From NCBI GenBank assembly GCA_964423885.1, contig CAYRGD010000004.1, positions 8,319 through 72,318 of the forward strand: a stretch of DNA of 64,000 nt. The letters run 5' to 3'. Shown here piece by piece: positions 1 to 64,000 of this stretch (its first letter is position 1; each line of letters starts with the position of its first letter). The position numbers were made by a program, and so were the translations under genes. The stretch comes from an uncultured Candidatus Saccharibacteria bacterium. Lineage in GTDB: Bacteria; Patescibacteriota; UBA1384; JACPKC01. Under the pieces are notes generated by a model, which did not search any database, was not told the DNA's origin, and was given only the letters and a program-made list of their open reading frames with translations.

Positions 1-37
1 AGAATCCCCCTGAATAGCCAGCGAAACCTATCCCATC

Positions 38-67
38 CACCCTGTCGAAACCGGCAGGGTGTTTTTT
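38..67 (+). terminator. Rho-independent terminator for an upstream + strand gene outside the window: stem CACCCTG/CAGGGTG followed by TTTTTT
   Basis: Inverted repeat 38-44/55-61 followed by a T6 tract at 62-67. Confidence 0.7.
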
Positions 68-75
68 GTTGCCGG

Positions 76-104
76 TTGACAGTACCGCCTGCGCCGTGGC
101 ACAA
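76..104 (+). promoter_or_regulatory. sigma70-like promoter: TTGACA, 17-bp spacer, CACAAT
   Basis: TTGACA at 76-81 and a -10-like CACAAT at 99-104, about 40 nt upstream of the ATG at 146. Confidence 0.45.
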
Positions 105-145
105 TCCCTGGTCGTTTACAACACAACCGAGGAGGAAAGAAGTAT

Positions 146-532
146 ATGAAACACGTGATTATCGTCGAAGACGATCCGGCGGTCCGTACCAGCCAGGCCC
201 GCCTGTGTCGGCAGCAGTTGGGCGAGGTCAATCTTGCCAACCCCGACTCGCTCGACGACCTGGCGGCCCGGGTCGACGCAGGCGACCGGTTCGACCTGGT
301 GATCGCCGACACGGACCTACGGGGTTGGCAGCGCGGCCTGCGCTTCTACGAGCACCCGCTCTTCGCCGCCGTGCTGTCCCGGCTCCGGCCGGATGCCCTG
401 GTGGTCGCTACGAGCGGCGACCCGGACGCGGGCCAGGCGCTCTGCGACCGGGCTACTGCCTTGGGTGCCCGGTGCACGTACATCGGCAAAGCCGACGTGC
501 CCGAGTTCAAGGCGCTGCTCGACTCGCTCTGA
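146..532 (+). CDS. Stand-alone receiver (REC-only) response regulator, CheY-like
   Basis: MKHVIIVEDDP... N-terminus, a conserved acidic pocket (VEDD, D in VIADTD) and no output domain. A terminator follows. Confidence 0.7.
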   Translation: MKHVIIVEDDPAVRTSQARLCRQQLGEVNLANPDSLDDLAARVDAGDRFDLVIADTDLRGWQRGLRFYEHPLFAAVLSRLRPDALVVATSGDPDAGQALCDRATALGARCTYIGKADVPEFKALLDSL

Positions 533-535
533 TCC

Positions 536-570
536 GACCCGGCTCCCATCGGGACGCCGGGTCTTTTCTT
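536..570 (+). terminator. Rho-independent terminator: GACCCGGC...GCCGGGTC followed by TTTTCTT
   Basis: 8-bp GC-rich stem followed by a T-tract immediately after the stop at 532. Confidence 0.7.
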
Positions 571-628
571 GCCGCGCCGCCGTCGGACGGGACCCAGAGT
601 CCTGTCTGACGGAAGGAGCGGAAAGTAG

Positions 629-1063
629 ATGGTATTGGCTTTGATCCTGGCCCCCGCGTCGTTGCGGGCGGCCCAGGCCCGAACCGTGCAGGGGCACGGC
701 TACGGTACGGAAACTCCGGCCACGACCGCGGAACTCACGCAGTTCCTGGCGAGCGGCCGGCCGGTCGACTTGGTACTGCTCGACGAGATGGCGTCGTGGA
801 ACGACGGCGCCGGATTCAGTAACTTTTCGGGGGATATCTTGGAACGGTTACGGGAAGACGGCACGATCGTCTCCACCGAAACCGATCAAGCCGCCGCCGA
901 CCGCATCGCCTTCGAGTTCGTCGAGATGCTCGGCGGCGCGACGCAGAAGCGGTTCCACTTTTTACGCCTGCCCTCGGGCAGGATCGACGACCTGGCGAAG
1001 CTGCTGGAAGACGGGTGGCCGCCGGCTACCTTGGTGAACGGGCGGTTCGTCCGCCACAGCTGA
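629..1063 (+). CDS. Hypothetical protein
   Basis: Canonical SD (GGAAGGAG) 8 nt upstream of the ATG. No recognisable motifs. A terminator follows. Confidence 0.55.
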   Translation: MVLALILAPASLRAAQARTVQGHGYGTETPATTAELTQFLASGRPVDLVLLDEMASWNDGAGFSNFSGDILERLREDGTIVSTETDQAAADRIAFEFVEMLGGATQKRFHFLRLPSGRIDDLAKLLEDGWPPATLVNGRFVRHS

Positions 1064-1077
1064 CCCTTGCCCTTGTG

Positions 1078-1109
1078 CCCGCTGCTCCTTCGGGATAGCG
1101 GGCTTTTTC
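1078..1109 (+). terminator. Rho-independent terminator: CCCGCT...AGCGGG followed by CTTTTTC
   Basis: Hairpin followed by a T-tract after the stop at 1063. Confidence 0.65.
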
Positions 1110-1122
1110 ATGCCCGTTCATC

Positions 1123-1152
1123 TTGACAGCACGAGCCACCTGACCGTATACT
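1123..1152 (+). promoter_or_regulatory. sigma70-like promoter: TTGACA, 18-bp spacer, TATACT
   Basis: TTGACA at 1123-1128 and TATACT at 1147-1152, about 50 nt upstream of the ORF starting at 1202. Confidence 0.6.
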
Positions 1153-1201
1153 GCGGTGTCCCTCTTGAGAGGGAATTTTACAAAAAGGTAGGTAAAAACG
1201 C

Positions 1202-2227
1202 TTGTTACGTAACATTGATTCGTGCGAGATCGAGATCGAGATCGACAGCCTGGGGAGGCGGGCCACATTGGTGACCACGCGCCCGGATCTTGCGCACAAC
1301 GCGGCGACCCTGCTATTCGCGTGCGAACGCGAGGAGCCGGCGATCGCACCGTTCTCGCCGTCGGCCGAGCGGAAACTCATCGACGACGGGTTCGATAAAA
1401 GCCTGCGCGGCGAGTGGCGGAGCTACTGCTATGCGGTGATCCGCGAGGATGACCGCGAGGGTCTCACCGACCAACTCTTCGATCTCATGGGCGCAGAACA
1501 TCTATTGGGGCGGGCGCTCCACCTTCGTAACTGGATGACCGACCCGAACGCCTACGCTGAACGGTCGTGGCAGGTGAGCGCCTTCACGTTGCTCGCCGAG
1601 CTCGAACGGGATATCGTCCGGCTTCGGCAGCGGCTACCGGCGGGACGTCCGCAGGATGTCGACGACTTCACCCAGCAGTGTCTGTTCGGTGAAGTTGACG
1701 CGATTATCCGACAGCTGCGCAAGATCCTGCCACTCGTGGAATGGGGGATGTTTCGGCGTCGGTACGTCGAACTTGTGGGCGATGCCCGTGTCGATGCCGA
1801 GGCTGCCCAGCTCCTGACCGCAAAGGCGGCCCAGGGCCTGACCGACTGTCCAACGGCGTTCCAGCTATCCCACGGGCCGGACTTTCTGACCGTGTCACTC
1901 GTAGACGTGATTCCTGGTTGGACGGTCGTGTCCGTGCTGACGAGCCAACGGCGGCACGGCAACCTTCCCTTCTTCTACTCGGAGTCAGGGATGCGGTTCG
2001 TGGCCAAGAATCTCAATCCGCCGGGCAGGACCGGCCTAGAAGCACCGAGGGTGCCGGGCGTCCTGCGTTTCGGCGACTACGTGAAGCCTCTTGAAGAGGG
2101 CTACATGTGGCTCAAGACCAAGGCCCTCGAAACGCGGCCCGAAGCGCGTTCGTTCTGTTCGGCACCGACCAAGCAGTTCGTGAAGCTCCTCGAGGCACCG
2201 ACCGGTGCGTTCGTCGGTTTCATCTAG
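1202..2227 (+). CDS. Hypothetical protein with a TTG start. It contains a (GAGATC)x3 hexamer repeat encoding EIEIEI.
   Basis: 341-aa ORF placed between a promoter and a terminator. No recognisable motifs. Confidence 0.5.
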   Translation: MLRNIDSCEIEIEIDSLGRRATLVTTRPDLAHNAATLLFACEREEPAIAPFSPSAERKLIDDGFDKSLRGEWRSYCYAVIREDDREGLTDQLFDLMGAEHLLGRALHLRNWMTDPNAYAERSWQVSAFTLLAELERDIVRLRQRLPAGRPQDVDDFTQQCLFGEVDAIIRQLRKILPLVEWGMFRRRYVELVGDARVDAEAAQLLTAKAAQGLTDCPTAFQLSHGPDFLTVSLVDVIPGWTVVSVLTSQRRHGNLPFFYSESGMRFVAKNLNPPGRTGLEAPRVPGVLRFGDYVKPLEEGYMWLKTKALETRPEARSFCSAPTKQFVKLLEAPTGAFVGFI

Positions 2228-2244
2228 TCGTTCCTTCTTACCTG

Positions 2245-2278
2245 ACCCGGCTCGCCTCGTGCGGCCGGGTTTTTTCTT
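2245..2278 (+). terminator. Rho-independent terminator: ACCCGGC...GCCGGGT followed by TTTTTT
   Basis: Hairpin plus T6 after the stop at 2227. Confidence 0.7.
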
Positions 2279-2320
2279 GCCCAAACGCGCCGGCCTGCGT
2301 ATACTTCACTCCTGTTCTTG

Positions 2321-2412
2321 GGTGAGGTGGCTGAGTGGCCGAAAGCAGCGCACTGCTAATGCGTTGACCTCGTAACAGGGGTCCGTGGGTTCGAATCCCA
2401 CCCTCACCGCCA
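2321..2412 (+). tRNA. tRNA-Ser: tRNA-Ser (anticodon GCT) with a long variable arm
   Basis: GGTGAGG acceptor stem, anticodon loop CTGCTAA, long extra arm, GGTTCGAATCC T-loop and a 3' CCA. Confidence 0.85.
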
Positions 2413-2424
2413 CCGAACGAACGT

Positions 2425-2501
2425 GTTCCCGTAGCTCAGCTGGATAGAGCGTCAGCTTGCGGAGCTGAAGGTCGCAGGTTCAAATCCTGCCGGGAACGCC
2501 A
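2425..2501 (+). tRNA. tRNA-Arg: tRNA-Arg with a genome-encoded GCG anticodon (hand-folded)
   Basis: Cloverleaf: acceptor GTTCCCG/CGGGAAC, D-arm GCTCAGCTGGATAGAGC, anticodon stem TCAGC/GCTGA with loop TTGCGGA, T-loop TTCAAAT, 3' CCA. Confidence 0.7.
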
Positions 2502-2504
2502 TCT

Positions 2505-2581
2505 GTCCCTATAGCTCAGCTGGATAGAGCGTCAGCTTCCGGAGCTGAAGGCCGGGGGTTCGAATCCCTCTGGGGACGCCA
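2505..2581 (+). tRNA. tRNA-Arg: tRNA-Arg (anticodon CCG)
   Basis: Same D-arm and anticodon stem as the previous tRNA, anticodon loop TTCCGGA, T-loop TTCGAAT, 3' CCA. Confidence 0.8.
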
Positions 2582-2596
2582 GGATACCAATCGGAA

Positions 2597-2624
2597 CACC
2601 GCGCATGCCGCGCGGTGTTTTTCG
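2597..2624 (+). terminator. Rho-independent terminator after the tRNA cluster: CACCGCGC...GCGCGGTG followed by TTTTT
   Basis: 8-bp stem plus T5. It lies inside the ORF-track 5' extension of the next gene and argues against that extension. Confidence 0.7.
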
Positions 2625-2640
2625 GTATAGTGCAGGCTGC

Positions 2641-3645
2641 ATGAGGATCGCGATCGACGTGACCGAGGCGGCGGGCGGGACGCTGCTGCGTGCCCTGGAA
2701 CGGGCCGACCGCCGGCACGAGTTCGTGGGTTTGGTGCCAGTCCGGCCGACACGGACGCCGCTTGGCCGGTGGTGGTGGGAACAGGTCGGGCTGCCGACCG
2801 CCGCGCGTCGGGCCGGGGCGGAAGTGCTCCACCAGCCGGCCGGGTCGCCGCCACGCTTTCGGGGGTGGCGGGGGGTCGGGAGGGTCGACGACCCGCGGGA
2901 CCGCCGGCGGACGAGGTTTATCCCGTTCGCGGCCCAGACGGTCGTCCGGTCCGAGGCGGCCAAGGACGTGCTTGCCAGCCGGGCCACGTACCTTCCTGCC
3001 AGGGTACGCGTGGTCTACGCGGCAACCGACGCTGGTGCCGCCCACGTCCGTGCGCCCGAGCTCGCGCGGCGGACGCGGGAACGCTACGGCCTGGGCGAGC
3101 GCTACCTCTTATCCCCCGACCCGGCCGCGATCCACGACGCGGACTTCCTGCTCCGTGTCTTCGTCGGCGTCCGCACGAAAGTCCGGCGGCCGGTGACGCT
3201 CGCGCTCCGGGTCGACGGCGCTCGGGCGCTCGGGCCGCTCCTGGAACGGATCCGTGACCTCGGCCTCGCCCACGTGGTGAGGCTCCTGCCTGCCGTGCCC
3301 GACCGCGACTGGCCGCTCATCCTGGCCGGTGCCGCGGCCGCGGTCTTTCCTCGGCGCGACGATCTGGTTGCCAGCGCGCCGCTCGCCGTGCTGGCGTACG
3401 GCCTGCCGACGGTCGCTGCCGCTGCGGGCGCGATCCCCGAGCTCGTGGGGCCGGCCGCCATCCTCGTGCCGCCCGACGACGCGGCCGCCTGGACGAAGGC
3501 GCTCGCCGGACTCATGGCCGACGCGGCGCTCCGGCGCGACTACGCCGGGCGGGCGGCCAAGCAGGCCCGGCGGTTCAGTTGGGAGCGGGCCGCGCGCGAG
3601 ACGGTGCGCGTCTATGAGCGGGCGCTACGTGACCGTCGGCCCTAG
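2641..3645 (+). CDS. Glycosyltransferase family 4 (GT1-fold, RfaG-like)
   Basis: MRIAIDV... start. C-terminal GT4 signature (retaining GT-B C-domain with a conserved E in ...GLPTVAAAAGAIPELV...). TATAGT 9 nt upstream of the ATG. Confidence 0.75.
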   Translation: MRIAIDVTEAAGGTLLRALERADRRHEFVGLVPVRPTRTPLGRWWWEQVGLPTAARRAGAEVLHQPAGSPPRFRGWRGVGRVDDPRDRRRTRFIPFAAQTVVRSEAAKDVLASRATYLPARVRVVYAATDAGAAHVRAPELARRTRERYGLGERYLLSPDPAAIHDADFLLRVFVGVRTKVRRPVTLALRVDGARALGPLLERIRDLGLAHVVRLLPAVPDRDWPLILAGAAAAVFPRRDDLVASAPLAVLAYGLPTVAAAAGAIPELVGPAAILVPPDDAAAWTKALAGLMADAALRRDYAGRAAKQARRFSWERAARETVRVYERALRDRRP

Positions 3646-3675
3646 CGCGGCAGCCTATCCGGTATACTGGTGCCG

Positions 3676-4971
3676 ATGTCCATAAAGAGCACCCTCAAGG
3701 CCGCTGTCCCGCCGGGACTCCGCGACGCCTACCACCGTGCGCAGGCGTCGGTTGCCGCGGCAGCCTACGGGAATCCCGCTGCCCGGCTCCAGGTCTACGG
3801 CGTGACTGGGACGAACGGCAAGACCACGACCTGCTTCTTCCTCCGCTCGATCCTGACGGCCGCGCGGCGCCAGGCCGGCCTCGCGACGACGGTCCGCCTG
3901 TCCGACGGCGTCCACGACGACCGCAACGACCGCAAGATGACGACCATGCCGGCCCGTGACCTGCAGGCGCTGCTCCGCCGGATGGTGGGTGCCGGCAGCA
4001 CGGCCGCCGTGCTCGAGGTGACCTCGCACGCGCTCGCGCAGCACCGGGTGGCCGGAATCCCGTTCGACACGGTGGTGTTCACGAACCTGACCCACGACCA
4101 CCTCGATTACCACAAGACACCCGAGGCCTACCAAGCCGCCAAGGAACGCCTGTTCGCCCTGCCGCACCGCGTGAGCGTGGTCAACGCCGACGACCCGCGC
4201 GGTGCTGCCTTCCTCGCCTATCCGGCGGCACGGCGGCTGACCTTTTCGCTCACCCAGGACGCCGACGTGCGGGCGAGCGCGATCCGCGCCGACGGCGCCG
4301 GGACGCGCTTCACGCTCGCGGTTGCCGGCGAGGAGCAGCCGGTCCGGCTCCGGTTGCCCGGCCGGTTCAACGTGGCCAACGCCGTAGCCGCTGCAGCGGC
4401 AGCGCACGGCAGCAACATCCCACTTATGACGATCGTCGCCGGGCTCGAAGCGGTCGGGGCAGTGCCGGGCCGGCTCGAGCCGATCGAGGCCGGGCAGCCG
4501 TTCCGCGTGCTCATCGACTACGCCCACACCCCGGACGCCTTGAAGCAGCTGTTCGAGACGGTAAAGCCCGGCACGACGGGCCGGCTGATCCATGTGGGCG
4601 GCGCGACCGGCAACCGCGACCGCACCAAGCGGCCGCTTCTGGGCGCCATTGCGGCCCAGTTCGCCGACATCCTTATCGTGACGAACGAGGATCCCGACGA
4701 TGAGGATCCGCGCGCGATCATCGACGCTGTCGTCGAGGGTGTCCGCCGGGGCGCGGGGACGCGCAAGCGGCTCGTCAAGCACGAGAACTTTTTCGTGATC
4801 GAGGACCGGGCCGAGGCGATCCGCACCGCGTTGCGTCTGGCCGAGCCGGGCGACACGGTGCTCGTGACCGGCAAGGGCGACGAGTCGGCCATGATGGTGC
4901 GCGGCCGGCTGACGCCGTATTCCGACCGTGAGACGATCCTGGCGGCGCTTACAGGACAAGGGCAGCGATAA
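3676..4971 (+). CDS. murE: UDP-N-acetylmuramoyl-L-alanyl-D-glutamate--2,6-diaminopimelate (or L-Lys) ligase MurE with a short N-terminal domain. An alternative GTG start lies at 3670.
   Basis: P-loop GTNGKTT, DYAHTPDAL, a C-terminal ...NEDPDDEDPRAI (DNPR-like motif) and a GKGDE box, collinear with E. coli MurE. Confidence 0.75.
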   Translation: MSIKSTLKAAVPPGLRDAYHRAQASVAAAAYGNPAARLQVYGVTGTNGKTTTCFFLRSILTAARRQAGLATTVRLSDGVHDDRNDRKMTTMPARDLQALLRRMVGAGSTAAVLEVTSHALAQHRVAGIPFDTVVFTNLTHDHLDYHKTPEAYQAAKERLFALPHRVSVVNADDPRGAAFLAYPAARRLTFSLTQDADVRASAIRADGAGTRFTLAVAGEEQPVRLRLPGRFNVANAVAAAAAAHGSNIPLMTIVAGLEAVGAVPGRLEPIEAGQPFRVLIDYAHTPDALKQLFETVKPGTTGRLIHVGGATGNRDRTKRPLLGAIAAQFADILIVTNEDPDDEDPRAIIDAVVEGVRRGAGTRKRLVKHENFFVIEDRAEAIRTALRLAEPGDTVLVTGKGDESAMMVRGRLTPYSDRETILAALTGQGQR

Positions 4972-6193
4972 GCCACCAGGACAGGGCCAGGTCGTTCTTC
5001 CAGAACGGCGTGTCGACGAACCCGTAGGCGAGCACGGCGACGAGCATCGCGAGGCCGACACCGGCGAGCGTTCCGGTGTGTGCGGCGCGTCCGCGGCGGA
5101 CAAGGAGCCACGAGAGCCAGAGCGGGCCCAAGAGACCCATGAGCCCGGCATTGAGCCAGAAGGCCAGGTAAAGGTTGTGCGGGTGGAGGACGACCCAGTC
5201 GATCGGGGAGTCGCCGAGGACGGTCGGCGCCGTGAGCGGCCACTGGGTTTCGAACTGGCCGAGCCCGATGCCGAGGAGCGGATGTGTCAGCGCGAGCCGG
5301 GTGCTCACTTGGTAGATTTGCAGCCGGATGTGGGTCGACGTCGGCCCGGCGGTATCGAAGAAGCGCTGGAACTTGTCGGTGCCGATCTGGCTCACGAGCA
5401 CCAAGAGGCTCACGGCCGCGACGGCGCCGACGGCCCGGGCTTTCGTCCGCAGCGTGAGCGTGCGGTCGAGCAGCAGGCCGGCGCCGATCCCCACGGCCGT
5501 GGCGGCGAGGCCCGCGTACGAGCGGCTGCAGGCGAGTCCGGCGATGAGGAGCACTGCGGCCAGGGTCCAGCCCCGGCATCCGGCGGTGCCCGCTGCGCGG
5601 CGGGCCATGAGCGCCGCGCCGACCGCGACCGGCGTGAGGTAGAGCGACAGGTAGTTCGCCGACTCGAACGGCCCGGCGGCCCGGCTGTCGAACGTCGTGT
5701 AGGTGCCGGTCACCGCCTGCCAGAGCGCCCAGAGCGCCAAGACGATGCCGCCGTCGGCGAAGGCCCGGAGCGCCCGCGTCTTCCAGGCCTCGGTCCGTTC
5801 AAGGAGCATGGCGAGCAGCCAGTAGAGGAACGGCCCGGCCACGAACCCTTTCCAGACACCGAGCGCGATCCGGCGGGCCTCGACCGGGCCGTCGAGCCCG
5901 GCCGTGACCGCGGGGACAATGAGAGCGCCCACTGTCGCGCCAATGAGGATAAGCAGTGCCGGCCAGAGCGGCTGTTGCCACCAGGGCAGGCCGCGCGGTA
6001 GCAGGCGGCGGGCGTCGAGGAGGTCGCGGCGGGCAACCAGCGTTGCCAGTGCCGTGCCGACGATCAGCACCTCGGCGAGGGTGGTCGGCACCGGCCCGAC
6101 CGAGAACCGCACGAGGTAGAGCGGGAAGAGGGCGGGCAGGAACGCCAGCCAGGCCTGCCAGGGATCGGTCCGGTATCGCTCGGAGTGGGTCAT
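4949..6193 (-). CDS. O-antigen ligase / Wzy-like polymerase family membrane protein
   Basis: About 10 TM segments with a large periplasmic loop carrying ...HPHNLYLAFWLNAGLMGL... (Wzy_C-like H...N.YL). Confidence 0.6.
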   Translation of the reverse strand: MTHSERYRTDPWQAWLAFLPALFPLYLVRFSVGPVPTTLAEVLIVGTALATLVARRDLLDARRLLPRGLPWWQQPLWPALLILIGATVGALIVPAVTAGLDGPVEARRIALGVWKGFVAGPFLYWLLAMLLERTEAWKTRALRAFADGGIVLALWALWQAVTGTYTTFDSRAAGPFESANYLSLYLTPVAVGAALMARRAAGTAGCRGWTLAAVLLIAGLACSRSYAGLAATAVGIGAGLLLDRTLTLRTKARAVGAVAAVSLLVLVSQIGTDKFQRFFDTAGPTSTHIRLQIYQVSTRLALTHPLLGIGLGQFETQWPLTAPTVLGDSPIDWVVLHPHNLYLAFWLNAGLMGLLGPLWLSWLLVRRGRAAHTGTLAGVGLAMLVAVLAYGFVDTPFWKNDLALSWWLIAALVL

Positions 6194-6201
6194 CAGGTAG
6201 A

Positions 6202-7590
6202 ATGCAACCGATGTTCTTGTTATCGTCCCAGAAAGCGGCCATTGCGGCCAGTCTGTTCCTGCTCGGGTGCGGTGCCGCCTGGTTCATGGGCGGCGCTGCC
6301 GGTGTCGCGGCCCTCATGCTTGCCGCAGCCGCGATCGGCGTCTTCGCCATCGGGATCCGGTCTGCGCGGTTCATGCTCGCTGTCGTCGCCCTGGCGCTCG
6401 TCGCCGGCCAACTTGTCCGCGTCCCGGTGGCCGAGGGCGCCGATTCCTCGATCCTCGCCATCGACCTGGCCCTCGGGTTGTTCGTGGTCGGCGGGGGTGT
6501 CATGGCCGCGCTCCGCCGGCTGCCGTTCCCGATGACCCGTTCCGTCGCGTTCCTGCTCGCCTTCTGTTGTTGGCTGCCCGTTCCCCTCGCGCTCAATGCC
6601 CATCTCTTGAGCAGCCGTGAGCTCCTGCTGGCCGGACTCTACGCCATGCGGTTCCTGTTCCTGGCCGGGGCGTTCGTGGTCGCGGCCTGGCTTGTCCGCA
6701 CGCCCGGCGACCGTCGCCAGCTGGCCACCGCGCTCGGCTATGCCGCCACCGCGCTCGTCGGCTTGGGTTTCGTGCAACGCGTCCTGCTGCCTGACATCGG
6801 GTTCTTGGCTGCGTACGGCTGGGATCCGCATCAGAACCGGCTGTTGTCCACGTTCGTCGACCCCAACTTCTTCGGGATGTTTCTGGTGATGGTGCACACG
6901 GTGCTCCTGGCAGCCGTGCTCGACGCGAAGCAGCGCCGCCCATTCCTCATCGGCCTGCTCGCGGCGGTGCTCTTGGCGATCGTGCTGACGCTGTCGCGGA
7001 GCACCTACCTGGCGCTCGTTGTCGCGAGCTCGGTGGTGCTGCTCATCCGCTCCTGGCGGTCGTGGGTCGTCCTAGCGGTCTGTTTCGCGCTCGCGTTGGG
7101 CGCGAATCCCACGGTCCGCGCGCGGATCGCGGACGCGTTCGCCCTCGACGACACCAGCCGGTTCAGGATCCAGTCCTGGGTCGAAACCCTTGAGGTCGCC
7201 GAGCGCGCCCCGCTGGTAGGCGTCGGCTACAACGCATTGGGGCCGGCCCGCATACGGCTGGGGTACCTCACTGACTTGACCGGCCACTCGGCCCAAGGGA
7301 GCGATTCGAGCCTCATTCTCATCTTCGTGACGACCGGGCTCGTCGGCCTCGCGCTCTACGTGGCATTCCTGGGCTCGCTGCTTATCGAGTGCTGGGCGGT
7401 CTGGCGGCGCGACAAGGATCCGCTCGCGCGGCTCGCCGCGCTTGCGCTCTTGGGGATCGTGCCGGCGTACGTGGTCGACAGCCAGTTCGTGAACGGGCTC
7501 TTGTACCCGCTGCTGCTCGTACCGTTCAGTCTGCTTGCTGGGCCGGTCGCGGCGCGAACCGGTCGAGCGCGAACGTTGCCAGGAAGGTGA
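6202..7590 (+). CDS. O-antigen ligase / Wzy-like membrane protein, paralog of the neighbouring gene
   Basis: Multi-TM protein with a loop motif ...LTGHSAQGSDSSLILIFVTTGLVGLALYV. The start is taken at MQPMFLL; the upstream ORF extension is rejected. Confidence 0.55.
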   Translation: MQPMFLLSSQKAAIAASLFLLGCGAAWFMGGAAGVAALMLAAAAIGVFAIGIRSARFMLAVVALALVAGQLVRVPVAEGADSSILAIDLALGLFVVGGGVMAALRRLPFPMTRSVAFLLAFCCWLPVPLALNAHLLSSRELLLAGLYAMRFLFLAGAFVVAAWLVRTPGDRRQLATALGYAATALVGLGFVQRVLLPDIGFLAAYGWDPHQNRLLSTFVDPNFFGMFLVMVHTVLLAAVLDAKQRRPFLIGLLAAVLLAIVLTLSRSTYLALVVASSVVLLIRSWRSWVVLAVCFALALGANPTVRARIADAFALDDTSRFRIQSWVETLEVAERAPLVGVGYNALGPARIRLGYLTDLTGHSAQGSDSSLILIFVTTGLVGLALYVAFLGSLLIECWAVWRRDKDPLARLAALALLGIVPAYVVDSQFVNGLLYPLLLVPFSLLAGPVAARTGRARTLPGR

Positions 7591-8143
7591 GTGCGAGGAC
7601 CGTCAGCGCGACGCCGAGCGTGACGAGGAGCAGCGAGGGGCGGAGCGCTTGCACCGAGACATCCGAAAAGAGCAGGCCGTGCTGGGCGGTCGGGAAGGCG
7701 AGGCTGGCGGTCTTGACCGCCTCGGCCAAGGAACGGGCCTCGGCTTCGGATGGCCGCGAGACGGCGATCGTGGCGCTGTTGGCCTGTTCGGTCGTGACCG
7801 CGGCGAAGGTCTTGGCGAGCTCGGCGGCCGAACCGGTCGGCGCCGTCAGGCCGGCAGCGGCGAAGGTCGCCTGCACCGTGGCCGGTTCGCCCAGCCAGGC
7901 CAGGTAGTTGCTCTTCTCGCGGTTGGCCGCCAAGAGCGCGTAGTAGCTGTCATACAGATAAAAGGGCGTCGTTTCCTGTTGCAAGGGCGAGTTCGTCGCG
8001 AAGGTGGCCGTGACGACGCCTTGGTAGGTAGGCGGCAGGGCCCGGGCTGTGCCGAGGCCGAGGAGCGTGCCCGCGACGGCCGCGCCGAGCCACACGGGCG
8101 CGAAACGGCGGACGAACTGGTCGGCGTGGTCGGTAGGCTGCAT
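7526..8143 (-). CDS. Possible short Wzz-like polysaccharide co-polymerase (TM, periplasmic domain, TM)
   Basis: N- and C-terminal hydrophobic segments flank an Ala/Thr-rich domain of about 150 aa. Convergent 65-nt overlap with the preceding gene. Confidence 0.35.
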   Translation of the reverse strand: MQPTDHADQFVRRFAPVWLGAAVAGTLLGLGTARALPPTYQGVVTATFATNSPLQQETTPFYLYDSYYALLAANREKSNYLAWLGEPATVQATFAAAGLTAPTGSAAELAKTFAAVTTEQANSATIAVSRPSEAEARSLAEAVKTASLAFPTAQHGLLFSDVSVQALRPSLLLVTLGVALTVLALTFLATFALDRFAPRPAQQAD

Positions 8144-8203
8144 GATGCCAGTGTACCTGTCGGGCCCCGGTCCGTCCATCCGTTTGGTACAATCACGGCG
8201 ATC

Positions 8204-9943
8204 ATGCGATCCGTATCCCTCTTCCTGCGCAGCCGCGGCGCGGCCCTAGCCGTCGCGGCGTTCATGTTCCTTGGCGGCGCCTGTCCTGTGCCGGCCCAGG
8301 CCGCAAGCTTCGACCCGAACCGCCTCATCGACGACGCGGATTTCGTTGCCGTCAACGCGTTGTCCGTCGCCCAAGTCCAGCAGTTCTTGGTCCGCCAAGG
8401 GGGTTTTCTCGCCAACTACAGCGAGAACGGCCGGACGGCCGCCCAGATTATTGTCGACGCCGCACACGGGGCGGGCGACGCCTCGGGCTCGATCAACGGG
8501 GTCGCGGTTACGCCGTCGACCGGCACGGTCAATCCGGCGGTCATCTTGGTGACGCTCCAGAAAGAGCAGGGGCTCGTCACCATGAAAACCCAGAACGACA
8601 ACTCGCTCCGGGCTGCCATGGGCTACAGCTGCCCCGATTCGGGCGGGTGTAACCCGGCTTACGTCGGGTTCACGAAGCAGGTCGAGAACGGTGCCTGGCA
8701 GCTGCGGTACAACTACGAGGCTGCGGGCCAGACCGCGGCGTGGCGCACCCAATACTACGGCGGCGACAGCTTTCCCCGTAAGCCGATGTTTCCCGGCGAC
8801 TCCGTGACGCTCACGAACACCGGCAAGCCCGACCAGACGGTGACGGTCGCCAACCGTGCGACCTCGTCCCTCTACCGGTACACGCCGCACGTCTACAACG
8901 GTAACTTCAGTTTCTGGACCTTGTACACGAACTGGTTCAACCAGCTGACGCTCACGGTCACCGGCCTCGACGTCGACACCCACGGCGGCATCCTGGGGAC
9001 CGAGACGCACGCGACCGTGCGCTTCCGCTACCAGAGCGATTCCGCCCACGCGCTCACCGTCGCCGTCATCGCCCGCCGGAAAGACGCGAGCGGCGCATAC
9101 AGCCAGAACTTCGATTTCGGCTCGGCCGGCCCGTGGACCATGAACGACGGCGACGAGTTCACGTGGCAGGCGCGGCGTGCCCTGCCCGAAGGCGACTACC
9201 TGGTCTACGGCGCCTACCTGTTCGGCGGGGAGTGGTACCCGCTCACGGGCGTAAGCCGGACCTTTACGATCCGGCCGCCGCAGTTGACGGCCGGCTACGG
9301 GGCGACCGCCGATTTCGTCCGCTCCGGGACCGACGCTACGGTCAGGGTGACGCTCACGAACGCCGAGGCGTTCCGCGTCTACTATGCGGGCTTCGGACTG
9401 GCGGCTCGCGACGCGCAGGGCCGGAACTTCGATTTTCCCGCCGTGGCGAACGAGTACTTGGATCCCGGCCAGTCGAAAACACTCACGTTCTCGCGTTCGC
9501 TGCCGGACGGCGACTACACCCTCTTTCCGATCTACAAGATCGATACGCCGGCATGGTATGCATCGCCTGCGCAGTTCCGCCTGAGCGTCTGGCCCGACGA
9601 GCTCTACAAGCTCCGGTTCAACGACCTGCGCGTCGACCAGCCGACGGCCTACTGGGACCAGCCGACGAACGTCCGCTTCACGGTCACGAACCCGACCGAC
9701 CACATGATCGTCATGCCGAGACTCAGGATGGCCGGCCGGCGCTTCGCGGCGCAGAACGTCGATTTCGGCATGGCCTACGACGTCGAGGTGCCCGCGGGGG
9801 CGACGATCCCGATCCACTTCGAACAGGTGTTCGGCCAAAGCGGGCAGTATTCCCTGTGGCCGATCTACCGGTCGGGCAACGGGATCGACTGGGTCGGGTT
9901 GAAGCCTGCGGGTACCTCGCCTCTGCTGCTCACCGTCTATTGA
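8204..9943 (+). CDS. Secreted hypothetical protein of about 579 aa with a signal peptide
   Basis: MRSVSLFLRSRGAALAVAAFMFLGGACPVPAQA signal peptide. TACAAT 12 nt upstream. No recognisable catalytic motif. Confidence 0.55.
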   Translation: MRSVSLFLRSRGAALAVAAFMFLGGACPVPAQAASFDPNRLIDDADFVAVNALSVAQVQQFLVRQGGFLANYSENGRTAAQIIVDAAHGAGDASGSINGVAVTPSTGTVNPAVILVTLQKEQGLVTMKTQNDNSLRAAMGYSCPDSGGCNPAYVGFTKQVENGAWQLRYNYEAAGQTAAWRTQYYGGDSFPRKPMFPGDSVTLTNTGKPDQTVTVANRATSSLYRYTPHVYNGNFSFWTLYTNWFNQLTLTVTGLDVDTHGGILGTETHATVRFRYQSDSAHALTVAVIARRKDASGAYSQNFDFGSAGPWTMNDGDEFTWQARRALPEGDYLVYGAYLFGGEWYPLTGVSRTFTIRPPQLTAGYGATADFVRSGTDATVRVTLTNAEAFRVYYAGFGLAARDAQGRNFDFPAVANEYLDPGQSKTLTFSRSLPDGDYTLFPIYKIDTPAWYASPAQFRLSVWPDELYKLRFNDLRVDQPTAYWDQPTNVRFTVTNPTDHMIVMPRLRMAGRRFAAQNVDFGMAYDVEVPAGATIPIHFEQVFGQSGQYSLWPIYRSGNGIDWVGLKPAGTSPLLLTVY

Positions 9944-9944
9944 T

Positions 9945-10898
9945 ATGACCGTCTCGGTGATCCTTCCGGCTTACAACGCGGCGGCGACGATCGGGCGGGC
10001 CCTTGCGTCCGTGTTCGCGCAGACGCGGCTGCCCGACGAGCTCATCGTGGTCGACGACGGGTCGACCGACGGCACGGCTGCGGCTGTCACGGCGACGACC
10101 GGGCCGGTACCGGTCCGTTTCATAACCCAAGAGAATGCCGGCCCGGCGGCGGCGCGCAATGCCGGTGCAGCCGCGGCGACAGGCGAGTGGCTCGCGTTCC
10201 TGGACGCCGACGATGCCTGGCTGCCGGGCAAGCTGGCGGTCCAGGCCGCGCTTGCCGAGGCCGATCCGGCACTGGGCCTTGTGATCGGCAACTACGAGAT
10301 CGCCGGGACCGGCAAGCGGCTCGTGCCGGATTTCGTGCCGAGCCCGGCCGCGGCGACGCCCGGGCAACTCCTGCGCACCAATTTCTTCGCGCCGCCGGTC
10401 GTGTTCGTACGCCGGACGGCCTTTCTGGGTGCGGGTGGGTTCGATGTCCGGCTTCGTGCGGCCGAGGACCAGGAGCTCGGGTTCCGCCTTGTGAAACGCG
10501 AGCGGTTCGTGCTCGACCCGGCCGTGGTCGCGACCGTCCATCCGCAGCCGCGGTCGGCCTCGAACCGGGAGCACGAGACCATCGCCGGCCTGCTCGCGTT
10601 GTACGCGCTGCTGCTCCAGCGCGACGATCTCACGGCCGACGAGCGCGAGACGGTCCTTCGGTTGCAGCGGTTCTGGCAAGCCCGGGAACGTCTGTTCGCC
10701 GTGCGCTGGTACGCAGCGGCCGAGGGCCAGCTCGCCGGCCTCGGCGCCTTCGGCCGGTATCTCTGGCCGCGCCATCTGTCTATCCGGGCGTTCGGCCTGC
10801 TCGTACTCCTGCTCGTACCCGGCGCTATCCCGCTCTTGCGCGCCACGCGGTGGCGCTCGCTCGATTTCGGGCCGACCTCGCCGGAGCCTGCCGTATGA
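9945..10898 (+). CDS. Glycosyltransferase family 2
   Basis: ILPAYNAA...LIVVDDGSTDGT and a DxD (LDADDAW) GT-A signature. Confidence 0.8.
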   Translation: MTVSVILPAYNAAATIGRALASVFAQTRLPDELIVVDDGSTDGTAAAVTATTGPVPVRFITQENAGPAAARNAGAAAATGEWLAFLDADDAWLPGKLAVQAALAEADPALGLVIGNYEIAGTGKRLVPDFVPSPAAATPGQLLRTNFFAPPVVFVRRTAFLGAGGFDVRLRAAEDQELGFRLVKRERFVLDPAVVATVHPQPRSASNREHETIAGLLALYALLLQRDDLTADERETVLRLQRFWQARERLFAVRWYAAAEGQLAGLGAFGRYLWPRHLSIRAFGLLVLLLVPGAIPLLRATRWRSLDFGPTSPEPAV

Positions 10899-12319
10899 GC
10901 CTGGCGCGCCGGATCGCCGGCAACACCGCAGTCCAGGTTGTCGGCCGCTTTGCCGTGTCGGCGGCCGCCGTCCTGACGCTCTCGCTCGTGCTGTCCGGGT
11001 TCGGCGCCAGCCTCCAGGGTAAGTACCTGCTCGCCTTGTCGTACGCGCAGTTCGTGGCGACGATCGCCGACTTCGGCCTCAACTCGTACTTGGTACGCGC
11101 CTTCTCGCTCCCAGGCAACGACCGGCAGGTCGGCCAGGTGCTGCCGTTCCGTCTTGCCTTGAGCGTCCTCTTCTTCGGCCTGGGCGCACTGGTCGTGCTA
11201 TGGCTGCCGTACGACGCCGAAGCGCGCCAGGCGGTCTGGATCGCGCTCGTCGCGACCTTCGTCCTGTCGGTGAACGCCGTGTTCGTCGCCTTCTTCCAGG
11301 CCAATCTTCGAATGGGAACCGCGGTCATGGGGGACTTCGCGAACCGGCTCGTCACGCTCGGCGGCACGTACCTGGCGCTCCACCTCGGCCTGCCCTTCCT
11401 CGCGACCCTCGGCGCCGTCTTCGCGGGCGGTGTCGTGAACCTGGCCTGGCTCATGGCAGCTGCCCGGGGCCGGCTCGCTGCCAAGGGGAGTCCCGACCTT
11501 GCCGTCTGGCGGACGCTCGCGCGCAACGCGTTCCCGATCTGGGTGACGACGATCCTGAGCCTGGTGTACTTCCGCATCGACAGCCTGCTGCTGTCCGTAC
11601 TGCCGCTCCCGGCCGGCCGGACCAACCTGACGGAGCTGTCGAACTACGGGACGGCGTACAAGTTCCTTGAGATCCTCATCGCCTTGCCGGGCATGCTGCT
11701 CGGCACGCTCATGCCGCTCCTGGTGCGGGCCGAAGCCGACAGGACGCGCTTCTCGCAGCTCATCCGCCACGCGACCTACCTGGTGTCGCTCTTCGCGGCG
11801 CCGGTGACCGTCGGGACGTTCCTGGTGGCCGACGAGCTCATCGCGACCTTCTTCCCTGCGCTCGGGCCGGCAGCCCAGGCGTTGCGTATCCTTATCTGGG
11901 CGTTCGCCGCCTCGGCCTTGGCCGCGCCGTTCATCTACGCGATCGTGAGCGCAGGCGAGCAGCGCCGGCTCATCGCCCCGAACCTTGTCATCAGTATCGC
12001 CAACGTCACGCTCAACCTGCTGCTCATTCCGCGGACCGGGTTCGTCGGTGCGGCGTGGACGACCGTCGCGTCCGAGGTGGCAGTCTTCGTGGCCGGCTGG
12101 TATGTCGCCGAGGCGCGGTTGGGGCTCGTCCGGCAGCCGTTCGATCGCCGGGTGGTCGGGCCGTGGCTGGCTGCCGCCGTGATGGGCCTGTGTGTTGCGA
12201 TCGCACCGGCGCAGCTGGCTGTCCGTGTCGGAACTGGTATCGTGGCCTACGGTATCGCCCTCGCGCTCGTCGGCGGCATCGACCGCCCGCTCTTCCGTAA
12301 GCTCCTGCCTCGCGCATGA
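10895..12319 (+). CDS. Polysaccharide flippase (Wzx/MOP superfamily)
   Basis: 474 aa with about 12-14 TM segments and the typical Wzx N-terminus (..NTAVQVVGRFAVSAAAVLTLSLV..). ATGA overlap with the upstream GT2 gene. Confidence 0.65.
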   Translation: MSLARRIAGNTAVQVVGRFAVSAAAVLTLSLVLSGFGASLQGKYLLALSYAQFVATIADFGLNSYLVRAFSLPGNDRQVGQVLPFRLALSVLFFGLGALVVLWLPYDAEARQAVWIALVATFVLSVNAVFVAFFQANLRMGTAVMGDFANRLVTLGGTYLALHLGLPFLATLGAVFAGGVVNLAWLMAAARGRLAAKGSPDLAVWRTLARNAFPIWVTTILSLVYFRIDSLLLSVLPLPAGRTNLTELSNYGTAYKFLEILIALPGMLLGTLMPLLVRAEADRTRFSQLIRHATYLVSLFAAPVTVGTFLVADELIATFFPALGPAAQALRILIWAFAASALAAPFIYAIVSAGEQRRLIAPNLVISIANVTLNLLLIPRTGFVGAAWTTVASEVAVFVAGWYVAEARLGLVRQPFDRRVVGPWLAAAVMGLCVAIAPAQLAVRVGTGIVAYGIALALVGGIDRPLFRKLLPRA

Positions 12320-13173
12320 CCCACCCCACCCTGTCGCTCGTCATCTGTACGCTCAACCGCCCGGCGATCCTGCGCCAGGCGCTTGAGGATATTTGGCAAC
12401 TCCCCACGCAGCCCGATGAACTGCTCATCGTGGATCAGACGCCGGAGCTTGATGCTGCGATGCGTGCGTTCTACGACGCCAATGCCGGCCGGCTCCGTCT
12501 GGTGCGGATGGCGCCGCAGGGGCTAGGCCAGGCGCGTAACCGGGCACTGAAGGAGGCGACGGGTGAACGTATCCTGTTCCTTGACGACGACATCCGCGTG
12601 ACGGACGACTTGGTCGCGCTCCATCGACGCCACTTCGCCGATCCGTCGGTCGGCGGCGTGGTCGGCCGGATCGACGACGCCCACGGCGACGCGCCGAGCG
12701 GCGGCGGCCGCGTCAATTGGTTCGGCCGTGTGACGGTCAACCGCGACCTCGCCTCGGTCCACGAGGTCGAGTCGTTGTCCGGGGGGAACATGTCGCTCCG
12801 GACGAAGGCGATCCGCACAGCCGGCGGGTTCTGGGAGCCCGAGGGAAACCGGGTCCAGATGCGCGAGGAAACCGACGCGAGCCTCCGGCTCCGCCGCGCC
12901 GGCTACCGGATCCTGGTCGATCCCGAAGCCAGGATCCTGCACCTGGCGGTCCGCGGCGGCGGCACCCGGACGGACGCCGACCGGCTGCGCTGGTACGAGG
13001 GGTACTTCGCGTCGGAGTTCCAGTACTTTTTCCGTAACTTCCCGGCGTGGAAACTGCCGTTCTTCCTCTGTTCACTCGCGCGGCCGATCCTGGCTTGCGC
13101 GGTCTGGTACGGCAAGCTGCGTCCGGCTGCGGTCGCGGCTCCGTGGCGGGCGCTCGCACGAGCTGCGCGATGA
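12316..13173 (+). CDS. Glycosyltransferase family 2
   Basis: LSLVICTLNRP... and ILFLDDDIRV (DxD). Overlapping start/stop with its neighbours. Confidence 0.75.
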   Translation: MTHPTLSLVICTLNRPAILRQALEDIWQLPTQPDELLIVDQTPELDAAMRAFYDANAGRLRLVRMAPQGLGQARNRALKEATGERILFLDDDIRVTDDLVALHRRHFADPSVGGVVGRIDDAHGDAPSGGGRVNWFGRVTVNRDLASVHEVESLSGGNMSLRTKAIRTAGGFWEPEGNRVQMREETDASLRLRRAGYRILVDPEARILHLAVRGGGTRTDADRLRWYEGYFASEFQYFFRNFPAWKLPFFLCSLARPILACAVWYGKLRPAAVAAPWRALARAAR

Positions 13174-13904
13174 CTGTCCGCGGCCTGACCGTCGGGATTA
13201 TCGCCCGGGACGAGGAGACGGATCTGCCCGGCCTGCTCGCCCAGCTCGGCTTCGCCGAGGCGGTAGTCGTGGTCGTGAGCGCCGAGAGCCGGGACCGGAC
13301 CGCCACGCTTGCCCGCGCTGCCGGCGCCGCCGTCCACGCGTTGCCGTTCACCGATTTTTCGGCGGCTCGGAACGCGGTGCTGGACGCCGCGCCGACCGAA
13401 TGGGTGCTGTTCCTTGACGCGGACGAGCGGCTGACGCCCGCGCTCACGGCAGCGGTTGCGCAGTTCGTAGCAGCTCCCGGCGCGGCGGCCGGGGCGCTCG
13501 TCCATCGGCAAGATGTGTTCCTCGGCCGGCGGCTGCGCCACGGCGATGCCGACGGCTGGTTCCTGCGCCTTGGGAAACGGACGGCAGGCCGATGGGTCCG
13601 GCCGGTCCATGAGACGTGGGAGCTGCCGGGCGAGACGGTCCGACTCGACGGTATCCTTGAACACCACTCGCACAAGAGCGTCGGCGAGTACCTGCGGAAA
13701 ATGGAGGCGTACACCGATCTCGAGGCCGCAACCGGCGAGCAGGCGCATTGGTGGCAGCTCGTCGCGTACCCGGCGGCCAAGTTCGTCCGCGTCTACCTGA
13801 TCCAAGGCGGGATCCTGGACGGCTGGCAGGGGCTCGTGTTCGCGGCGCTCAACGCCCGGTACTCGTTCGCGAAACGTTGGAAGCTTCTGCGGCGCCGTCC
13901 ATGA
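13170..13904 (+). CDS. Glycosyltransferase family 2 (LPS-core GT-like)
   Basis: VGIIARDEETDLPGLL... and VLFLDADERL (DxD). Confidence 0.7.
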   Translation: MTVRGLTVGIIARDEETDLPGLLAQLGFAEAVVVVVSAESRDRTATLARAAGAAVHALPFTDFSAARNAVLDAAPTEWVLFLDADERLTPALTAAVAQFVAAPGAAAGALVHRQDVFLGRRLRHGDADGWFLRLGKRTAGRWVRPVHETWELPGETVRLDGILEHHSHKSVGEYLRKMEAYTDLEAATGEQAHWWQLVAYPAAKFVRVYLIQGGILDGWQGLVFAALNARYSFAKRWKLLRRRP

Positions 13905-15418
13905 CCCAGCCGCGCCGGTTCCTGTTCCTTGCCAGCCTCGCCCTGCTTGCGGCCGGGGCGCTCTGGTCCTACTGGCCCCAACTTACCCACCGGTTCCTGG
14001 TGCCGGTCGGCGGGGACAGCGCCGCGCACGTGAGTATCGCCGAATCGATCCGGGCCGGTACCCGCACCGTGACCGAGTACGGCTACCCGCCGCTGTCACA
14101 TGCCGTCTTCGCGCTCGCGGCCCGCGCGGCCGGCGTGCCGACCGTGACCGCGTTCGCCTGGCTCACGCCCGCGTTGCTTGTATCGGTGGCGCTCGTGTGC
14201 GCCGGCGTCACGTGGCGCTGGCTCAAGTCCTGGCCCGCCGCGCTCATGGCTTTCGCGCTCATGGCCTTCGCGGCGCTCCAGCCGTTCCAGACCTGGCAAG
14301 ACGGGGGATTCCCCGACATCGTCGCCGCCTCGCTCTTCCTGCCGGCCGGGCTCTGGTTTCTGGCCGAGGCCGTCGCCGCCGAGGGCCGGGCGTGCCGGCG
14401 GCCCCTTGCCGGGTACGGGGCAGTGCTCCTACTTATCGTCGCTACCCATCACCTGACGACGCTCACGTTTGTCGGGATCAGTCTCGTATACGTCGCTGTT
14501 GCTGCAGCCGCGGCACGCCTGCACCGTCGACCGGTGCCGTTGGCCGCCCGTGTCGTCGGAGGCGGCCTTATCCTTGCCGGCCTGGCGGTCCTGTTCCTCT
14601 TCCCTGGCCAGCCCGCTCTGCAGCTGACGAAGGCCGCGCTTGTCTTCGACCGGACGTTCCCGTTCGTCCACTCGCTCATGGGGCTCGACGGCCCCGATGC
14701 GCTCCTGCCGCTCACCGCCTTGCCCGACGCGGTCGGCTTGCTTGTCTGCTGGGGCGGCGTCTTCGGGCTGGGGCTCCTGGCGTCCGACCTGCGGCAGGCC
14801 CGGGCGACCAAGCTGCTGTTTTGGGTGTGGGTGCTGACGCTGGTCGCCCTGTCGCAAGTGCCGCAACTGCGGTTTCCGGTCCGGTTCGCGCGCGAGCTCG
14901 GCGTGCCGCTCACGATCCTTGCCGCCTATGCCGGTGTCCGGCTCTGGGCCCTTGTCCGATCGCGCGAGGTGCGGCTGGCCGCACTTCTTGTGCTCACACT
15001 CCTGGCTGTCCAGGCGGTGGACGTCAAGGCGGGGAAGTTGGCCGCGCTGCCGCGCTTCGTCGAGTTCACGGCGGCGGACCGGCAGGCGGCCGACTATCTT
15101 GCCACGAAGGTGCAGCCAGGCGATTGCGTAGCGGTCGTGCCCGAGAACCGGTACTACCCGTACTTTCTGCCGGACGGGATCCGGGTGCTCGTCTACCCGC
15201 TTGACGGGACGCTGCGCCAGCGGGCCGACGCGTTGCCGGATCCGGCTGCCGCTGCGTGGTTCGCCACCTGCCCCTTCGCAGTCGCCGGGCACCGCCCAGG
15301 CGAGGCCGACTGGCCCGGCCGGTTCCAAGTGGCGGGGTTCCGCCCTGCAGCCTCGTTCGGCGACGCGGACCGGGGCGTGACGGTATTTTCGACCCAAGGT
15401 CTGCCTGGCGCCGACTAG
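13901..15418 (+). CDS. Polytopic membrane protein, possibly a GT-C-fold (ArnT/PMT-like) glycosyltransferase
   Basis: About 11 TM segments over roughly 400 aa, a GGDS acidic motif in the first extracytoplasmic loop and a soluble C-terminal domain. Confidence 0.4.
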   Translation: MTQPRRFLFLASLALLAAGALWSYWPQLTHRFLVPVGGDSAAHVSIAESIRAGTRTVTEYGYPPLSHAVFALAARAAGVPTVTAFAWLTPALLVSVALVCAGVTWRWLKSWPAALMAFALMAFAALQPFQTWQDGGFPDIVAASLFLPAGLWFLAEAVAAEGRACRRPLAGYGAVLLLIVATHHLTTLTFVGISLVYVAVAAAAARLHRRPVPLAARVVGGGLILAGLAVLFLFPGQPALQLTKAALVFDRTFPFVHSLMGLDGPDALLPLTALPDAVGLLVCWGGVFGLGLLASDLRQARATKLLFWVWVLTLVALSQVPQLRFPVRFARELGVPLTILAAYAGVRLWALVRSREVRLAALLVLTLLAVQAVDVKAGKLAALPRFVEFTAADRQAADYLATKVQPGDCVAVVPENRYYPYFLPDGIRVLVYPLDGTLRQRADALPDPAAAAWFATCPFAVAGHRPGEADWPGRFQVAGFRPAASFGDADRGVTVFSTQGLPGAD

Positions 15419-15451
15419 ACGCCACCCGGTCCGGCGGCCATACTGGCAACT

Positions 15452-16573
15452 ATGCGCCTTGTCCTTGATGCCCGCTTCTGGCGCCGCGAGACCGGCGGCA
15501 TCGGCCGGTACAGCCGCGAGCTCGTCGCGGAGCTGCTGCGCCTCGGGACCGACGACGAGTTCCACCTGGTCCTGACGCCGGCCGACGCGGCCGAATATGC
15601 GCTCGACGACCCGCGGGCGCATGCCCACGTCGTGCCGATCCCGTACTACTCGGCGGCCGAGCAGCTCCGGTTGCCCGGCGTCCTTGCTGGGTTGCGGCCC
15701 GACCTGGTCCACTTTTTGAATTTCAACCAGCCGCTCCGCTACGGCGGCCGGCGCGTGACGACGATCCATGACCTGACGGTCAAGTACTTTCCGGTCGGAC
15801 GGTCGCAGCGGAATCCGGTCCGCCGCCTGGCGCTCACCGCCACGATGCGGCGTGCCGCCCATTCCGACGGCGTGATCGCGATCTCGCGCGCCACCAAGGC
15901 CGACCTCATTCGCGACTTCAGGATCGAGCCGACCCGCGTGGCGGTCATCGGCGAGGCGGCCGACGCCCGGTTCCGCCCGCATGACACGGCCGAGCTCGCC
16001 CGGTTCCGGCGCCGCGTGGGGCTCGACGGGCCGTACATCCTGTTCGTCAACCAGTGGCGGCCGCACAAGGGCCTGCCCGATCTCGTGGCTGCCTTCGGCA
16101 CCCTCAAGCGCAGACGACATCTGCCGCACAAGCTCGTGATCACAGGCAAGCCCAATCCGCAGTTTCCCGACCTCATTGCCGCGATCGAGCGGTCGCCGCA
16201 CCGGGCTGACATCGTCCTGCCCGGGTTCGTGTCCGACGACGACCTGCCCGGCTACTACGCCGCTGCCGACGCGCTGGCGTTCCCGAGCGCCTACGAGGGC
16301 TTCGGCCTTGGTGTGCTCGAGGCGATGCAGTCGGGCACGCCCGTGGTCGTGAGCGAGGTGTCGTCGCTGCCCGAGGTTGCCGGTGACGCCGCGTTGTTCG
16401 TGCAGCCGGGCCGTCCGGACGAGTTGGCAGCGCAGCTCGGGCGGGTCATCGGCGACCCGGCGCTCGCCGCCGAGCTCGGCCGCCGGGGGATCGCCCGGGC
16501 AAGCCGGTTCAGCTGGGCGGAAACGGCCCGGCAAACATACGCGCTGTACCGGTCGGTGGCCGGACAAGACTGA
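15452..16573 (+). CDS. Glycosyltransferase family 4
   Basis: MRLVLDARF..GGIGRY N-terminus and a C-terminal GT4 E-x7-E-like region (FPSAYEGFGLGVLEAMQSGTPVV). Confidence 0.8.
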   Translation: MRLVLDARFWRRETGGIGRYSRELVAELLRLGTDDEFHLVLTPADAAEYALDDPRAHAHVVPIPYYSAAEQLRLPGVLAGLRPDLVHFLNFNQPLRYGGRRVTTIHDLTVKYFPVGRSQRNPVRRLALTATMRRAAHSDGVIAISRATKADLIRDFRIEPTRVAVIGEAADARFRPHDTAELARFRRRVGLDGPYILFVNQWRPHKGLPDLVAAFGTLKRRRHLPHKLVITGKPNPQFPDLIAAIERSPHRADIVLPGFVSDDDLPGYYAAADALAFPSAYEGFGLGVLEAMQSGTPVVVSEVSSLPEVAGDAALFVQPGRPDELAAQLGRVIGDPALAAELGRRGIARASRFSWAETARQTYALYRSVAGQD

Positions 16574-16677
16574 CACGTTATCCCCACGCCGTCCGGTCGC
16601 GGCCCGTGGCAGGAGCGGGTATACTCGATCGACAGTAGTCCGTGAGTCGACCGACGGGGCAGGTCTATTGGAGGTGT

Positions 16678-17055
16678 ATGGCCAACGAGACACGTATCCT
16701 TGTCGCCGAAGACGAGCCCGCGATCGCCAAGGCGCTCGAGCTGAAACTCACCCATGCCGGGTACCAGGTCGACTGGGCCGCCGACGGCGACGAAGCGCTC
16801 GCCAAACTCGACGACGGAAAATACTCCCTGCTCCTGCTCGACCTCATCATGCCGAAGAAAGACGGGTTCGGGGTACTCGAGGCGCTGCAGTCGGGCAAGC
16901 GCAAGGTGCCGGTGATCGTGCTTACGAACCTGGGCCAGGAAGAAGACCTGGAGCGGGCCAAGAAGCTGGGCGCGACCGACTACTTCGTGAAGGCGGACAC
17001 CCCGATCGCCGAGGTGGTCAGCCACGTGGAGGATAAACTCAAACATGCGGATTGA
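16678..17055 (+). CDS. Stand-alone REC-domain response regulator (CheY/PilH-like) directly upstream of pilB
   Basis: ILVAEDEP...LLLLDLIMPKKDG...VIVLTN..K receiver motifs, GGAGG SD and an 11-nt overlap with pilB. Confidence 0.8.
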   Translation: MANETRILVAEDEPAIAKALELKLTHAGYQVDWAADGDEALAKLDDGKYSLLLLDLIMPKKDGFGVLEALQSGKRKVPVIVLTNLGQEEDLERAKKLGATDYFVKADTPIAEVVSHVEDKLKHAD

Positions 17056-18694
17056 CGACGCGAAACTCCAGACGATCCTCTCGAAAGAGCACTATGTCGG
17101 CGAGGCCGACCTCGCCAAGGCGGTCGCCTTTACGCGCGAGCACAAGACGCCGCTCGCCGATTACCTGCTGACCGCCGGGCTCATTACCGACGAGCTCTTG
17201 GGCCAGGCGATCGCCGAGTCGTTCACCGTGCCGTACGCCGACCTGGCTGCCCATCCGCCGCTCCGCGACCAAGTGCTCAAGATCCCGTTCGCCGTCGCGA
17301 CCGCCCACCGGCTGATTCTGTTCGAAGACGAACCGAAGCAGGTCGTCGTCGCCACCGACGCGCCCGACAGCACGGATGCCAAGCAGGCCCTGGCCGAGGT
17401 CTTTCCTGGCCGTAAGGTCGCGTTCGCCTACGCCCTGCCCTCGGCGATCGACGAGCAGCTCGGTTTCTTCCGTAAGCCGCTCGAGACGCGGACCAGCAAG
17501 ATCATCGAGGACGGCGGCCACGTCGCCCCGGAAATCATCGACGCGATCATCGACGACGCGATCAGCCTGCGGGCAAGCGACATCCACTTCGAGCCGGAGG
17601 CTGACGAGGTGATCGTCCGGTTCCGGATCGACAGCGTGCTCCAGGAAGGCGTTCGGATCGCGCGCGAGCACTACGAGACGATCGTCAACCGCATCAAGGT
17701 CCAGGCCCGGATGCGGATCGACGAACACCACGAGGCGCAGGACGGCGCGATCCGCTACGAACAGCACGAACGGACGGTCGACCTGCGTGTCTCGGTGGTA
17801 CCGACGCTCGACGGCGAGAAGGTCGTGATGCGCGTGCTCGCCGAGTACGTCCGCAGCTTCACGCTCGCGAACCTCGGCCTGTCGGCCCGCCACCAGGCCG
17901 AGCTTACGGCCGCGGCCAAGAAGCCGTTCGGCATGGTGCTCGTCACCGGCCCGACCGGTGCCGGCAAGACGACGACGCTCTACGCGCTGCTCAAATTATT
18001 GAACCGCCCCGAGGTCAACATCACCACGATCGAGGACCCGGTCGAGTACAAGGTGCCGGGTATGAACCAGATCCAGGTCGATCCGCTCACCAACCTGACC
18101 TTCGCGAGCGGGTTGAAATCGATCCTCCGGCAGGATCCGGACATCATCCTGGTGGGCGAGGTCCGCGACGAAGAGACGAGCGAGATCGCGATCAATGCGG
18201 CACTGACCGGCCACCTGCTCTTCACGACGTTCCACGCCAACGACGCCGCGACCGCGATCCCGCGCCTGCTCGACATGCACGTCGAGCCGTACCTGCTGTC
18301 GTCGACGCTCACGGTCATCATCGCCCAGCGGCTGGTGCGGCGGATCTGCACGAACTGCCGCTACAGCCAGACCTTGAAGCTCGCACAGGTCGAAAAGGTG
18401 CTGCCGGGTGCCAAGCGGTTCTTCGACGGCACCATGGTGACGCTCTACAAGGGCAAGGGCTGCGAGGTCTGCCATGGCACCGGGTACCGTGGCCGGATCG
18501 GGATCTTCGAGTTCCTGCCAGTGACGCCACAGCTCCAAGAGCTCATCCTCACCAATCCGTCGGGCGCCGAGATCGCCCGGCTGGCCGTCAAGCAAGGAAA
18601 CCCGACGATGTTCGACGACGGCATCGAGAAGGTGCTCGCCGGTATCACGACGCTCGACGAACTGATGCGCGTCACCGCGCCGCCGGCGGCATAA
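17045..18694 (+). CDS. pilB: Type IV pilus assembly ATPase PilB (GspE family)
   Basis: N-terminal GSPII_E_N domain, Walker A GPTGAGKTTT, Asp/His boxes and a tetracysteine C-x2-C...C-x2-C. Confidence 0.9.
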   Translation: MRIDDAKLQTILSKEHYVGEADLAKAVAFTREHKTPLADYLLTAGLITDELLGQAIAESFTVPYADLAAHPPLRDQVLKIPFAVATAHRLILFEDEPKQVVVATDAPDSTDAKQALAEVFPGRKVAFAYALPSAIDEQLGFFRKPLETRTSKIIEDGGHVAPEIIDAIIDDAISLRASDIHFEPEADEVIVRFRIDSVLQEGVRIAREHYETIVNRIKVQARMRIDEHHEAQDGAIRYEQHERTVDLRVSVVPTLDGEKVVMRVLAEYVRSFTLANLGLSARHQAELTAAAKKPFGMVLVTGPTGAGKTTTLYALLKLLNRPEVNITTIEDPVEYKVPGMNQIQVDPLTNLTFASGLKSILRQDPDIILVGEVRDEETSEIAINAALTGHLLFTTFHANDAATAIPRLLDMHVEPYLLSSTLTVIIAQRLVRRICTNCRYSQTLKLAQVEKVLPGAKRFFDGTMVTLYKGKGCEVCHGTGYRGRIGIFEFLPVTPQLQELILTNPSGAEIARLAVKQGNPTMFDDGIEKVLAGITTLDELMRVTAPPAA

Positions 18695-18704
18695 GAAGAG
18701 CGCC

Positions 18705-20180
18705 ATGGGGCAGGCGACGACACCATCCACACTGCGCCGGACGACGAACGCGCTCGAGCTCGTCGGCATCGGGCCGGAGCGCGACCAGTTCCTTGAGAAC
18801 CTGTCGCTGCTCGTCGGATCCGGCACCGGCGTGCTCGTGGCGCTCGACAGCCTCCAGGCTGACGCCCGGTCGCATGCGATGCGCCGAATCATCGGCCGCG
18901 TGCGTGCGGACGTGGACGCCGGCCAGCCGTTGTCGAAGGCGCTCGCCGCCACCGGTTTGCTGTCGCCGCAGGTGATCTCGCTGCTCGCGATCGGCGAGTC
19001 GTCGGGCCGGCTGCCCGAGAACCTCAAGGTCGTGGCCGTCCAGCAGCAGAAAGAGCGGCTGTTCCAGTCGAAGCTGGTCTCGGCGATGATCTACCCGGCA
19101 CTCGTGTTCGGCATCACCATCCTGGTCGGGCTCATCATCGCCTGGTTCATCCTGCCGAAACTGGCATTGGTCTTTGGCCAGCTCCAGCTCGACCTGCCGG
19201 TCATGACCAAGATCCTCATCGCCGTAGGCGCGTTCCTCAACCGCTACGGGATCGTCGCCGTCCCGGCGCTCATCGCCGCCGGCGTCGTGGCGACCTACCT
19301 GTGCTTCTTCGCCGCGCCCACGCGCTGGATCGGCGAGCGGTTTATCCTGGCGATCCCCGGCCTGCGGCGCGTCGTCGTCGAGGTCGAACTCGCCCGGTTC
19401 AGTTACGTGATGGGCACCCTGCTCGAGGCCGGCCTGCCCGTACTCGACACGCTCGGGGCGATCGAGTCGGCGACGCCGTTCACGACCTACCGGCGCCTCT
19501 ACGGCCACCTGCGCCGCCAGCTGGCCGACGGCCACTCGTTCCGCAGCGCGCTCGAGTCGTACCCGAACGTCCGCCTGCTCGTCCCGATCCCGATCCAGCA
19601 GCTTATCAACGCCTCGGAGCAGTCCGGCAGCTTGGCCGGCTCGTTCCTGCGTATCAGCGCCCTGTACGAAGAGAAGACCGATATCACGACCAAGAACCTG
19701 GTCGTGGTCATCGAGCCGGTGTTGCTCGTACTGGTTTGGCTCGGCGTCATGTTCGTGGCTGTCGCCGTCATCCTGCCGATCTACCGGCTCGTGGGTGAGT
19801 TCAATACGACGGCCCTCGAACCGGCCACGTCGACGGAGCCGACCGTGACCGAGGCGGAGACGCCAGTGAGCGTACCGGTGGTAGCCAAGGCGGTACCCGA
19901 GGCGCCGGCCGACGGCCTGCCGCTGCCCGGCACCGTGTTGGGTGCACGCGATCCCGCGGCGACCGCTGCAGCCAGCCAGCCGACCGTGCTTGTGGCTGAC
20001 GGCGTGAGCTACGTCAACGTCCGCGACCGGCCGAGCGAGCACGGTGCGCTGGTCGGCCGCGCCGAGCCGGGCACGGACTACCCGGTGCTCGCAGCGGACA
20101 GCGGGTGGTACCAGATTACGTTGCCAGCAGGAGGGGTGGGGTGGGTATCCGGCCAGTTCGTCACGACCGTACAGCAGTAA
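18705..20180 (+). CDS. pilC: Type IV pilus platform protein PilC (GspF family) fused to a C-terminal SH3b-like domain
   Basis: Two GspF repeats (...IESATPF.., ..LYEEKTD..) with 3 TM segments, then a Thr/Pro/Ala linker and YVNVRDRPS..GWYQITLP..GWVSGQFV (bacterial SH3-like). Confidence 0.8.
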   Translation: MGQATTPSTLRRTTNALELVGIGPERDQFLENLSLLVGSGTGVLVALDSLQADARSHAMRRIIGRVRADVDAGQPLSKALAATGLLSPQVISLLAIGESSGRLPENLKVVAVQQQKERLFQSKLVSAMIYPALVFGITILVGLIIAWFILPKLALVFGQLQLDLPVMTKILIAVGAFLNRYGIVAVPALIAAGVVATYLCFFAAPTRWIGERFILAIPGLRRVVVEVELARFSYVMGTLLEAGLPVLDTLGAIESATPFTTYRRLYGHLRRQLADGHSFRSALESYPNVRLLVPIPIQQLINASEQSGSLAGSFLRISALYEEKTDITTKNLVVVIEPVLLVLVWLGVMFVAVAVILPIYRLVGEFNTTALEPATSTEPTVTEAETPVSVPVVAKAVPEAPADGLPLPGTVLGARDPAATAAASQPTVLVADGVSYVNVRDRPSEHGALVGRAEPGTDYPVLAADSGWYQITLPAGGVGWVSGQFVTTVQQ

Positions 20181-20620
20181 GCGGCGCCGTTGAGCACGGC
20201 TTCACGTTGCTCGAGGTGCTGCTGTCGCTTGCGCTCATGTCGGCGATCGTCGGCGTGTCCGCGCCGATCTACCAGTCGTTCCAAGTGAAGAACGACCTCG
20301 ACCTGGCCGCCAACGCGGTCGCTGCGGGGTTCCGCCGCGCCCAGATCCTGTCGCTCGCGAGCGACGGCGACAGCTCGTGGGGCGTCCATATCGCTGCCGG
20401 CTCGATCACGATCTTCAAGGGTGCGAGCTACGCTGGCCGCGACAGCGCCTACGACGAAACCACCGTCGTGCCGGGCACGATCACGCCGACCGGTCTTGGC
20501 GACGCGGTCTTCGCGCGTGTCACCGGCGCCTCGGGCGCGGCCGGGACGGTGACCCTGACCGCGAGCACCGGCCAGGTGCGCACGGTCGCGCTGTCGGCGA
20601 AAGGTACGGTGACGTACTGA
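20141..20620 (+). CDS. Pseudopilin/minor pilin with a class III (prepilin) signal. GTG start preceded by AGGAGG.
   Basis: ...EHG|FTLLEVLLSLALMSAIVGV. RBS AGGAGG at 20129-20134. Overlaps the pilC 3' end. Confidence 0.65.
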   Translation: MGIRPVRHDRTAVSGAVEHGFTLLEVLLSLALMSAIVGVSAPIYQSFQVKNDLDLAANAVAAGFRRAQILSLASDGDSSWGVHIAAGSITIFKGASYAGRDSAYDETTVVPGTITPTGLGDAVFARVTGASGAAGTVTLTASTGQVRTVALSAKGTVTY

Positions 20621-23600
20621 TGCACGTCCGGCCGACCGACAACCGGGCAGCGCACGGCCAGGGCGGCTTCTCGCTCGTCGAGGCGATGCTGTCGGCCGCG
20701 GTGTTCTCGATCGTGGTCACGAGCTTCGCCGGCGCGCTCATCGTGGGCCAGCAGTCCACGCTCGGTGCCGGTGCCCGCGCCCGGGCGATGAACCTGGCCG
20801 AAGAGGGGCTCGAGTCGGTCCGCAACATCCGCGACCAGGCGATGAACGAGCTCCAGTACGCCCAGAGCGGCGTCCAGGTGTCCGGCAACGTCTGGGGGTT
20901 CCTGGGCGAGGGTTCGACCGAAACGATTGACACGTTCACGCGCACGATCAGTTTCGGGGACGTGTGCCGCACCGGCGCGAACGTGATCGCCGCCTGCCCG
21001 GCGAGCTACACCGACCCGCACACGAAACAGGTCACCGTCGCGGTCAGCTGGCCGGTCGGGCCGGGATTGACCACCAGCTCGGTCACCCGGGTGAGCTACC
21101 TGACCGATTGGGAATCGGCCAGCTGGACGCAGACCAACTGGATCGGCGGGTCGGGACAAGTCGCCTGGTCGGCCACCGACAAATACGACAGCGCGACCGG
21201 CGTCAACGTTGGCGTCGCCGGCCAGGTGACGCTGGCTGGCATGGGCGGCGGTCTCTTTGTCGACGACGAGCAGGCCGAGTTCAACGCGGGGTCGCACAGC
21301 CAGACGCAGTACGATACCGGCAATACCTGGCTGGAGCTCACCGGTGCCGGCCAGACCGCCGGTACCGGCACGTTCACCTCGCGGATCTTCGATGCCGGCG
21401 GCACGGCGGTGTGGTCGGCGTTCGATTGGGTGCCGGTCCGGCCGACCGGCAAGGAACTGCCGAACGACGGCGCGACCGAGTCCGGCTACGCGGCCGGCAA
21501 CGTCGCCATGACGAACAACCAGTTCCTGTACCACCTGAACCAGAACTCGGGCGCCACGAGCTTCACGGACAACTCCGGCAACGGCCGCACTGCCACCTGT
21601 GCCGGCGGCCAGTGTCCCACGGCGGGCGTGGCCGGCAACCAAGGGAATGCGGTCACGTTCGACGGCACGAACGACCGCTTGACGAGCCCGGTCAACCTGG
21701 CGACCTACCTGGGCGGTACCTCGTCGTTGAGCGTCTGGATCAAAACCACCCAGACCGGCAACGCCACCTTCTGGGAAGCCCCGGGTATCACCGGTGTCGA
21801 GAGCAACGGGAACGGGAACGACATTTTCTGGGGTTGGATCAGTAACACCGGCCGGATCGGGTTCAACGTCGGTGACGGGGGCGGGCTCTTGAGCGCCAAT
21901 CCGATCAACAACAACCAGTGGCACCACGTGCTCATGACCAGGAACGCTACCACCGGCGCGATCGCGCTCTACGTCGACGGTGTCGCGCAGACCGGCACGA
22001 GCGACACCGGCGCGAAGACGACCGCCTTCACGACGATCGGGATGGTCGATGATACGGGCGGCACCCCGACGTTCTACGCCGGCTCGATGGACGAACTCGC
22101 CGTCTGGAACCGCGTACTCAGTCCCACCGAGGCGGCCGATATCTACCGCCGGGGCGCGCTCAACCTCACCTTCCAAGTCCGCTCCTGCGACGACGCGGCC
22201 TGCGCGGGCGAGTCGTTCATGGGGCCGGACGGCACCGGCAGTACGGTGTATTCGGAGATCGCGAACGCTACGCTGAATCCGCCGGCCACAACGGTGACGA
22301 ACGTTGCCAATAACCGGTACATGCAGTACCGCGCCGTACTGACGACGCTGAACGCCTCGCTCTCGCCGGAAGTGACCAAGGTCTCGCTGCCGCATATCGG
22401 GCTGCTCATCGACGATACGCAGGCGGAGTTCAATACGGGAACCTATACTGCCACCCAGTACGATACCGGCAACAGCTGGCTGGAGCTCACAGCTGGCGGC
22501 CAGAGTGCCGGTACCGGCACCTATGCCTCGGAAGTCTTCGACATCGGCGGTGCTGCCGCCTGGTCGACATTCGGCTGGCTGCCGCAGCGGCCGACAGGAA
22601 AGGAGTTGCCGGGCGCCGGTGGTATGGAAACGGGGTATACGACCGGGAATATGGCTATGACCGGCAACGTGCTCCTCGCGCATCTCAACGAGGCGTCGGG
22701 TACCACCTTCGCGGACAGCTCCGGCACCGGCAACAACGGCACCTGCACCGGCGTCGGCTGCCCCACATACGGCTCGGCAGGGAAGTTGGCCCAGGCGATC
22801 ACCGCAAACGGCACGAACGACGAGATAGTGGTGCCGGACGCGGCATCGCTCGATATCGCCGACGACCTCACGGTGATGGGGTGGTTCAACGCGACCGGCG
22901 CCGGTACCGCGCTCGGCGACATCGGGAACGCCACGATCGACTCGCTCGAGTTCGACACCGCCGACGGCCAGACGCCGGATATCCTGCAGGTGTCCGGCGA
23001 CGTCTACGTGGTCGCGTACACCGGTCCGGGGCAGGACGGCTGGCTGGCAACCTTCACGATCGACAGTTTCGGCAACGTGGGCAACGCCGTCATTGACACG
23101 CTCGAGTTCGATACCGCGGACGGCCGCTCGCCGTCGATCGTGCACGTCTCGGGCAACATCTACGCCGTGGCGTACGACGGCGTCGACAACGACGGCTGGG
23201 TGAAGACCTTCTCGATCACGCCGGCCGGCGATATCAGCAACGCCACGATCGATTCACTGGAATTCAATACCACGAACGGTCTGACGCCGCACCTGGTCCA
23301 TGTCTCCGGCACCGCCTACGCCGTCGCGTACACCGGGCCGGACGGCGACGGCTGGGTGACGTCCTTCACGATCAGTGCTGCCGGCGACATCAGCAACAGC
23401 ACGGTCGATTCCTTGGAGTTCGATACCGCCGACGGGTTGCGGCCGTATCTCTTTCCGGTCTCGGGCAACATCTACGCCGTGGCGTACACCGGGCCTGCGG
23501 GGGACGGGTTCCTCAAATCATTCACCGTTAGCGGCACCGGCGACATCGGGAACAGCGTGATCGATACGCTCGAATTCGACACCGCCGACGGCCAGGCACC

Positions 23601-24927
23601 ATCCGTGGTCCACGTATCCGGGAACGTCTTCGCGGTCGCCTATCGCGGGCCGGGCGACGACGGTTGGGTGAAGACGGTGACCATTAGCGGCACCGGCGAT
23701 ATCGGGAACGCCACCGTCTCTTCCTTCGAGTTCGATGCGTCGAACGGCCTGGCACCGCAGATCGCGCACGTCCACGGCAATGTCTACGCTGTCGCGTATA
23801 CCGGCCCAGGCAACGACGGATGGTCGGCCACCTTCACGATCAGTCCGGCGGGCACGATCGGTGGCGCGACCATCGACACGTTCGAGTGGAACACCAGCGA
23901 CGGCGTCGAGGCGTCGCTCATCCACGTCAATCGGGATATCTGGGCCGTCGCCTACCAGGGCCCGGCCGGCGACGGCTTCGTGACCACCTTCGACATCGCG
24001 AGCAACCGCGGCGTCTCGAAGAGCGGTGCCTACGGCCTGTCTTCGACCACCACGACCGCGACAGGTATTATCAACGGCGTGACGGTATCGAGCGCCATCA
24101 CCAGCGGATGGCACCACTTGGCACTCACCTACGACAACGATCTCGGCTCGAACCAAATCCGACTGTTCGTCGACGGCACCCAGACGGCGACGGCAACCCT
24201 GACCGCCGACATCAATCTCAATGATTGGGACGCGGTGCTCGGGAGCCAGTTCGCCGGCGCACTCGACGAGGTGGCGGTGTTCAGCCGGATGCTGTCGGCC
24301 ACGGAGGTGAACGATGCTTGGCGCCGCGGGGCGCTCCGGGCCAATTACCAAGTCCGCTCCTGCGACGACGCGGCCTGCGCGGGCGAGTCGTTCATGGGGC
24401 CGGACGGCACCGGCAGTACGGTGTACTCGGAGCTCATGAATACCGGCCTGACGCCGCCGAGCGCACTCCCGCTCACGAACGTCGCCGATAACCAGTACTT
24501 TCAATACCGAGTCGTACTTGAGACCGACGCCGCGGCTATTTCCCCGGAGATCCGATCGGTGACCATCCAGCACGGCGCGGGCGGCGGCAGCGGATACCAG
24601 GTAGCGGGGTCGCTGCTGTCGTCGGCGTATAATATGGGCGACGCCTCGCCGGTCGAAATCATCGAATGGGACCAGCAGGCTGCAAGCTGCAGTCCGGCCT
24701 GTTCGATCCGGTTCCAGTTGCGGACAGCGCCGGACAACGCCGGTTCGCCCGGCACGTGGACGGGCTGGTACGGCGCGACCGGTCCCGGCACCTACTTCAC
24801 GGCTGCGACCGGTACACGGGTCCCTGTGGCCTTGAACGGCAACCAGTGGGTGCAGTACCGCGTCGAGCTCGCCGGGGACGGTACCGACACCCCGACACTC
24901 GACGAAGTCCGCGTATACTACCGGTAA
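20620..24927 (+). CDS. Giant prepilin-anchored adhesin-like pseudopilin (1435 aa): two LamG/ConA-like modules plus 7 tandem propeller-like repeats of about 52 aa
   Basis: MHVRPTDNRAAHGQG|FSLVEAMLSAAVF prepilin N-terminus. A unit of about 370 aa is duplicated. 7 repeats of ..LEFDTADG..VSGN.YAVAYTGPG.DGW..TFTIS..G.IGNA.. Confidence 0.75.
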   Translation: MHVRPTDNRAAHGQGGFSLVEAMLSAAVFSIVVTSFAGALIVGQQSTLGAGARARAMNLAEEGLESVRNIRDQAMNELQYAQSGVQVSGNVWGFLGEGSTETIDTFTRTISFGDVCRTGANVIAACPASYTDPHTKQVTVAVSWPVGPGLTTSSVTRVSYLTDWESASWTQTNWIGGSGQVAWSATDKYDSATGVNVGVAGQVTLAGMGGGLFVDDEQAEFNAGSHSQTQYDTGNTWLELTGAGQTAGTGTFTSRIFDAGGTAVWSAFDWVPVRPTGKELPNDGATESGYAAGNVAMTNNQFLYHLNQNSGATSFTDNSGNGRTATCAGGQCPTAGVAGNQGNAVTFDGTNDRLTSPVNLATYLGGTSSLSVWIKTTQTGNATFWEAPGITGVESNGNGNDIFWGWISNTGRIGFNVGDGGGLLSANPINNNQWHHVLMTRNATTGAIALYVDGVAQTGTSDTGAKTTAFTTIGMVDDTGGTPTFYAGSMDELAVWNRVLSPTEAADIYRRGALNLTFQVRSCDDAACAGESFMGPDGTGSTVYSEIANATLNPPATTVTNVANNRYMQYRAVLTTLNASLSPEVTKVSLPHIGLLIDDTQAEFNTGTYTATQYDTGNSWLELTAGGQSAGTGTYASEVFDIGGAAAWSTFGWLPQRPTGKELPGAGGMETGYTTGNMAMTGNVLLAHLNEASGTTFADSSGTGNNGTCTGVGCPTYGSAGKLAQAITANGTNDEIVVPDAASLDIADDLTVMGWFNATGAGTALGDIGNATIDSLEFDTADGQTPDILQVSGDVYVVAYTGPGQDGWLATFTIDSFGNVGNAVIDTLEFDTADGRSPSIVHVSGNIYAVAYDGVDNDGWVKTFSITPAGDISNATIDSLEFNTTNGLTPHLVHVSGTAYAVAYTGPDGDGWVTSFTISAAGDISNSTVDSLEFDTADGLRPYLFPVSGNIYAVAYTGPAGDGFLKSFTVSGTGDIGNSVIDTLEFDTADGQAPSVVHVSGNVFAVAYRGPGDDGWVKTVTISGTGDIGNATVSSFEFDASNGLAPQIAHVHGNVYAVAYTGPGNDGWSATFTISPAGTIGGATIDTFEWNTSDGVEASLIHVNRDIWAVAYQGPAGDGFVTTFDIASNRGVSKSGAYGLSSTTTTATGIINGVTVSSAITSGWHHLALTYDNDLGSNQIRLFVDGTQTATATLTADINLNDWDAVLGSQFAGALDEVAVFSRMLSATEVNDAWRRGALRANYQVRSCDDAACAGESFMGPDGTGSTVYSELMNTGLTPPSALPLTNVADNQYFQYRVVLETDAAAISPEIRSVTIQHGAGGGSGYQVAGSLLSSAYNMGDASPVEIIEWDQQAASCSPACSIRFQLRTAPDNAGSPGTWTGWYGATGPGTYFTAATGTRVPVALNGNQWVQYRVELAGDGTDTPTLDEVRVYYR
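22173..22250 (+). repeat. 78-bp perfect direct repeat, copy 1 of 2 (copy 2 at 24348..24425)
   Basis: Identical 78 nt encode ..QVRSCDDAACAGESFMGPDGTGSTVY.. in both LamG-like modules. Confidence 0.85.
22918..24010 (+). repeat. Seven tandem coding repeats of about 156 bp (52 aa) each. They are divergent at the DNA level and conserved at the protein level.
   Basis: Repeats read directly from the translation: IDSLEFDTADGQTPDILQVSGDVYVVAYTGPGQDGWLATFTIDSFGNVGNAV and six more. Confidence 0.7.
24348..24425 (+). repeat. 78-bp perfect direct repeat, copy 2 of 2
   Basis: Identical to 22173..22250; about 2.2 kb apart within the same gene. Confidence 0.85.
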
Positions 24928-24931
24928 GCCT

Positions 24932-25465
24932 ATGCCGCTGCTGCCTCACCCTGCCCGTCGTGCCGCCCGCTCCCGCGGCTTCACGCTGGTCGAGCTCCTG
25001 CTCTACCTGGCGATCACGTCGATCATCATCACGAGCGTCTCCGGGTTCCTGATCACCATGCTGCAGGCCCGGGCCAAGTTCCAGACGATCAGCGAGGTCG
25101 AGGCGCAGGGCCAGCAGGCGATGCAGGCGATCACCCAGACGATCCGGAACGGCACGGCGATCACGAGCCCCGGCACGGGTACCTCGGCGGCCGCGCTCAC
25201 GATCACGGTCCCGACCGGCCCCTTGAGTCCGACCGTCTTCGACCTGTCGGGCGGCATCGTCCGCGTCAAGGAGGGCACGGGCGCGGTCCAGAACCTGACG
25301 ACCAGCCGGGTGACGGTGTCGGGCCTTGCGTTCGACAACCTGACCCGGGCCACCACCCAGGGGACGGTCCGGATCACGTTCACGGTCACGAGCGTCAACA
25401 CGAGCGGCCGGAACGAGTTCAGCTACGCCAAGACCTTCCGCGATACTGCCACCTTCCGCCAATGA
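24932..25465 (+). CDS. Pseudopilin/minor pilin (prepilin-type N-terminus)
   Basis: ...SRG|FTLVELLLYLAITSIIITSV class III signal. Confidence 0.7.
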   Translation: MPLLPHPARRAARSRGFTLVELLLYLAITSIIITSVSGFLITMLQARAKFQTISEVEAQGQQAMQAITQTIRNGTAITSPGTGTSAAALTITVPTGPLSPTVFDLSGGIVRVKEGTGAVQNLTTSRVTVSGLAFDNLTRATTQGTVRITFTVTSVNTSGRNEFSYAKTFRDTATFRQ

Positions 25466-25866
25466 CCCGCCGCACCGACCCTGCCGCCGGCTACGTCACC
25501 TTGCTTACGGTGTTGGTCGTGAGCGCCGTCGGCGTCGCGATCACGAGCTCGCTGCTCCTCCTGGGGCTCGGTAACGCCCGTTCGGGCCTGGCGCTCCAGC
25601 AGGCGAAAAACGCGGCTGCGCTCGCCGACGCCTGTGCCGAGGAGGCGCTCCAGCAGATGCGTTTCTCGCCGGCGTACTCGGGGACGGCCACCCTGTCGCT
25701 CGGCGCCGGCAGCTGCACGTACACGGTCACCGTGGGCGTGGGCGAGGCCCGCGAGGTGCGCTCGACCGGCACGGTCGGCTCGGTCGTCCGCAAGGTCATC
25801 GTTGCCGTGAGCGCGCTCACCCCGAAGACGGTCGTCGCCTCGTGGCAGGAAGTGGCGTCGTTCTAG
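25462..25866 (+). CDS. PilX-like minor pilin / pilus assembly protein
   Basis: N-terminal hydrophobic helix (GYVTLLTVLVVSAVGVAITSSLLLL), small Ala/Thr-rich domain and an ATGA overlap with the upstream pseudopilin. Confidence 0.5.
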   Translation: MTRRTDPAAGYVTLLTVLVVSAVGVAITSSLLLLGLGNARSGLALQQAKNAAALADACAEEALQQMRFSPAYSGTATLSLGAGSCTYTVTVGVGEAREVRSTGTVGSVVRKVIVAVSALTPKTVVASWQEVASF

Positions 25867-25931
25867 CTATCCACTAGCCAAGCGGCCTATCGATAGGCAC
25901 TATGAATGAAACAAGTACAAGGAGGGTTGCA

Positions 25932-26372
25932 ATGCATGAGCAGCGGCGCGGGTTCACGTTACTCGAAATTCTCTTGGTCGTCGGCGCGATCAGCATCCTG
26001 GCCGCCATCGTGATCGTGGCCCTGAACCCCACGAAGCAGCTCGCCGATACCCGCAACGCCCAGCGCCGGGTCGACGTGAATACGATCCTCAATGGCATCT
26101 ATCAGTACGCGATCGACCACAACGGCTCGCTGCCGGCAGCCATCACCACCAGCGCGACCGGGATCTGCCGGACCGATGGCGTGGACTGCAGCACGCTCAT
26201 CGACCTGCCGGAACTGACCACCAACGGCACCTACTTGGTGGCGATCCCACGCGACCCGACGGCTGCGGACGCGGACACCACCGGCTACACCGTCCTCAAG
26301 AACGTGAACAACCGGGTTACCGTGAGCGCCCCGTCCGCCGAGAGCGGCGCCACGATCAGCGTCACCCGCTAG
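25932..26372 (+). CDS. Type IV (major) pilin, GspG/PulG-like; tandem copy 1
   Basis: MHEQRRG|FTLLEILLVVGAISILAAIV, then ..ADTRNAQRRVDVNTILNGIYQYAIDHNGSLP.. AAGGAGG SD upstream. Confidence 0.8.
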   Translation: MHEQRRGFTLLEILLVVGAISILAAIVIVALNPTKQLADTRNAQRRVDVNTILNGIYQYAIDHNGSLPAAITTSATGICRTDGVDCSTLIDLPELTTNGTYLVAIPRDPTAADADTTGYTVLKNVNNRVTVSAPSAESGATISVTR

Positions 26373-26394
26373 TAGCAGCAAGAAAGGACACGCC

Positions 26395-26838
26395 ATGAAC
26401 CAGCACCGGTCGAAGCGCGGCTTCACCCTCTTGGAAATCCTGCTCGTCGTCGGCGCGATCGCCATCATCGCCGGCATCGTGATCCTCGCGATCAACCCGA
26501 GCAAGCAGCTCGCCGATACCCGTAACGCCCAGCGCCGGGTCGACGTGAACACGATCTTGAACGGCATCTACCAGTACGCGATCGACAACAACGGCGCCCT
26601 GCCGGCGACGATCACCGTCACCTCGACGCCGATCTGTAACACCGGCGGCACCTGCACCGGGCTCATCGACTTAGGCGTCCTGACGGCAAGCGGCACCTAC
26701 CTTGTCTCGATCCCGAAGGATCCGACCGGCGCCACGGTCAACAGCACGGCCTACAACGTGAGCAAGAACGCCAATGGCCGCGTGACCGTCAATGCCCCGT
26801 CCGCCGAGAGCAGCGCGACGATTTCGGTGACCCGCTAA
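26395..26838 (+). CDS. Type IV (major) pilin, tandem paralog; copy 2
   Basis: MNQHRSKRG|FTLLEILLVVGAIAIIAGIV. Largely identical in sequence to copy 1. Confidence 0.8.
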   Translation: MNQHRSKRGFTLLEILLVVGAIAIIAGIVILAINPSKQLADTRNAQRRVDVNTILNGIYQYAIDNNGALPATITVTSTPICNTGGTCTGLIDLGVLTASGTYLVSIPKDPTGATVNSTAYNVSKNANGRVTVNAPSAESSATISVTR

Positions 26839-26862
26839 GGATCCCGCACCCTGGGAGGGGTT

Positions 26863-27387
26863 ATGGCCGACTGTCCGAACGGTACCTGCAACCAGCCGAC
26901 GCTGCCTGGCACGCGTCGGCTGCACCGGTATCTGCATGATTCGGTGGATTGGTACCGCGACTGGCACCACCACCCGCTCCGCCCGCATGTCCACCTCGGC
27001 GTCCTGGTCATGAGCGTCTTCGTGCTCGGGATGGTTGTACTTACCCCGAACAAGACCGGCATCAAGGCCGAGATCGTCGGCCTGCCGGTGTCCGGCAAGC
27101 TTATCGATGTCGCCGGTACCCCGGTCCGTGACGGCACGCACAACGCGGTCTTCCGGCTCTACTCGGTCGAGCGGGGCGGGATCGCCCAGTGGACCGAGGT
27201 CCACGAAGGCGCCCACCGGCTCCTGACCGTCAACGGCATCTATACGGTAGAGCTCGGACTCCTCAATCGCTTCGACGGCACCTCGCTCGCCGGCCGCGCT
27301 TACCTGGGCATCTCGGTCGACGGGGGTCCCGAGCTCGCGCCGCGCGTCGAGATCGACCCGGCCACCCTGCAGGCGCTCACGGACTGA
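26863..27387 (+). CDS. Hypothetical single-pass membrane protein
   Basis: GGGAGG SD and one TM segment (LGVLVMSVFVLGMVVL). No recognisable motifs. Confidence 0.5.
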   Translation: MADCPNGTCNQPTLPGTRRLHRYLHDSVDWYRDWHHHPLRPHVHLGVLVMSVFVLGMVVLTPNKTGIKAEIVGLPVSGKLIDVAGTPVRDGTHNAVFRLYSVERGGIAQWTEVHEGAHRLLTVNGIYTVELGLLNRFDGTSLAGRAYLGISVDGGPELAPRVEIDPATLQALTD

Positions 27388-27390
27388 CCG

Positions 27391-28377
27391 ATGGCGGCGG
27401 AGCACGCGCTGCCTGCGCAGGCGACCACCCGGCACCGCTCGATCCGGATGCGGCTGGTGTCGAGCTTCATGGTCGTCTTTTTGGCGATCGCCGGCTACGG
27501 CCTGTTCATTTCGGGCGAGACCCAGACGATGCACGCGCGGCTGCTCGTCGCCCGGGAACGGAACGACGAGTACACGCTGCTCTGGAACCTGAAGTACGCG
27601 AACCGCCAGCTTGTCGGCAAGACACGGGCGGTCGTCTATGCCAAGGGAGACCATACCGCCCTCATGACCGGTTACGACGAAGGGAACGCTGCCTACGACG
27701 ACTACGGCCGCCGGCTGGTGACGCTCTTCGACGACCAGGAATCCCTGGCCCGCCTCCAGGAGTTGCGCGCTGCCGGTGACCGGCTCCGGTCGTCCGAACA
27801 GCAGTTGTTCGCCCTTGAGGAAGCCGGCCGGCATGACGAGGCGTTGGCGCTGCTCGCCGGGCCGTACCAAGACGGCCTGTTCGCCTACTCCGACCGGATC
27901 GACCGGTTCCTGCAAACCCAGAGCGAGGCGATCGAGTCCGGCGTCCAGACGCTGCGCCAGCAGGCCCTGGCGATCAACTCGGCCAGCCTGGTGGTGCTCA
28001 TGCTCATCCTTGTGCTGATCCTGCTCGTGTTCGTACTCATCAACCGCAACATCATCCAGCCGATCCAGGCGCTCGCCGCCGTGGCCCGCGCCTTCTCCGA
28101 CGGCGACCTGTCGGTGCGGGGTACGGTCGGTGCCCACGACGAGCTGGGCGAGCTGACCGCGACCTTCAACGCGATGGGCGAGCGGCTCGAATCGCGGACG
28201 AAAGAACTCGTCGCCTCGAAAGAGACGCTCGAGGACGACGTCAAACGGCGGACGGCCGAGCTCGAAGAGAAGATCGCCGAACTCGAACGGTTCAATCGGT
28301 TCGTTGTCGGGCGCGAACTCAAGATGGTCGAGCTCAAGAAACAGCTGGCTGCGCTCAAGAAGCAGGGGAAGGCATGA
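27391..28377 (+). CDS. HAMP-domain membrane protein (periplasmic sensor + HAMP + coiled coil, no kinase)
   Basis: TM1, a periplasmic region of about 170 aa, TM2 (LVVLMLILVLILLVFVLI), then a HAMP domain (IQPIQALA..FSDGDLSVRG..ELGELTATFNAMGERL) and a coiled coil. Confidence 0.65.
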   Translation: MAAEHALPAQATTRHRSIRMRLVSSFMVVFLAIAGYGLFISGETQTMHARLLVARERNDEYTLLWNLKYANRQLVGKTRAVVYAKGDHTALMTGYDEGNAAYDDYGRRLVTLFDDQESLARLQELRAAGDRLRSSEQQLFALEEAGRHDEALALLAGPYQDGLFAYSDRIDRFLQTQSEAIESGVQTLRQQALAINSASLVVLMLILVLILLVFVLINRNIIQPIQALAAVARAFSDGDLSVRGTVGAHDELGELTATFNAMGERLESRTKELVASKETLEDDVKRRTAELEEKIAELERFNRFVVGRELKMVELKKQLAALKKQGKA

Positions 28378-30266
28378 GCACCGACCGCTTCCATGCGGCC
28401 TGGGACGCCTTCGTGACGGGCGGTACGCCCGAGCGCGCCTCGGACGACACGGCCCGGCTTGTCCGCTTCTTGAACGTCTTCCTGCTCGTCGGCATCCTGA
28501 CGCTGTCGGGTTTCGCGCTGCTCAATATCCTGGCCGAGCACCGCCCGATCCTCGGTGCCGCCGAGATCGCCTTGAGCCTGTTCGCGGGTGCGACCCTGCT
28601 GTACCTGCGCGCCTCGCGCGCCCCCGACCGGGTCGCCACGATCTCGTTGCTCCTCATCGCGACCATCTTCGTGCTCCTCATCGTGACCGGCGGCGTCCAG
28701 CGGACCGGCATCTACTGGGTACCGATCTTCCCGATCGCCGCCTTTTTTCTGAAAGGCCGGTACCACGGCATCTTCTGGATCCTCGGCTTCATCTGCTCGC
28801 TGCTCGTCCTGCACCTTGTCTCGCTCATGACGACGCTCAGCTTGAGCTACGGCCCGGTCGAGCTCCGGCAGCTGCTCGCGAGCCTCACGATCCTGGGCAC
28901 GCTCGTGTACTTCTACTTCGAGTACGTCCGCGAGCACGACGAGCACATCCTGGTCGAGCGCGAGCATGAACTCTACGAACGCAACCGCGAGCTGCGCGAA
29001 CAGATCGCCAGCCAAGAGGAATCCCAGGTCAGGCAGCGGGAACTCATCGCCACGATCGACAAGACGATCACCGAGATCCAGCAGAAGAACGCCGACCTGG
29101 AACACAACAAGACGGCGATGCTCAACATCCTCGAGGACCTTGAACGCGAGAAAGAGACGACGCTCGAGAACGAGCGCAAGGACGAAGCCCTGCTGGCGAG
29201 CATCGGCGAAAGCATGGTCGCCACGGACGCCAAGGGCACGGTGATCGTCGCCAACAAGCGGGCCGAGGAGCTTGTGGGCGTACCGGCCAAGCGGCTCGTC
29301 GGCAAGCCCTACGCCGAGATCCTGCGGTTCGTTGATACGGTCGACAAGCCGTTGGCGGCCAAGGCACAGCCGATCGCGATCGCGCTCGCCACTCGCGAGC
29401 CCTACGCCACCTCCGACCTCAAGGTCGTCCGCGCCGACGGCACGCACGTTCCGGTCGCGGTCACGGCCGCGCCGGTCGAGAGCAAGGGCAAGCAGATCGG
29501 CGGGATCGTCGTGCTGCGCGACATCACGCGCGAGAAGCAGATCGACCAGGCCAAGACCGAGTTCGTCTCGCTCGCGAGCCACCAGCTGCGCACCCCGCTG
29601 TCGGCGATCGGCTGGTATGTCGAGATGCTCCTGTCGGGCGATGCCGGCAAGCTCGACGAGACGCAGACGGAGTACCTCAAGGAAATCCAGCACGGCGGCA
29701 AGCGGTTGGTCGACATGGTCAACTCGCTCTTGAACGTGTCGCGGATCGAGCTCGGGACGTTCATGGTCGAGCCGAAACCGACCAAGCCTGTCGAGCTGGC
29801 CGAGGCCGTGCTCGACGAGGTGAAGGCGCTCATCACGAATCATAACCTGACGCTCGAGCGGCGGTTCGCCAAGGACATCCCAGTGATCACGCTCGACCCG
29901 CACCTCTTGCAGATCATCCTCCAGAACCTCATTAGCAACGCGATCAAGTACACGCCCGAGGGCGGCAAGATCACGTTGAGCCTGGGCGTCAAGGACGACG
30001 CGTTCGCGATCAAGATCAAGGATACCGGTATCGGGATCCCTGCTTCGCAGCACGAGCATATCTTCGAGAAGCTGTTCCGAGCCGACAACGTCAAGAAGAC
30101 GGATACCGACGGGACTGGCCTGGGGCTCTACATGGTCAAGCAGATCCTCGACGAGATCGGCGGCACGATCAGCTTCGCGTCCGCCGAAGGCAAGGGTACG
30201 ACCTTCCTGGTCTTCCTGCCCTTGCGCGGCATGAAGCAGCGTGCAGGCACACGGAGGTTGTCATGA
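28374..30266 (+). CDS. Sensor histidine kinase (multi-TM N-terminal domain, PAS, HisKA, HATPase_c)
   Basis: About 6 TM segments, a PAS domain, the H-box ..SLASHQLRTPLSAI.. and N, G1, G2 boxes (NLISNAIKYT, DTGIGIP, GTGLGLYMV). ATGA overlap with the HAMP gene. Confidence 0.85.
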   Translation: MSTDRFHAAWDAFVTGGTPERASDDTARLVRFLNVFLLVGILTLSGFALLNILAEHRPILGAAEIALSLFAGATLLYLRASRAPDRVATISLLLIATIFVLLIVTGGVQRTGIYWVPIFPIAAFFLKGRYHGIFWILGFICSLLVLHLVSLMTTLSLSYGPVELRQLLASLTILGTLVYFYFEYVREHDEHILVEREHELYERNRELREQIASQEESQVRQRELIATIDKTITEIQQKNADLEHNKTAMLNILEDLEREKETTLENERKDEALLASIGESMVATDAKGTVIVANKRAEELVGVPAKRLVGKPYAEILRFVDTVDKPLAAKAQPIAIALATREPYATSDLKVVRADGTHVPVAVTAAPVESKGKQIGGIVVLRDITREKQIDQAKTEFVSLASHQLRTPLSAIGWYVEMLLSGDAGKLDETQTEYLKEIQHGGKRLVDMVNSLLNVSRIELGTFMVEPKPTKPVELAEAVLDEVKALITNHNLTLERRFAKDIPVITLDPHLLQIILQNLISNAIKYTPEGGKITLSLGVKDDAFAIKIKDTGIGIPASQHEHIFEKLFRADNVKKTDTDGTGLGLYMVKQILDEIGGTISFASAEGKGTTFLVFLPLRGMKQRAGTRRLS

Positions 30267-30682
30267 CGACACGGATACCATTGACGGCGGTCCGGCGCGG
30301 ACTCGAACTGCTCATTCTGCTGATCTTCGTGTACATCCTGGCGGTGATCCTGCCGTCGGATCTGAACCGTCTCGTACCTGAACCGCGGGTGAGCGACGCG
30401 GCGCTCCTGCACCGGATCGCCCGTGACGAGGACGTGCTGGCGGCAAGCTACCTCGAAGCCGGCGGCCGGGCCGAGGACAAAGGGCAGTTCGCGGCTGCGG
30501 CCGGGTTCTACCGCAAGGCGGCGGTTATCGTGCCGACGGCACCGGGCTACGCCGCGCTTGTCCGCTCGCTCGTGAGCGCGAACGACCTGCCCCAGGCCCG
30601 CTCAGCGCTCGCCGAGGCGCTCGACCGGTTCCCGGACGACGCCGGACTCGGCCGCTTGGACGACGACATTTCGGCCGATTAG
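30263..30682 (+). CDS. Hypothetical membrane-anchored protein (TPR-like helical)
   Basis: N-terminal TM segment (LLILLIFVYILAVIL) and a helical Ala-rich C-terminus. ATGA overlap with the HK gene. Confidence 0.45.
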   Translation: MTTRIPLTAVRRGLELLILLIFVYILAVILPSDLNRLVPEPRVSDAALLHRIARDEDVLAASYLEAGGRAEDKGQFAAAAGFYRKAAVIVPTAPGYAALVRSLVSANDLPQARSALAEALDRFPDDAGLGRLDDDISAD

Positions 30683-30699
30683 CGGTACGATCAGGGCCT

Positions 30700-32430
30700 A
30701 TGGCGCTCTACCGGACGTACCGGCCGCAGACCTTCGGGTCGGTGGTTGGCCAACCCCATGTCAAACGGACGCTCGCGAACGCGCTGGCGCATGATTTGGT
30801 GGCCCACGCCTACCTCTTCGCCGGCCCGCGCGGGAGCGGTAAGACGTCGGTGGCGCGGATCCTCGCCATGGCGGTCAACTGCTCGCAGCGCGCCGCGGGC
30901 GACAGCGAGCCGTGCGGCAACTGCGAGAGCTGCATCGGCATCCGCGACGGCCACAGCCTGGCCGTGGTCGAGATCGACGCGGCCAGCAACCGCGGTATCG
31001 ACGAGATCCGGGCGCTCCGGGAAACGATCCGGCTGTCGCCGGGCGCCGGGGTGGCCCGCAAGGTCTACATCATCGACGAGGTCCACATGCTGACCACGCC
31101 GGCCTTCAACGCGCTCTTGAAAACCCTCGAAGAGCCGCCGGCACATGCGCTGTTCATCCTGGCGACGACCGAACTCAATGCCGTGCCCGAGACGATCGTC
31201 TCGCGGGTGCAGCACTTCTCGTTCCGTCGGGCGACGCCAGCGGATATCCGGACGCACCTTGCCTGGGTAGCTGGCCAGGAGCAGCTCGCGATCGACGATG
31301 ACGCGCTTGAACTCGTTGCCGCCCACGCCGACGGCGCCTTCCGCGACGCCCTGTCGCTGCTGGGGCAGCTCCAGGCGACCGGCGACAACCCCGTCACGGC
31401 CGATACGGTCCGGGTCGTACTCGGGATCGCTCCGGCCGACGAACTGGCCCGGCTCATCGTCGCGAGCCTTGCGGGCGACGTGGCCGTTGTCGAGGCGGGA
31501 TTCGCGGCTGCGGCCGAACGGGGCGACGACCCCGCCGCGTTCATCGACGAGCTCGTCCTACTCCTGCGGGCGCTGCTGTGGCGTGCCTACGGCCTGGCGG
31601 ACGTGTCGGCGGTCCCGGCCGCGCTTACGGCCCTTACGACTTCGCCGGCCGCGCTTACGGCACGGATCGAGGCGCTTCTCACTGCCAAGCAGCAGTTACG
31701 CTGGTCGCCGCTGCCCTTCCTGCCGCTCGAGCTCGCGCTCCTGCCGCAGGATACCGCCCCGGCGGTGCCCACCCCACCTGGGCCCGCTGCCGTCCCAACT
31801 GCGCTGCCCGTGCCCGCTCCGACGATGCCAGTACCCGTCCCGGTTCCGCCGCCAGTAGCTGCGCCGGTAGCCTCGTCGCCCGAGCCTGCTCCCGCTCCGG
31901 CTGCCCCCATCCCTGCACCGGCCCCGCCTCCAGCGGCCGAGCCGGCACCACTCCCCGACCCGCCGGTCGTCGCGCAGGTCGCCGCGGAAACGGCCGAGGT
32001 GCAGCCGTTCGACCCCAACCTCGACCTGGGTGAGACCTGGAAGCAGGTAGTCGCGAAGATGCAGGCCACCAACGCCTCGCTCGCCGCGCTCCTCAAGGCC
32101 TCGACGCTCATCGCGGCCAGCCCGGACGAGGCGGTGATCGGCGTGCCGTTCACCTTCTACGCCGACCGGATCACTGATCGGAAGAACGCCGTACTCCTGG
32201 CCGATATCCTGATCGGCTACGGCATCCGCGGCTCGGTCCGGTGCGAGCTGTCCGGCCAGGCGGTCGTCCATGAAATCCCGGCGCCGAGCCCGTCGCCTGC
32301 CCCGACGCCGCCTCCGCCCGCGGCGGTACTGCCGCCCCCGATGCCCGCTGCCCCGGCCGCGCCCCGCGACCTGGCTACGGTCGAGTCCGACGTCCGCGAG
32401 ATCTTCGGCGTCGTGGAGCAGGGGGCATAA
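30700..32430 (+). CDS. dnaX: DNA polymerase III subunit gamma/tau
   Basis: GPRGSGKTS Walker A, a C-x-C Zn module (CGNCESC), SRC motif (TIVSRVQ) and a Pro/Ala-rich tau linker. Confidence 0.9.
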   Translation: MALYRTYRPQTFGSVVGQPHVKRTLANALAHDLVAHAYLFAGPRGSGKTSVARILAMAVNCSQRAAGDSEPCGNCESCIGIRDGHSLAVVEIDAASNRGIDEIRALRETIRLSPGAGVARKVYIIDEVHMLTTPAFNALLKTLEEPPAHALFILATTELNAVPETIVSRVQHFSFRRATPADIRTHLAWVAGQEQLAIDDDALELVAAHADGAFRDALSLLGQLQATGDNPVTADTVRVVLGIAPADELARLIVASLAGDVAVVEAGFAAAAERGDDPAAFIDELVLLLRALLWRAYGLADVSAVPAALTALTTSPAALTARIEALLTAKQQLRWSPLPFLPLELALLPQDTAPAVPTPPGPAAVPTALPVPAPTMPVPVPVPPPVAAPVASSPEPAPAPAAPIPAPAPPPAAEPAPLPDPPVVAQVAAETAEVQPFDPNLDLGETWKQVVAKMQATNASLAALLKASTLIAASPDEAVIGVPFTFYADRITDRKNAVLLADILIGYGIRGSVRCELSGQAVVHEIPAPSPSPAPTPPPPAAVLPPPMPAAPAAPRDLATVESDVREIFGVVEQGA

Positions 32431-33824
32431 TGGCCACCGCTACCCAGAAACCCCGCCGTCTCGCGCCAGCGCCCCAGCAGCAGCCGGCGCCCTCCAGCTT
32501 CCGCATGCCGCCGCAGGCGATCGAGGCCGAGCAGTCGGTTTTGGGCGCGATCCTGCTCGACAACGACGCCATGATCAAGGTGGCGGACATCCTGTTGGTC
32601 GAGGACTTCTACCGGCCCGACCACCAGCTCATTTTCTCGGCCATGATTGCGCTCTACGAGAAGCGGATGCCGCTCGACGTGGTGACGCTCACCGACGAGC
32701 TTGAGCGCACTAAGCAACTCAAGGACATCGGCGGGGCGAGCGTGCTGGCCACGCTCACGAGCCGCGTCCCAAGCGCCGCCCACGCGGCACACTACGCCGG
32801 GATCATCCACGAGAAGGCGATCCTGCGCCGGATCATCACGGCCGCGAGCACGATCACCGAACTCGGGTATACCGAGGATAGGCCGGTCGACGAGATCGTC
32901 GACGAGGCCGAGCAGCTCATCTTCAAGGTGGCCGAGAACTCGATCAAGCAGGATTTCGAGCCGGTCAAGGAAATCCTCATCCGTTCGTTCGAGCGGATCG
33001 ACGAGCTGCACCGCGACCGCGGCAAGACACGCGGCGTCCCGACCGGGTTCAAGGACTTGGACAATCTCCTGTCCGGCCTCCAGCAGTCCGACCTCGTCAT
33101 CATCGCCGCCCGCCCGTCGATGGGTAAGACCTCGTTTGCCTTGAACATGGCCCAGTTCGCGGCGGTACAGAACAAGCTGCCGGTCGGGTTCTTCTCGCTC
33201 GAGCAGTCGAAGGACCAGCTGATCGACCGCCTGGTAGCTGGCGAGGCCGGCGTCGATTCGTGGAAGCTCCGCACCGGGAACCTTGCCAACGAGGACTTCG
33301 AGCGCCTCAACTACGCCATGGGTATGCTCGCCGACGCGCCGCTCTTCATCGACGACGCGCCGAACATGAGCGTGATGGAAGTGCGCACCAAGGCCCGCCG
33401 CTTGCAGGCCGAGCACGGCCTGTCGTTGCTGGTCATCGACTACCTGCAGCTCATGCAGGGGCGGCAGACCAAGGACGCGAACCGCGTCCAGGAAATCTCG
33501 GACATTAGTCGCGGCCTCAAAGGGATCGCCCGTGAGCTGAACGTGCCCGTGATCGCCCTGTCGCAGCTGTCGCGTGCGGTCGAACAGCGGCCGAACCATG
33601 TCCCGATGCTGTCCGACCTGCGCGAATCCGGCTCGATCGAACAGGACGCCGACGTGGTCATGTTCATCTACCGCGAGGACTACTACAACCCGGACACCGA
33701 CAAGAAGAACATCGCCGAAATCCACGTCCGCAAACACCGCAACGGCCCGGTGGGCGAGATCGACCTGTTCTTCGTGCCCGAGCAGACCAAGTTCCGCACG
33801 ATCGACCGGCGGCACGACGGGTAA
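32430..33824 (+). CDS. dnaB: Replicative DNA helicase DnaB (no intein)
   Basis: Walker A AARPSMGKTSF, Walker B LLVIDYLQLM and an N-terminal DnaB domain. Confidence 0.9.
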   Translation: MATATQKPRRLAPAPQQQPAPSSFRMPPQAIEAEQSVLGAILLDNDAMIKVADILLVEDFYRPDHQLIFSAMIALYEKRMPLDVVTLTDELERTKQLKDIGGASVLATLTSRVPSAAHAAHYAGIIHEKAILRRIITAASTITELGYTEDRPVDEIVDEAEQLIFKVAENSIKQDFEPVKEILIRSFERIDELHRDRGKTRGVPTGFKDLDNLLSGLQQSDLVIIAARPSMGKTSFALNMAQFAAVQNKLPVGFFSLEQSKDQLIDRLVAGEAGVDSWKLRTGNLANEDFERLNYAMGMLADAPLFIDDAPNMSVMEVRTKARRLQAEHGLSLLVIDYLQLMQGRQTKDANRVQEISDISRGLKGIARELNVPVIALSQLSRAVEQRPNHVPMLSDLRESGSIEQDADVVMFIYREDYYNPDTDKKNIAEIHVRKHRNGPVGEIDLFFVPEQTKFRTIDRRHDG

Positions 33825-33901
33825 TGTCTCTGGATTTGTCTGCCATGGCCCGACGCGGTAGGATGGGCCGTGCACACTGATCGACTCTTGGAGGGCTCGT
33901 T

Positions 33902-35761
33902 ATGCCTGCGGACGCTGCCGTATCACCGATTTTGGAATCCCTGAACCCCGAGCAGCGGGCAGCGGCCGCCCATACCGACGGGCCGGTGCTCATTCTGGCC
34001 GGGGCAGGCTCGGGCAAGACGAAGACACTCACCCACCGCATCGCCTACCTAGTGGAACGCGGGGTCGCCCCGTACCACATCCTGGCGGTCACGTTCACCA
34101 ATAAGGCCGCCGGCGAGCTGCGCGAGCGGCTGACCGCCTTGGCGGGCGGTGTGTCGTTCCCGTGGGTCGGCACGTTCCATTCGGTCTGCGTCCGGATCCT
34201 GCGGCGCGAGATCGGCCACCTGGGCTACGAGCCGGGGTTCACGATCTACGACTCGAGCGACAGCCTCAACCTGGTCAAGCAGGCGATGGCCGAGCTCCAC
34301 ATCGATCCCAAGCAGACCAACCCGCGCACGATCCAGCACATGATCTCGGGCGCGAAGAACGAGCTTATCGGCCCCGTGCAGTACGCCAACCGGGCCGAGG
34401 GCTACGCCATGGAACAGACGGCCAAGGTCTACGAACGCTACCAGGCGGCCCTGAAGCGTGCCAACGCGGCCGACTTCGACGATCTGCTTGGGCTCACCGT
34501 GCGGCTGTTCCAGGAACATCCGCAGGTGCTCGCGGACTACCGCGAGAAGTTCAAGCACATCCTCATCGACGAGTACCAGGACACGAACCAGGTTCAGTAC
34601 CTGTTCGTGAAATTGCTGGGGAACCACGGCAACATCTGCGTGGTCGGCGACGACTACCAGGCGATCTACGGCTGGCGCGGCGCGAACTTCCGCAACATCT
34701 TGAACTTCGAACGCGACTGGCCCGAGACCACCACCGTCAAGCTCGAACAGAACTACCGGTCGACGCAGACGATCTTGGACGCGGCCGACGCGGTCATCAA
34801 GCACAACGCCCAGCGGACCGACAAGTCCCTGTGGACCGACCGGGGACAGGGCAGTCCGGTATCCGTCTACGAGGCGCTCGACGCGGTCGACGAGGCGGAT
34901 TTCCTGGTGACCGAGATCATGAGCCTGCGCCGTGAGTTCCCGAGCCTCAACCAATTCGCGGTGCTGTACCGCACCAACGCCCAGTCGCGCCTGCTCGAAG
35001 AGACGTTCCTGAAGCGCGAGCTGCCGTACCGCCTGGTCGGCGCGGTCCAGTTCTACGAGCGGAAGGAAATCAAGGACGTGCTCGCGTACCTCCGGGCGGT
35101 CGCCAACCCGACCGACCTGATTGCGTTCGAGCGCTCAGCCGGGGCGCCCAGCCGCGGGATCGGTAAGAAGGCGCTCGAACAGGTGCGGGTGCTGGGTATC
35201 GAGGCCGCCGCGGCCACGAATGCCAAGGTCAAGGCGTTCGCGGCGCTGCTTGCCGAGTTCCGCCTGTTCGCGACCGCCCATTCGGTCAACGACCTCATCG
35301 AGGAGGTGGCGGTGCGCTCGGGCTACCGCGACGCGTTGCTCGACGGCTCCGACGAGGGCGAGGGGCGGTGGGAGAACGTCAAGGAGTTGAAGTCGGTCGG
35401 CGAGGGGTATATCAGCCTGAACGAATTCCTCGAGGCGACCAGTCTGGTGGCGGATACCGACGCTTACGACCCGAGCCACGAGGCCGTGACGCTCATGACG
35501 CTCCACAACGCCAAGGGGCTCGAGTTCCCGGTGGTGTTCGTGGTCGGCATGGAGGAAAGCATCTTCCCGCACTCGCGGGCATTGACCGACCCGGCCCAGA
35601 TGGAAGAGGAGCGGCGGCTGTGCTACGTGGGCATGACGCGGGCCAAGGACCGGCTCTACCTGCTGCACGCCAACTCGCGGATCCTGTACGGCGGGATCCA
35701 GGCCAACATCCCGTCGCGGTTCCTGGGCGAGTTCCCGGCCCACCTCCGAGAGAAGCTGTAA
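33902..35761 (+). CDS. pcrA: ATP-dependent DNA helicase PcrA/UvrD (short, 619 aa)
   Basis: GAGSGKTKTLTHRIAYL motif I, DEYQDTN motif II, ..YRS.. and the C-terminal VTLMTLHNAKGLEFPVVF motif. Confidence 0.85.
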   Translation: MPADAAVSPILESLNPEQRAAAAHTDGPVLILAGAGSGKTKTLTHRIAYLVERGVAPYHILAVTFTNKAAGELRERLTALAGGVSFPWVGTFHSVCVRILRREIGHLGYEPGFTIYDSSDSLNLVKQAMAELHIDPKQTNPRTIQHMISGAKNELIGPVQYANRAEGYAMEQTAKVYERYQAALKRANAADFDDLLGLTVRLFQEHPQVLADYREKFKHILIDEYQDTNQVQYLFVKLLGNHGNICVVGDDYQAIYGWRGANFRNILNFERDWPETTTVKLEQNYRSTQTILDAADAVIKHNAQRTDKSLWTDRGQGSPVSVYEALDAVDEADFLVTEIMSLRREFPSLNQFAVLYRTNAQSRLLEETFLKRELPYRLVGAVQFYERKEIKDVLAYLRAVANPTDLIAFERSAGAPSRGIGKKALEQVRVLGIEAAAATNAKVKAFAALLAEFRLFATAHSVNDLIEEVAVRSGYRDALLDGSDEGEGRWENVKELKSVGEGYISLNEFLEATSLVADTDAYDPSHEAVTLMTLHNAKGLEFPVVFVVGMEESIFPHSRALTDPAQMEEERRLCYVGMTRAKDRLYLLHANSRILYGGIQANIPSRFLGEFPAHLREKL

Positions 35762-35949
35762 TATCTGTGGAAAACTCACGACCGGAGAATGTGTACAGCT
35801 GCTCCAACAGGAGAGAATCGGAATCTTGACACGGTTCACGAACGGCGGTATGATGGACAGGCACATTGAAAACCGGAGCGCGAACACGCAGGGAGGGGTC
35901 CGGTGCAATCATTGGCTCATAACTTCCCGTTGTGAGTCATTTTTGTGCC

Positions 35950-36043
35950 GCAGCTGACGAACCAAGCTGCAGCGCAGTGTCTACCTCTGTAGACACCATC
36001 TGCCATCAAGGCAGATGTACACCACCAGTCGGCATCCGCCGAC
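35950..36043 (+). other. Cluster of four consecutive stem-loops in a low-GC, roughly 450-bp leader. Candidate cis-regulatory RNA or small RNA.
   Basis: Hairpins GCAGC/GCTGC (35950-35969), GTGTCTAC/GTAGACAC (35977-35996), CATCTGCC/GGCAGATG (35997-36017) and GTCGGC/GCCGAC (36028-36043). Confidence 0.35.
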
Positions 36044-36211
36044 ATCGAGTGGACGAACGCCAGCATCTGTTGAACGGGGGTACCTGTTCGGTGGATTCAA
36101 GTGCGGTCGGCCGCTTGCCAAGGGCTTTGGCATTTTGCACGTCACATATATACAACACACTATGGACGCTGCTCGCTAAGGCCCTTTTTTCGTGTGCTAT
36201 ACTCCCACCAT

Positions 36212-37186
36212 ATGTCAGCCCGACGGACGGTTGGACTGGGGCTCGTGGCGATCGCGTGCCTCACGGGCGCGCTCGTGCGGCTGCGCGGGCACGGGCAGGC
36301 GACGGCTGCGGTGTCGGCGGCAACGGGCCGCGTTGACGGCCGCGTCCTTGGGGCGTCCGTCCGGCATGTCGGCGGGGTCGACCACGCGGTCGAGCGCTAC
36401 GTGGCGCCGCCAGGGCCGACGACCGTCGCTACGCAGCTTGCCGCGCTCGGCGTTACGCTCTATCCCGAAGACCACTTCACCGCGATACCCGACCCGTCGT
36501 TCGGCGTGGGGAGCGAGATCGAACTCGTGCGGGCGAACGCCGTGACGATCGTCGACGCCAAACATCCGGCCACCTACCGCACCTGGGCCCCGACCGTCGA
36601 GGCGTTCTTGAACGAACGGCAGGTGACGCTCGGTGCCGACGACCGGCAGGATATCCCGAACGCGACGCCGGTGACAGCCGGGCTCACGGTCGCCATCACC
36701 CGGGTCGGGATGCGCGAGGTATTCGAGGACGAACCGATCGCCTTCGCGAGCAAGACCGAATCCGACGCGACCATGGAAAAAGGCACGTCGACGGTCGTGC
36801 AGGCCGGAAAGAACGGTGTCCGCACCAAAACCTACCGCATCACGTACGAGGACGGCGAGCAGGTGAGTAAGACATTGATCAAGAATGAGGTCGCAACGGC
36901 GCCGGTCGACCAGATTGCGCGCAGGGGCACAAAGGTATTGACCTACGGCAGCGGCGAGGCGACGTGGTACGCCTGGAAGCCGGGCGGCGCGGCCCACAAC
37001 ACCCTGCCGTTCGGCACCTGCGTCCACGTCGTGAGCGTGGCGAGCGGCAAATCCGTGGACGTCACCATCAACGACCGTGGGATCCAGGGGAGTGCGGTCA
37101 TCGACCTGGACAAGGCCGCCTTCGCCGCCATTGCGCCCTTGGGCGCTGGCCGGATCAACGTCCGGCTCGAGAAGTGCTACCCGTAA
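36212..37186 (+). CDS. YabE/RpfB-like cell-wall protein with G5 and C-terminal 3D (RlpA-like double-psi barrel) domains
   Basis: Signal anchor, then a G5-like VQAGKNGVRTKTYRITYEDGEQ and a C-terminal ..WYAWKPGGAAHNTLPFGTCVHVVS..VDVTINDRG. Extended -10 TGCTATACT 8 nt upstream of the ATG. Confidence 0.7.
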   Translation: MSARRTVGLGLVAIACLTGALVRLRGHGQATAAVSAATGRVDGRVLGASVRHVGGVDHAVERYVAPPGPTTVATQLAALGVTLYPEDHFTAIPDPSFGVGSEIELVRANAVTIVDAKHPATYRTWAPTVEAFLNERQVTLGADDRQDIPNATPVTAGLTVAITRVGMREVFEDEPIAFASKTESDATMEKGTSTVVQAGKNGVRTKTYRITYEDGEQVSKTLIKNEVATAPVDQIARRGTKVLTYGSGEATWYAWKPGGAAHNTLPFGTCVHVVSVASGKSVDVTINDRGIQGSAVIDLDKAAFAAIAPLGAGRINVRLEKCYP

Positions 37187-37215
37187 GTCCGGGCAAGTCT
37201 GCTAGGATACGCAGT

Positions 37216-38055
37216 ATGACCCGCGCACGACTGCCGGTGGCGCCCAAGAAACGCCTCGGCCAACACTTCCTTGCCGATCCCGACGTCTTGGCCGAGATCC
37301 TGGCGGCTGCCGAGGTTGGCGAGGCCAGCCAGGTTTTGGAAGTCGGGCCGGGGCTCGGCGTGCTCACGAGCGAGCTCGCCCGCGCGGTCGGGCCGACCGG
37401 GCTCGTGTTGGCGGTCGAGGCCGACCGCGACCTGGTCGACCGGCTGCGCGACCGGTTCCGGACCGTGCGCCAGGTCAAAGTCGTAGCCGGCGATATCCTG
37501 GCGACCCCGCTCGACGCCTTGCTGCAGCCGCCGTACAAGCTGGTGGCGAACATCCCGTACTCGATCACCTCGCCGCTCATCACCAAGTTCCTGCTCGGCG
37601 ATTACAAGGGCCGGGCGGGCGAAACCGCCCCACGGCCGGCGAGTATGACCCTGCTTGTCCAGCGCGAGGTGGCGGCGCGGTTGTCGGCCGGCCCCGGGAA
37701 CCGCGAGCGCGGGATCCTGACGGTGCTCATTGAGCTGTTCGGTACCGCCTCGGTCGTGGGGCGTGTCCCGCCGAGCGCGTTCAATCCGCCGCCACGCGTC
37801 GACAGTGCCATTCTCCACATCGAGATGGGCGAGCCGGCCGCCAATCCCTGGGCGCTCCACAGCCTTTTGAAGGCCGGGTTCGCGAACAAGCGCCGCCAGC
37901 TCCACAACGCCCTGGGAGGCAGTCTCCATCTGGGCCCGGCCGAGGCGAAAGACCTGCTCGACCGGGCCGGCATCGACCCGTCCTCGCGGGCCGAACAGCT
38001 CCCGCTCGACGCCTGGCTGGCCTTGCTCGAGACCGTCCGTCCGACGGAGCAATGA
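37216..38055 (+). CDS. rsmA: 16S rRNA (A1518/A1519-N6)-dimethyltransferase
   Basis: KRLGQHFL and VLEVGPGLGVLT SAM motifs, then NIPY. Confidence 0.9.
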   Translation: MTRARLPVAPKKRLGQHFLADPDVLAEILAAAEVGEASQVLEVGPGLGVLTSELARAVGPTGLVLAVEADRDLVDRLRDRFRTVRQVKVVAGDILATPLDALLQPPYKLVANIPYSITSPLITKFLLGDYKGRAGETAPRPASMTLLVQREVAARLSAGPGNRERGILTVLIELFGTASVVGRVPPSAFNPPPRVDSAILHIEMGEPAANPWALHSLLKAGFANKRRQLHNALGGSLHLGPAEAKDLLDRAGIDPSSRAEQLPLDAWLALLETVRPTEQ

Positions 38056-38741
38056 TGGGGACGCTCTCGATCGTCGCCACCCCGATCGGCAACCGGCACG
38101 ACATCACGCTGCGGGCCTTGTCCGTACTCGAGCAGGCGCAGCTTATCCTGGCCGAGGATACGCGCCAGGCGAGGAAACTGTTCTCGCTCTACCCGGACCA
38201 TCGGTTCGAGGCCCAGGTGTTGCGGCTCGACGAGCATGTCGTCGGGCTGCGCCTTGCGACCATCGTCGACCAGATCGCACAGGGGGCCGACGCGGCGCTC
38301 GTGAGCGACGCCGGGACGCCGCAGGTGTCGGATCCGGGCCACCTGCTCATCCAAGCCTGTCTCGCGCGGGGGATTCCGGTTACCCCGGTTCCCGGCCCAT
38401 CGGCGTTGGCTGCGCTCCTGTCCGTGGCGGATTTTCCGGTGCAGCCGAGCTTGTTCGTGGGGTTCCTCCCCAAGAAGAAGGGGCGTGAGACGACGCTCCG
38501 GCGCCTTGCGGCAATGGGCGGCAAGTACGGCGCGGCGTCGGTCGTCCTCTACGAGTCGCCGGAGCGGGTCGCGCGGACGCTCGCTGATCTCAGCGCCCAA
38601 TTCGGAGCCGAGACGCATCTCGTGGTCGGCCGTGAGCTCACGAAGCAACACGAGGAAGTCTGGTACGGCTCTGTCGCCGAGGCGCAGGCGCACTTTGCTG
38701 CGCCGCGCGGCGAGTTCGCGCTCCTGCTTAAGCTGCCATGA
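38052..38741 (+). CDS. rsmI: 16S rRNA 2'-O-ribose C1402 methyltransferase RsmI
   Basis: TLSIVATPIGN..DITLRAL..LAEDTR signature (tetrapyrrole-methylase fold). Confidence 0.85.
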   Translation: MMGTLSIVATPIGNRHDITLRALSVLEQAQLILAEDTRQARKLFSLYPDHRFEAQVLRLDEHVVGLRLATIVDQIAQGADAALVSDAGTPQVSDPGHLLIQACLARGIPVTPVPGPSALAALLSVADFPVQPSLFVGFLPKKKGRETTLRRLAAMGGKYGAASVVLYESPERVARTLADLSAQFGAETHLVVGRELTKQHEEVWYGSVAEAQAHFAAPRGEFALLLKLP

Positions 38742-39589
38742 TCTGGATCCCGTTCCTCGCGACCGCCCTCTACACCGTTTCGACGGTCCAGCGGAAGCTG
38801 TTCTTGCGGACAAGCCGGATCCCGTTCAGCGCCTTTTTCCCGAGCATCCTCCTGCTTATGGCGCTCATGGGCGCTATCGTCGCGCCGCTTGACTGGCGGA
38901 TCGACGCCGCCCAGGCATTCGCGCCGCTGCCGGTCCTGGCGTTCCTGTGCGCCGTCGTCCTTGGCGTGTACTGGTTCGAGGCGTTCTATGGCGCGCTGCG
39001 CGAGGAATCGCTGTCGCGCTACGACTTGCTCCTTGTCCTGGAACCGCTGGCGGTTATGGCGGCGGTGTCGCTCGTCTTTCCACAGGAACGCGACCCGCGG
39101 GTCTGGTGCGCCGGCCTCATCGCGTGCGGGGCGCTCTACCTGGGCCACAGGAACCACCGCCGGGTCACGTTCGACCGCGGCGAGCGGAAGCTGCTGCTCG
39201 CGATCCTCTTGAGTACGGTGTTGGTCGTCATCGAGCGCTACCTGCTCACGATGTATTCCGCGCTGGCGTTCAACGCGCTCTACGCTGCCGGCATCGCCTG
39301 GCTGTTCGCGTTCCGCTACGGCGCCGGCGCGTACCGGACCGGGATCAGGTTCGCGCGTGAGCTCGCGGTCACGGCGTTCTTCATCGTGTCCAACAGCGTC
39401 CTGTACTTCTATTCGTACCAGGCGCTCGGCGTGACCGTGACGACGCTCGTGATGCTGCTCGAGCCGGTCGCGGTCGCCGTGATCGCGTTCGCTATCTTGA
39501 AGGAGCCGGTCAAGCCCAAGCTGCTCGCGGCCGGCATCGTCGTCCTGGCTGTCGTCGCCGCCACGCTCTGGATCGTCCGTCCGGCGTAA
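38738..39589 (+). CDS. Polytopic membrane protein (DMT/EamA-like permease?)
   Basis: About 9-10 TM segments and an ATGA overlap with rsmI. Weak family assignment. Confidence 0.4.
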   Translation: MIWIPFLATALYTVSTVQRKLFLRTSRIPFSAFFPSILLLMALMGAIVAPLDWRIDAAQAFAPLPVLAFLCAVVLGVYWFEAFYGALREESLSRYDLLLVLEPLAVMAAVSLVFPQERDPRVWCAGLIACGALYLGHRNHRRVTFDRGERKLLLAILLSTVLVVIERYLLTMYSALAFNALYAAGIAWLFAFRYGAGAYRTGIRFARELAVTAFFIVSNSVLYFYSYQALGVTVTTLVMLLEPVAVAVIAFAILKEPVKPKLLAAGIVVLAVVAATLWIVRPA

Positions 39590-39626
39590 CTTGTCCTTGG
39601 GGAACCCAGCCGGTACCATACCGGGT

Positions 39627-39905
39627 ATGAGCTTTGCAACCGACCGGTCGGCCGAACTCACTGTCACAGGTACTGTCGCCGACGTCGAGTTCCGCAACTG
39701 GGCTGCCCGCGAGGCGACCCGGCTCGCACTGGGCGGCTGGGTGCGTACCAACAGCGACCGGACAGTGACCCTCGCGCTCGAAGGGGCGGCCGAGACGATC
39801 GACGGGTTCATCGAGCTTGTCCGCCGGGCTCCGGGCGTCGAGGGCGTGGATGTCCGCGAGCAGCCGGAAGCCCACGGCTACAGCGGTTTCCAGGTGGAGT
39901 ACTAG
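39627..39905 (+). CDS. Acylphosphatase-like protein (first motif degenerate)
   Basis: ..VTGTVADVEFR.. and ..GGWVRTNSDRTV.. resemble the acylphosphatase motifs. Confidence 0.5.
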   Translation: MSFATDRSAELTVTGTVADVEFRNWAAREATRLALGGWVRTNSDRTVTLALEGAAETIDGFIELVRRAPGVEGVDVREQPEAHGYSGFQVEY

Positions 39906-41326
39906 TGCGGCCGTTCTACGTCACCACCCCGATCTACTACGCGAACGACAAGCCGCACGTCGGCCACGCGTACACGACGCTGGCCGCGGACGTGCTGGCG
40001 CGCTACTGGCGCCAAAAGCTCGGGAAGGACCAGGTGTTCTTCCTGACCGGGACCGACGAGCACGGCCAGAAGATCGCCGAGGCGGCGGCCAAGGCCGGTA
40101 TGGACCCCAAGGCGTTCGTCGATTCGCTCGTGCCGCGGTTCGAGGGTACCTGGCAGGCATTGGGGGTGAGCTACGACAGCTTCATGCGTACGACGAACCC
40201 GGAACACCTCACGTTCGCGCAATCATTCCTGGCTAGGCTGCATGCCAACGGCGCGATCTACAAGGGCGAGTACGTCGGCCTCTACTGTGTGGGTTGCGAA
40301 GAATATAAGACCGAGAGCCAGTTGGCCGACGGGAAATGTCCGCTCCATCCGAACCTGACGCCGGAACAGCGGAAGGAAGAGAATTACTTCTTCAAGTTCC
40401 GGGACTACGCGACCAAGGTCCGTGAGCTCATCGCCTCGGGTAGCCTTGCCGTCTTACCCGAGGAGCGGCGGAACGAGGTGCTGGCGCGCTTGGACGGCGA
40501 GCTCCACGACCTGTCGGTGTCGCGGCCGGGCCTGGGCTGGGGGATTCCGGTGCCCTGGGACGACACGCATACCGTGTACGTCTGGGTCGAGGCGTTGCTC
40601 AACTACTTGTCCGCGCTCGATATCGCCGAGCTGCCCAGCTTCTGGCCGGCCACCGTCCAGCTCATGGCCAAGGATATCCTGTGGTTCCACGCTGCTATCT
40701 GGCCGGCGCTGCTCATCGCCGCGGGACGCGAGACGCCAAAGACGGTCTTTGCGCACGGCTTCTTCACCGTCGACGGCCAGAAGATGAGCAAGACGGTCGG
40801 CAACGTCGTCGACCCGAACGAGCTTGTCGCGACGTACGGCGCGGACGCGACGCGCTACTTCCTGCTCTCCGCCGTGCCGTTCGGCAACGACGGCGACCTG
40901 GCCGCGAGTCGCTTCGCCGAGGTCTACCAGGCGGATCTGGCCAACGGGCTAGGCAACCTGCTCAACCGGACGGTCACGCTCATGCAGCGTGCGGCACTGT
41001 CGCTGCCACTGCCGGAGCCCGGTGGCGTCGACGGCGTCGCCGAGGCGATCGAACGGCTCGCGCTCGACGAGGGATTGAAACGTATTTGGACGGCCGTCCG
41101 CGAAACGAACCAGTTCCTGGAATCGAAGAAGCCATGGGAATTGATCAAGCAGCCGGAGGCCCGTGCTGAACTGGAAACGGTGCTCGCTCACGCCCACGGG
41201 CAGCTGGCCCGCATCGCCGTGAGCCTTGCCCCGTACTTGCCGAACGCCTCGGCCGCTATTCTCGACCAGCTCTCGTCCGGCGAGCCGGCGCCGCTCTTCC
41301 CACGGATCGACAATGCGGCTCGTTGA
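39905..41326 (+). CDS. metG: Methionine--tRNA ligase (short form)
   Basis: HVGHAYT (HIGH motif), KMSKT and a Zn knuckle CVGCEEY..C. Confidence 0.9.
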   Translation: MRPFYVTTPIYYANDKPHVGHAYTTLAADVLARYWRQKLGKDQVFFLTGTDEHGQKIAEAAAKAGMDPKAFVDSLVPRFEGTWQALGVSYDSFMRTTNPEHLTFAQSFLARLHANGAIYKGEYVGLYCVGCEEYKTESQLADGKCPLHPNLTPEQRKEENYFFKFRDYATKVRELIASGSLAVLPEERRNEVLARLDGELHDLSVSRPGLGWGIPVPWDDTHTVYVWVEALLNYLSALDIAELPSFWPATVQLMAKDILWFHAAIWPALLIAAGRETPKTVFAHGFFTVDGQKMSKTVGNVVDPNELVATYGADATRYFLLSAVPFGNDGDLAASRFAEVYQADLANGLGNLLNRTVTLMQRAALSLPLPEPGGVDGVAEAIERLALDEGLKRIWTAVRETNQFLESKKPWELIKQPEARAELETVLAHAHGQLARIAVSLAPYLPNASAAILDQLSSGEPAPLFPRIDNAAR

Positions 41327-42101
41327 CACGCATGCGCACCTGACAGATCCGAAACTGCCGGTACCGGTTGAGACGGCGCTCGCGCAGGCGCAGGCGGCCG
41401 GGATCCGGCAGATCGTCTGCCCGAGCGTCGACCTGCCCAGCTCGCAGGCCGCGGTCCGGTTGGCCGGGCAGTTTTCCGGACAAGTCTTTGCCGCCGTGGG
41501 AGTGCATCCGCAGTATGCCGGTGCCTCGATGAGCGAGTTCGCCGAACTTGTGACGCAGCCGGGCGTCGTGGCGATCGGCGAAGTGGGCTTGGATTACTAC
41601 CGCCAGACGCGCGAGCAGGTGGGCGAGAGCCAGCGCCGGACGTTCAGTACTTTCCTTGATCTGGCTGCCAAGCGCTCGTTGCCCGTGATCGTCCACGGCC
41701 GGAACGCCTATGACGATATCTTGGCTGTCACCACGGACTTCCCGTCCGTCCCGATCGTGCTCCATAGCTTCGAGGCCGACCTGGCGACGGCGACACGCGC
41801 GCTCGGCCGCGGGTGGTACATCAGTCTGACCGCGCTCATTACGTATCCCGACTACGGCTGGCTGCGGGAGGTGGTCGCAGCGCTGCCGCTCGACCGGCTC
41901 ATGGTGGAAACCGACGCGCCCTACCTGCCGCCTGCGCAGCCGACCGACGCGGTGCGTCCGCGCGGCCTCACCAATCTGCTGACTGGCGTTATCCCGGTCG
42001 CTGAGCGGCTTGCGATAATGAAAGGTGCCTCGGTCGACGACGTGGCGACGGCGACAACCGCGGCTGCCCGTAGCTTTTTCCATCTGCCCGAGGATGCATG
42101 A
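41313..42101 (+). CDS. tatD: TatD-family metal-dependent DNase/hydrolase
   Basis: MRLVDTHAHL.., ..GEVGLDY.. and ..VVHGR.. motifs. Overlaps the metG 3' end. Confidence 0.85.
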   Translation: MRLVDTHAHLTDPKLPVPVETALAQAQAAGIRQIVCPSVDLPSSQAAVRLAGQFSGQVFAAVGVHPQYAGASMSEFAELVTQPGVVAIGEVGLDYYRQTREQVGESQRRTFSTFLDLAAKRSLPVIVHGRNAYDDILAVTTDFPSVPIVLHSFEADLATATRALGRGWYISLTALITYPDYGWLREVVAALPLDRLMVETDAPYLPPAQPTDAVRPRGLTNLLTGVIPVAERLAIMKGASVDDVATATTAAARSFFHLPEDA

Positions 42102-42652
42102 AGGGGTGGGTTGCGGCGGCCGGGACGGCCGCGACCGTGTGTGCGTGCTGGCTTGCCATTGCCTTCGCCGTCCCGTCGTGGCACCGGCTGGTATTCCGGT
42201 TTGTGCCGGCTGACGGGCCGGTATCCAGCGAAGATCGGACTACGCTCGACCGGGGTATCGCCGGCTTTTTCATCGGCGGCCCAGCGCCCGCCGGCCTGAC
42301 CGTTACCGAACAGGACCACCTCTCGGACGTCCGATCATTCTGGCATCGGCTTGTCGTAGCGGCTGCCACGGGCCTGTGCTGGCTCATTGCTGCCCGGCCG
42401 CGTGAGGCCAGGCGGGCGCTCGCGATCATCCTTGCGGTTGGTGCTGCCAGCCTGCTCGCGTTCGGGCCGCTCTTCGTGCTCATACACCCGCTCGTCTTCC
42501 CGCAGGGAAACTGGCAGTTCAGTAGTGACGCGTTGCTCGTACAAATCTATCCGCTCGGCTTCTTCGCCTGTATCTGGGCAAGCGTCCTCGTCGTCGCAGT
42601 GGCATCGCTGGTACTCCTTGCACGAGGGCAGTCGTCCCGACCGAGGCCATGA
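42098..42652 (+). CDS. Hypothetical membrane protein (4 TM)
   Basis: Hydrophobic segments and an ATGA overlap. Confidence 0.45.
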   Translation: MKGWVAAAGTAATVCACWLAIAFAVPSWHRLVFRFVPADGPVSSEDRTTLDRGIAGFFIGGPAPAGLTVTEQDHLSDVRSFWHRLVVAAATGLCWLIAARPREARRALAIILAVGAASLLAFGPLFVLIHPLVFPQGNWQFSSDALLVQIYPLGFFACIWASVLVVAVASLVLLARGQSSRPRP

Positions 42653-43608
42653 CCCTGCTCGACGCCTTCCTCCTCGCCCTTTTCGTCCTTGCCGCTGTCG
42701 ACGGCTGGCGGACGGGTTTCCTGCTCCTCTTGGCCGACCTTGCCGCCTTCGGCCTTGGTTTGGCCTCCGCGTTTCATTTTGGCGTACCGGCGGGCGAGCT
42801 GGCGGGCCGGCTCCTGCCGATGTCAGTTGGGCTGCGGCCGTTCTTCGGCTTCGCGGTGCTGTTCCTGCTCACAGTCGGCGTGGCGCGCTTTGCGCTCCGG
42901 CCGGTCCGGCAGCGCCTGGCCGCGTTCCCGGTGCGCGATATCGGTCTCGACCGGGCGGCGGGTGCCCTCTTGAACGTCGCCAAGCAATGGCTGGCGCTCG
43001 CGGTGATCTTGAACCTGCTCCTTTTCCTGCCCGGGCTCGGTACAGCTGCCCGCGCGATCCGTGCCGCCCGCCTGGCACCGCTCTTCGTGCTCGGCCGCGC
43101 GGAGTTCGAGGCGGCGCTCGCCCGCGTGATCGCGCCGGCGGTGTACGACACGCAGGACATCCTGACCACGAAGACGATTTCCGACGTCGCGATCCCGGTC
43201 ACCGCTCCTGTCGGCACCCTGACGGACGACCGCGAGGCCGAACAGGCGCTGCTCGGGCTCTTGAACGCCGAGCGGACGAGCCGTGGCCTGGCGCCGCTTG
43301 CCTGGAGCGAGCCGCTCGCCCAGGCCGCCCGCCTGCAAAGCCGCGACATGTGGCGGCGGCAGTACTTCGCGCACGTCAATCCCGACGGCGCCGACCCGTT
43401 CGCCCGCTTGCACCAGGCCGGGATCGTCTACCTGGTCGCCGGCGAGAACCTGGCGCTCGCGCCCAGCACGCCGATCGCCCACCAGGGGCTCATGGACTCG
43501 CCCGAACACCGCGACAACATCCTGTCGCCCGAGTACCAGCAGGTCGGGATCGGCGTCATCCGCAACGGCCTCTACGGCGCGATGTTCACGCAGGAGTTCA
43601 CGAATTAA
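42649..43608 (+). CDS. CvpA-family membrane domain fused to a C-terminal CAP/SCP (YkwD-like) domain
   Basis: N-terminal MTLLDAFLLALFVLAAVDGWRTGF.. (CvpA-like, 4 TM). C-terminal ..NAERTSRGLAPL.W...LAQAAR.QS.DM....YFAH..PDG... (CAP motifs). Confidence 0.6.
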   Translation: MTLLDAFLLALFVLAAVDGWRTGFLLLLADLAAFGLGLASAFHFGVPAGELAGRLLPMSVGLRPFFGFAVLFLLTVGVARFALRPVRQRLAAFPVRDIGLDRAAGALLNVAKQWLALAVILNLLLFLPGLGTAARAIRAARLAPLFVLGRAEFEAALARVIAPAVYDTQDILTTKTISDVAIPVTAPVGTLTDDREAEQALLGLLNAERTSRGLAPLAWSEPLAQAARLQSRDMWRRQYFAHVNPDGADPFARLHQAGIVYLVAGENLALAPSTPIAHQGLMDSPEHRDNILSPEYQQVGIGVIRNGLYGAMFTQEFTN

Positions 43609-43622
43609 CGGAACGCCTCGGA

Positions 43623-43651
43623 TTGACAGCTCCGGTACCCGTCCCTATAAC
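43623..43651 (+). promoter_or_regulatory. Near-consensus sigma70 promoter: TTGACA, 17-bp spacer, TATAAC
   Basis: TTGACA at 43623-43628 and TATAAC at 43646-43651, about 38 nt upstream of the GTG at 43689, with a GAAGGGTGG SD between. Confidence 0.6.
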
Positions 43652-43688
43652 CAGGGCGTTTAACATGACGGAAGGGTGGAACAGCTAG

Positions 43689-43952
43689 GTGGGAGCAGAG
43701 CGGTTGCCAGAGGAATCGGACGACGAGGGCGATGATCCCGGCCCCGAGGATCCGGATGACGAGGAATACGACGAACCCGAAAACGACCACGATTTCAACC
43801 CAGGGGATCCTGACGAAGATGACTGGGACGACGAATGGTACGACGGCAGGCAGGACGAAGACTGGTCCGAGGAAGAACCGGATGACGAGTGGGCCGACGA
43901 CTGCGTCGACGACGAGGACGGGTGGTATCCCGACGACGATCCTGATGACTAG
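43689..43952 (+). CDS. Extremely acidic small protein (87 aa, over half D/E, interspersed W/Y); GTG start
   Basis: Translation: ..EESDDEGDDPGPEDPDDEEYDEPENDHD..DEDDWDDEWYDG..DEDWSEEEPDDEWADDCVDDEDGWYPDDDPDD. Confidence 0.5.
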   Translation: MGAERLPEESDDEGDDPGPEDPDDEEYDEPENDHDFNPGDPDEDDWDDEWYDGRQDEDWSEEEPDDEWADDCVDDEDGWYPDDDPDD

Positions 43953-44008
43953 CAAAGAGCCTCCGGGCTCTTTTTTTGTGCCCGAAACCAGGCTATACTC
44001 CCTCGGTT

Positions 44009-45094
44009 ATGCCCACAGAGAAGCTGTTAGTCGGGATGAGTGGCGGCGTAGACTCGTCGCTCGCGGCGGCGTTGCTCGTCGAGGCCGGCCACGAGGTGGT
44101 CGGCGTCTACCTGCGCGCCTGGGACGACGCGACCGCGCCGTTCCTGAAAGGGTACTGCCCATGGGAAGACGACATCGCCGACGCCCGGCGCGTCGCCGCC
44201 ACGCTCGGTATTCCGTTTGCGGTCATCGACGTCCGTGCCGCGTACCGCGAGCGGGTGGTGGCTGCGCTCGAGGCCGAGTACGCCGCCGGCCGGACCCCGA
44301 ACCCGGATATCCTGTGCAACCGCGAGATGAAGTTCGGCATCCTGCTTGAGCTTGCCAAACAAGAAGGGTACGACGGCGTGGCGACTGGCCACTACGCCCG
44401 GATCCTCGATGTGGACGGGGAGCTGCAACTGCATCGCGCGGCCGATACTCATAAGGACCAGAGCTACTTCCTCTGGACACTCACGGACGAGCAGCTGCCG
44501 TTCATCCGTTTTCCCATCGGCCATCTGACGAAGGCGCACGTCCGTGCCGAGGCGGCCGCGCGCGGCATACCGGTCGCTGCGAAGCCGGACAGCCAGGGCG
44601 TCTGCTTCCTGGGGCCGGTCTCGTTGCGCGACTACCTCAAGGAGCGATTGAAGACCGAGCCGGGCACTGTGCGGACTGAAGCCGGTACGGCGATCGGCCG
44701 GCACGACGGCGCGGCGCTCTACACCATGGGCCAGCGGCACGGCTTTACGGTCGAGGGCGCGTACCCCGGCCCGCACTATGTCGTCGAGCGCCGCTTGGCC
44801 ACCAACGAGCTCGTGGTCGCCCCGGTGCCACCTCAGAGCGCTCGCATTACGCTCGACGCGTGCTCGTGGATCGCGCGACCGGCCGACGGCAGCACCATCG
44901 GCATCCGGATCCGGCACGGCCAGGATCCCCAGCCGGCTCTCATCCGGTTCTCAGGATCGGCTGCCATCATCGATCCCGTGGACGCGCAGACCGCTGTTGC
45001 GCCCGGACAGTCGGTGGTATGCTCGCACGGATCACGCATCCTAGGCGGAGGTATCGTTGGCACTGCGACGCCGGTTCCTACCCGGCACCCTTAG
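44009..45094 (+). CDS. mnmA: tRNA-specific 2-thiouridylase MnmA
   Basis: VGMSGGVDSS PP-loop and the catalytic Cys region. TATACT 9 nt upstream of the ATG. Confidence 0.9.
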   Translation: MPTEKLLVGMSGGVDSSLAAALLVEAGHEVVGVYLRAWDDATAPFLKGYCPWEDDIADARRVAATLGIPFAVIDVRAAYRERVVAALEAEYAAGRTPNPDILCNREMKFGILLELAKQEGYDGVATGHYARILDVDGELQLHRAADTHKDQSYFLWTLTDEQLPFIRFPIGHLTKAHVRAEAAARGIPVAAKPDSQGVCFLGPVSLRDYLKERLKTEPGTVRTEAGTAIGRHDGAALYTMGQRHGFTVEGAYPGPHYVVERRLATNELVVAPVPPQSARITLDACSWIARPADGSTIGIRIRHGQDPQPALIRFSGSAAIIDPVDAQTAVAPGQSVVCSHGSRILGGGIVGTATPVPTRHP

Positions 45095-46259
45095 TTTCGT
45101 TCTCCTCATCCTGGCGACCTTTTCGCTTGGGACGCTCGTGGGTGCCCGTACCATCCGCGACTACCCGCTCACGCGCATGGGCCAACTGCTCACCAGCGTC
45201 CTCGGTGCACCGGCAACGACCCCTGACTACGCGCTCTACTGGGACGTCTACCGTCGGCTCGAGACGCAGTACCCCAAGCCGATCGACAAGCAGGAACTGC
45301 TCTATGGGGCGATCCGCGGCACCGTCGCGGCCCTGGGCGACCGGTTCAGCCTGTTCCTGTCGCCGAGCGAGGCCAACCGGTTCTTCGAGGACATCAAGGG
45401 CGAGTTCAGCGGCATCGGCGCCGAGATCTCGCAGGAACAGGACCTGTTCGTGATCGTAGCCCCGCTCCCCGGCTCGCCGGCCGAGGCCGCCGGCCTCAAG
45501 GCGAACGATGCCATCGTCTCGGTCGACGGCAAGGAATCCCAGGGTATGCAGTTCAACGAACTCATCAACGCGATCCGCGGCCCGAAGGGGAGCACGGTCA
45601 AGCTCGGTATCCTGCGCGAGGGCTTCGATGAACCCAAGGAGTTCGCGCTCACCCGGGACACGATCACCGTGGCCTCGACGACGTACACGCTTCGCCCCGA
45701 CGGTCTGGCGTACGTGAAGATCAGCCAGTTCTCCGACGATACGACCGCGGAACTCGACAAGGCGGCCGACGACATCCTGGCCAAGCACGCGACGGGGATC
45801 ATCGTCGACCTGCGGAACGACCCAGGCGGCTACCTGGAAACCGCGATCGACGTCAGCTCGTTCTTCCTTGATCACGGCACCGTGGTGAGCGAGGAACGTA
45901 AGGGCGGGGATACGGAGTCGTTCGCGGTCAGCCATGAACCGCGCCTCAAAGACATCCCACTCGTGGTGCTCGTGAACGGCGGCTCAGCGTCGGCCTCGGA
46001 AATCTTCGCTGGCGCGATGCAGGATACTGGCCGCGCGAAGCTCGTGGGCGTCAAGACCTTCGGCAAGGGTTCCGTACAGGAAGTCCAGCGGCTAGCCGAC
46101 GGCTCGGCGCTCCGCCTCACGATCGCCAAGTGGCTCACGCCGAACGGCCGCGAGATCAACGGTACCGGCATCGAACCGGACTTCGAGGTCCGCGCCGACG
46201 CGACCGCTGACAGCGACCCGCAGCTCGACAAAGCGGTGGAGTTGTTGCTGAAGCAGTAG
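45057..46259 (+). CDS. ctpA: Carboxy-terminal processing protease (S41, PDZ-containing); TTG start uncertain
   Basis: Signal anchor, a PDZ domain (GSPAEAAGLKANDAIVSVDG) and an S41 core (..VLVNGGSASASEIFAGA.. / ..KTFGKGSVQ). Confidence 0.8.
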   Translation: MALRRRFLPGTLSFVLLILATFSLGTLVGARTIRDYPLTRMGQLLTSVLGAPATTPDYALYWDVYRRLETQYPKPIDKQELLYGAIRGTVAALGDRFSLFLSPSEANRFFEDIKGEFSGIGAEISQEQDLFVIVAPLPGSPAEAAGLKANDAIVSVDGKESQGMQFNELINAIRGPKGSTVKLGILREGFDEPKEFALTRDTITVASTTYTLRPDGLAYVKISQFSDDTTAELDKAADDILAKHATGIIVDLRNDPGGYLETAIDVSSFFLDHGTVVSEERKGGDTESFAVSHEPRLKDIPLVVLVNGGSASASEIFAGAMQDTGRAKLVGVKTFGKGSVQEVQRLADGSALRLTIAKWLTPNGREINGTGIEPDFEVRADATADSDPQLDKAVELLLKQ

Positions 46260-46271
46260 CCGAGGTGTGCC

Positions 46272-47051
46272 ATGCCAACCGATCCAAAGACGATTCAGTG
46301 GTACAACGAGCACGCCGACGAGTACACGGAGCATGTCCGTAGCAAGGGACAGTCGGTCTACCATTCCCTGTACGAAAAGCCGGCAATGCGGGCGCTGCTT
46401 CCAGATCTCGATGGCAAGCAGGTATTGAGTATTGGCTGCGGGCCAGGCGAGGATGCGGCGCACCTGCAATCAGCGGGCGCAGCGAAATCGGTTGGGATCG
46501 ATATCTCCGAACAGCTAATCGTGCGAGCACGAGCGGCGCATCCTGCTTGTGAGTTTCACGTGATGGATATGGAGCAGCTCGCGTTTACGGATGCATCGTT
46601 CGATGTTGCGTACGCCAGTTTGGCGCTCCACTATTTGGAGGACTGGTCGCAGGTGTTTACCGAGGTGTATCGCGTACTTCGGCCCGGCGGATCGTTTCTG
46701 TTCTCGTGCGGGCACCCAACCTTTACGGCTATGGCGATCACCGAAGATACGGCAGAGCGGCGAGCGCGGATGCTTGGGGTGGTAAAGCACCCAACAACAA
46801 AGACCCGCGATATCGTCGGCGACTACTTCCGGCGGCGGATTGATGACACGGGCGGCGAGCAGATGGATGTTACTACCTGGCACAAACCGCTTACCGAGAT
46901 TGCCGCCGAGGCGACCGGCGCCGGCTTTGTAATAACCGCCCTTGTCGAGCCAACGCCACTGCCAGCAATGCAGTCCACCAATCCCGAGCAGTACAAGATG
47001 CTCTCGGCAATCCCGTTCTTTCTCATTCTAAAACTTGAGAAGCAGCAATGA
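46272..47051 (+). CDS. Class I SAM-dependent methyltransferase (Methyltransf_11/UbiE-like small-molecule type)
   Basis: VLSIGCGPGEDA motif I and a ..LRPGGSFLF post-II motif. Lower GC than the flanks. No DNA-MTase motifs. Confidence 0.75.
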   Translation: MPTDPKTIQWYNEHADEYTEHVRSKGQSVYHSLYEKPAMRALLPDLDGKQVLSIGCGPGEDAAHLQSAGAAKSVGIDISEQLIVRARAAHPACEFHVMDMEQLAFTDASFDVAYASLALHYLEDWSQVFTEVYRVLRPGGSFLFSCGHPTFTAMAITEDTAERRARMLGVVKHPTTKTRDIVGDYFRRRIDDTGGEQMDVTTWHKPLTEIAAEATGAGFVITALVEPTPLPAMQSTNPEQYKMLSAIPFFLILKLEKQQ

Positions 47052-47102
47052 CTCGCGCACACCCGGGAGATCGGTAGCTCGGCAGTAGTGGAGTTGCTGC
47101 TG

Positions 47103-47131
47103 AAAAAATAAGAGAGACTCGAGTCTCTCTT
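47103..47131 (-). terminator. Terminator hairpin (perfect 22-bp palindrome AAGAGAGACTCGAGTCTCTCTT) with an A/T tract; serves the minus-strand gene
   Basis: Palindrome at 47110-47131 preceded by AAAAAATA, which is a U-tract on the minus strand. Confidence 0.6.
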
Positions 47132-47144
47132 CTCTGGTCCGAAC

Positions 47145-47795
47145 TCATGTACCCTGGATCGCAATCGTGACTAATCGGTACCCAGCTCCGTTGGCTCGTT
47201 TGGAAGGCCCTTTTTTACAGATACCTGCGTTGCAGAGCTTTTTTATCTGACCCAAGACGGTGGTCCGTTTTATTCCGATACCACGAGCAAGCTCTGCCGA
47301 GCTTACGAGCTTGGATTGCGTTGATAGGTATTCCACGATCTCTTTTGAGATATGGAACGTGCCGAATCGTGGCAATCCGGATAAGGGGTGCGGGATATAC
47401 GACGCTTCCGCTTCGATCTCGATGCCGAGCAACGAAAATTGATTCGGGGTGCAGTTCCGGTCAATCAATAGTATTTGTCCAAGTGTATGGAGAGCGCGTC
47501 CAAGGCTGTCGGTAACGACCTCGCTTGCGTCCTGAACAATGATCGGGATTCTCCGTTCGATACTCGATTGACTGAGTCGCAGAAGATTGACTACCAGATG
47601 ATCCGCATAGCGCGAGGACAAGCAGTCGACTTGCTTGAAGTTGAGATAGAGGGCTTGATCTGTTGCTAACGCTTTCATATGCCGTTCCTGAATGCCTGGC
47701 ATGATCGTAGAAAGCGTGATATCTGACGGTGTTCTTCGCTTGGCGGGATCAGCATAGATCCCCTCCGGCAAGAGGAATACAATTTCATCAACCAT
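47145..47795 (-). CDS. Hypothetical regulator: N-terminal alpha/beta domain (..LSSRYADHLVVNLL.., possibly STAS-like/DUF4325-like) plus a C-terminal winged-helix HTH
   Basis: C-terminal ..SSAELARGIGIKRTTVLGQIKKLCNAGICKK....GYRL (wHTH). Low GC. Paralog of 47995..48642. Confidence 0.5.
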   Translation of the reverse strand: MVDEIVFLLPEGIYADPAKRRTPSDITLSTIMPGIQERHMKALATDQALYLNFKQVDCLSSRYADHLVVNLLRLSQSSIERRIPIIVQDASEVVTDSLGRALHTLGQILLIDRNCTPNQFSLLGIEIEAEASYIPHPLSGLPRFGTFHISKEIVEYLSTQSKLVSSAELARGIGIKRTTVLGQIKKLCNAGICKKGPSKRANGAGYRLVTIAIQGT

Positions 47796-47882
47796 TCGAT
47801 TCGCTCCAAATTAACGTGCTCGAACCTTGATTCGCCTGGGTGAGTATAGCGACTTGGTGTATGTCCAACAACGGTACATTTT

Positions 47883-47949
47883 CTTAAGAAAAACGGCCCC
47901 ATGCTTAAGGGGAGCAGTCGACAGTCGCTACGACGTATGTTGAATTCAA
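47883..47949. promoter_or_regulatory. Palindrome-rich divergent promoter/operator region between the paralogous wHTH genes
   Basis: CTTAAG x2 (47883-47888, 47904-47909), GTCGAC (47917-47922) and the 10-bp palindrome TTGAATTCAA (47940-47949). Confidence 0.4.
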
Positions 47950-47994
47950 TCCAAGCTAGCCTATAGCTGAGTTTCTTTTACAAAGGATGATGAA

Positions 47995-48642
47995 ATGGAA
48001 GAACAGGACACCGAAGCGAGTCCTGACGCTGAAGAGGATTACTTGCAGTACTCCTTTCCCGTCGGGGCCTATCTCGATACCCGGATCCCTAGTGAACAGC
48101 CCGGACGGCCTTCACCGATTGCCGCCATCGATTTGGCCCAAGCTATCTACGGGTGTCTTTCCGTAGCAGCGAAGAACGGCCATTGGGCGTTGCACTTGGA
48201 TGTAAGCGGTGTGGACTATATGAGCAGCCGCTATGCAACGTGGCTGGTTCGGAAGATTCTGAAAGCTACTTCGCATGATGAGGAATACCAACATATCCGC
48301 ATCGTAGTGACTGGGGCATCAGAATTAGTCTTAGAGCAGATCGAGGACTCGCTCGTTCTTGCAAAGCGCGTCGCATTCGCCGCAGCGCGGATATCGGACC
48401 AGCCCCGAATCCTTGGGGAGTTAGACGAAGTATTGCGAGCCTCGTTCGAGGCAATCCGGAACAACGGGCCTATGAACGCGCTGGAACTGTCGGAGATTCT
48501 TCGCGTACCAAGGCCGACAGCCGCGAACTACGTAGAGAGACTCTGCCGCTTTGGGCTGATCTCCAAAGTGAAATATCGGGGACGCAAAGGAGCCGCGTAC
48601 CGTTACTACTTCAGGTTGCCGGTTGCAGCCGGTAGCCAATGA
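47995..48642 (+). CDS. Hypothetical regulator, paralog of the divergent neighbour (N-terminal ..DYMSSRYATWLVRKIL.. domain plus C-terminal winged helix)
   Basis: C-terminal ..ALELSEILRVPRPTAANYVERLCRFGLISKV.YRGRKGAAYRY (wHTH). Low GC. Confidence 0.5.
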   Translation: MEEQDTEASPDAEEDYLQYSFPVGAYLDTRIPSEQPGRPSPIAAIDLAQAIYGCLSVAAKNGHWALHLDVSGVDYMSSRYATWLVRKILKATSHDEEYQHIRIVVTGASELVLEQIEDSLVLAKRVAFAAARISDQPRILGELDEVLRASFEAIRNNGPMNALELSEILRVPRPTAANYVERLCRFGLISKVKYRGRKGAAYRYYFRLPVAAGSQ

Positions 48643-48653
48643 CTATATCCCTT

Positions 48654-48682
48654 CGCCGCCCTCGGGCGGCGCTTTTCTTTTG
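48654..48682 (+). terminator. Rho-independent terminator: CGCCGCCC..GGGCGGCG followed by CTTTTCTTTTG
   Basis: 8-bp GC stem plus a T-tract after the stop at 48642. Confidence 0.7.
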
Positions 48683-48726
48683 TCTGGATTCCGTTAGGCT
48701 CAGGGCATAGGAAAGGAGCCTTGCCT

Positions 48727-49176
48727 ATGAAAGTTCTCCTCACGAAACCGGTCGCGCATCTAGGACTGCCAGGGGATGTCAAAGAGGTGAAAGACGGCTA
48801 CGCCCGCAACTACCTCATTCCGCAGGGCTTGGCGGTGCTGTCGTCCGATCCGATGGCCGGCCGGATCCACGCCGAGCTGGGCACGGCCCGGGCGCAGGCG
48901 GAGCAGGCAGCGAAACAGGCCGAGGCGTCGGCGGCGTCCTGGGAAGGCAAGCGCGTCGACCTTGCGGTGAAAGCCAATCCCGACGGCACCTTGTTCGGCG
49001 CGGTCACGGGCCGGGATATCGCCGAGTCGCTCGGCATCGATCCCAAGGACGTGCACTTCGAGAGCACCAAGGTGGCCGGCGAATCCACCGCCCGGATCGA
49101 CCTGGGATTCGGCGTCAGCGTCGAAATTCCTGTTATGATAGCTGCGGAAGGAACGAAGGCGCGGTCGCGCCGCTAA
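48727..49176 (+). CDS. rplI: 50S ribosomal protein L9
   Basis: MKVLLTKPVAHLGLPGDVKEVKDGYARNYLIPQGLA. AGGAG SD 7 nt upstream. Confidence 0.9.
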   Translation: MKVLLTKPVAHLGLPGDVKEVKDGYARNYLIPQGLAVLSSDPMAGRIHAELGTARAQAEQAAKQAEASAASWEGKRVDLAVKANPDGTLFGAVTGRDIAESLGIDPKDVHFESTKVAGESTARIDLGFGVSVEIPVMIAAEGTKARSRR

Positions 49177-49198
49177 ACATCGTTCGTGGAGGGGCAGG

Positions 49199-50659
49199 GT
49201 GGCAGTCGGTCCGTTGCATCTCGATCCGAGCTGGGAAGGGTTGGAGGAGCCGCAGAAGGCTCCCGCTGCCCCGTCGGCCGGTACGGTGCCGCCTGTTGCA
49301 GCCGCTCCAGCGGCTCCTCTAGTTGCTACGTCGAAATCCACGGCTGCTCCTGATCGTCCTGTTGCTACGTCCCCGGTTCCTGCTGCGGCTGTTCCCGTGC
49401 CGCCGCCGTTGCCTGATCTTGCCCAGGCCGCCGCTCCGCTCCCGCGGGCTGCCCGGCGGTTCCGGTTCCCTGTGTGGGGCTACGCCGTGGTCGGCGTGGT
49501 GGCGCTCGGCGGGATTCTGGTGGCCTTGAGCGAGTACGGCGCGCTGTCGCTCGGGATCGAGCAGTGGTGGGGATTGAGTAACCGGGCCGAGCGGGCATTG
49601 CCGGTGGCGGCTGCGACGATAGGGAAGCTCAACAACTACCAGGTGACCGGCAAGGTTTCGCTCGACGGGCTCGGCACCACGACCGGCGCGAGTCCGGCCG
49701 GCAGCTCGCTGCTGATCGAATTCATCGAACACCGGGCCGGCACGTACGCGCACACCACCGGCAACGTGACGTTCCACCCGGCCGCGGGTCAGGAACAGCT
49801 CTTGGGGCCGCTGCTCGCCGGCGGCGCACCGGTGCCGTTCGACGTGATTGCCTCGGACGCCGAGCTGTTCATCCATGTCGGCCAGGATCCCGAGGGCACG
49901 TACGAACGGTTCCTGCCGAGCGACGTCACGTACGTGGGCTTGAAGCAGGCCGGCTGGCCGGCGCTTATCGAGGGGTTGGCCGAGTCGCTCACCAAGGGGA
50001 AGCGGCTGCCCAAGCTCCGGCTCGAGAACGTGACGACCAAGGGCTACCGGACGGACGTGGCGGCCTCGGCGCTGCTCGGCCGGTTCAGCATGGCCACGGC
50101 AGGCGGGACGGCGAACCTTGCCGCTACGAGCCAGCTCGGCATTGGCGACAAACGGCCGTACCGGCTGACAGCCACAGGGCCGATCGCGACCAGCACGCTC
50201 CAGGCGAACCTGACGGCCACCCTGGACTTCGGCTCGTTCGGCGGCCAGGAGGCGGTCGTGCCGCCGACCGCGGACAAGGTCAAGTCCCAGTCGGTGCCGC
50301 TGTTCTTGAGCCAGCACGGACTCCTGCCGGCCGACAGCCCGGTCGGGCGCGATGTGGCCCGCAAGGCCGACCTGGACACGATCGCGGTCGCCCTCGTCGA
50401 ATACGCCTCGAGCCAGTTCCCGTTCAAGTACCCGACAACCGACGGCACCGTCCGGCTCGACAAGGACGGCACCGTAGCCGCGGCGCTCGCGCCGTTCCTG
50501 GCAGCGCTCCCGACCGACCCGCTCGCCGGCGACCGCTACTACGGCTACGCCAGCAACGGCGCTACCTTCACGCTCACGGCTGCGCTCGAAAATACCGGCG
50601 ACCCGAGCGGGAAGGCGGCCGGTTCGGTGTGGGTCTACAGCGTGAGCTCGCGGCCGTAA
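49199..50659 (+). CDS. Membrane-anchored protein with a Pro/Ala-rich linker and a C-terminal GspG/pilin-like globular domain
   Basis: TM segment (VWGYAVVGVVALGGILVAL). C-terminal ..KADLDTIAVALVEYAS..LPTDPLAGDRYYGYASNGATFTLTAALEN resembles a pseudopilin head domain. Confidence 0.5.
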   Translation: MAVGPLHLDPSWEGLEEPQKAPAAPSAGTVPPVAAAPAAPLVATSKSTAAPDRPVATSPVPAAAVPVPPPLPDLAQAAAPLPRAARRFRFPVWGYAVVGVVALGGILVALSEYGALSLGIEQWWGLSNRAERALPVAAATIGKLNNYQVTGKVSLDGLGTTTGASPAGSSLLIEFIEHRAGTYAHTTGNVTFHPAAGQEQLLGPLLAGGAPVPFDVIASDAELFIHVGQDPEGTYERFLPSDVTYVGLKQAGWPALIEGLAESLTKGKRLPKLRLENVTTKGYRTDVAASALLGRFSMATAGGTANLAATSQLGIGDKRPYRLTATGPIATSTLQANLTATLDFGSFGGQEAVVPPTADKVKSQSVPLFLSQHGLLPADSPVGRDVARKADLDTIAVALVEYASSQFPFKYPTTDGTVRLDKDGTVAAALAPFLAALPTDPLAGDRYYGYASNGATFTLTAALENTGDPSGKAAGSVWVYSVSSRP

Positions 50660-50725
50660 GGACTGGGAAAACCGCTAGCCATCCGCTAGCATGAGAGAAA
50701 CAGGTTCGAGAAAGGATACCTACCT

Positions 50726-51286
50726 ATGCTTATCGTCTGGATTCTTCTTGGCTTTCTGGTGTTGGCGATCGTCTGGGTGATCGGCGCGTACAACGGCCTG
50801 GTGTCGCTCAAGAACCGGACCGACGAAGCCTGGAGCGACATCGACGTCCAGCTGAAGCGCCGCTACGACCTCATCCCCAACCTGGTCGAGACGGTCAAGG
50901 GCTACGCGACCCACGAGAAGCAGGTATTCGACGACGTGACCAAGGCGCGCGCTGCGGCCATGGGTGCGGGCAGTCTCGAGGACAAGGCCGCCAAGGAAAA
51001 CATGCTCACCGGCGCCCTGAAGAGCGTCTTCGCGATCGCCGAGAACTATCCTGAATTGAAGGCCAGCCAGAGCTTCCTGAGCCTACAGGGCGAGCTCACC
51101 GACACCGAAGACAAAATCGAGGCCGCCCGCCGCTTCTACAACGGCAACGTCCGCGACTTCAACACCAAGCTCCAGGTGTTCCCGACGAACCTCATCGCCC
51201 AGAACCTCGGCTTCAAGGCCCGCGAGTTCTTCGAGGCCGCGGCCGGGGAGCGCGAGGCGGTGAAGGTCGACTTCAGTACCAAGTAA
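50726..51286 (+). CDS. lemA: LemA-family protein
   Basis: N-terminal TM segment, then ..YNGLVSLKNRTDEAWSDIDVQLKRRYDLIPNLVETVKGYA.HE.. Confidence 0.85.
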   Translation: MLIVWILLGFLVLAIVWVIGAYNGLVSLKNRTDEAWSDIDVQLKRRYDLIPNLVETVKGYATHEKQVFDDVTKARAAAMGAGSLEDKAAKENMLTGALKSVFAIAENYPELKASQSFLSLQGELTDTEDKIEAARRFYNGNVRDFNTKLQVFPTNLIAQNLGFKAREFFEAAAGEREAVKVDFSTK

Positions 51287-51299
51287 GGGGAGGTAACAT

Positions 51300-51614
51300 A
51301 TGGCAGACGATATGAAACGGGCAGGGACTGGGAACGACGTCGAGGACAACAAGTTGTGGGCGGTGCTCGGGTATCTTGGGATTTTGTGTTTGATCCCGTT
51401 GCTCGGCAAGAAAGACTCGCCGTTCGCCCAGTATCACGCGAAACAAGGGCTGGTGCTGCTCATCGGCTACGTGGTGTCGTGGATCCCGTTCCTGGGATGG
51501 ATCATCGGACTCGGCATATTGATTCTCGCGATCATCGGCATCCTGAACGCGCTCGGCGGCAAGATGACGCCGTTGCCGCTCGTGGGCCAGTACGCCGAAA
51601 AACTAAACATCTGA
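51300..51614 (+). CDS. Small membrane protein, DUF4870-like
   Basis: ..KLWAVLGYLGILCLIPLL.K.DSPFAQYHAKQGLVLLI.. pattern. Confidence 0.5.
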   Translation: MADDMKRAGTGNDVEDNKLWAVLGYLGILCLIPLLGKKDSPFAQYHAKQGLVLLIGYVVSWIPFLGWIIGLGILILAIIGILNALGGKMTPLPLVGQYAEKLNI

Positions 51615-51634
51615 TCCGAACGGATCGGAACCCT

Positions 51635-51662
51635 GCGCGGGCGACGGATCGCCCGCGTTTTG
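51635..51662 (+). terminator. Rho-independent terminator: GCGCGGGCGA..TCGCCCGCG followed by TTTT
   Basis: 9-bp stem plus a T-tract after the stop at 51614. Confidence 0.7.
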
Positions 51663-51675
51663 GTACAAGCAGGGT

Positions 51676-52377
51676 ATGAGCGCAGAAACCATCTTGAGTA
51701 CGTCGTGGCGTGTCCTGTGCCGCCACTGGCGCTACCTGGGCGTTATCGCGGCGGCAAACTTTTTGATCACCCTGATCGTGAGCGTCGCCAGCACCTTCCT
51801 GGGACTTAGCTCGTTGGCCGCGGTCGTCGTCGCGTCCGGCGCGGGCTTGCATCGGCTGGTGTTGCTCGCCGGCATCCTCGGGTTACTCGTGCTGCTGGCA
51901 GCGCTCGTCGCGCCGATCATCACCGGCGCGAGCCTTGCGGGTGCGGCGGCCGCCGTGGCGGATACCGTCGGCTCACCGATTGCGCCCTACCGGACAGCGC
52001 TCGGCCGGTACGGCCGGCTGGCGGTCGTGCTGGGCCTAGCCGGGAGCGTGGTGCTCGCGGGCCTCTGCCTGCTCGTCGTGCCCGGCGTCGTGGTGGCCGT
52101 GGCCTGCTTTGCCGCCCCGTACCTGGCCGTGACTACCGATGAGCCGCTCGGTGCGCTCGCCGCACGGTCGGCGGCGCTCGGCAAAGCCCATGCAGGAACG
52201 ATCCTGTTGCTCCTGCTCGCGCTTGGCGCGTTGTCGTTCGGGATCCCGTTCCTGCTCGGTCGTATCCCGTCGGCAGGGCCGCTCTTGGCCGGCTGCGCGA
52301 GCGCACTCATTGGGGTGTACGGTGCCCTCGCGATGACCGTGTTCGGCGCGCACGCGCTCCGGCATCACCGCTCCTAG
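51676..52377 (+). CDS. Hypothetical polytopic membrane protein
   Basis: About 6 TM segments. No recognisable motifs. Confidence 0.45.
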   Translation: MSAETILSTSWRVLCRHWRYLGVIAAANFLITLIVSVASTFLGLSSLAAVVVASGAGLHRLVLLAGILGLLVLLAALVAPIITGASLAGAAAAVADTVGSPIAPYRTALGRYGRLAVVLGLAGSVVLAGLCLLVVPGVVVAVACFAAPYLAVTTDEPLGALAARSAALGKAHAGTILLLLLALGALSFGIPFLLGRIPSAGPLLAGCASALIGVYGALAMTVFGAHALRHHRS

Positions 52378-52409
52378 CACCCCGCTACTCCCGTTGGTAG
52401 ACTACCGGT

Positions 52410-55384
<2,975 letters not shown>

Positions 55385-55443
55385 GATAAAACCAGTTTAA
55401 TCTTGTGAATAATCCGCTTTTTTGGGATATATAGCTGCAAGAA

Positions 55444-55458
55444 GCCGTTACAGACGGC
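55444..55458 (+). other. Short hairpin (GCCGT..ACGGC) in the promoter region of the low-GC island gene
   Basis: Inverted repeat immediately upstream of the AAGGAGG SD. Confidence 0.3.
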
Positions 55459-55485
55459 TTGTACTTTCACAAGGAGGAAAAGACA

Positions 55486-56880
55486 TTGCTACAACCGAAC
55501 GGGGGGACATCCCTCATGCCGACGTACGGCGGGACGTTGGATCAGCCGACGTTTGCAACGATCCGACGGTATTTCTACAACCAACCAAAGAACGTGGCCT
55601 TTCTCGTTCACTCGCTCGATTTCCGTAAGGAACTAGGTTTGATCGAGCAGCAATCCGACAGTGCAAGACGGCGGTTGGAAAAGACCTGCCCCTTATTTGA
55701 GGCTGAAGTAAAAGATGAGAACGGCAATAGCAGTAAGGTAAGTAAGCAAAACTTCATCATCCGAGGGGCATTTGCCAAGTATGCGCTTAAGCCAATCGGT
55801 CAGTTTGAAGTTAAGTTCCGAGGTCGATCCTGTTACGGGCTCTTCCTGTTCGTTCCGTATTTGCCGGAGGAGTTTCAAGACCCTAGGAAAAAAAGAGAAA
55901 TTCTAGGGACACTGAAGCAGGCATTGATGGTCGCGAAAGAGCACGGGGCCGAGTATGTTGGTCTAGGCGCGTTCACGTCGATTATCAGCGCCAACGGATT
56001 GCTCTTGCAGAATGATTCGCCCGTACCGCTTACATCCGGCTCGTCCGGTACCGCGGTCTGGAACGAGCGGGGGGTGATGCATGGCTGCCAGCAGCTAGGC
56101 ATTAAGCCGCGCAGGAGCACATTAGTGATCCTGGGGACTGGCAGTGTCGGCACCCCGACAGCGCTTTTACTTGCTCACCGCTTCCAGCGCACGATCCTGT
56201 GCGCACGGGGCCGGGCCGACCTGGAATCGTTGCGGGCGAACCTCATCCAGCTCGGTTGCAAGCCGAACCGGATCGAGATCAACAACAGCGACTTCAATGC
56301 CGCTGCACGAGACGCGGACGTATTGGTGTTGGCAACCAGCGTTGCATCGTCGGCCCAGTTGGCACTTGATCCACGAATGATCCGCCCAGGATCGCTCGTG
56401 CTCGACGTTGGCCGCCCCCGGAATTTTCCGCCGGAGGCGGTCGCAACGGCGCCCTACTTGGTTATCGACGGCTCAATCTGCCGGTTTCCAGGAAAGATCA
56501 CCGATGACTCGTACAAATTGGTGGGCATGGGCCAGCCGAACGAGGCCTGGGGGTGCCTGGCGGAAACGATCTTCCGCGGCCTCGACGGTGAACTGGCCAG
56601 TACCAGTATTGGTAATTTCATTCGCCGAGGTGAGCTCAAAGAAGCGCAGCGGATGTTGCGCGTCCTGAATGCGAAAATGAGCCGCTGTGGGTTCGAGCTC
56701 GCATCGCTCCGGTCAAATGACGTCGCACTCAGTCCTGAGCGAATCCAAGAGGTTCGTGTGATCCGGCGACGTGCGTTAAAGCTGCAGCGTATGCAGCATG
56801 TCCAACACATTAAACACAATCTCAACGCGAACTGGGAACGGTTTGCCGGCCGTCCCTCCGAACAACCCGGGACCCCGTAA
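55486..56880 (+). CDS. Acyl-ACP reductase (AAR)-family oxidoreductase homolog with N- and C-terminal extensions. Start TTG 55486 (SD-spaced), ATG 55516 or TTG 55459.
   Basis: Collinear with cyanobacterial AAR: FLVHSLDF, GAFTSII, Rossmann LVILGTGSVG, ..DVLVLATS.., ..LVLDVGRPRN and a Cys-containing ..DGSICRF. Low GC. Confidence 0.55.
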   Translation: MLQPNGGTSLMPTYGGTLDQPTFATIRRYFYNQPKNVAFLVHSLDFRKELGLIEQQSDSARRRLEKTCPLFEAEVKDENGNSSKVSKQNFIIRGAFAKYALKPIGQFEVKFRGRSCYGLFLFVPYLPEEFQDPRKKREILGTLKQALMVAKEHGAEYVGLGAFTSIISANGLLLQNDSPVPLTSGSSGTAVWNERGVMHGCQQLGIKPRRSTLVILGTGSVGTPTALLLAHRFQRTILCARGRADLESLRANLIQLGCKPNRIEINNSDFNAAARDADVLVLATSVASSAQLALDPRMIRPGSLVLDVGRPRNFPPEAVATAPYLVIDGSICRFPGKITDDSYKLVGMGQPNEAWGCLAETIFRGLDGELASTSIGNFIRRGELKEAQRMLRVLNAKMSRCGFELASLRSNDVALSPERIQEVRVIRRRALKLQRMQHVQHIKHNLNANWERFAGRPSEQPGTP

Positions 56881-56895
56881 GGGGTCCTTTTTCTT
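56870..56895 (+). terminator. Rho-independent terminator: GGGACCCC-GTAA-GGGGTCC followed by TTTTT. The TAA stop codon sits in the loop.
   Basis: Hairpin 56869-56887 plus T5. Confidence 0.65.
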
Positions 56896-56909
56896 GTATA
56901 GTGGCATAT

Positions 56910-58316
56910 ATGCCAGAGCGAGGGGCGGGCTTCGTGCCCGATGAATACGTAGAGTCGGCGCCGGAGAGCCACCAGCCGCCCGAACCGCCAATAGCAGCCG
57001 AGCCCGTACGCGAAGCACCGCCCGCGGTCAACGAGGCGGAAGCCCTTGTGCGGCAGCTGCAAGGCGAGGGCCAGAAGCAGAGCGAAGGGCGGTTCACCAA
57101 GGATATCGCCCGCGAGACGGGCCTTGCCATGAAAGAGGCGGGCAGCGCAGAGGGGGCCTTGAGTTATGCAGGCTACAGGCTGATCAAATCCACACTGACG
57201 CCCCTAATTGGCGAGATGCAGGATCTTAAAGAGCTCTCGCAAAAGCAGGCACTGGATGCGGAACAACAGCAGCGCCTATCCGACCTGCTGCCGACCGCCC
57301 GTGCCTGGGAACTGACGCTTGGGCCGCTCGCAAAGAAGTTAGACGCGAGCCTATTGCAGCGGCCCGACATTTTGAATTCATACGCGTCTCTCTGGGATAG
57401 AAAAGACGAGCGGAAGGAAAGACTGGAAAACAAACGGTCCCGCTCCGAAGATCACCTCATCAACGGGCTCCCGCTGATACTGCTCACGGATGATCTGTCC
57501 TATCTCATCAGGAACGCATCATCCGCCCAGGGAGAGTTCGATGAGGCTGCGTATGATGCGCAGCGGGCGTACGTCCGGCACTGTGGCGATCTATTTACTA
57601 AGCTGCCGTGGAATCATCGCAGTGAGTTTATGAAGATGATCGTAGAGAAGCCGGAATTATCAGGAGAGTTCGACGACCTTGCTGATGGATCCTCGCGCCT
57701 TCCGTTGCTCGAGCAGATCGGTGTATCTCATGCTCGCGAATCGACACTGGAGGAGACACTGGAGAATAAGGTGCGTAAATCGTGGGAACGGTCATGGGAG
57801 CAGTTTGATGCATTACTGAAGAACTCAGAACTAGGGCCGTACCTCGAAGCGATACAGCAATTGGATGCTATGGATAATGGTCGTGGCAATATCAAGCTCC
57901 GACCTCAAGATTATGAGAGAGAGCTTGAGGATAAGCGTCCGTTTCTCGTTATGCGCGTAGGCGACTTTGCACTGGAGTCCGCGCCGGATAAAGATCGGCG
58001 ACCCGCCGCGACGCTTGGCCGTATCCGCGAGCTCAATACAAAAATGAAGGAGCTCCGTTTATCCATGGACGTGAATCCGATGTCCGTTCTCGGATTCCGA
58101 GAGCATCGCAGCACCGAATCTCTCAAGGAGCGGAGGCCGAAGTCCGGTTCCATTTTCCTTGGCAACGAGTACCTCATGAGCAAGCGGCCGGATATCTTCC
58201 TGAACGGTAACGTATTCGACCTGTCCCGCAAGAAAGAGGAATACGGCGAGCGGCCGACCTACCTTGGCGACAGCGACTACGTGATTGTCCGGAACAACAA
58301 CTCGGAGCGTGCCTAG
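56910..58316 (+). CDS. Hypothetical soluble 469-aa protein with no recognisable domain; alternative GTG start at 56901
   Basis: Low GC and an extended -10 TTGTATAGT 7 nt upstream of the ATG (leaderless). Charged and helix-rich. Confidence 0.5.
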   Translation: MPERGAGFVPDEYVESAPESHQPPEPPIAAEPVREAPPAVNEAEALVRQLQGEGQKQSEGRFTKDIARETGLAMKEAGSAEGALSYAGYRLIKSTLTPLIGEMQDLKELSQKQALDAEQQQRLSDLLPTARAWELTLGPLAKKLDASLLQRPDILNSYASLWDRKDERKERLENKRSRSEDHLINGLPLILLTDDLSYLIRNASSAQGEFDEAAYDAQRAYVRHCGDLFTKLPWNHRSEFMKMIVEKPELSGEFDDLADGSSRLPLLEQIGVSHARESTLEETLENKVRKSWERSWEQFDALLKNSELGPYLEAIQQLDAMDNGRGNIKLRPQDYERELEDKRPFLVMRVGDFALESAPDKDRRPAATLGRIRELNTKMKELRLSMDVNPMSVLGFREHRSTESLKERRPKSGSIFLGNEYLMSKRPDIFLNGNVFDLSRKKEEYGERPTYLGDSDYVIVRNNNSERA

Positions 58317-58358
58317 CGTCGCTTTGCGTTTCCTTCGAGAACGGTTAAGCTGTCAGGT

Positions 58359-58673
58359 ATGAAACGCGAGGATATCGAGCAGTTGGCGGCGTTGGCGCGG
58401 CTTTCGCTATCGGACGACGAGTTGGCGGAGCGCGGCCAGGATCTGGATGCGATCCTGGGCTACGTCGCGCAGCTTGAGGCGGTCGACGTGACCGGCCTTG
58501 AACCCACCAGCCAGGTGACCGGACTCATGAACGTCCTCCGCGACGACGTGCCGGCCGAAGCGACCGAGGAACAGCTCCTTACCCGCCGGGCCGAGTTGCT
58601 GGCCACGGCGCCCGACCAGCACGACGGCTACGTCCGCGTCCCCGGGGTATTCGCCCAAGGCGGCGACGAATGA
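58359..58673 (+). CDS. gatC: Asp/Glu-tRNA(Asn/Gln) amidotransferase subunit C
   Basis: ..LARLSLSDDEL......L..IL.YV.QL..VD..G.EP. ATGA overlap with gatA. Confidence 0.85.
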   Translation: MKREDIEQLAALARLSLSDDELAERGQDLDAILGYVAQLEAVDVTGLEPTSQVTGLMNVLRDDVPAEATEEQLLTRRAELLATAPDQHDGYVRVPGVFAQGGDE

Positions 58674-60151
58674 GCTTGCTCGGCACGATCGCGGATGCTG
58701 CCAAGCGCTTGGCAGCCGGCGAGGTGTCGGCCAAGGAATTGGCCGAAGAGCACCTCAGCCGGATCGTAGAGCACAATCCTGCGCTCAACGCGTACCTGTC
58801 CGTCGACCGCGAGGGCGCGATCGCGGCTGCCGAGGCGTCGGACGTCCGCCGGGCCGAGGGCAAAGCCTTGGGCCTGCTCGATGGGATCCCGGTGTCTGTC
58901 AAAGACGTATTCACCACCAAGGGGATCGAGACGACCGCGGCGTCCACGATGCTCGAAGGGTTCGTACCGGCCTATGACGCGACGATCGTCAGCCGCTTGA
59001 AGGATGCCGGCACGGTGATCCTCGGCAAGGTCAATTGCGATGCCTGGGCGCACGGATCGAGCACCGAAAATTCCGACTTCGGGCCGAGCAAGAATCCGTG
59101 GGATAGCGCTCGGGTGCCGGGCGGCAGCTCGGGCGGTTCGTCGGCCGCGGTGGCAGCGGGGCTGGGACTGGCCTCGTTGGGTACCGACACCGGCGGTTCG
59201 ATCCGCCAACCGGCGGCACTCACCGGCACGACCGGCTTGAAACCTACCTACGGCCGCCTGTCGCGCCACGGCCTCATCGCCATGGCGAGCTCGCTCGATT
59301 GCCCTGGCCCGATCACGCGCACCGCCGAGGACGCGGCGATCTTGCTCCACGCGCTCTCGTCACCCGATCCCATGGACGCCACCACCTTGCCCGAGGCGCG
59401 GTTTCCGCTCGTGGCGGTCGGCGACCAGCCGAAGCCGCTCGACGGGTTACGCATCGGCCTGCCGCGCGAGTACTTCGCCGATGGCCTGGCCGCCGACGTG
59501 GCCGAGCGAGTCCAGGCAGCGGTCCGGCAGCTTGAGGCGCTCGGCGCCACGATCGTCGATGTTTCGCTCCCGACCACGCCCTACGCCTTGGCGGCCTACT
59601 ACGTAATCATGCCGGCCGAGGTGTCGAGCAACCTGGCGCGCTACGACGGCATCCGCTACGGCTACCGCGCGGACGCGCCCAAGGATCTGTACGACCTGTA
59701 CGTACGCTCGCGCTCCGAAGGCCTAGGCATCGAGGCCAAGCGGCGGATCATGCTCGGCACGTTCGTATTGTCGCACGGGTACTACGACGCGTACTACAAG
59801 AAGGCGATGCAGGTGCGCACCAAATTGATCGACGATTACACCCGCGTCTTCGGCGAGGTGGATATCCTGGCCACGCCGACCACGCCGAATCCCGCCTTCA
59901 AATTCGGTGAGAAGACAGCCGACCCGCTCGCCATGTACTTGGAGGATATCTACACCGTCTCGGCCAACCTGGCCGGCATCCCCGGCATCTCGGTGCCGTG
60001 CGGCTTCGTCGAGCGCGAGGGGAGCGAGTTGCCGGTCGGTGTGCAGCTGTTGGGGCCGCAACTGGGTGAGGAAGCGATCCTGCGCGCCGCCATAAGCTAC
60101 CAGCGGGAGACGGATTGGCACCAGAAACACGCTCCGGGGTTCATGCGATGA
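58670..60151 (+). CDS. gatA: Asp/Glu-tRNA(Asn/Gln) amidotransferase subunit A
   Basis: Amidase signature ..GGSSGGSSAAVAAG.. and a catalytic Ser-cisSer-Lys context. Confidence 0.9.
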   Translation: MSLLGTIADAAKRLAAGEVSAKELAEEHLSRIVEHNPALNAYLSVDREGAIAAAEASDVRRAEGKALGLLDGIPVSVKDVFTTKGIETTAASTMLEGFVPAYDATIVSRLKDAGTVILGKVNCDAWAHGSSTENSDFGPSKNPWDSARVPGGSSGGSSAAVAAGLGLASLGTDTGGSIRQPAALTGTTGLKPTYGRLSRHGLIAMASSLDCPGPITRTAEDAAILLHALSSPDPMDATTLPEARFPLVAVGDQPKPLDGLRIGLPREYFADGLAADVAERVQAAVRQLEALGATIVDVSLPTTPYALAAYYVIMPAEVSSNLARYDGIRYGYRADAPKDLYDLYVRSRSEGLGIEAKRRIMLGTFVLSHGYYDAYYKKAMQVRTKLIDDYTRVFGEVDILATPTTPNPAFKFGEKTADPLAMYLEDIYTVSANLAGIPGISVPCGFVEREGSELPVGVQLLGPQLGEEAILRAAISYQRETDWHQKHAPGFMR

Positions 60152-60585
60152 CCGCCCGGCGCGCCCGTACGTCCAGCCCAACGTCGAACCTGGCAGCCCA
60201 GTTCGGTGCGGCGGTTGCCGGGATCTGGCGGCTGTTCCGGCGCTCGTCCGCACCGGCGTTCAACCAAGATAAGCTGCGATCCCAGTTCGCCGGGATCGAG
60301 CACGGACTCGCCGGCGGCGATGCGGCCCATGCCGCGCAGGCCGTCATGCAGGCCGACAGTTTCCTCGACGGCGTCATGCGCACGGCCGGCGGCCAGGGAA
60401 CCAGCTTCGCCGACCGCTTGCGCAGCTTGGAGCGCCGCTTCGAGCACACAACGTACCAGGCGGTGTGGGACGCGCACAAACTGCGGAACGTGATCGCCCA
60501 CGAACACCCGACGGTGACGGCAGCCCAGGCCCGTGCGGCGCTCGCCGCGTTCCGCCGCGCCGCCAGCCAGTTAGGAGCGTTCTGA
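60148..60585 (+). CDS. Small helical protein with a HepT/HEPN-like Rx4HxH motif, inserted between gatA and gatB
   Basis: ..WDAHKLRNVIAHEHPTV.. about 25 aa from the C-terminus, close to the HepT consensus RN..xHEY. ATGA overlap with gatA and TGATG overlap with gatB. Confidence 0.45.
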   Translation: MTARRARTSSPTSNLAAQFGAAVAGIWRLFRRSSAPAFNQDKLRSQFAGIEHGLAGGDAAHAAQAVMQADSFLDGVMRTAGGQGTSFADRLRSLERRFEHTTYQAVWDAHKLRNVIAHEHPTVTAAQARAALAAFRRAASQLGAF

Positions 60586-62021
60586 TGGCCACGCAGTACG
60601 AAACCGTGATCGGGATGGAGATCCACGCCGAACTGGCGACGGCGACCAAGATGTTCTGCAGCTGCCGCAACGCGCCGTTCGAGTCGGCGCCGAACACCAA
60701 CGTCTGTCCGCTCTGCCTCGGGATGCCCGGCACCTTGCCGGTCATGAACAAGCAGGCGGTCGAGTGGACGGTGGACCTGGGCTACGACGTGGGCGCCACC
60801 GTCGCGCCGTTCACCAAGTGGGACCGCAAGAGCTACATGTACCCCGACTTGCCCAAAGGCTACCAGTTGAGCCAGTACGACTTGCCGATCCTGTCCGGCG
60901 GCGCGATCGAGTTCGTCGATGCGGCGGGCGAGGTCAAGCGGATCAACTTGACCCGGATCCATCTCGAAGAGGACACCGGCAAGCTTGTCCACGCCGCGGA
61001 CGGTTCCAGCCTGGTCGACTACAACCGCGCAGGCGTGCCGCTCCTGGAATTAGTCTCGGAACCGGAACTCCGCAGCCCCGACGACGCCAAGCGGTTCTGC
61101 CAGACGTACCAGTTTATCCTGCAACGGCGCGGCCTGTCGCGGGCCGACATGGAAAAAGGCGAGCTCCGCTGCGAGGCCAACATCTCGGTGCGCCCTGTCG
61201 GTACGACAGCATTCGGCACCAAGGTCGAGGTCAAGAACCTCAACTCGTTCCGGGCGATGGAGCGGGCGATCGCGTACGAGGTGGAACGCCAGATCGCGGC
61301 GCTCGAAACTGGCGAGCCGCTCTACCAGGAAACGCGCGGCTGGGACGAGGCCAAGCAGCAGACCTATGTCCAGCGCCGCAAGGAAACCGCTGCCGACTAC
61401 CGCTACTTCCCCGAACCCGACCTGCCGCCGGTGACGCCGGGCGCGCTCTGGGACCTTCTTGCCAAGGAACGCGCCGCCTTGCCGTACCCGCACGAAGCGG
61501 CGGCCGAGCTCATGCACGAGTACCGGCTGCCCGCGTCGGTCGCGGCCTACTTTACCGGCGACGCCGCCGCCTTTGCTGTCTGGGCCGAACTCGTCGGCGA
61601 GCTTGCGGAGCCGACCGAGGCCCAGCGCGCCCAGCTTGCCGCCGCGGCTACGATGTACGCCAACGTCGACGCCGTCCGCCGCTTGAACGTGCCGCAGCTT
61701 ACCGAACTGGCCGGCCTCGTTGTCACCGGCACGATCTCGAAATCCCAAGCCCGCGAGGTGGCCGACGAGGCAGTGGCCCGCGGCCTCGAGCCGGCCGAAG
61801 TCGTGACCGAGCTCGGTCTCGGGCAGGTCTCGGACGAGGGCGCGATCGGCGCGATTATCGACCAGGTCCTGGCCGACAATGCCGATGCGGTCGCCAGGAT
61901 CAAGGCAGGCAAGGCCGAGGCGCGCGGGTTCCTGGTCGGCCAGGCGATGCGCGCTGCCAAGGGCACGGCGAACCCCCAACTCGTCAACCGTTTGCTCGAC
62001 GACCGGCTCGCTGCCGAGTGA
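60585..62021 (+). CDS. gatB: Asp/Glu-tRNA(Asn/Gln) amidotransferase subunit B
   Basis: MATQYETVIGMEIHAELATATKMFC.C.. with a C-terminal GatB/YqeY domain. AGGAG SD upstream. Confidence 0.9.
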   Translation: MATQYETVIGMEIHAELATATKMFCSCRNAPFESAPNTNVCPLCLGMPGTLPVMNKQAVEWTVDLGYDVGATVAPFTKWDRKSYMYPDLPKGYQLSQYDLPILSGGAIEFVDAAGEVKRINLTRIHLEEDTGKLVHAADGSSLVDYNRAGVPLLELVSEPELRSPDDAKRFCQTYQFILQRRGLSRADMEKGELRCEANISVRPVGTTAFGTKVEVKNLNSFRAMERAIAYEVERQIAALETGEPLYQETRGWDEAKQQTYVQRRKETAADYRYFPEPDLPPVTPGALWDLLAKERAALPYPHEAAAELMHEYRLPASVAAYFTGDAAAFAVWAELVGELAEPTEAQRAQLAAAATMYANVDAVRRLNVPQLTELAGLVVTGTISKSQAREVADEAVARGLEPAEVVTELGLGQVSDEGAIGAIIDQVLADNADAVARIKAGKAEARGFLVGQAMRAAKGTANPQLVNRLLDDRLAAE

Positions 62022-62065
62022 TTGTTCACAGCTACGACTCAGGAACGCCGTGCTAGAATACGCCT

Positions 62066-63295
62066 ATGCCTGATATCACCTACGTCGACGACCACGACGA
62101 CGCGGTCCGCCCGCCGTCGCAGCACCAGAACCCGCACCCGCAGTTCCGGCACCAGCGCCGGGGCGGCGGTTTCGTCTTTTTGCTCTTTATGAGCCTGCTC
62201 ATGGGCGCCATCGGGGCGCTCGGGATCATCGTGGCGCTCCAGACCACCAATCTGGCCCACTACCTTGGCTTGAAGCAGGACCAGGTACTCGGCAGTACCA
62301 CGACCGACCGGATCGTCCTCGAAGAGAGCTCGGCCATCACCGACTCGGTCGACAAGGTGGCACCGGCGGTCGTGTCGATCACGACCACCTCGAACGTGCA
62401 GGATTTCTTCGGCCGCACCTTCGAGCAGAAGGGCGGCGGTACCGGGTTCATCCTGACCGCGGACGGCTTGATCGTCACCAACAAGCACGTGGTGAGCGAC
62501 GCCAACGCGACCTACCACGTCTTTACGAACGACGGCAAGGACTACGAGGCGAAGGTGGTTGCGCGCGATTCCTTGAACGACCTGGCGGTGATCAAGATCG
62601 AGGCGACCGGCTTGCCGGTGGTCGAGCTGGGCAGTTCCGACGACCTCAAAGTCGGCCAGTGGGTGATCGCGATCGGGAACGCGCTCGGCGAGTTCAATAA
62701 CTCGGTCACGGTAGGCGTCATTTCGGCCAAGGAGCGGCAGATCACGGCCGAAGGCGCGAGCGGCGGCGTATCCGAAGACCTGTCCGGCCTGTTGCAGACC
62801 GATGCGGCGATCAATCCCGGCAACTCGGGCGGCCCGCTCGTCAACCTCAAGGGCCAGGTAGTGGGTATCAATACCGCGATCGCGGGCAACGCCGAAAACA
62901 TCGGCTTCGCGATCCCGATCAACCTGGTGAGCAAGGCGATCCAGAGCGTCAAGGATACCGGCACGATCATCCGGCCGATGGTCGGCATCCGCTACGTGCC
63001 GGTCACGAACGAGATGGCCAAGGCGCAGTCGCTCCCGATCGACTACGGCGTCTTGGTGCTGCGCGGTACGACCGCCAGCGACGTGGCCGTGTTACCGGAT
63101 TCACCGGCTGCCAAGGCGGGCATCGTCGAGAACGATATCCTGACCGAGATCGACGGTAAACGGATCGACGAGAACCACTCGCTCCTGTCGATCTTGGCCA
63201 ACTACAACGTCGGCGACACGATCAAAGTGACGCTCTACCACGGCAGCGAAAAAAAGACCGTCGACGTGACGCTCGTCGAGCAGAAGAGCCAGTAG
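62066..63295 (+). CDS. htrA: Serine protease HtrA/DegP (trypsin-like domain plus one PDZ)
   Basis: His in ..GSGFILTADGLIVTNKHVV, Asp in ..NDLAVIKI, Ser in ..GNSGGPL and a C-terminal PDZ domain. Confidence 0.9.
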   Translation: MPDITYVDDHDDAVRPPSQHQNPHPQFRHQRRGGGFVFLLFMSLLMGAIGALGIIVALQTTNLAHYLGLKQDQVLGSTTTDRIVLEESSAITDSVDKVAPAVVSITTTSNVQDFFGRTFEQKGGGTGFILTADGLIVTNKHVVSDANATYHVFTNDGKDYEAKVVARDSLNDLAVIKIEATGLPVVELGSSDDLKVGQWVIAIGNALGEFNNSVTVGVISAKERQITAEGASGGVSEDLSGLLQTDAAINPGNSGGPLVNLKGQVVGINTAIAGNAENIGFAIPINLVSKAIQSVKDTGTIIRPMVGIRYVPVTNEMAKAQSLPIDYGVLVLRGTTASDVAVLPDSPAAKAGIVENDILTEIDGKRIDENHSLLSILANYNVGDTIKVTLYHGSEKKTVDVTLVEQKSQ

Positions 63296-63318
63296 ACGAG
63301 GCTCGGGTAAGGAAAACG

Positions 63319-64000
63319 TCAGCTCACCGTTTCAACGCTATGGACGCGGATGAAAGCCGGTGGGATCGGGCCTTGAACGAGCACTTCGGGGAATGAGGTG
63401 AACGTCCGTAGTCGTTCGGCCAGGGGTTGCGTTCGATACGTTGCCAATGGCACCGACGACTCCCAGTAGGCGTCTGCGTAGCTGGATGCGCTCTCCGAAC
63501 CCCAGCGCTTGAGACTTAGCATGAACTCGGTGAAATATTCCGCTTCGGCGACAAGGCCTGCGTCCGGATCCACCTTGAGTTCGAGCACGACGCCTCCCTT
63601 GCCCATACGGCTTCGTACCTCTCCTAAATCCGCGAATGCATAGACGGCTTGATCCCTGTGCATGGCTCCGGGTCTGCTCGGTGACGCGTCAACGGCTCCG
63701 TTCGCACGCAGATATTCCGTGCTTGCCGAAAGCTCCTCTGGCGAAAGCGCCTGCCGGGACGGCTGCAGCCCCTCTTGGGAAATCCGGGGTAATCGCCCTT
63801 CTTCGGTGTAGTGGAATACTGAGACGAAGTGGGAAGGCACGGCATCCGAAAATGCCTCCTTGAAGAGTGGGTTGCCTCGATGTTTTTGTTGCAGTTGCTG
63901 GTAGAGTTCCGATTTGAAGGCGTACTCGACGTCAAAGCGCTCTTTGAGCTCTGTCAGTACCTGCAGCTCTTCGTCGATCCATTCCTGTTCGTCGGTATCC
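63319..64000 (-). CDS. Hypothetical protein whose 5' end is probably beyond the window. The tracked ORF 63319..63840 begins with GTG, but the frame stays open to position 64000.
   Basis: Low GC. The upstream frame (..DEQEWIDEELQVLTELKERFDVEYAFKSELYQQLQQKH..) has no stops to the window edge. Confidence 0.4.
   Translation of the reverse strand, partial: DTDEQEWIDEELQVLTELKERFDVEYAFKSELYQQLQQKHRGNPLFKEAFSDAVPSHFVSVFHYTEEGRLPRISQEGLQPSRQALSPEELSASTEYLRANGAVDASPSRPGAMHRDQAVYAFADLGEVRSRMGKGGVVLELKVDPDAGLVAEAEYFTEFMLSLKRWGSESASSYADAYWESSVPLATYRTQPLAERLRTFTSFPEVLVQGPIPPAFIRVHSVETVS

Follow-up and report, generated by a model that had tools for sequence, protein, structure and literature searches.

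The 64-kb stretch of DNA analysed here (hereafter the window) contains three tRNA genes in all, every one on the forward strand, which ARAGORN identifies as tRNA-Ser(GCU), tRNA-Arg(GCG), and tRNA-Arg(CCG) (Table 1). The middle gene, the subject of this report, is 77 nt long and matches the Rfam tRNA model over its full span, scoring 71.5 bits (gathering score 29; E 1.2e-13). Its letters (GTTCCCG-TA-GCTC-AGCTGGATA-GAGC-G-TCAGC-TTGCGGA-GCTGA-AGGTC-GCAGG-TTCAAAT-CCTGC-CGGGAAC-G-CCA) give a perfect cloverleaf with four stems, an acceptor stem of GUUCCCG/CGGGAAC, a T-loop of the form GTTCRAATC, the discriminator G73, and a CCA end encoded in the gene. The seven-nucleotide anticodon loop TTGCGGA reads directly as U32 U33 G34 C35 G36 G37 A38, and the D-loop AGCUGGAUA puts an A at position 20; the gene has both the NCG anticodon with C35 and G36 and the D-loop A20 that mark a tRNA-Arg of the CGN box. 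The preliminary description had reported a tRNA-Arg(GCG) with a clean cloverleaf and this same loop, next to a tRNA-Arg(CCG), and proved exact: ARAGORN, Rfam, and direct reading agree on the coordinates and the anticodon, the ccg gene lies where ARAGORN places it in Table 1, and the tRNA finder returned the same isotype and anticodon, none differing. The major identity elements for arginyl-tRNA synthetase (ArgRS) in E. coli are A20, C35, and G36. ArgRS should recognise these three positions in tRNA-Arg(GCG), where all are present, and their columns are invariant across 42 bacterial GCG tRNAs. Judged from its sequence, the gene encodes a functional arginine tRNA whose GCG anticodon lies in the DNA itself, and its charging is predicted.

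The three genes are closely packed, with a 12-nt spacer between tRNA-Ser(GCU) and tRNA-Arg(GCG) and a 3-nt spacer between the two arginine genes. The promoter-like site ahead of them is the only such site in the region and ends 16 nt 5′ of tRNA-Ser; its -10 region and the bases just 3′ of the -10 are conserved in a relative, contig L244. A hairpin between this site and the preceding gene is likely to be the terminator of that gene and the 5′ boundary of the tRNA operon, and a second, GC-rich hairpin with a short T-run is likely to be the operon terminator. A strict terminator scan omits both, the first because its loop exceeds 8 nt and the second because fewer than five T residues follow the stem. 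With its tight spacers, promoter-like site, and flanking hairpins, the unit looks like a self-contained tRNA operon. Transcription probably starts from the promoter-like site and ends at the second hairpin, and the precursor would be cleaved at the 12-nt and 3-nt spacers, the CCA being already encoded.

Table 1. Features of the window and TadA homologues on related contigs, with coordinates on the sequence named
Feature	Sequence	Coordinates	Strand	Basis
Putative orphan protein (341 aa)	Window	1202-2227	+	
Hairpin CCCGGC/GCCGGG, 12-nt loop, then T6 (likely terminator of the upstream gene)	Window	2246-2275	+	Direct reading
Promoter-like site TTGCCC, 17-nt spacer, TATACT	Window	2277-2305	+	1 found versus 0.0 expected in shuffles
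tRNA-Ser(GCU), operon gene 1, long variable arm, encoded CCA	Window	2321-2412	+	ARAGORN; Rfam 61.1 bits, full model
tRNA-Arg(GCG), the studied gene	Window	2425-2501	+	ARAGORN; Rfam RF00005
tRNA-Arg(CCG), operon gene 3	Window	2505-2581	+	ARAGORN; Rfam 66.9 bits, full model
Common 40-nt core of the arginine tRNA genes	Window	2432-2471 and 2512-2551		
Hairpin ACACCGCGC/GCGCGGTGT, 9 bp, 5-nt loop (likely operon terminator)	Window	2596-2622 (stem-loop 2596-2618)	+	Direct reading
Glycosyltransferase, longest ORF	Window	2605-3645	+	
Type IV pilus or T2SS cluster	Window	17045-26838	+	
KsgA/RsmA	Window	36964-38055	+	
MnmA (tRNA U34 2-thiolation)	Window	43976-45094	+	
GatCAB	Window	58359-62021	+	
TadA homologue	Chloroflexota contig L024	292-732	-	phmmer
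TadA homologue	Chloroflexota contig L080	2904-3407	-	phmmer
TadA homologue	Chloroflexota contig L094	4791-5234	+	phmmer

The protein encoded just 5′ of the operon has no Pfam match, and a search among 5.8 billion proteins returned only itself and one homologue cluster at 54% identity; by these searches it is a lineage-restricted orphan. On the downstream side, the longest ORF of a glycosyltransferase opens with an ATG inside the loop of the terminator hairpin, and translation more probably begins at the in-frame ATG 2641. An exact-product look-up of the longest ORF gave no match, probably because the true start is at 2641; the same kind of look-up for DnaB and for protein P0001 also came back empty.

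The two arginine tRNA genes are identical in alignment from nt 8 to nt 47 save at position 34, and the other 12 differences between them are confined to the acceptor stem, nt 48, and the T-arm. This 40-nt core comprises the D-arm, the anticodon arm, and the start of the variable loop, and may owe its identity to gene conversion within the tandem pair or to shared constraint. A recent tandem duplication is not claimed as the origin of the GCG gene: the same arm is found on GCG and CCG tRNAs in many unrelated metagenome contigs, so that common constraint or gene conversion fits equally well as duplication.

Contig L244 (ENA ERZ27258552, 61% GC) encodes the 54%-identity homologue of the upstream 341-aa protein, and ARAGORN finds in it the same Ser(gct)-Arg(gcg)-Arg(ccg) operon. 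Both arginine genes are identical to those of the window (77/77 for GCG and 77/77 for CCG), whereas both spacers have changed and the terminator differs, its position being taken by another hairpin (ACACCGG...CCGGTGT). The preservation of the tRNAs despite altered spacers and terminator points to strong purifying selection on the genes, G34 included; and because this independent ENA assembly has the identical 77-nt gene, G34 is no assembly quirk. In an alignment of 42 distinct 77-nt bacterial tRNA-Arg(GCG) genes, 99.9% of the 882 stem cells hold standard pairs, compared with 32-50% when the partners are slid, and 16 of the 21 stem pairs have compensatory changes on both sides; the observed covariation score was reached by no shuffle.

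The window has a GC content of 65.7% and carries ordinary bacterial chromosomal genes, including those for DnaX, DnaB, a UvrD/PcrA-type helicase, LigA, MetRS, GatCAB, KsgA, MnmA, ribosomal protein L9, type IV pilus/T2SS components, and many glycosyltransferases. A search with its DnaB gave a 100% match on a 93-kb NCBI contig; the best named relatives of the protein are from a "Patescibacteria group bacterium" (MEK7184224.1, 91% identity), and several "Candidatus Berkelbacteria bacterium" DnaB proteins are 72-78% identical to it. The gene order TPR protein-DnaX-DnaB-...-UvrD is common to the window and a Berkelbacteria MAG (GCA_016198415.1; L248, 63% GC), and the order Laminin_G_3 protein, pilin-like genes, HAMP protein, histidine kinase, DnaX, DnaB is that of Patescibacteria contig L247 (52% GC). 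The DnaB relatives and the synteny together identify the host as a Berkelbacteria-like member of the CPR with unusually high GC. The CPR-labelled loci among those listed below have a median GC of 46% and reach 58% at most, the GC values written into the names of Berkelbacteria bins lie at 33-50%, and the syntenic relatives L244, L247, and L248 span 52-63%; the host is an unusually GC-rich CPR lineage.

Within the type IV pilus or T2SS cluster are genes for a T2SSE ATPase, a T2SSF protein carrying an SH3 domain at its C terminus, a Laminin_G_3 (ConA-like lectin) protein of 1516 aa, and three small proteins whose N termini bear methylation (pilin) motifs, an arrangement kept in L247. The presence of MnmA, KsgA/RsmA, and GatCAB indicates that some functions in RNA modification and indirect aminoacylation are retained in this reduced lineage.

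The usual bacterial means of reading CGN codons is a tRNA-Arg(ACG) deaminated to ICG, which needs TadA. Position 34, an encoded A in this canonical TadA-dependent scheme, is G both in the window and in L244, and the genome-encoded tRNA-Arg(GCG) belongs with a scheme of G34, U34, and C34. By established decoding rules, G34 would read CGC by Watson-Crick pairing and CGU by G-U wobble, which bears out the decoding of these two codons proposed in the preliminary description, and C34 of the neighbouring tRNA-Arg(CCG) would read CGG. The arginine codons of 37 window ORFs picked as likely genes number 1272 (CGC 503, CGG 501, CGT 140, CGA 77, AGG 39, and AGA 12), with CGC and CGG dominant; the count for CGA is close to those of other codons ending in A (GGA 72, CCA 65, and ACA 60). 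Since CGA is used 77 times and is readable by neither the GCG nor the CCG tRNA, a third CGN tRNA must lie elsewhere in the genome, a point that escaped the preliminary description. It is predicted to be tRNA-Arg(UCG), with ICG less likely; ARAGORN finds no tRNA-Arg(UCG) in the 64-kb window. TrmD methylates G37 after G36, and because G36-G37 is present in tRNA-Arg(GCG), formation of m1G37 by TrmD is predicted. Two Saccharibacteria loci among those listed below (L056 and L121) carry tRNA-Arg(UCG) directly 3′ of tRNA-Arg(GCG), and this layout is the G34 and U34 pairing predicted for inosine-free CGN decoding.

A scan of one genome per species (185,579 species) for a bacterial arginine D-arm followed by a YTGCGRA loop yielded at least 120 matches under at least 14 phylum-level labels, and ARAGORN confirmed tRNA-Arg(gcg) in all 120 loci listed. 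Taken from record titles, and as counts among the matches listed rather than frequencies (the window's own species lies outside the 120), 32 loci belong to Patescibacteria/CPR (15 Saccharibacteria together with Gracili-, Kerfeld-, Doudna-, Levy-, Uhr-, Woese-, Andersen-, and Dojkabacteria), 29 to Chloroflexota including Thermomicrobia, 15 to Spirochaetota, 14 to Actinomycetota (Gaiellales, Thermoleophilia, and others), four to Planctomycetota, four to Delta, Myxococcota, or SAR324 labels, three to Armatimonadota, three to "Gammaproteobacteria"-labelled records, two to Thermotogaceae, two to NC10, and one each to Elusimicrobium, Dormibacterota, Bipolaricaulota, and Nautiliales; eight are unlabelled. 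None of the 120 is archaeal, and tRNA-Arg(ACG) is absent from all of them. tRNA-Ser(gct) lies directly 5′ of tRNA-Arg(gcg) in 26 of these loci, and the Ser-Arg(gcg)-Arg(ccg) triple is also found on one Armatimonadota-labelled contig among them. A second scan, of metagenomes, kept the D-arm and anticodon arm exactly as in the window but allowed any base at position 34, and returned at least 120 stretches; the first 120 listed comprise 96 GCG, 18 CCG, no ACG, and no UCG, mostly on low-GC contigs, which leaves the ACG variant at 0 of the 114 tRNAs with this exact arm among the metagenome matches listed.

Published surveys describe GCG in place of ACG in all sequenced Thermotogae and Spirochaetes, with A34 and G34 isoacceptors mutually exclusive across the phylogeny (PMC8007984), conversion of ACG to GCG after loss of tadA in the Mycoplasma Pneumoniae group (PMC3711424), and loss of the inosine modification in Spirochaetes and other clades (PMC6063277). 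We found no published account of GCG replacing ACG in Patescibacteria or Chloroflexota. The preliminary description had called a genome-encoded GCG uncommon and informative about lineage. The first part is unsupported in that form, given at least 120 genome loci under at least 14 phylum-level labels and the published record for all sequenced Thermotogae and Spirochaetes (PMC8007984); "uncommon" holds only for well-studied cultured bacteria. The second part is supported, in that DnaB places the window in Patescibacteria, a group with GCG in the genome scan. GCG appears to be a common state in Patescibacteria, and since several large bacterial groups including this one normally use it, the gene is a lineage marker and no surprise.

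The GCG anticodon has been linked with loss of TadA or of inosine (PMC3711424, PMC6063277, PMC8007984). No CDA-type deaminase was detected in the 64-kb window by a six-frame motif scan, by phmmer with E. coli TadA, or by Pfam searches of the larger ORFs, and phmmer found no TadA homologue in the 7 kb of extra upstream sequence of L002. ARAGORN likewise found no tRNA-Arg(ACG) in the window or L002, about 70 kb together, and there is none in the 240 related genome and metagenome loci listed. Among these, the 32 CPR-labelled loci listed gave no TadA homologue with phmmer; a lack of TadA matches over some 1 Mb of presumed CPR fragments is by itself statistically uninformative (about one would be expected from one randomly placed gene per 1-Mb genome). 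In the same CPR-labelled loci, 11 tRNA-Ser(cga) genes are preceded by 700 nt or more of sequence, in no case with a TadA homologue; this slot 5′ of tRNA-Ser(cga) is the place of a TadA-like gene in two Chloroflexota loci. The complete genome table of Southlakia epibionticum, a cultivated Saccharibacterium with sequence- and structure-based annotation, has dCTP deaminase as its sole "deaminase," lists no TadA or CDA-fold protein, and gives five tRNA-Arg genes (PMC10633639, Tables S1 and S2). The loss of tadA that the preliminary description raised as a possibility is plausible. Most likely the genome of the window, read here over about 70 kb, has neither a tRNA-Arg(ACG) nor an active TadA.

Matches to TadA by phmmer were limited among the loci to the Chloroflexota contigs L024, L080, and L094, each of which carries a tRNA-Arg(gcg); in L024 and L094 the homologue is immediately 5′ of tRNA-Ser(cga). 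A regular expression, [HC]AE...PCxxC, has no match in the loci, being blind by construction to the HAV and HAI homologues that phmmer finds, and its empty result is no sign that the fold is missing. For all three proteins NCBIfam NF008113 (TadA) is by far the best model, at 98-118 bits, which is below its equivalog cut-off of 150 bits. All three keep the zinc ligands (His and PCxxC), but where E. coli TadA has E59, the catalytic Glu of its HAE motif, they have Val or Ile. The closest 120 homologues listed, at 85-99% identity and from Limnocylindrales where named, have TAHAV in 120/120 and PCxxC in 119/120; the occurrence of TAHAV in every one marks a conserved protein and no decaying pseudogene. 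Eukaryotic ADAT3, a catalytically inactive protein, has this Glu-to-Val change as well (PMC8216470). On this basis, the Chloroflexota proteins may be conserved pseudo-deaminases and, if confirmed, would be a bacterial parallel to ADAT3. The presence of a TadA homologue on three GCG-bearing contigs means that a GCG tRNA does not always signal a lost tadA gene; a homologue without the Glu is consistent with loss of the A34-to-I34 step.

The window tRNA resembles those of Thermotogae and Spirochaetes in its encoded G34 within a bacterial-type tRNA-Arg body; the same pattern of D-arm and GCG loop also picks up Thermotogaceae and many Spirochaetota loci, and their GCG tRNAs have a common cloverleaf and compensatory stem changes with that of the window. 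Unlike them, it belongs to Patescibacteria, has the anticodon stem TCAGC/GCTGA and U at position 32, and stands in tandem with a CCG isoacceptor with which it has the whole D-arm and anticodon arm in common. The Mycoplasma Pneumoniae group and M. pulmonis also have G34 for A34 (Yokobori et al. 2013, PMC3711424), and the Mycoplasma model of GCG and UCG tRNAs after tadA loss (PMC3711424) is the scheme predicted for the window as well, but those Mollicutes are low in GC and have lost tRNA-Arg(CCG), whereas the window, at 65.7% GC, keeps CCG beside GCG. Archaea do without A34 and TadA and use isoacceptors with G34, C34, and U34 (PMC8007984), a logic predicted for the window too, although in contrast to the archaeal tRNA-Arg(GCG) the window tRNA has a bacterial body, an encoded CCA, and the bacterial D-loop GGAUAGAGC with A20. 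It is of the same isotype as E. coli argX (CCG) and argQVYZ (ACG), with the D-arm GTAGCTCAGCTGGATAGAG in common. Its best E. coli match is chromosomal argX, the CCG isoacceptor, at 79% identity, and E. coli tRNA-Arg(ACG) falls short of E 1e-3 against it; the body is bacterial in type and not obviously that of an ACG gene with one point change. The E. coli ACG tRNA differs from it in having C32 and A37, and in E. coli the codons CGU, CGC, and CGA are read by ICG, which TadA makes from ACG by deamination.

These comparisons bear on the source of the gene. tRNA-Arg(GCG) is universal in archaea (PMC8007984), and the window gene could have been acquired horizontally, from archaea or with a mobile element, as something other than the lineage's own decoding scheme. 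We regard this as very improbable: the tRNA body is of the bacterial type with argX as its best E. coli match (79%), all 120 pattern matches listed are bacterial, Ser(GCU) lies directly 5′ as in 26 other bacterial loci listed, the neighbouring genes offer no integrase or repeat context, and the operon is conserved in L244. A further possibility is that the gene is a non-functional copy, or that an ACG or CCG gene acquired G34 by recent mutation or shows it through an error of assembly or sequencing. Because the adjacent GCG and CCG genes are identical over nt 8-47 save position 34, one base could interconvert their anticodon arms. The same 77-nt G34 gene nevertheless recurs in the diverged L244, where the spacers are altered, of the first 120 metagenome stretches listed, 96 have this exact arm with G34, and the perfect cloverleaf is accompanied by a high Rfam score; the artefact or pseudogene reading is largely refuted and deserves hardly any credence.

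The GCG tRNA might instead be an extra isoacceptor that boosts CGC decoding in a GC-rich genome, beside a canonical tRNA-Arg(ACG) and an active TadA encoded elsewhere. About 70 kb of the genome was read, CGC shares first place among the arginine codons (503 of 1272), and some GCG-bearing genomes do have TadA-family genes, all of which speaks for such an arrangement. It is nonetheless unlikely, as ACG occurs in none of the GCG genome or metagenome loci listed, A34 and G34 isoacceptors are mutually exclusive (PMC8007984), the TadA homologues seen beside GCG tRNAs are without the catalytic Glu, and no TadA is annotated in the complete Saccharibacterium genome (PMC10633639). It is highly probable, in our estimation, that a functional tRNA-Arg(GCG) sits in mid-operon on a Berkelbacteria-like CPR chromosome, as part of a G34/C34/U34 scheme that replaces the conversion of ACG to ICG.

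The finding is a Patescibacteria (Berkelbacteria-like) instance of an already known decoding scheme. As such, tRNA-Arg(GCG) is a useful lineage marker, in line with the placement in Patescibacteria by DnaB and synteny, and it leads one to expect, for the rest of arginine decoding, that UCG is present and that ACG and TadA are absent. The livelier leads are the breadth of G34 tRNA-Arg in uncultivated phyla and the Glu-less TadA homologues of Chloroflexota. The scans show an encoded GCG spread far more widely among uncultivated bacteria than one would gather from surveys of cultured genomes, and this breadth bears on the timing of the origin or loss of the TadA/inosine system. We tentatively entertain, while thinking it somewhat less than probable, that G34 combined with an absent or inactive TadA is a clade-wide and possibly ancestral state across a very large part of bacterial diversity (Patescibacteria, Chloroflexota, and parts of Actinomycetota, Armatimonadota, and other groups), with the dead TadA of Chloroflexota serving a non-catalytic role. 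If this is true, the textbook rule of ICG with an essential TadA and the published inference of TadA in the bacterial ancestor would both need revision.

Follow-up and report, generated by a model that had tools for sequence, protein, structure and literature searches.

The pilus operon

At positions 18705–20180 of the window, the whole 64-kb stretch of DNA analysed here, is a single uninterrupted reading frame encoding a platform protein of the PilC/GspF family (491 residues) with a C-terminal SH3b domain. This gene and all of the operon features described below are on the plus strand; its ATG start is 11 nt past the stop of the PilB gene, and its TAA stop is at 20178–20180. The window is placed in Patescibacteria by the independent marker LigA, whose nearest named relatives are from Ca. 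Berkelbacteria and Patescibacteria.

The first gene of the operon encodes a response-regulator receiver (16642–17055; Pfam Response_reg, E = 1e-23), and in most of the 80 related loci a homologue of it (cluster c1) lies upstream of PilB. Overlapping it by 11 nt is the start of the gene for an extension ATPase of the PilB/GspE type, which has MshEN as its N-terminal domain (17045–18694; T2SSE, E = 1e-121; MshEN, 34.4 bits), which scores below the equivalog cut-offs of the NCBIfam GspE and PilB models. Downstream of PilC are about six prepilin genes, and all 80 loci share this operon (response regulator, PilB, PilC, pilins), with PilB, PilC and the pilins in the same order. The first prepilin (20141–20620) shares 40 nt with the end of PilC and has a probable GTG start at 20141, preceded by the motif AGGAGG at 20128–20133; it belongs to the pilin cluster, matches N_methyl and exceeds the cut-off of TIGR02532. 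Following it is a giant prepilin of 1435 residues (20620–24927), composed of an N_methyl segment, two LamG domains (Laminin_G_3, E = 1.5e-28) and about seven 52-residue repeats. This protein is probably the adhesin of the pilus, and its slot in the operon is likewise filled in related loci. Three more prepilins (24932–25465, 25902–26372 and 26395–26838) were identified by N_methyl matches and cluster membership, and a small conserved pilin-like protein (25462–25866) by its membership of cluster c4. At the end of the operon are genes for a HAMP-domain protein (27391–28377) and a PAS histidine kinase (28374–30266), both assigned with Pfam; in related loci, too, homologues of these genes are encoded downstream of the pilins.

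Neither PilT nor PilD is present among the scanned ORFs of the 64-kb window, and both may be encoded elsewhere. Genes of wall synthesis in the window encode a Mur ligase and an RpfB-like protein. Rfam and tRNA scans of the window found only three tRNAs, at 2321–2581, unrelated to PilC.

The core of the platform protein

The protein is composed of the PilC/GspF core (residues ~29–365), a linker (residues ~366–426) and an SH3_3 domain (residues ~427–489). The T2SSF family (PF00482) is matched in two stretches (Pfam, E = 4.8e-44). Repeat 1 (residues 29–151; 18789–19157), comprising cytoplasmic domain 1 and running into the first transmembrane helix, is the better of the two, covering profile positions 1–125 of 125 with AlphaFold2 pLDDT >90. 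Repeat 2 (residues ~232–363; 19398–19793), comprising cytoplasmic domain 2 and running into the third transmembrane helix, is defined by the second Pfam stretch and by internal self-alignment, in which residues 33–156 align with residues 236–363 (score of 81). The core as a whole is predicted to be all-helical, with pLDDT >90 in the AlphaFold2 model.

Three transmembrane helices were located by hydropathy (Kyte–Doolittle, 19-residue window): TM1 (residues 126–152; 19080–19160; peak of 2.78), TM2 (residues 179–204; 19239–19316; peak of 2.30) and TM3 (residues 334–362; 19704–19790; peak of 3.15), lying within model helices 103–160, 166–201 and 310–369, respectively. Platform proteins of this family have three transmembrane helices and two cytoplasmic domains, as determined experimentally, and a topology with the N terminus inside and the C terminus outside, the helix at the C-terminal end being turned towards the periplasm (PMC10191384, PMC10790770); TM3 is the last crossing, and by this topology the chain exits outward after it. 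The two repeats, the three transmembrane helices with a predicted outward C terminus and the ATPase and prepilin neighbours together place the protein in the T2SSF family. It scores well short of the NCBIfam cut-offs for equivalogs in the case of GspF (TIGR02120, 174.7 versus 424) and ComGB (NF041012, 112.6 versus 240), and likewise for the type IVa PilC models (NF052606 and NF052607, 135.9 and 117.3 versus 700 each), so no named subtype can be assigned and we regard the protein as a divergent member of the family.

As in PilC of T. thermophilus, EpsF of V. cholerae, PulF of K. oxytoca and ComGB of S. sanguinis, two T2SSF repeats and three transmembrane helices form a helical core, and the gene is directly behind that of a PilB-type ATPase and ahead of the prepilins. 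Unlike those proteins, it continues past TM3 for ~125 extracytoplasmic residues (the linker and SH3b). A preliminary description of the locus had given the canonical PilC part ~400 residues with two repeats and three transmembrane segments; the repeats and segments are borne out, whereas the length is not, as the core stops at residue ~365. The same description held that PilC proteins usually stop soon after the last transmembrane segment, in agreement with the relatives that have no SH3 domain, which stop 1–7 residues after TM3, and with the NCBIfam GspF, PilC and ComGB models, which run out at residues 362–366.

The linker and the SH3b tail

Connecting the core to the tail is an acidic linker with a high content of Thr, Pro, Ala and Val (residues ~366–426; 19800–19982), predicted to be disordered (AlphaFold2 pLDDT <50) and extracytoplasmic. 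Among 67 residues counted here are 14 Ala, 10 Thr, 10 Pro and 9 Val, and this composition agrees with the Thr/Pro/Ala-rich linker described at the outset. Across 81 homologues the linker is always present, disordered and of low complexity, with a length of 32–105 residues (median of 58).

Following the linker is the SH3b domain (SH3_3; residues ~427–489; 19983–20171), with seven β-strands, identified consistently by Pfam, a family HMM, AlphaFold2 and Foldseek. SH3_3 (PF08239) is matched at residues 436–486 with 35.0 bits, above the Pfam gathering score of 27, and the family HMM gives 78 bits; the predicted β-barrel fold likewise corresponds to SH3_3. The tail is all-β, with pLDDT of 91–97 in the full-length AlphaFold2 model and a mean of 93 when modelled alone. 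Highest structural similarity is observed for a wall-binding SH3_3 module from a phage endolysin (Foldseek TM-score of 0.83, r.m.s.d. of 1.6 Å and 28% identity with PDB 4krt), which is also matched by the tail profile in a search of PDB sequences (E = 2e-16). The top Foldseek matches are SH3_3 domains (TM-scores of 0.77–0.83), with eukaryotic SH3 domains further down. (Near-)invariant among the homologues are N438, R440, W468, G479 and W480. Structure prediction of the tail thus gives a confident SH3 fold; the SH3-like character claimed earlier for the last ~70 residues is upheld, albeit over a corrected extent of ~63 residues (427–489) that includes an extra N-terminal strand.

In profile and fold, the tail resembles the SH3_3 domains of wall hydrolases, and its nearest solved structures are all wall-targeting: Psm of phage phiSM101 (4krt), the SH3 domains of C. 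perfringens hydrolases (2krs, 2kt8 and 2kyb), the NlpC/P60 peptidases (3h41, 3npf and 4r0k) and YrvJ of B. subtilis. The tail retains the hallmark motifs LNVR..PS and GW..I....G..GWV. Unlike these domains, which target secreted enzymes to the wall, the tail is borne by a polytopic membrane component of a motor and has no catalytic domain. An SH3_3-like domain on a membrane anchor is also the arrangement of TIGR04211 ('SH3_and_anchor', YgiM-type), which matches weakly (31.8 bits); the score does not reach the 65-bit cut-off, both the anchor and the order of the domains are different, and PilC–SH3b is not a member of that family.

SH3_3 is a broad family, the tail profile matching 28,781 cluster representatives of 1.84 billion. 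The best 150 of these 28,781 matches are all proteins with 2–18 tandem SH3_3 repeats, so a census by this profile is uninformative on fusions to PilC. Translation of the window in all six frames contains no further copy of this SH3 type, nor do the regions flanking the operon in the 80 loci.

The tail is predicted to be outside the membrane. This location is supported by the family topology, by the absence of any hydrophobic segment beyond residue 362 in the Kyte–Doolittle scan of PilC, and thus of a fourth transmembrane helix, and by a bias of charge: in the 81 homologues Lys and Arg make up 12–15% of the cytoplasmic domains versus 5% of the linker, of which Asp and Glu make up 13.5%, and the tail is net acidic and poor in Lys and Arg. 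A cytoplasmic tail is rejected on the same three observations, which accord with the extracytoplasmic placement proposed in the preliminary description.

Conservation and loss of the fusion

Across Patescibacteria, most members of this PilC clade carry the fusion to SH3b. It is present, in frame and with variable linker length, in 54 of the 80 closest species-level loci, and an SH3 domain is found in 105 of the 120 best database clusters. The record names of the fusion loci cover most named lineages of Patescibacteria. The fusion had been presented as an oddity of a single gene, a view that this survey of homologues overturns. An independent assembly (Logan SRR12712864) encodes an identical protein. 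That PilC was merged with a separate SH3 gene through a frameshift or an error of assembly, or that the tail is cytoplasmic, is highly improbable in view of this identity, the number of in-frame fusions with differing linkers, the co-divergence of SH3 domain and core described below, the charge pattern and the lack of a fourth transmembrane helix; the fusion stands as first claimed.

Some loci labelled as Gammaproteobacteria, Acidimicrobiales and others were considered as occurrences of the fusion outside the CPR and rejected as probable mislabelling of metagenome-assembled genomes, because they carry the same operon at 33–50% GC.

The SH3 domain is missing from 25 of the 80 closest loci, in which the operon is otherwise identical. 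These relatives are scattered through the tree, which argues that the tail was lost repeatedly. Distances between SH3 domains co-vary with distances between cores (Mantel r = 0.48, a value reached in 0 of 2000 permutations), indicating that domain and core were inherited together and that the domain has stayed under constraint. Its loss in many relatives makes the tail an accessory and not an essential part, and the 25 loci that work without it show that it cannot be a core mechanical requirement. Spread over most named lineages and lost many times, the fusion provides a broad test bed with natural controls.

Possible roles of the tail

Type IV pili are the best-supported tool of Patescibacteria for attachment to host cells and for movement, and little is understood of how the pilus machine is held in, and crosses, the wall of a cell with a single membrane. 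In diderm type IVa pili, the machine is anchored by an assembly of PilMNOP with PilQ, TsaP and FimV, in which PilQ contributes AMIN and TsaP and FimV contribute LysM wall-binding domains, and PilMNOP connects these parts to the platform in the inner membrane. The mechanical coupling of pilus machine to peptidoglycan that we propose here would be analogous, albeit with an SH3b domain in place of AMIN or LysM, with the platform protein as its carrier instead of the secretin or alignment proteins, and in a cell with no outer membrane.

The gene encodes a platform protein for a type IV filament machine of single-membrane Patescibacteria, and its SH3b tail is best read, with a probability of about 0.5, as tethering or positioning the platform on the cell's own wall. 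The two cytoplasmic T2SSF domains, encoded next to the PilB ATPase, and the three transmembrane helices form the platform proper; past TM3 the chain, by the family topology, reaches the outer face of the cytoplasmic membrane and continues as a flexible, acidic, Thr/Pro-rich spacer of ~60 residues to the terminal SH3b domain. This domain would bind the cell's own wall, either peptidoglycan or a wall-linked polymer. With two or three such flexible lines per platform oligomer, the platform would be tethered to the wall above it, keeping the motor below the point at which the pilus crosses the wall and withstanding the pull and twist of pilus extension.

Binding of peptidoglycan by the tail is plausible on the strength of its sequence relationships: in Psm, the nearest solved relative, the SH3_3 pair is the cell-wall-binding domain (PMC7999503). 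The setting also favours a wall tether: the window has wall-synthesis genes, PilM, PilN and PilO genes are missing in and near the operon in the window and in the 80 loci, and Patescibacteria are believed to have no outer membrane (PMC12102498). The linker, with its range of 32–105 residues, is as expected for something spanning a gap. Not every member of SH3_3 binds peptidoglycan. Even with another ligand, this domain would single out the one part of the core motor that is both sizeable and extracytoplasmic.

No description of a PilC–SH3b fusion was found in the literature searched on PilC and platform proteins, SH3 domains and Patescibacteria, and the preprint on type IV pili of TM7x makes no mention of SH3 (bioRxiv 10.1101/2024.11.25.624915). 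A wall-binding domain inside the platform protein, if true, would be a compact solution undescribed in any model system.

One other role for the domain is protein binding at the outer mouth of the platform, where it could capture or hold pilins, a priming complex of minor and giant pilins, an S-layer protein or an adjacent subunit's Pro-rich linker, and so act in priming, gating or oligomerization. The C terminus of PilC adjoins the central channel that handles pilins in trimer models of PulF and ComGB (PMC10191384, PMC10790770), the operon supplies about six pilins, one of them giant, and SH3 folds classically bind Pro-rich peptides such as the linker might offer, eukaryotic SH3 domains being among the lower-ranked Foldseek matches. 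We nevertheless consider this role unlikely: the best sequence and structure matches are all SH3_3 domains of the wall-targeting and not of the peptide-binding kind, a long spacer is needless for a target at the membrane surface, and the pilins are poorly conserved across lineages (bioRxiv 10.1101/2024.11.25.624915) whereas SH3b is conserved.

Wall binding itself could also be weak and transient, the domain serving as a locator that finds or marks sites with a particular state of peptidoglycan (gaps, new wall or poles) or as a recruiter of a hydrolase that lets the pilus pass. It draws on the same wall-binding homology as the tether, and SH3_3 domains are targeting modules in hydrolases; a locator also suits a tail that is dispensable in many lineages. 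In the current working model the platform turns in 60-degree steps; with a firm tether to the wall the linkers of a rotating platform would wind up, which counts against the tether, and weak transient binding, being compatible with rotation, would remove the conflict. Such a locator or recruiter is nonetheless doubtful, as the 80 loci have no conserved hydrolase gene in the operon or up to 8 kb from it, and sequence does not distinguish weak from strong binding.

A tethered PilC would bear on whether the platform rotates at all, a central question of pilus mechanics. In a stricter form of the wall tether, the SH3b tails would fix the PilC oligomer to the wall as a stator, and either PilC would not rotate freely and the untethered PilB hexamer would turn against it, or rotation would be limited to winding and unwinding of the ~60-residue linkers. 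We hold this form to be quite unlikely. If true, it would call into question how generally the rotating-platform model applies to the assembly of type IV filaments, SH3b would stand in for the PilMNOP(Q) complex that aligns and anchors the machine, and the natural losses of the tail would be ready controls.

The preliminary description had suggested an organism without scaffolds of the PilMNOPQ type. Near the operon this is so: PilM, PilN and PilO are absent from the scanned ORFs of the 64-kb window, no cluster of them lies within 8 kb of the operon in the 80 loci, and the platform and ATPase genes thus have no PilMNOP(Q) alignment complex beside them. Absence from the whole genome does not follow, as PilM homologues are reported for most phyla of Patescibacteria (bioRxiv 10.1101/2024.11.25.624915), and the tail is not bound to be a substitute for such a complex. 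Nothing resembling a pilus alignment protein was seen by eye among the recurrent neighbour clusters of the 80 loci, the sequences of which look like those of glycosyltransferases, a kinase, EF-G, UvrC-like and UvrD-like proteins and an O-antigen-ligase-like protein.

Domain organization of PilC-SH3

The platform protein PilC-SH3 is encoded by a single open reading frame of 491 codons (window 18705–20180, forward strand), which starts at an ATG 11 nt downstream of the stop codon of the PilB-type ATPase gene and ends with TAA (20178–20180). Its PilC/GspF core, ending at about residue 365, is matched twice by the Pfam T2SSF platform-protein domain (E 4.8e-44), and self-alignment pairs residues 33–156 with residues 236–363, indicating the internal duplication typical of PilC/GspF. 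Strong membrane segments by hydropathy are residues 126–152, 179–204 and 334–362, with none beyond. Following the core is a linker rich in Thr, Pro, Ala and Val that reaches approximately residue 426, and then the SH3 domain (approximately residues 427–489), within which residues 436–486 match Pfam SH3_3 at 35.0 bits (curated gathering score 27). By Pfam, self-alignment and hydropathy, the arrangement given in the preliminary description, PilC followed by a linker and a bacterial SH3 (SH3b) domain, is borne out with small corrections: the core has the two repeats and three transmembrane (TM) segments, but not the length of ~400 residues assigned to it. As the core scores far under the NCBIfam equivalog cut-offs for GspF, PilC and ComGB, it is, on sequence, a divergent type IV filament platform protein that fits no named subtype.

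Conservation of the fusion

An assembly artefact, or a frameshift joining two reading frames as the preliminary description had considered, is ruled out by an identical protein encoded in an independent public assembly and by the widespread conservation of the fusion. PF00482 and PF08239 occur together in 105 of the 120 best-scoring cluster representatives (39–67% identical) from a 5.8-billion-protein collection. A scan of one genome per species gave 328 relatives, and among the best 80 loci of these, the SH3 domain is present in 54, twice as a tandem. In 24 others PilC stops 1–7 residues past TM3, one locus is broken by a contig end inside the linker, and one (L073) ends in 69 Ser/Thr-rich residues that contain no SH3 domain and look like a decayed remnant. 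Tandem SH3 pairs are carried by the PilC homologues of loci L042 (8001–9581) and L055 (5352–7037) and by the homologue P0013, labelled Gracilibacteria or Altimarinota.

Record titles of the related loci include Berkel-, Magasanik-, Moranii-, Uhr-, Doudna-, Kerfeld-, Jackson-, Buchanan-, Nomura- and Dojkabacteria, Gracilibacteria, WWE3, Altimarinota and Paceibacteria. Twelve species-representative metagenome-assembled genomes (L005, L012, L023, L024, L027, L036, L046, L052, L059, L068, L071 and L073) are titled Gammaproteobacteria, Pseudomonadales, Bdellovibrionales, Cyanobacteria or Acidimicrobiales; they hold the same Patescibacteria-type pilus operon at 33–50% G+C, and the titles probably reflect mislabelling or mis-binning.

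In the homologues the linker has a median length of 58 residues (range 32–105), with Thr, Pro, Glu, Ser and Ala prominent in its composition. Residue W468 of the SH3 domain does not vary, and conservation is 90% or higher at N438, R440, G479 and W480. Pairwise distances in the SH3 domain correlate with those in the core (Mantel r 0.48, reached by 0 of 2,000 permutations), with mean identities of 42% and 53%, respectively, which argues that the SH3 domain travelled with the core and was kept under constraint. Because a rough neighbour-joining tree built from the core intersperses SH3-less forms with SH3-bearing ones, and the two forms share candidate-phylum names, we read the sequences as an old fusion that was lost repeatedly; paralogy within genomes may instead explain the scatter.

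Predicted location and fold of the tail

Platform proteins consist, by experimental topology, of two large cytoplasmic domains joined by three TM segments (PMC10191384), and the C-terminal helix of PulF is described as periplasm-facing (PMC10790770). Each T2SSF domain of PilC-SH3 stands before a TM segment, with TM3 alone between the second cytoplasmic domain and the tail, so the family topology places the tail outside. Across 81 homologues, Lys and Arg make up 12–15% of the cytoplasmic domains and 5% of the linker, which contains 13.5% Asp and Glu; the SH3 domain is likewise net acidic. The homologue tails have no convincing extra hydrophobic segment, their highest 19-residue hydropathy being 1.69, compared with 2.3–3.2 in the TM segments of PilC-SH3.

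A full-length AlphaFold2 model built on the alignment of 81 homologues has a mean pLDDT of 86.7, with values above 90 across the helical core and below 50 at residues 370–425, which are therefore predicted to be disordered. The last 63 residues form seven β-strands (pLDDT 91–97), and the tail modelled by itself has a mean pLDDT of 93. Its top Foldseek match in the PDB is 4krt, the SH3_3 domains of endolysin Psm from Clostridium perfringens phage phiSM101 (TM 0.83, r.m.s.d. of 1.6 Å, 28% identity), followed by the C. perfringens SH3 domains 2krs and 2kt8, B. subtilis YrvJ and the NlpC/P60-type peptidases 4r0k, 3npf and 3h41; eukaryotic SH3 domains rank only lower. A sequence profile of the tail recovers this set, with 4krt at E 2e-16. 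The proposed SH3 fold is thus confirmed in the model, and the extracytoplasmic location, supported by family topology, charge bias and the lack of a further TM segment, is a well-grounded prediction.

Putative role of the SH3 domain

Apart from its SH3b domain and the flexible, acidic spacer bearing it, PilC-SH3 is strongly predicted to have no sizeable extracytoplasmic part. In Psm, the SH3_3 pair is the enzyme's cell-wall-binding domain (PMC7999503). Our main reading, with a probability of about 0.5, is that the SH3b domain would attach to the cell's own wall and tether the motor, or position it, beneath the site where the pilus crosses that wall. The spacer of ~60 disordered residues could reach roughly 10–20 nm (our own estimate, at ~0.2–0.35 nm per residue), and the membrane–wall gap in monoderm envelopes is of the same order. 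In diderm machines PilQ, TsaP and FimV, which PilMNOP links to the platform, provide the coupling to peptidoglycan with their AMIN and LysM domains, whereas here the coupling would sit in the platform protein itself.

In the working model of pilus assembly the PilB hexamer turns the platform in 60-degree steps (PMC10191384), and in platform trimer models the C-terminal helices ring the central channel (PMC10790770, PMC10191384). If each oligomer were firmly tied to the wall at two or three points, continuous rotation would be difficult to accommodate. Binding may therefore be transient, the ligand may not be the wall, or the platform may be the fixed part. A ligand other than the wall could be a protein at the platform mouth (pilins, the priming complex, an S-layer protein or the Pro-rich linker), which we consider unlikely beside the match to a wall-binding domain. 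That match would equally suit an SH3b domain binding the wall weakly, locating the machine or recruiting a hydrolase, to which we give a similarly low chance. It is doubtful that the platform is the fixed part in SH3-tailed machines. An artefactual or inward-facing tail is effectively excluded.

Natural SH3-less variants with the same operon type provide controls. The domain combination already appears in automated annotation of hundreds of database proteins, so the sequences themselves are not new; a full-text literature search found no mention or interpretation of the fusion. The fusion is real, widespread and mechanistically suggestive, with a putative function suggested by homology.

The pilus operon

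On the forward strand, the operon comprises a response regulator, PilB with an MshEN N-domain, PilC-SH3, a prepilin, a giant prepilin with LamG domains, another prepilin, a small conserved pilin-like protein, two prepilins, an unknown gene, a HAMP protein and a PAS histidine kinase. Its backbone of response regulator, PilB, PilC, prepilins including a large one, and small pilin-like protein is found in 80 of 80 loci, with or without SH3, and receiver or histidine-kinase genes lie downstream of the pilins in many.

Signalling genes bracket the operon: the receiver-only response regulator (16642–17055) overlaps the start of PilB (17045–18694), whose MshEN domain is of the c-di-GMP type, and the HAMP protein and kinase (27391–30266) follow the pilins. 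Most of the 80 related loci likewise have receiver and kinase genes on the operon's flanks.

The likeliest start of the first pilin is GTG 20141, which follows a Shine–Dalgarno AGGAGG (20128–20133) lying inside SH3 codons; the pilin gene would then overlap that of PilC-SH3 by 40 nt, which suggests translational coupling, and the mechanically listed start at 20105 is probably too early. The giant prepilin (20620–24927, forward strand; 1,435 residues) carries a class-III signal (GFSLVEAM) and a pair of LamG/Laminin_G_3 domains, together with some seven repeats, each about 52 residues long (IDSLEFDTADG...VYAVAYTGPG.DGW), that possibly form a seven-bladed propeller. As related loci hold a pilin of 200–1,700 residues in this slot, it is likely to be the adhesin of the pilus.

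PilM, PilN, PilO, PilT and PilD are absent from the scanned reading frames of the 64-kb window, and in the 80 loci no recurring neighbour cluster within 8 kb looks like any of them. Patescibacteria are thought to have no outer membrane (PMC12102498), in which case a secretin would not be expected. According to a published survey, PilM homologues occur in most Patescibacteria phyla, and Saccharibacterium TM7x has pilM, pilN and pilO in its pilus loci (bioRxiv 10.1101/2024.11.25.624915), so the lack of such scaffolds proposed for this organism in the preliminary description is tentative.

Genomic surroundings

The G+C content is 66% in the window and, at the median, 44% in the 80 related Patescibacteria loci; only the closest PilC relatives (L002, L003 and L016) are similarly rich, at 59–65%, with 65% and 62% among the values. 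Nearest named relatives of the window's NAD-dependent DNA ligase are from Ca. Berkelbacteria (67–70%) and other Patescibacteria. Together with the base composition, this assigns the window to a high-G+C lineage of Patescibacteria, apparently a clade close to Ca. Berkelbacteria that is unusual in its G+C richness. At 46001–48000 the G+C fraction falls to 0.547, from ~0.66 around it; this segment, with a class-I methyltransferase (46272–47051) and an unannotatable minus-strand reading frame (47145–47795), is a candidate foreign insertion.

The pilus operon is immediately preceded by a long run of envelope-polysaccharide and wall-synthesis genes (2605–16573) encoding GT1, GT2 and GT4 glycosyltransferases, a Wzx-like flippase, a Wzy/O-antigen-ligase-like protein and a Mur ligase; part of this set also precedes the operon in L003, L004, L007 and L016. 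Immediately upstream of KsgA is an RpfB/YabE-like wall protein (DUF348-G5-DPBB), with RsmI, MetRS and TatD near (36101–38055, 39905–42101), a neighbourhood reminiscent of the one in Actinomycetota and Bacillota. At 2321–2581 on the forward strand, three tRNA genes (Ser-GCT, Arg-GCG and Arg-CCG) are clustered.

What the first reader, a model, noticed from the sequence alone, without database searches (positions are those of the whole stretch)
20620..24927. Giant prepilin-anchored adhesin with a propeller-like array inserted into a duplicated LamG-like module
The gene begins with a class III prepilin signal (..GQG|FSLVEAMLSAAVFSIVV), so it is built like a pseudopilin. The mature protein is about 1400 aa. 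It contains a unit of about 370 aa that occurs twice, each ending in ..ELAVWNRVLSPTEAxDxxRRGAL..YQVRSCDDAACAGESFMGPDGTGSTVYSE.., which is typical of concanavalin/LamG-like lectin folds. Seven tandem 52-aa repeats (..LEFDTADG..VSGN.YAVAYTGPG.DGW..TFTIS..G.IGN..) sit between the WFNAT and WHHLALT segments of the second module, that is, in a loop of that domain. Seven blades is what a beta-propeller needs. A PilY1-like propeller embedded in a lectin module and fused directly to a pilin helix is not an architecture I recognise. It would be the tip or adhesive component of this minimal pilus.
Basis: partly seen in the sequence, partly recalled or inferred. Interest (0 to 1): 0.8.

Follow-up and report, generated by a model that had tools for sequence, protein, structure and literature searches.

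The report
Giant lectin-bearing minor pilin of Patescibacteria
This gene encodes a very large type IV pilus subunit from an uncultivated ultrasmall (Patescibacteria/CPR) bacterium whose pilin stalk carries a chain of sugar-binding-type domains nested inside one another, most likely the sticky tip of the pilus; the kind of protein is already known, but the nested cassette and its propeller repeat family are not yet described.

Summary
Window 20620-24927 (+) is one intact 1435-aa gene with a canonical class III prepilin signal (G16|F17, E+5). It has a duplicated ~385-aa module (46% identity) and seven exact 52-aa repeats inserted in the LamG domain of the second module.

AlphaFold2 gives a confident seven-bladed beta-propeller (pLDDT 90-97). 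Its closest solved folds are the Photorhabdus PLL and Burkholderia BP39L lectins, not PilY1. The N-terminus is predicted as a pilin lollipop.

The "LamG-like unit" is itself nested: LamG sits inside a small jelly roll, which recurs uninterrupted as the conserved C-terminal domain.

The gene fills a conserved slot (PilB-PilC-pilin-[this]-pilin-p134-major pilins) in about 80 Patescibacteria species. There the N- and C-terminal domains are kept and the middle cargo varies (210-2009 aa).

The LamG[propeller] cassette is recurrent (83 cluster representatives). It also sits on Thermoplasmatota archaeal pilins beside their pilus machinery.

This is therefore a modular minor pilin, a known kind: S. 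sanguinis PilB/PilC, and Saccharibacteria PilX1/PilX2, the latter with a jelly roll and a heptabladed propeller respectively. It is a new architectural variant built on a propeller repeat family that has no Pfam or NCBIfam model. Tip location and glycan binding are inferred, not shown.

The parts
20620..24927 (+). Whole gene: 1435-aa modular minor type IV pilin (stop codon 24925-24927)
   Evidence: identical protein P0001 in NCBI
20620..20667 (+). Class III leader peptide, aa 1-16 (MHVRPTDNRAAHGQGG); predicted cleavage G16|F17
   Evidence: Read from the sequence; N_methyl PF07963 at 18.8 bits
20668..21114 (+). Pilin module, aa 17-165: hydrophobic alpha1 helix (aa 19-70, Glu at +5), beta-sheet (aa 84-162), invariant Cys116/Cys126
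   Evidence: AF2, (pLDDT about 71-87); family alignment A1
21115..21231 (+). Linker, aa 166-204, holding the family's most conserved motif W-x-GG-x-GQ-x-x-W (aa 174-183, nt 21139-21168); predicted with low confidence
21232..21516 (+). Jelly roll 1, N-terminal half plus connector (aa 205-299)
21517..22170 (+). LamG domain 1 (aa 300-517), inserted in jelly roll 1
   Evidence: Pfam Laminin_G_3, aa 348-504; Foldseek matches to LG, pentraxin and trans-sialidase lectin domains
22171..22395 (+). Jelly roll 1, C-terminal half (aa 518-592; FQVRSCDD...)
   Evidence: hhalign against the C-terminal domain: probability 98%, E 1e-14
22396..22665 (+). Jelly roll 2, N-terminal half plus connector (aa 593-682)
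22666..22926 (+). LamG domain 2, N-terminal part (aa 683-769), ending with strand LTVMGWFNAT
22927..24018 (+). Seven 52-aa repeats (aa 770-1133): predicted seven-bladed beta-propeller inserted in a LamG2 loop
   Evidence: (pLDDT 90-97, four strands per repeat); arrays elsewhere come in multiples of 7
24019..24345 (+). LamG domain 2, C-terminal part (aa 1134-1242; ..WHHLALT..EVAVFSRMLS..RRGAL)
24346..24585 (+). Jelly roll 2, C-terminal half (aa 1243-1322; YQVRSCDD...)
24586..24924 (+). Jelly roll 3 (aa 1323-1435): uninterrupted copy of the host jelly roll and the conserved C-terminal domain of the family
   Evidence: hhalign; present in 43 of 79 family loci
17045..18694 (+). PilB-type assembly ATPase (T2SSE, MshEN)
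18705..20180 (+). PilC-type platform protein (T2SSF) with a C-terminal SH3_3 domain
20105..20620 (+). Small minor pilin upstream (..HGFTLLEVLLSL..); the true start is probably downstream of 20105; its stop overlaps the start of the giant gene
   Evidence: syntenic in 66 of 79 loci
24932..25465 (+). Small minor pilin downstream (..RGFTLVELLLYL..)
25462..25866 (+). 134-aa protein anchored by one hydrophobic helix; conserved partner in the operon
25902..26838 (+). Two paralogous small pilins (156 and 147 aa; RRGFTLLEILLVVGAI..), candidate major pilins
16642..17055 (+). Response-regulator receiver protein at the head of the operon
27391..30266 (+). HAMP protein and PAS histidine kinase immediately after the pilin genes

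Best explanation
The gene encodes a modular minor type IV pilin of a high-GC Patescibacteria (CPR) bacterium.

Proposed mechanism:
1. A prepilin peptidase cleaves after G16.
2. The hydrophobic alpha1 helix and small beta-sheet module join the pilus together with the three neighbouring small pilin-like proteins: the pilin upstream, the pilin downstream and the 134-aa protein. This would resemble the four-member priming/tip complex of other type IV filaments.
3. The remaining ~1230 residues are too bulky for the filament body, so they project from the tip.
4. This cargo is a string of lectin-type beta domains built by nested insertion: jelly roll 1 [LamG1], jelly roll 2 [LamG2 [seven-bladed propeller]], then an uninterrupted jelly roll 3.
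5. These domains bind surface glycans, or other surface ligands, of the cell or substrate the organism attaches to.

Across Patescibacteria the gene keeps its operon slot and its N- and C-terminal domains but swaps the middle cargo. That pattern fits a receptor-recognition subunit that diversifies with the partner.

Shown: the signal motif, the fold predictions, the operon, the conserved synteny, the variable cargo and the recurrence of the cassette. Inferred: cleavage, tip location, ligand class and a role in attachment.
For: - Signal and pilin fold: G-1/F+1/E+5; alpha1 aa 19-70 plus beta-sheet.
- Operon: PilB, PilC and four other pilin-like genes.
- Synteny in GTDB Patescibacteria loci: PilB 65/79, PilC 71/79, upstream pilin 66/79, C-terminal domain 43/79, but LamG only 10/79 and propeller 5/79. 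Gene lengths run from 210 to 2009 aa.
- LamG: Pfam Laminin_G_3 at 100.5 bits; Foldseek matches to lectin, CBM, pentraxin and LG domains.
- Repeat arrays in relatives come in multiples of seven: 7 (118 arrays), 14, 21, 28 and 49.
- The same LamG[propeller] cassette sits on Thermoplasmatota archaeal pilins directly after two T2SSE and two T2SSF genes. At least 92 of 244 propeller proteins have a pilin-like N-terminus. One phage contig has the propeller between head and tail genes.
- Composition: 43.8% Gly+Ala+Ser+Thr (GAST) and six short-range Cys pairs, typical of exposed extracellular proteins.
- Precedents: S. sanguinis PilC, a ConA-like lectin pilin that binds glycans in a tip complex (PMC9934059); PilB and the survey of modular pilins (PMC8179133); TM7x PilX1 (jelly roll) and PilX2 (heptabladed propeller, needed for host binding; rhamnose inhibits binding) (PMC11623550).
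Against: - No experiment bears on this protein. Cleavage, assembly, tip location and ligand are all inferred.
- N_methyl scores below Pfam's cut-off (18.8 vs 21.2 bits).
- No prepilin peptidase, PilM/N/O or PilT gene lies in the window.
- LamG and propeller domains also occur in enzymes.
- The most conserved family motif (WxGGxGQ) is modelled with low confidence, so the pilin-to-cargo junction is not understood.
- Orthology with TM7x PilX1 could not be tested.
Confidence: 0.7

Rival explanations
1. It is a membrane-anchored surface lectin rather than a pilus subunit. The class III signal and alpha1 helix only tether it in the membrane or in a short pseudopilus. Archaeal class III-signal sugar-binding proteins and T2SS pseudopilins work this way. 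The lectin domains would then act at the cell surface, in cell-cell contact or substrate capture.
For: - It has the same sequence features as a pilin, but nothing shows incorporation into a filament.
- No retraction ATPase is present in the window.
- A ~150-kDa cargo is hard to export on a filament.
- The archaeal homologues carry the same cassette on Pilin_N anchors, and class III signals in archaea are known (my own knowledge) to serve non-filament proteins too.
Against: - The gene sits inside a complete pilin gene set with PilB/PilC in about 80 species, between other minor pilins.
- Short 210-220-aa members consist of the pilin module alone, as expected of a true minor pilin.
- Bulky modular pilins are modelled at pilus tips in S. 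sanguinis (PMC9934059), and TM7x PilX2 acts together with its filament (PMC11623550).
Confidence: 0.15
2. It is a pilus-displayed carbohydrate-active enzyme (glycosidase or trans-glycosidase-like) that remodels or cleaves host surface polysaccharide, rather than a pure adhesin.
For: Foldseek matches include trypanosomal trans-sialidases (propeller plus lectin domain), the GH43 arabinanase AbnA and the glycoside hydrolase BT3686. The survey of modular pilins found pilins carrying peptidase modules (PMC8179133).
Against: - The matches to AbnA and the trans-sialidases in the N-terminal model, which has no propeller, are to their non-catalytic lectin/CBM domains, e.g. AbnA domain 4.
- Sialidase propellers have six blades; this one has seven.
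- No glycoside-hydrolase or other catalytic Pfam or NCBIfam model matches.
- The top propeller matches are non-enzymatic lectins.
Confidence: 0.07
3. It is a minor pilin of a DNA-uptake (competence-type) pilus. The cargo would serve something other than attachment to a partner cell, such as binding DNA or matrix polymers.
For: There is a weak NCBIfam similarity of the N-terminus to ComGE, and to PilV. Patescibacteria are naturally competent and type IV pili are implicated in uptake (PMC10633639, listed; not read in detail).
Against: - The ComGE hit is far below its cut-off (15.5 vs 49 bits).
- LamG and PLL-like propellers are carbohydrate- or protein-binding folds, not DNA-binding ones.
- In TM7x the thin pilus that carries the propeller pilin did not contribute to competence (PMC11623550).
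Confidence: 0.05
4. It is an artefact: a mis-assembled or expanded repeat array, or a false fusion of several genes.
For: The gene is long and repeat-rich and comes from a metagenome assembly. An 84-nt stretch is 83/84 identical between the two modules.
Against: - The repeats are only 53-72% identical at the nucleotide level, too divergent to mis-assemble.
- The frame is open throughout with high GC3.
- Independent homologues from other samples share the same order, the same seven blades and the same insertion point.
- AF2 folds the nested module confidently as one unit.
Confidence: 0.02

Closest known systems
Modular type IV pilins of Streptococcus sanguinis: PilC (Ig-like plus ConA-like lectin module) and PilB (vWA module) (PMC9934059, PMC8179133)
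   Same: - A class III signal and a small pilin module, followed by grafted non-pilus binding modules.
- PilC's module belongs to the same ConA-like/LamG superfamily and binds glycans.
- They are minor pilins encoded with the pilus machinery and modelled at the tip.
- Pilin+PF13385 is listed among the commonest modular-pilin architectures, with a Magasanikbacteria example.
   Different: - The present protein is three times larger.
- It carries two LamG domains plus a seven-bladed propeller, assembled by two levels of domain insertion rather than in a row.
- It has a conserved C-terminal jelly roll.
- No detectable sequence similarity to the solved S. sanguinis PilB/PilC structures was seen in the PDB sequence searches.
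- Nothing has been tested experimentally.
Saccharibacteria (Nanosynbacter lyticus TM7x) minor pilins PilX1 and PilX2 (PMC11623550)
   Same: - Same phylum-level group (Patescibacteria).
- Each is the largest minor pilin of its locus.
- PilX2 is needed for efficient host binding.
   Different: - There the jelly roll and the propeller are on two separate pilins of two different pili and are simple C-terminal additions. Here they are combined and nested in one subunit.
- The PilX2 propeller has RCC1 repeats. The present 52-aa repeat matches no Pfam model.
- PilX1/PilX2 were reported to lack a predicted PilD signal. This protein has a canonical one.
- Orthology was not tested because the TM7x sequences could not be fetched.
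PilY1/PilC tip adhesins of Pseudomonas, Neisseria and Myxococcus
   Same: A seven-bladed propeller at the pilus tip with an adhesive role, combined with variable extra modules.
   Different: - PilY1 is not a pilin; it docks on the minor-pilin complex through its propeller.
- No PilY1/Neisseria_PilC profile match here.
- PilY1 is not among the best structural matches.
- Here the propeller is cargo, not the docking module.
PLL-family lectins (Photorhabdus PLL, PHL, PLL2-5; Burkholderia BP39L; Chromobacterium CV39L)
   Different: - Only 9-17% identity and no sequence-level relationship.
- Those are free, soluble lectins. This propeller is embedded in a LamG loop on a pilin.
- Sugar binding is untested.
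MshQ (DUF6701) of the MSHA pilus
   Same: A large protein (>1000 aa) containing LamG and encoded in a type IV pilus locus. It is recovered at E about 1e-38 through the LamG domain.
   Different: The present protein has no hit to the Pfam domains found in the MshQ hits (PF20419 in proteins named DUF6701/MshQ, and PF28238/28243/28247). It also differs in its N-terminus and in its propeller and jelly-roll content.
Thermoplasmatota archaeal 'type IV pilin' proteins of about 1180 aa (e.g. MBN2602607.1)
   Same: They carry the same LamG[52-aa-repeat propeller] cassette, 30-42% identical, on a class III-signal pilin. The gene lies directly downstream of the pilus ATPase and platform genes.
   Different: - An archaeal Pilin_N (PF07790) anchor.
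- Fourteen blades (a double propeller) instead of seven.
- No flanking jelly roll and no conserved C-terminal domain.
- They form a separate clade.
- They are uncharacterised.

Membership tests
Type IV pilin / modular type IV pilin (sensu Raynaud et al. 2021) | Class III signal peptide: a short hydrophilic leader ending in Gly, then a hydrophobic stretch of about 20 residues with Glu at +5 | tested here: met
   MHVRPTDNRAAHGQGG|FSLVEAMLSAAVFSIVVTSFAGAL. E21 is nearly invariant in the family. Pfam N_methyl scores 18.8 bits, below its cut-off of 21.2.
Type IV pilin / modular type IV pilin (sensu Raynaud et al. 2021) | Pilin fold: a long N-terminal alpha1 helix packed on an antiparallel beta-sheet | tested here: met
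   AF2: helix aa 19-70, strands aa 84-162, pLDDT about 71-87. This is a prediction only. No solved pilin is detectable by sequence beyond the helix.
Type IV pilin / modular type IV pilin (sensu Raynaud et al. 2021) | One or more extra modules, not specific to pilus biology, grafted after the pilin module | tested here: met
   Laminin_G_3 twice; seven-bladed propeller; three copies of a jelly roll.
Type IV pilin / modular type IV pilin (sensu Raynaud et al. 2021) | Encoded with type IV filament machinery and other pilins | tested here: met
   PilB, PilC and four further pilin-like genes are adjacent. The order is conserved in 65-71 of 79 related loci.
Type IV pilin / modular type IV pilin (sensu Raynaud et al. 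2021) | Processing by a prepilin peptidase and incorporation into the filament | not testable with these tools
   No prepilin peptidase gene in the window. Needs mass spectrometry or microscopy.
Laminin G / ConA-like lectin superfamily (Pfam Laminin_G_3) | Profile match above the curated cut-off | tested here: met
   PF13385: E 1.3e-28, 100.5 bits against a cut-off of 27.6, two stretches.
Laminin G / ConA-like lectin superfamily (Pfam Laminin_G_3) | Jelly-roll beta-sandwich fold | tested here: met
   The AF2 models match LG domains, pentraxins, the trans-sialidase lectin domain and AbnA domain 4.
Laminin G / ConA-like lectin superfamily (Pfam Laminin_G_3) | Carbohydrate or protein ligand binding | not testable with these tools
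   Needs glycan arrays or ITC.
PilY1 / Neisseria PilC adhesin family | Sequence match to the PilY1/PilC C-terminal propeller domain | tested here: not met
   No such Pfam hit for the whole protein (E<=0.01) or for the propeller at E<=1. No NCBIfam hit.
PilY1 / Neisseria PilC adhesin family | A non-pilin protein that docks on the minor pilins through its propeller | tested here: not met
PLL-type propeller lectins | Seven-bladed beta-propeller fold similar to PLL, PHL and BP39L | tested here: met
PLL-type propeller lectins | Sequence homology to the PLL repeat | tested here: not met
   9-17% identity in the structural alignments. A profile of the repeat family finds no PDB sequence at E<=0.1.
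PLL-type propeller lectins | Inter-blade sugar-binding pockets | not tested
   Model coordinates could not be inspected, and there are no binding data.
FG-GAP, PQQ, WD40, RCC1 and LVIVD propeller repeat families | Profile match of the repeat | tested here: not met
   None is listed at E<=1 for aa 765-1140 or for five stand-alone relatives. The only hit above its cut-off is DUF3471 (33.3 vs 29.3 bits), which covers less than two repeats and is judged spurious.
MshQ / DUF6701 | The Pfam domains carried by the MshQ/DUF6701-named hits (PF20419 and PF28238/28243/28247) | tested here: not met
   Absent from the Pfam hits of this protein. The similarity to MshQ proteins is confined to LamG.
Patescibacterial conserved 'large variable minor pilin' family (defined here) | N-terminal pilin module with Cys116/Cys126 and the W-x-GG-x-GQ motif, in the slot after PilB-PilC-small pilin | tested here: met
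   Alignment A1; 122 confirmed loci in species-representative genomes; synteny.
Patescibacterial conserved 'large variable minor pilin' family (defined here) | Conserved C-terminal jelly-roll domain of about 110 aa | tested here: met
   aa 1323-1435. Present in 43 of 79 loci and in P0003-P0012, P0020-P0033.
TM7x PilX1 / PilX2 | Orthology (sequence similarity, same locus position) | not tested
   The TM7x sequences were not retrievable. Only the description in PMC11623550 was compared.

The most novel reading that the evidence does not exclude
The 52-aa repeat defines a large, unnamed seven-bladed propeller family: about 1600 clusters at 50% identity, with no Pfam or NCBIfam model. Nested in a LamG loop, it forms a mobile recognition cassette that has been mounted repeatedly on type IV filament subunits in both domains of life. 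In Patescibacteria pilins it has 7 blades, often inside a further jelly roll. In Thermoplasmatota archaeal pilins it has 14 blades. It also occurs in at least one phage structural protein. An 84-nt near-identical tract between the two modules of this gene could allow in-frame gain or loss of a whole module, so the pilus tip could change specificity by cassette shuffling.
Probability: 0.4. Interest if true: 0.65.

Novelty: new variant of a known kind. Interest (0 to 1): 0.5.

Why it matters
Patescibacteria make up a large share of bacterial diversity, and the cultivated members live attached to other microbes. How they recognise a partner is largely unknown. The only genetics so far (TM7x) points to lectin-like minor pilins.

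This gene shows that the relevant subunit sits in a conserved operon slot across the phylum, with a swappable cargo. One such cargo is a nested LamG/propeller cassette that archaeal pilins also carry. This yields three things:
- a concrete, alignable family in which to search for host-specificity determinants;
- an unmodelled propeller repeat family that could be added to domain databases;
- a clean example of two-level domain insertion that structure prediction handles confidently.

It does not overturn anything. The principle of modular pilins is established.

Tried and rejected
Rejected.
- Assembly artefact: rejected on repeat divergence and independent homologues.
- DUF3471 hit on the propeller (33 bits): spans parts of two repeats and is weak or absent in relatives. 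Treated as spurious.
- Enzyme reading from the trans-sialidase and GH43 matches: for the N-terminal model the matches fall on lectin/CBM domains, and there is no catalytic family hit. Kept only as a low-probability rival.
- Organism name: an exact look-up of the protein gave no record, and the cluster look-up gave no name or accession. Placement in Patescibacteria therefore rests on relatives and gene content.
- Whether the ~380-aa stand-alone propeller proteins are viral. A single-sequence scan of viral contigs found nothing. A profile scan found one phage contig with the propeller between head and tail genes. Neighbours of P0250 on short contigs gave no PHROG annotation. Inconclusive.
- PDB sequence searches with the whole protein, the propeller profile and the pilin-module profile found no informative relative.
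- Literature searches for this cassette in CPR or Thermoplasmatota pilins found nothing specific.
- Direct inspection of inter-domain contacts in the AF2 models was not possible, because coordinates were not exposed. The nesting of the jelly-roll halves therefore rests on secondary structure, pTM 0.76 and the hhalign match to the uninterrupted C-terminal copy.

Full report
**1. The observation**

Window 20620-24927 (+) is a single open frame with high GC3 (0.86). The longest ORF starts at GTG 20377. That stretch overlaps the upstream pilin gene in another frame. The ATG at 20620 overlaps the upstream stop (TGATG) and gives MHVRPTDNRAAHGQGG|FSLVEAMLSAAVFSIVV. This is a canonical class III prepilin signal, with Gly at -1, Phe at +1 and Glu at +5. 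The product is 1435 aa.

Seven repeats of exactly 52 aa occupy aa 770-1133, between WFNAT (755) and WHHLALT (1164). Tandem Repeats Finder sees the 156-nt period with scores 372-410, and the repeat finder sees the same spacing.

The duplicated unit is real. Residues 205-592 align with 593-1322 once the repeats are excised: 46% identity over 385 aa, E 9e-107.

The repeats average 54% aa and 64% nt identity. That is far too divergent for a collapsed or expanded assembly. The identical protein is on a 93-kb NCBI contig.

**2. Anatomy**

*Domain profiles.* Pfam finds Laminin_G_3 at 100.5 bits in two stretches, and N_methyl just below its cut-off. Nothing in Pfam or NCBIfam matches the 52-aa repeat, the C-terminal 113 aa or the linker.

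*Module 2 model.* AlphaFold2 was run on aa 593-1322 with an 11-sequence alignment of full-coverage homologues. It gives mean pLDDT 88.5 and pTM 0.76. The repeat region scores pLDDT 90-97 and has four strands per repeat, seven times over.

*N-terminal model.* A second model covers aa 1-600, at mean pLDDT 70. It shows a 52-residue alpha1 helix (aa 19-70) and a beta-sheet (aa 84-162), the pilin lollipop. A low-confidence linker (aa 164-208) follows, then beta-sandwich domains. Their Foldseek matches are LG domains, pentraxins, the lectin domain of trans-sialidases, AbnA domain 4 and botulinum-toxin Hc.

The segments before LamG (DDxQAEFNxG...W.P) and after it ([FY]QVRSCDD...SPE...V) are the two halves of a small jelly roll. 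Profile-profile comparison aligns the second half to residues 41-113 of the conserved C-terminal domain (probability 98.3%, E 1e-14). It aligns the first half collinearly to residues 5-30 (probability 71%, E 4e-5). Short-range Cys pairs sit at equivalent places in all three copies.

*Resulting architecture:* leader (aa 1-16), pilin module (17-165), linker with W-x-GG-x-GQ (166-204), jelly roll 1 [LamG1] (205-592), jelly roll 2 [LamG2 [seven-bladed propeller]] (593-1322), jelly roll 3 (1323-1435).

**3. Surroundings**

- The operon reads: response regulator, PilB (T2SSE), PilC (T2SSF with an unusual C-terminal SH3 domain), a small pilin, this gene, a small pilin, a 134-aa single-helix protein, two paralogous ~150-aa pilins (likely major pilins), a 174-aa protein, a HAMP protein and a PAS histidine kinase.
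- Downstream lie DnaX, DnaB, UvrD and a G5-DPBB protein.
- Upstream lie glycosyltransferases and two Wzy_C-family proteins.
- No PilD, PilM/N/O or PilT is in the window.

**4. Relatives**

*The pilin family.* A profile of the N-terminal module found 122 confirmed loci among species-representative genomes. Where a specific lineage is named it is Patescibacterial (Falkow-, Magasanik-, Uhr-, Dojka-, Kerfeld-, Buchanan-, Sung- and Saccharibacteria); other records are titled only 'bacterium' or 'uncultured bacterium', and about ten co-assembly bins are titled Gammaproteobacteria, labels I consider unreliable. The best is 76% identical.

In the 80 loci kept, the order PilB-PilC-small pilin-[this gene]-small pilin-p134-major pilins is conserved. 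PilB is present in 65 of 79 loci, PilC in 71, the upstream pilin in 66 and the C-terminal domain in 43. LamG is present in only 10 and the propeller in only 5. Gene length ranges from 210 aa (pilin module alone) to 2009 aa.

Close homologues show the same ends with different middles: DUF2341-like modules, stand-alone propeller arrays, other beta-rich cassettes, or LamG modules. So this is a conserved slot with swappable cargo.

*The propeller family.* An exhaustive search with the propeller against 1.84 billion representative proteins gave 1642 clusters at E<=1e-3 and 686 at E<=1e-30. Arrays come in multiples of seven: 7 in 118 cases, 14 in 10, and also 21, 28 and 49. This independently supports a seven-blade structural unit.

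*The nested cassette.* LamG[propeller] is recurrent. It occurs in 34 of the top 146 hits and in 83 cluster representatives overall. Several of these carry the outer jelly roll as well.

*Archaeal pilins.* The best hits to module 2 are ~1180-aa Thermoplasmatota proteins annotated 'type IV pilin' or 'flagellin-like'. They have Pilin_N and LamG_3, with 14 repeats inside LamG. One of them lies directly after two T2SSE and two T2SSF genes and before further Pilin_N genes. In a quick NJ tree built from the LamG segment that follows the propeller, the archaeal 14-blade cassettes form almost one clade and the bacterial 7-blade ones another.

*Other carriers.* At least 92 of 244 propeller proteins begin with a pilin-like hydrophobic N-terminus. 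One IMG/VR phage contig carries the propeller in a 541-aa protein between head and tail genes.

**5. Mechanism**

The best-supported reading is a modular minor pilin that displays lectin-type modules at the pilus tip.

*Shown:* the signal, the predicted pilin fold, the operon, the conserved slot with variable cargo, the lectin-like folds, and the recurrent association of the cassette with type IV filament subunits.

*Inferred from established work:*
[quoted passage not shown] The ConA-like module of S. sanguinis PilC is a bona fide lectin (PMC9934059, PMC8179133).
- In Saccharibacteria TM7x the largest minor pilins carry a jelly roll (PilX1) or a heptabladed propeller (PilX2). Deletion of PilX2 halves host binding, and free rhamnose blocks binding (PMC11623550).

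*Rivals:* a membrane-tethered surface lectin not built into a filament (0.15), a pilus-borne carbohydrate-active enzyme (0.07), a competence-pilus subunit (0.05) and an artefact (0.02). Each has a stated refutation test.

**6. Comparison and novelty**

The protein meets every testable criterion of a modular type IV pilin. It fails the tests for PilY1, FG-GAP, PQQ, RCC1 and MshQ membership. It resembles PLL-type lectins in fold only.

Modular lectin pilins as a kind are known, and they are documented in Patescibacteria. Three things are new here:
- (a) The two-level nested architecture combines both lectin types in one subunit.
- (b) The 52-aa propeller repeat family is large and has no model in the domain libraries searched.
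- (c) The LamG[propeller] cassette is shared by bacterial and archaeal pilins.

I rate it a new variant of a known kind, interest 0.5. It is solid and useful for the question of partner recognition in ultrasmall bacteria, but it would not surprise a pilus specialist.

**7. Limits**

- There are no experimental data.
- TM7x orthology is untested.
- Model coordinates could not be inspected.
- The phage link rests on one contig.

Noticed in passing
window 22174-22257 and 24349-24432: An 84-nt stretch encoding QVRSCDDAACAGESFMGPDGTGSTVYSE is 83/84 identical between the two modules, while the surrounding module DNA is about 63-75% identical. The spacing is 2175 nt, or 725 codons. This looks like a gene-conversion tract. 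In-frame recombination here would remove or add exactly one module.
   Followed up: partly
window 21139-21168 (aa 174-183): The W-x-GG-x-GQ-x-x-W motif just after the pilin module is the most conserved feature of the whole family. Yet it lies in the segment that AF2 models with the lowest confidence (pLDDT 32-45). It may fold only against a partner subunit.
   Followed up: no
window 18705-20180: The PilC platform protein carries a C-terminal SH3_3 domain (aa 436-486). This is unusual for T2SSF proteins.
   Followed up: no
window 2605-16573: Directly upstream of the pilus operon lie glycosyltransferases (GT1, GT2, GT4), a Mur ligase and two Wzy_C/O-antigen-ligase-family membrane proteins (4949-6193 on the minus strand, 5956-7590 on the plus strand). 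To my knowledge the Wzy_C family includes pilin O-oligosaccharyltransferases, so pilin glycosylation is possible.
   Followed up: no
window 46200-48700: A lower-GC island (0.55 against about 0.66). It holds a class I methyltransferase (46272-47051) and two divergently oriented, distantly paralogous ~215-aa proteins with C-terminal winged-helix domains (47145-47795 on the minus strand, 47995-48642 on the plus strand).
   Followed up: partly
window 55459-58316: A second lower-GC stretch (0.58-0.62) with two ~470-aa ORFs. The first has only a weak Rossmann-type NAD(P)-binding match. The second has no family match.
   Followed up: partly
P0250, P0261, P0266, P0259, P0170 (loci L083-L085): About 30 cluster representatives are stand-alone ~380-aa proteins made of just seven repeats. 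They start MAEGDIG and end KHLxLMGIG, have no signal peptide, and sit on short contigs among small unannotated genes. Their function is unknown and they may be viral.
   Followed up: partly
L082 6004-7629 (IMGVR_UViG_3300005253_000024): On a phage contig, a 541-aa protein with this propeller lies between the major head protein and tail proteins. Its C-terminus weakly resembles a minor tail protein.
   Followed up: partly
P0345 (OGO32504.1, Chloroflexi RBG_16_56_11), P0307, P0179, P0137: Proteins of about 505 aa and upwards carry the propeller behind a different hydrophobic N-terminus (..EKGQALPLAIMALAFGMLVITPFLSH..). This may be another filament-subunit or anchor type. P0137 has 49 repeats.
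   Followed up: no
L086 2097-14321 (GCA_016936135.1, JAFGPP010000007.1): A Thermoplasmatota pilus locus: two T2SSE ATPases, two T2SSF proteins, the 1177-aa LamG[14-blade] pilin, a 289-aa protein and a 500-aa Pilin_N protein.
   Followed up: partly
window 25902-26838: Two tandem paralogous small pilins (156 and 147 aa) have nearly identical N-terminal halves. Related loci carry between one and four such copies.
   Followed up: no
window 2321-2581: A cluster of three tRNA genes: Ser(gct), Arg(gcg) and Arg(ccg).
   Followed up: no
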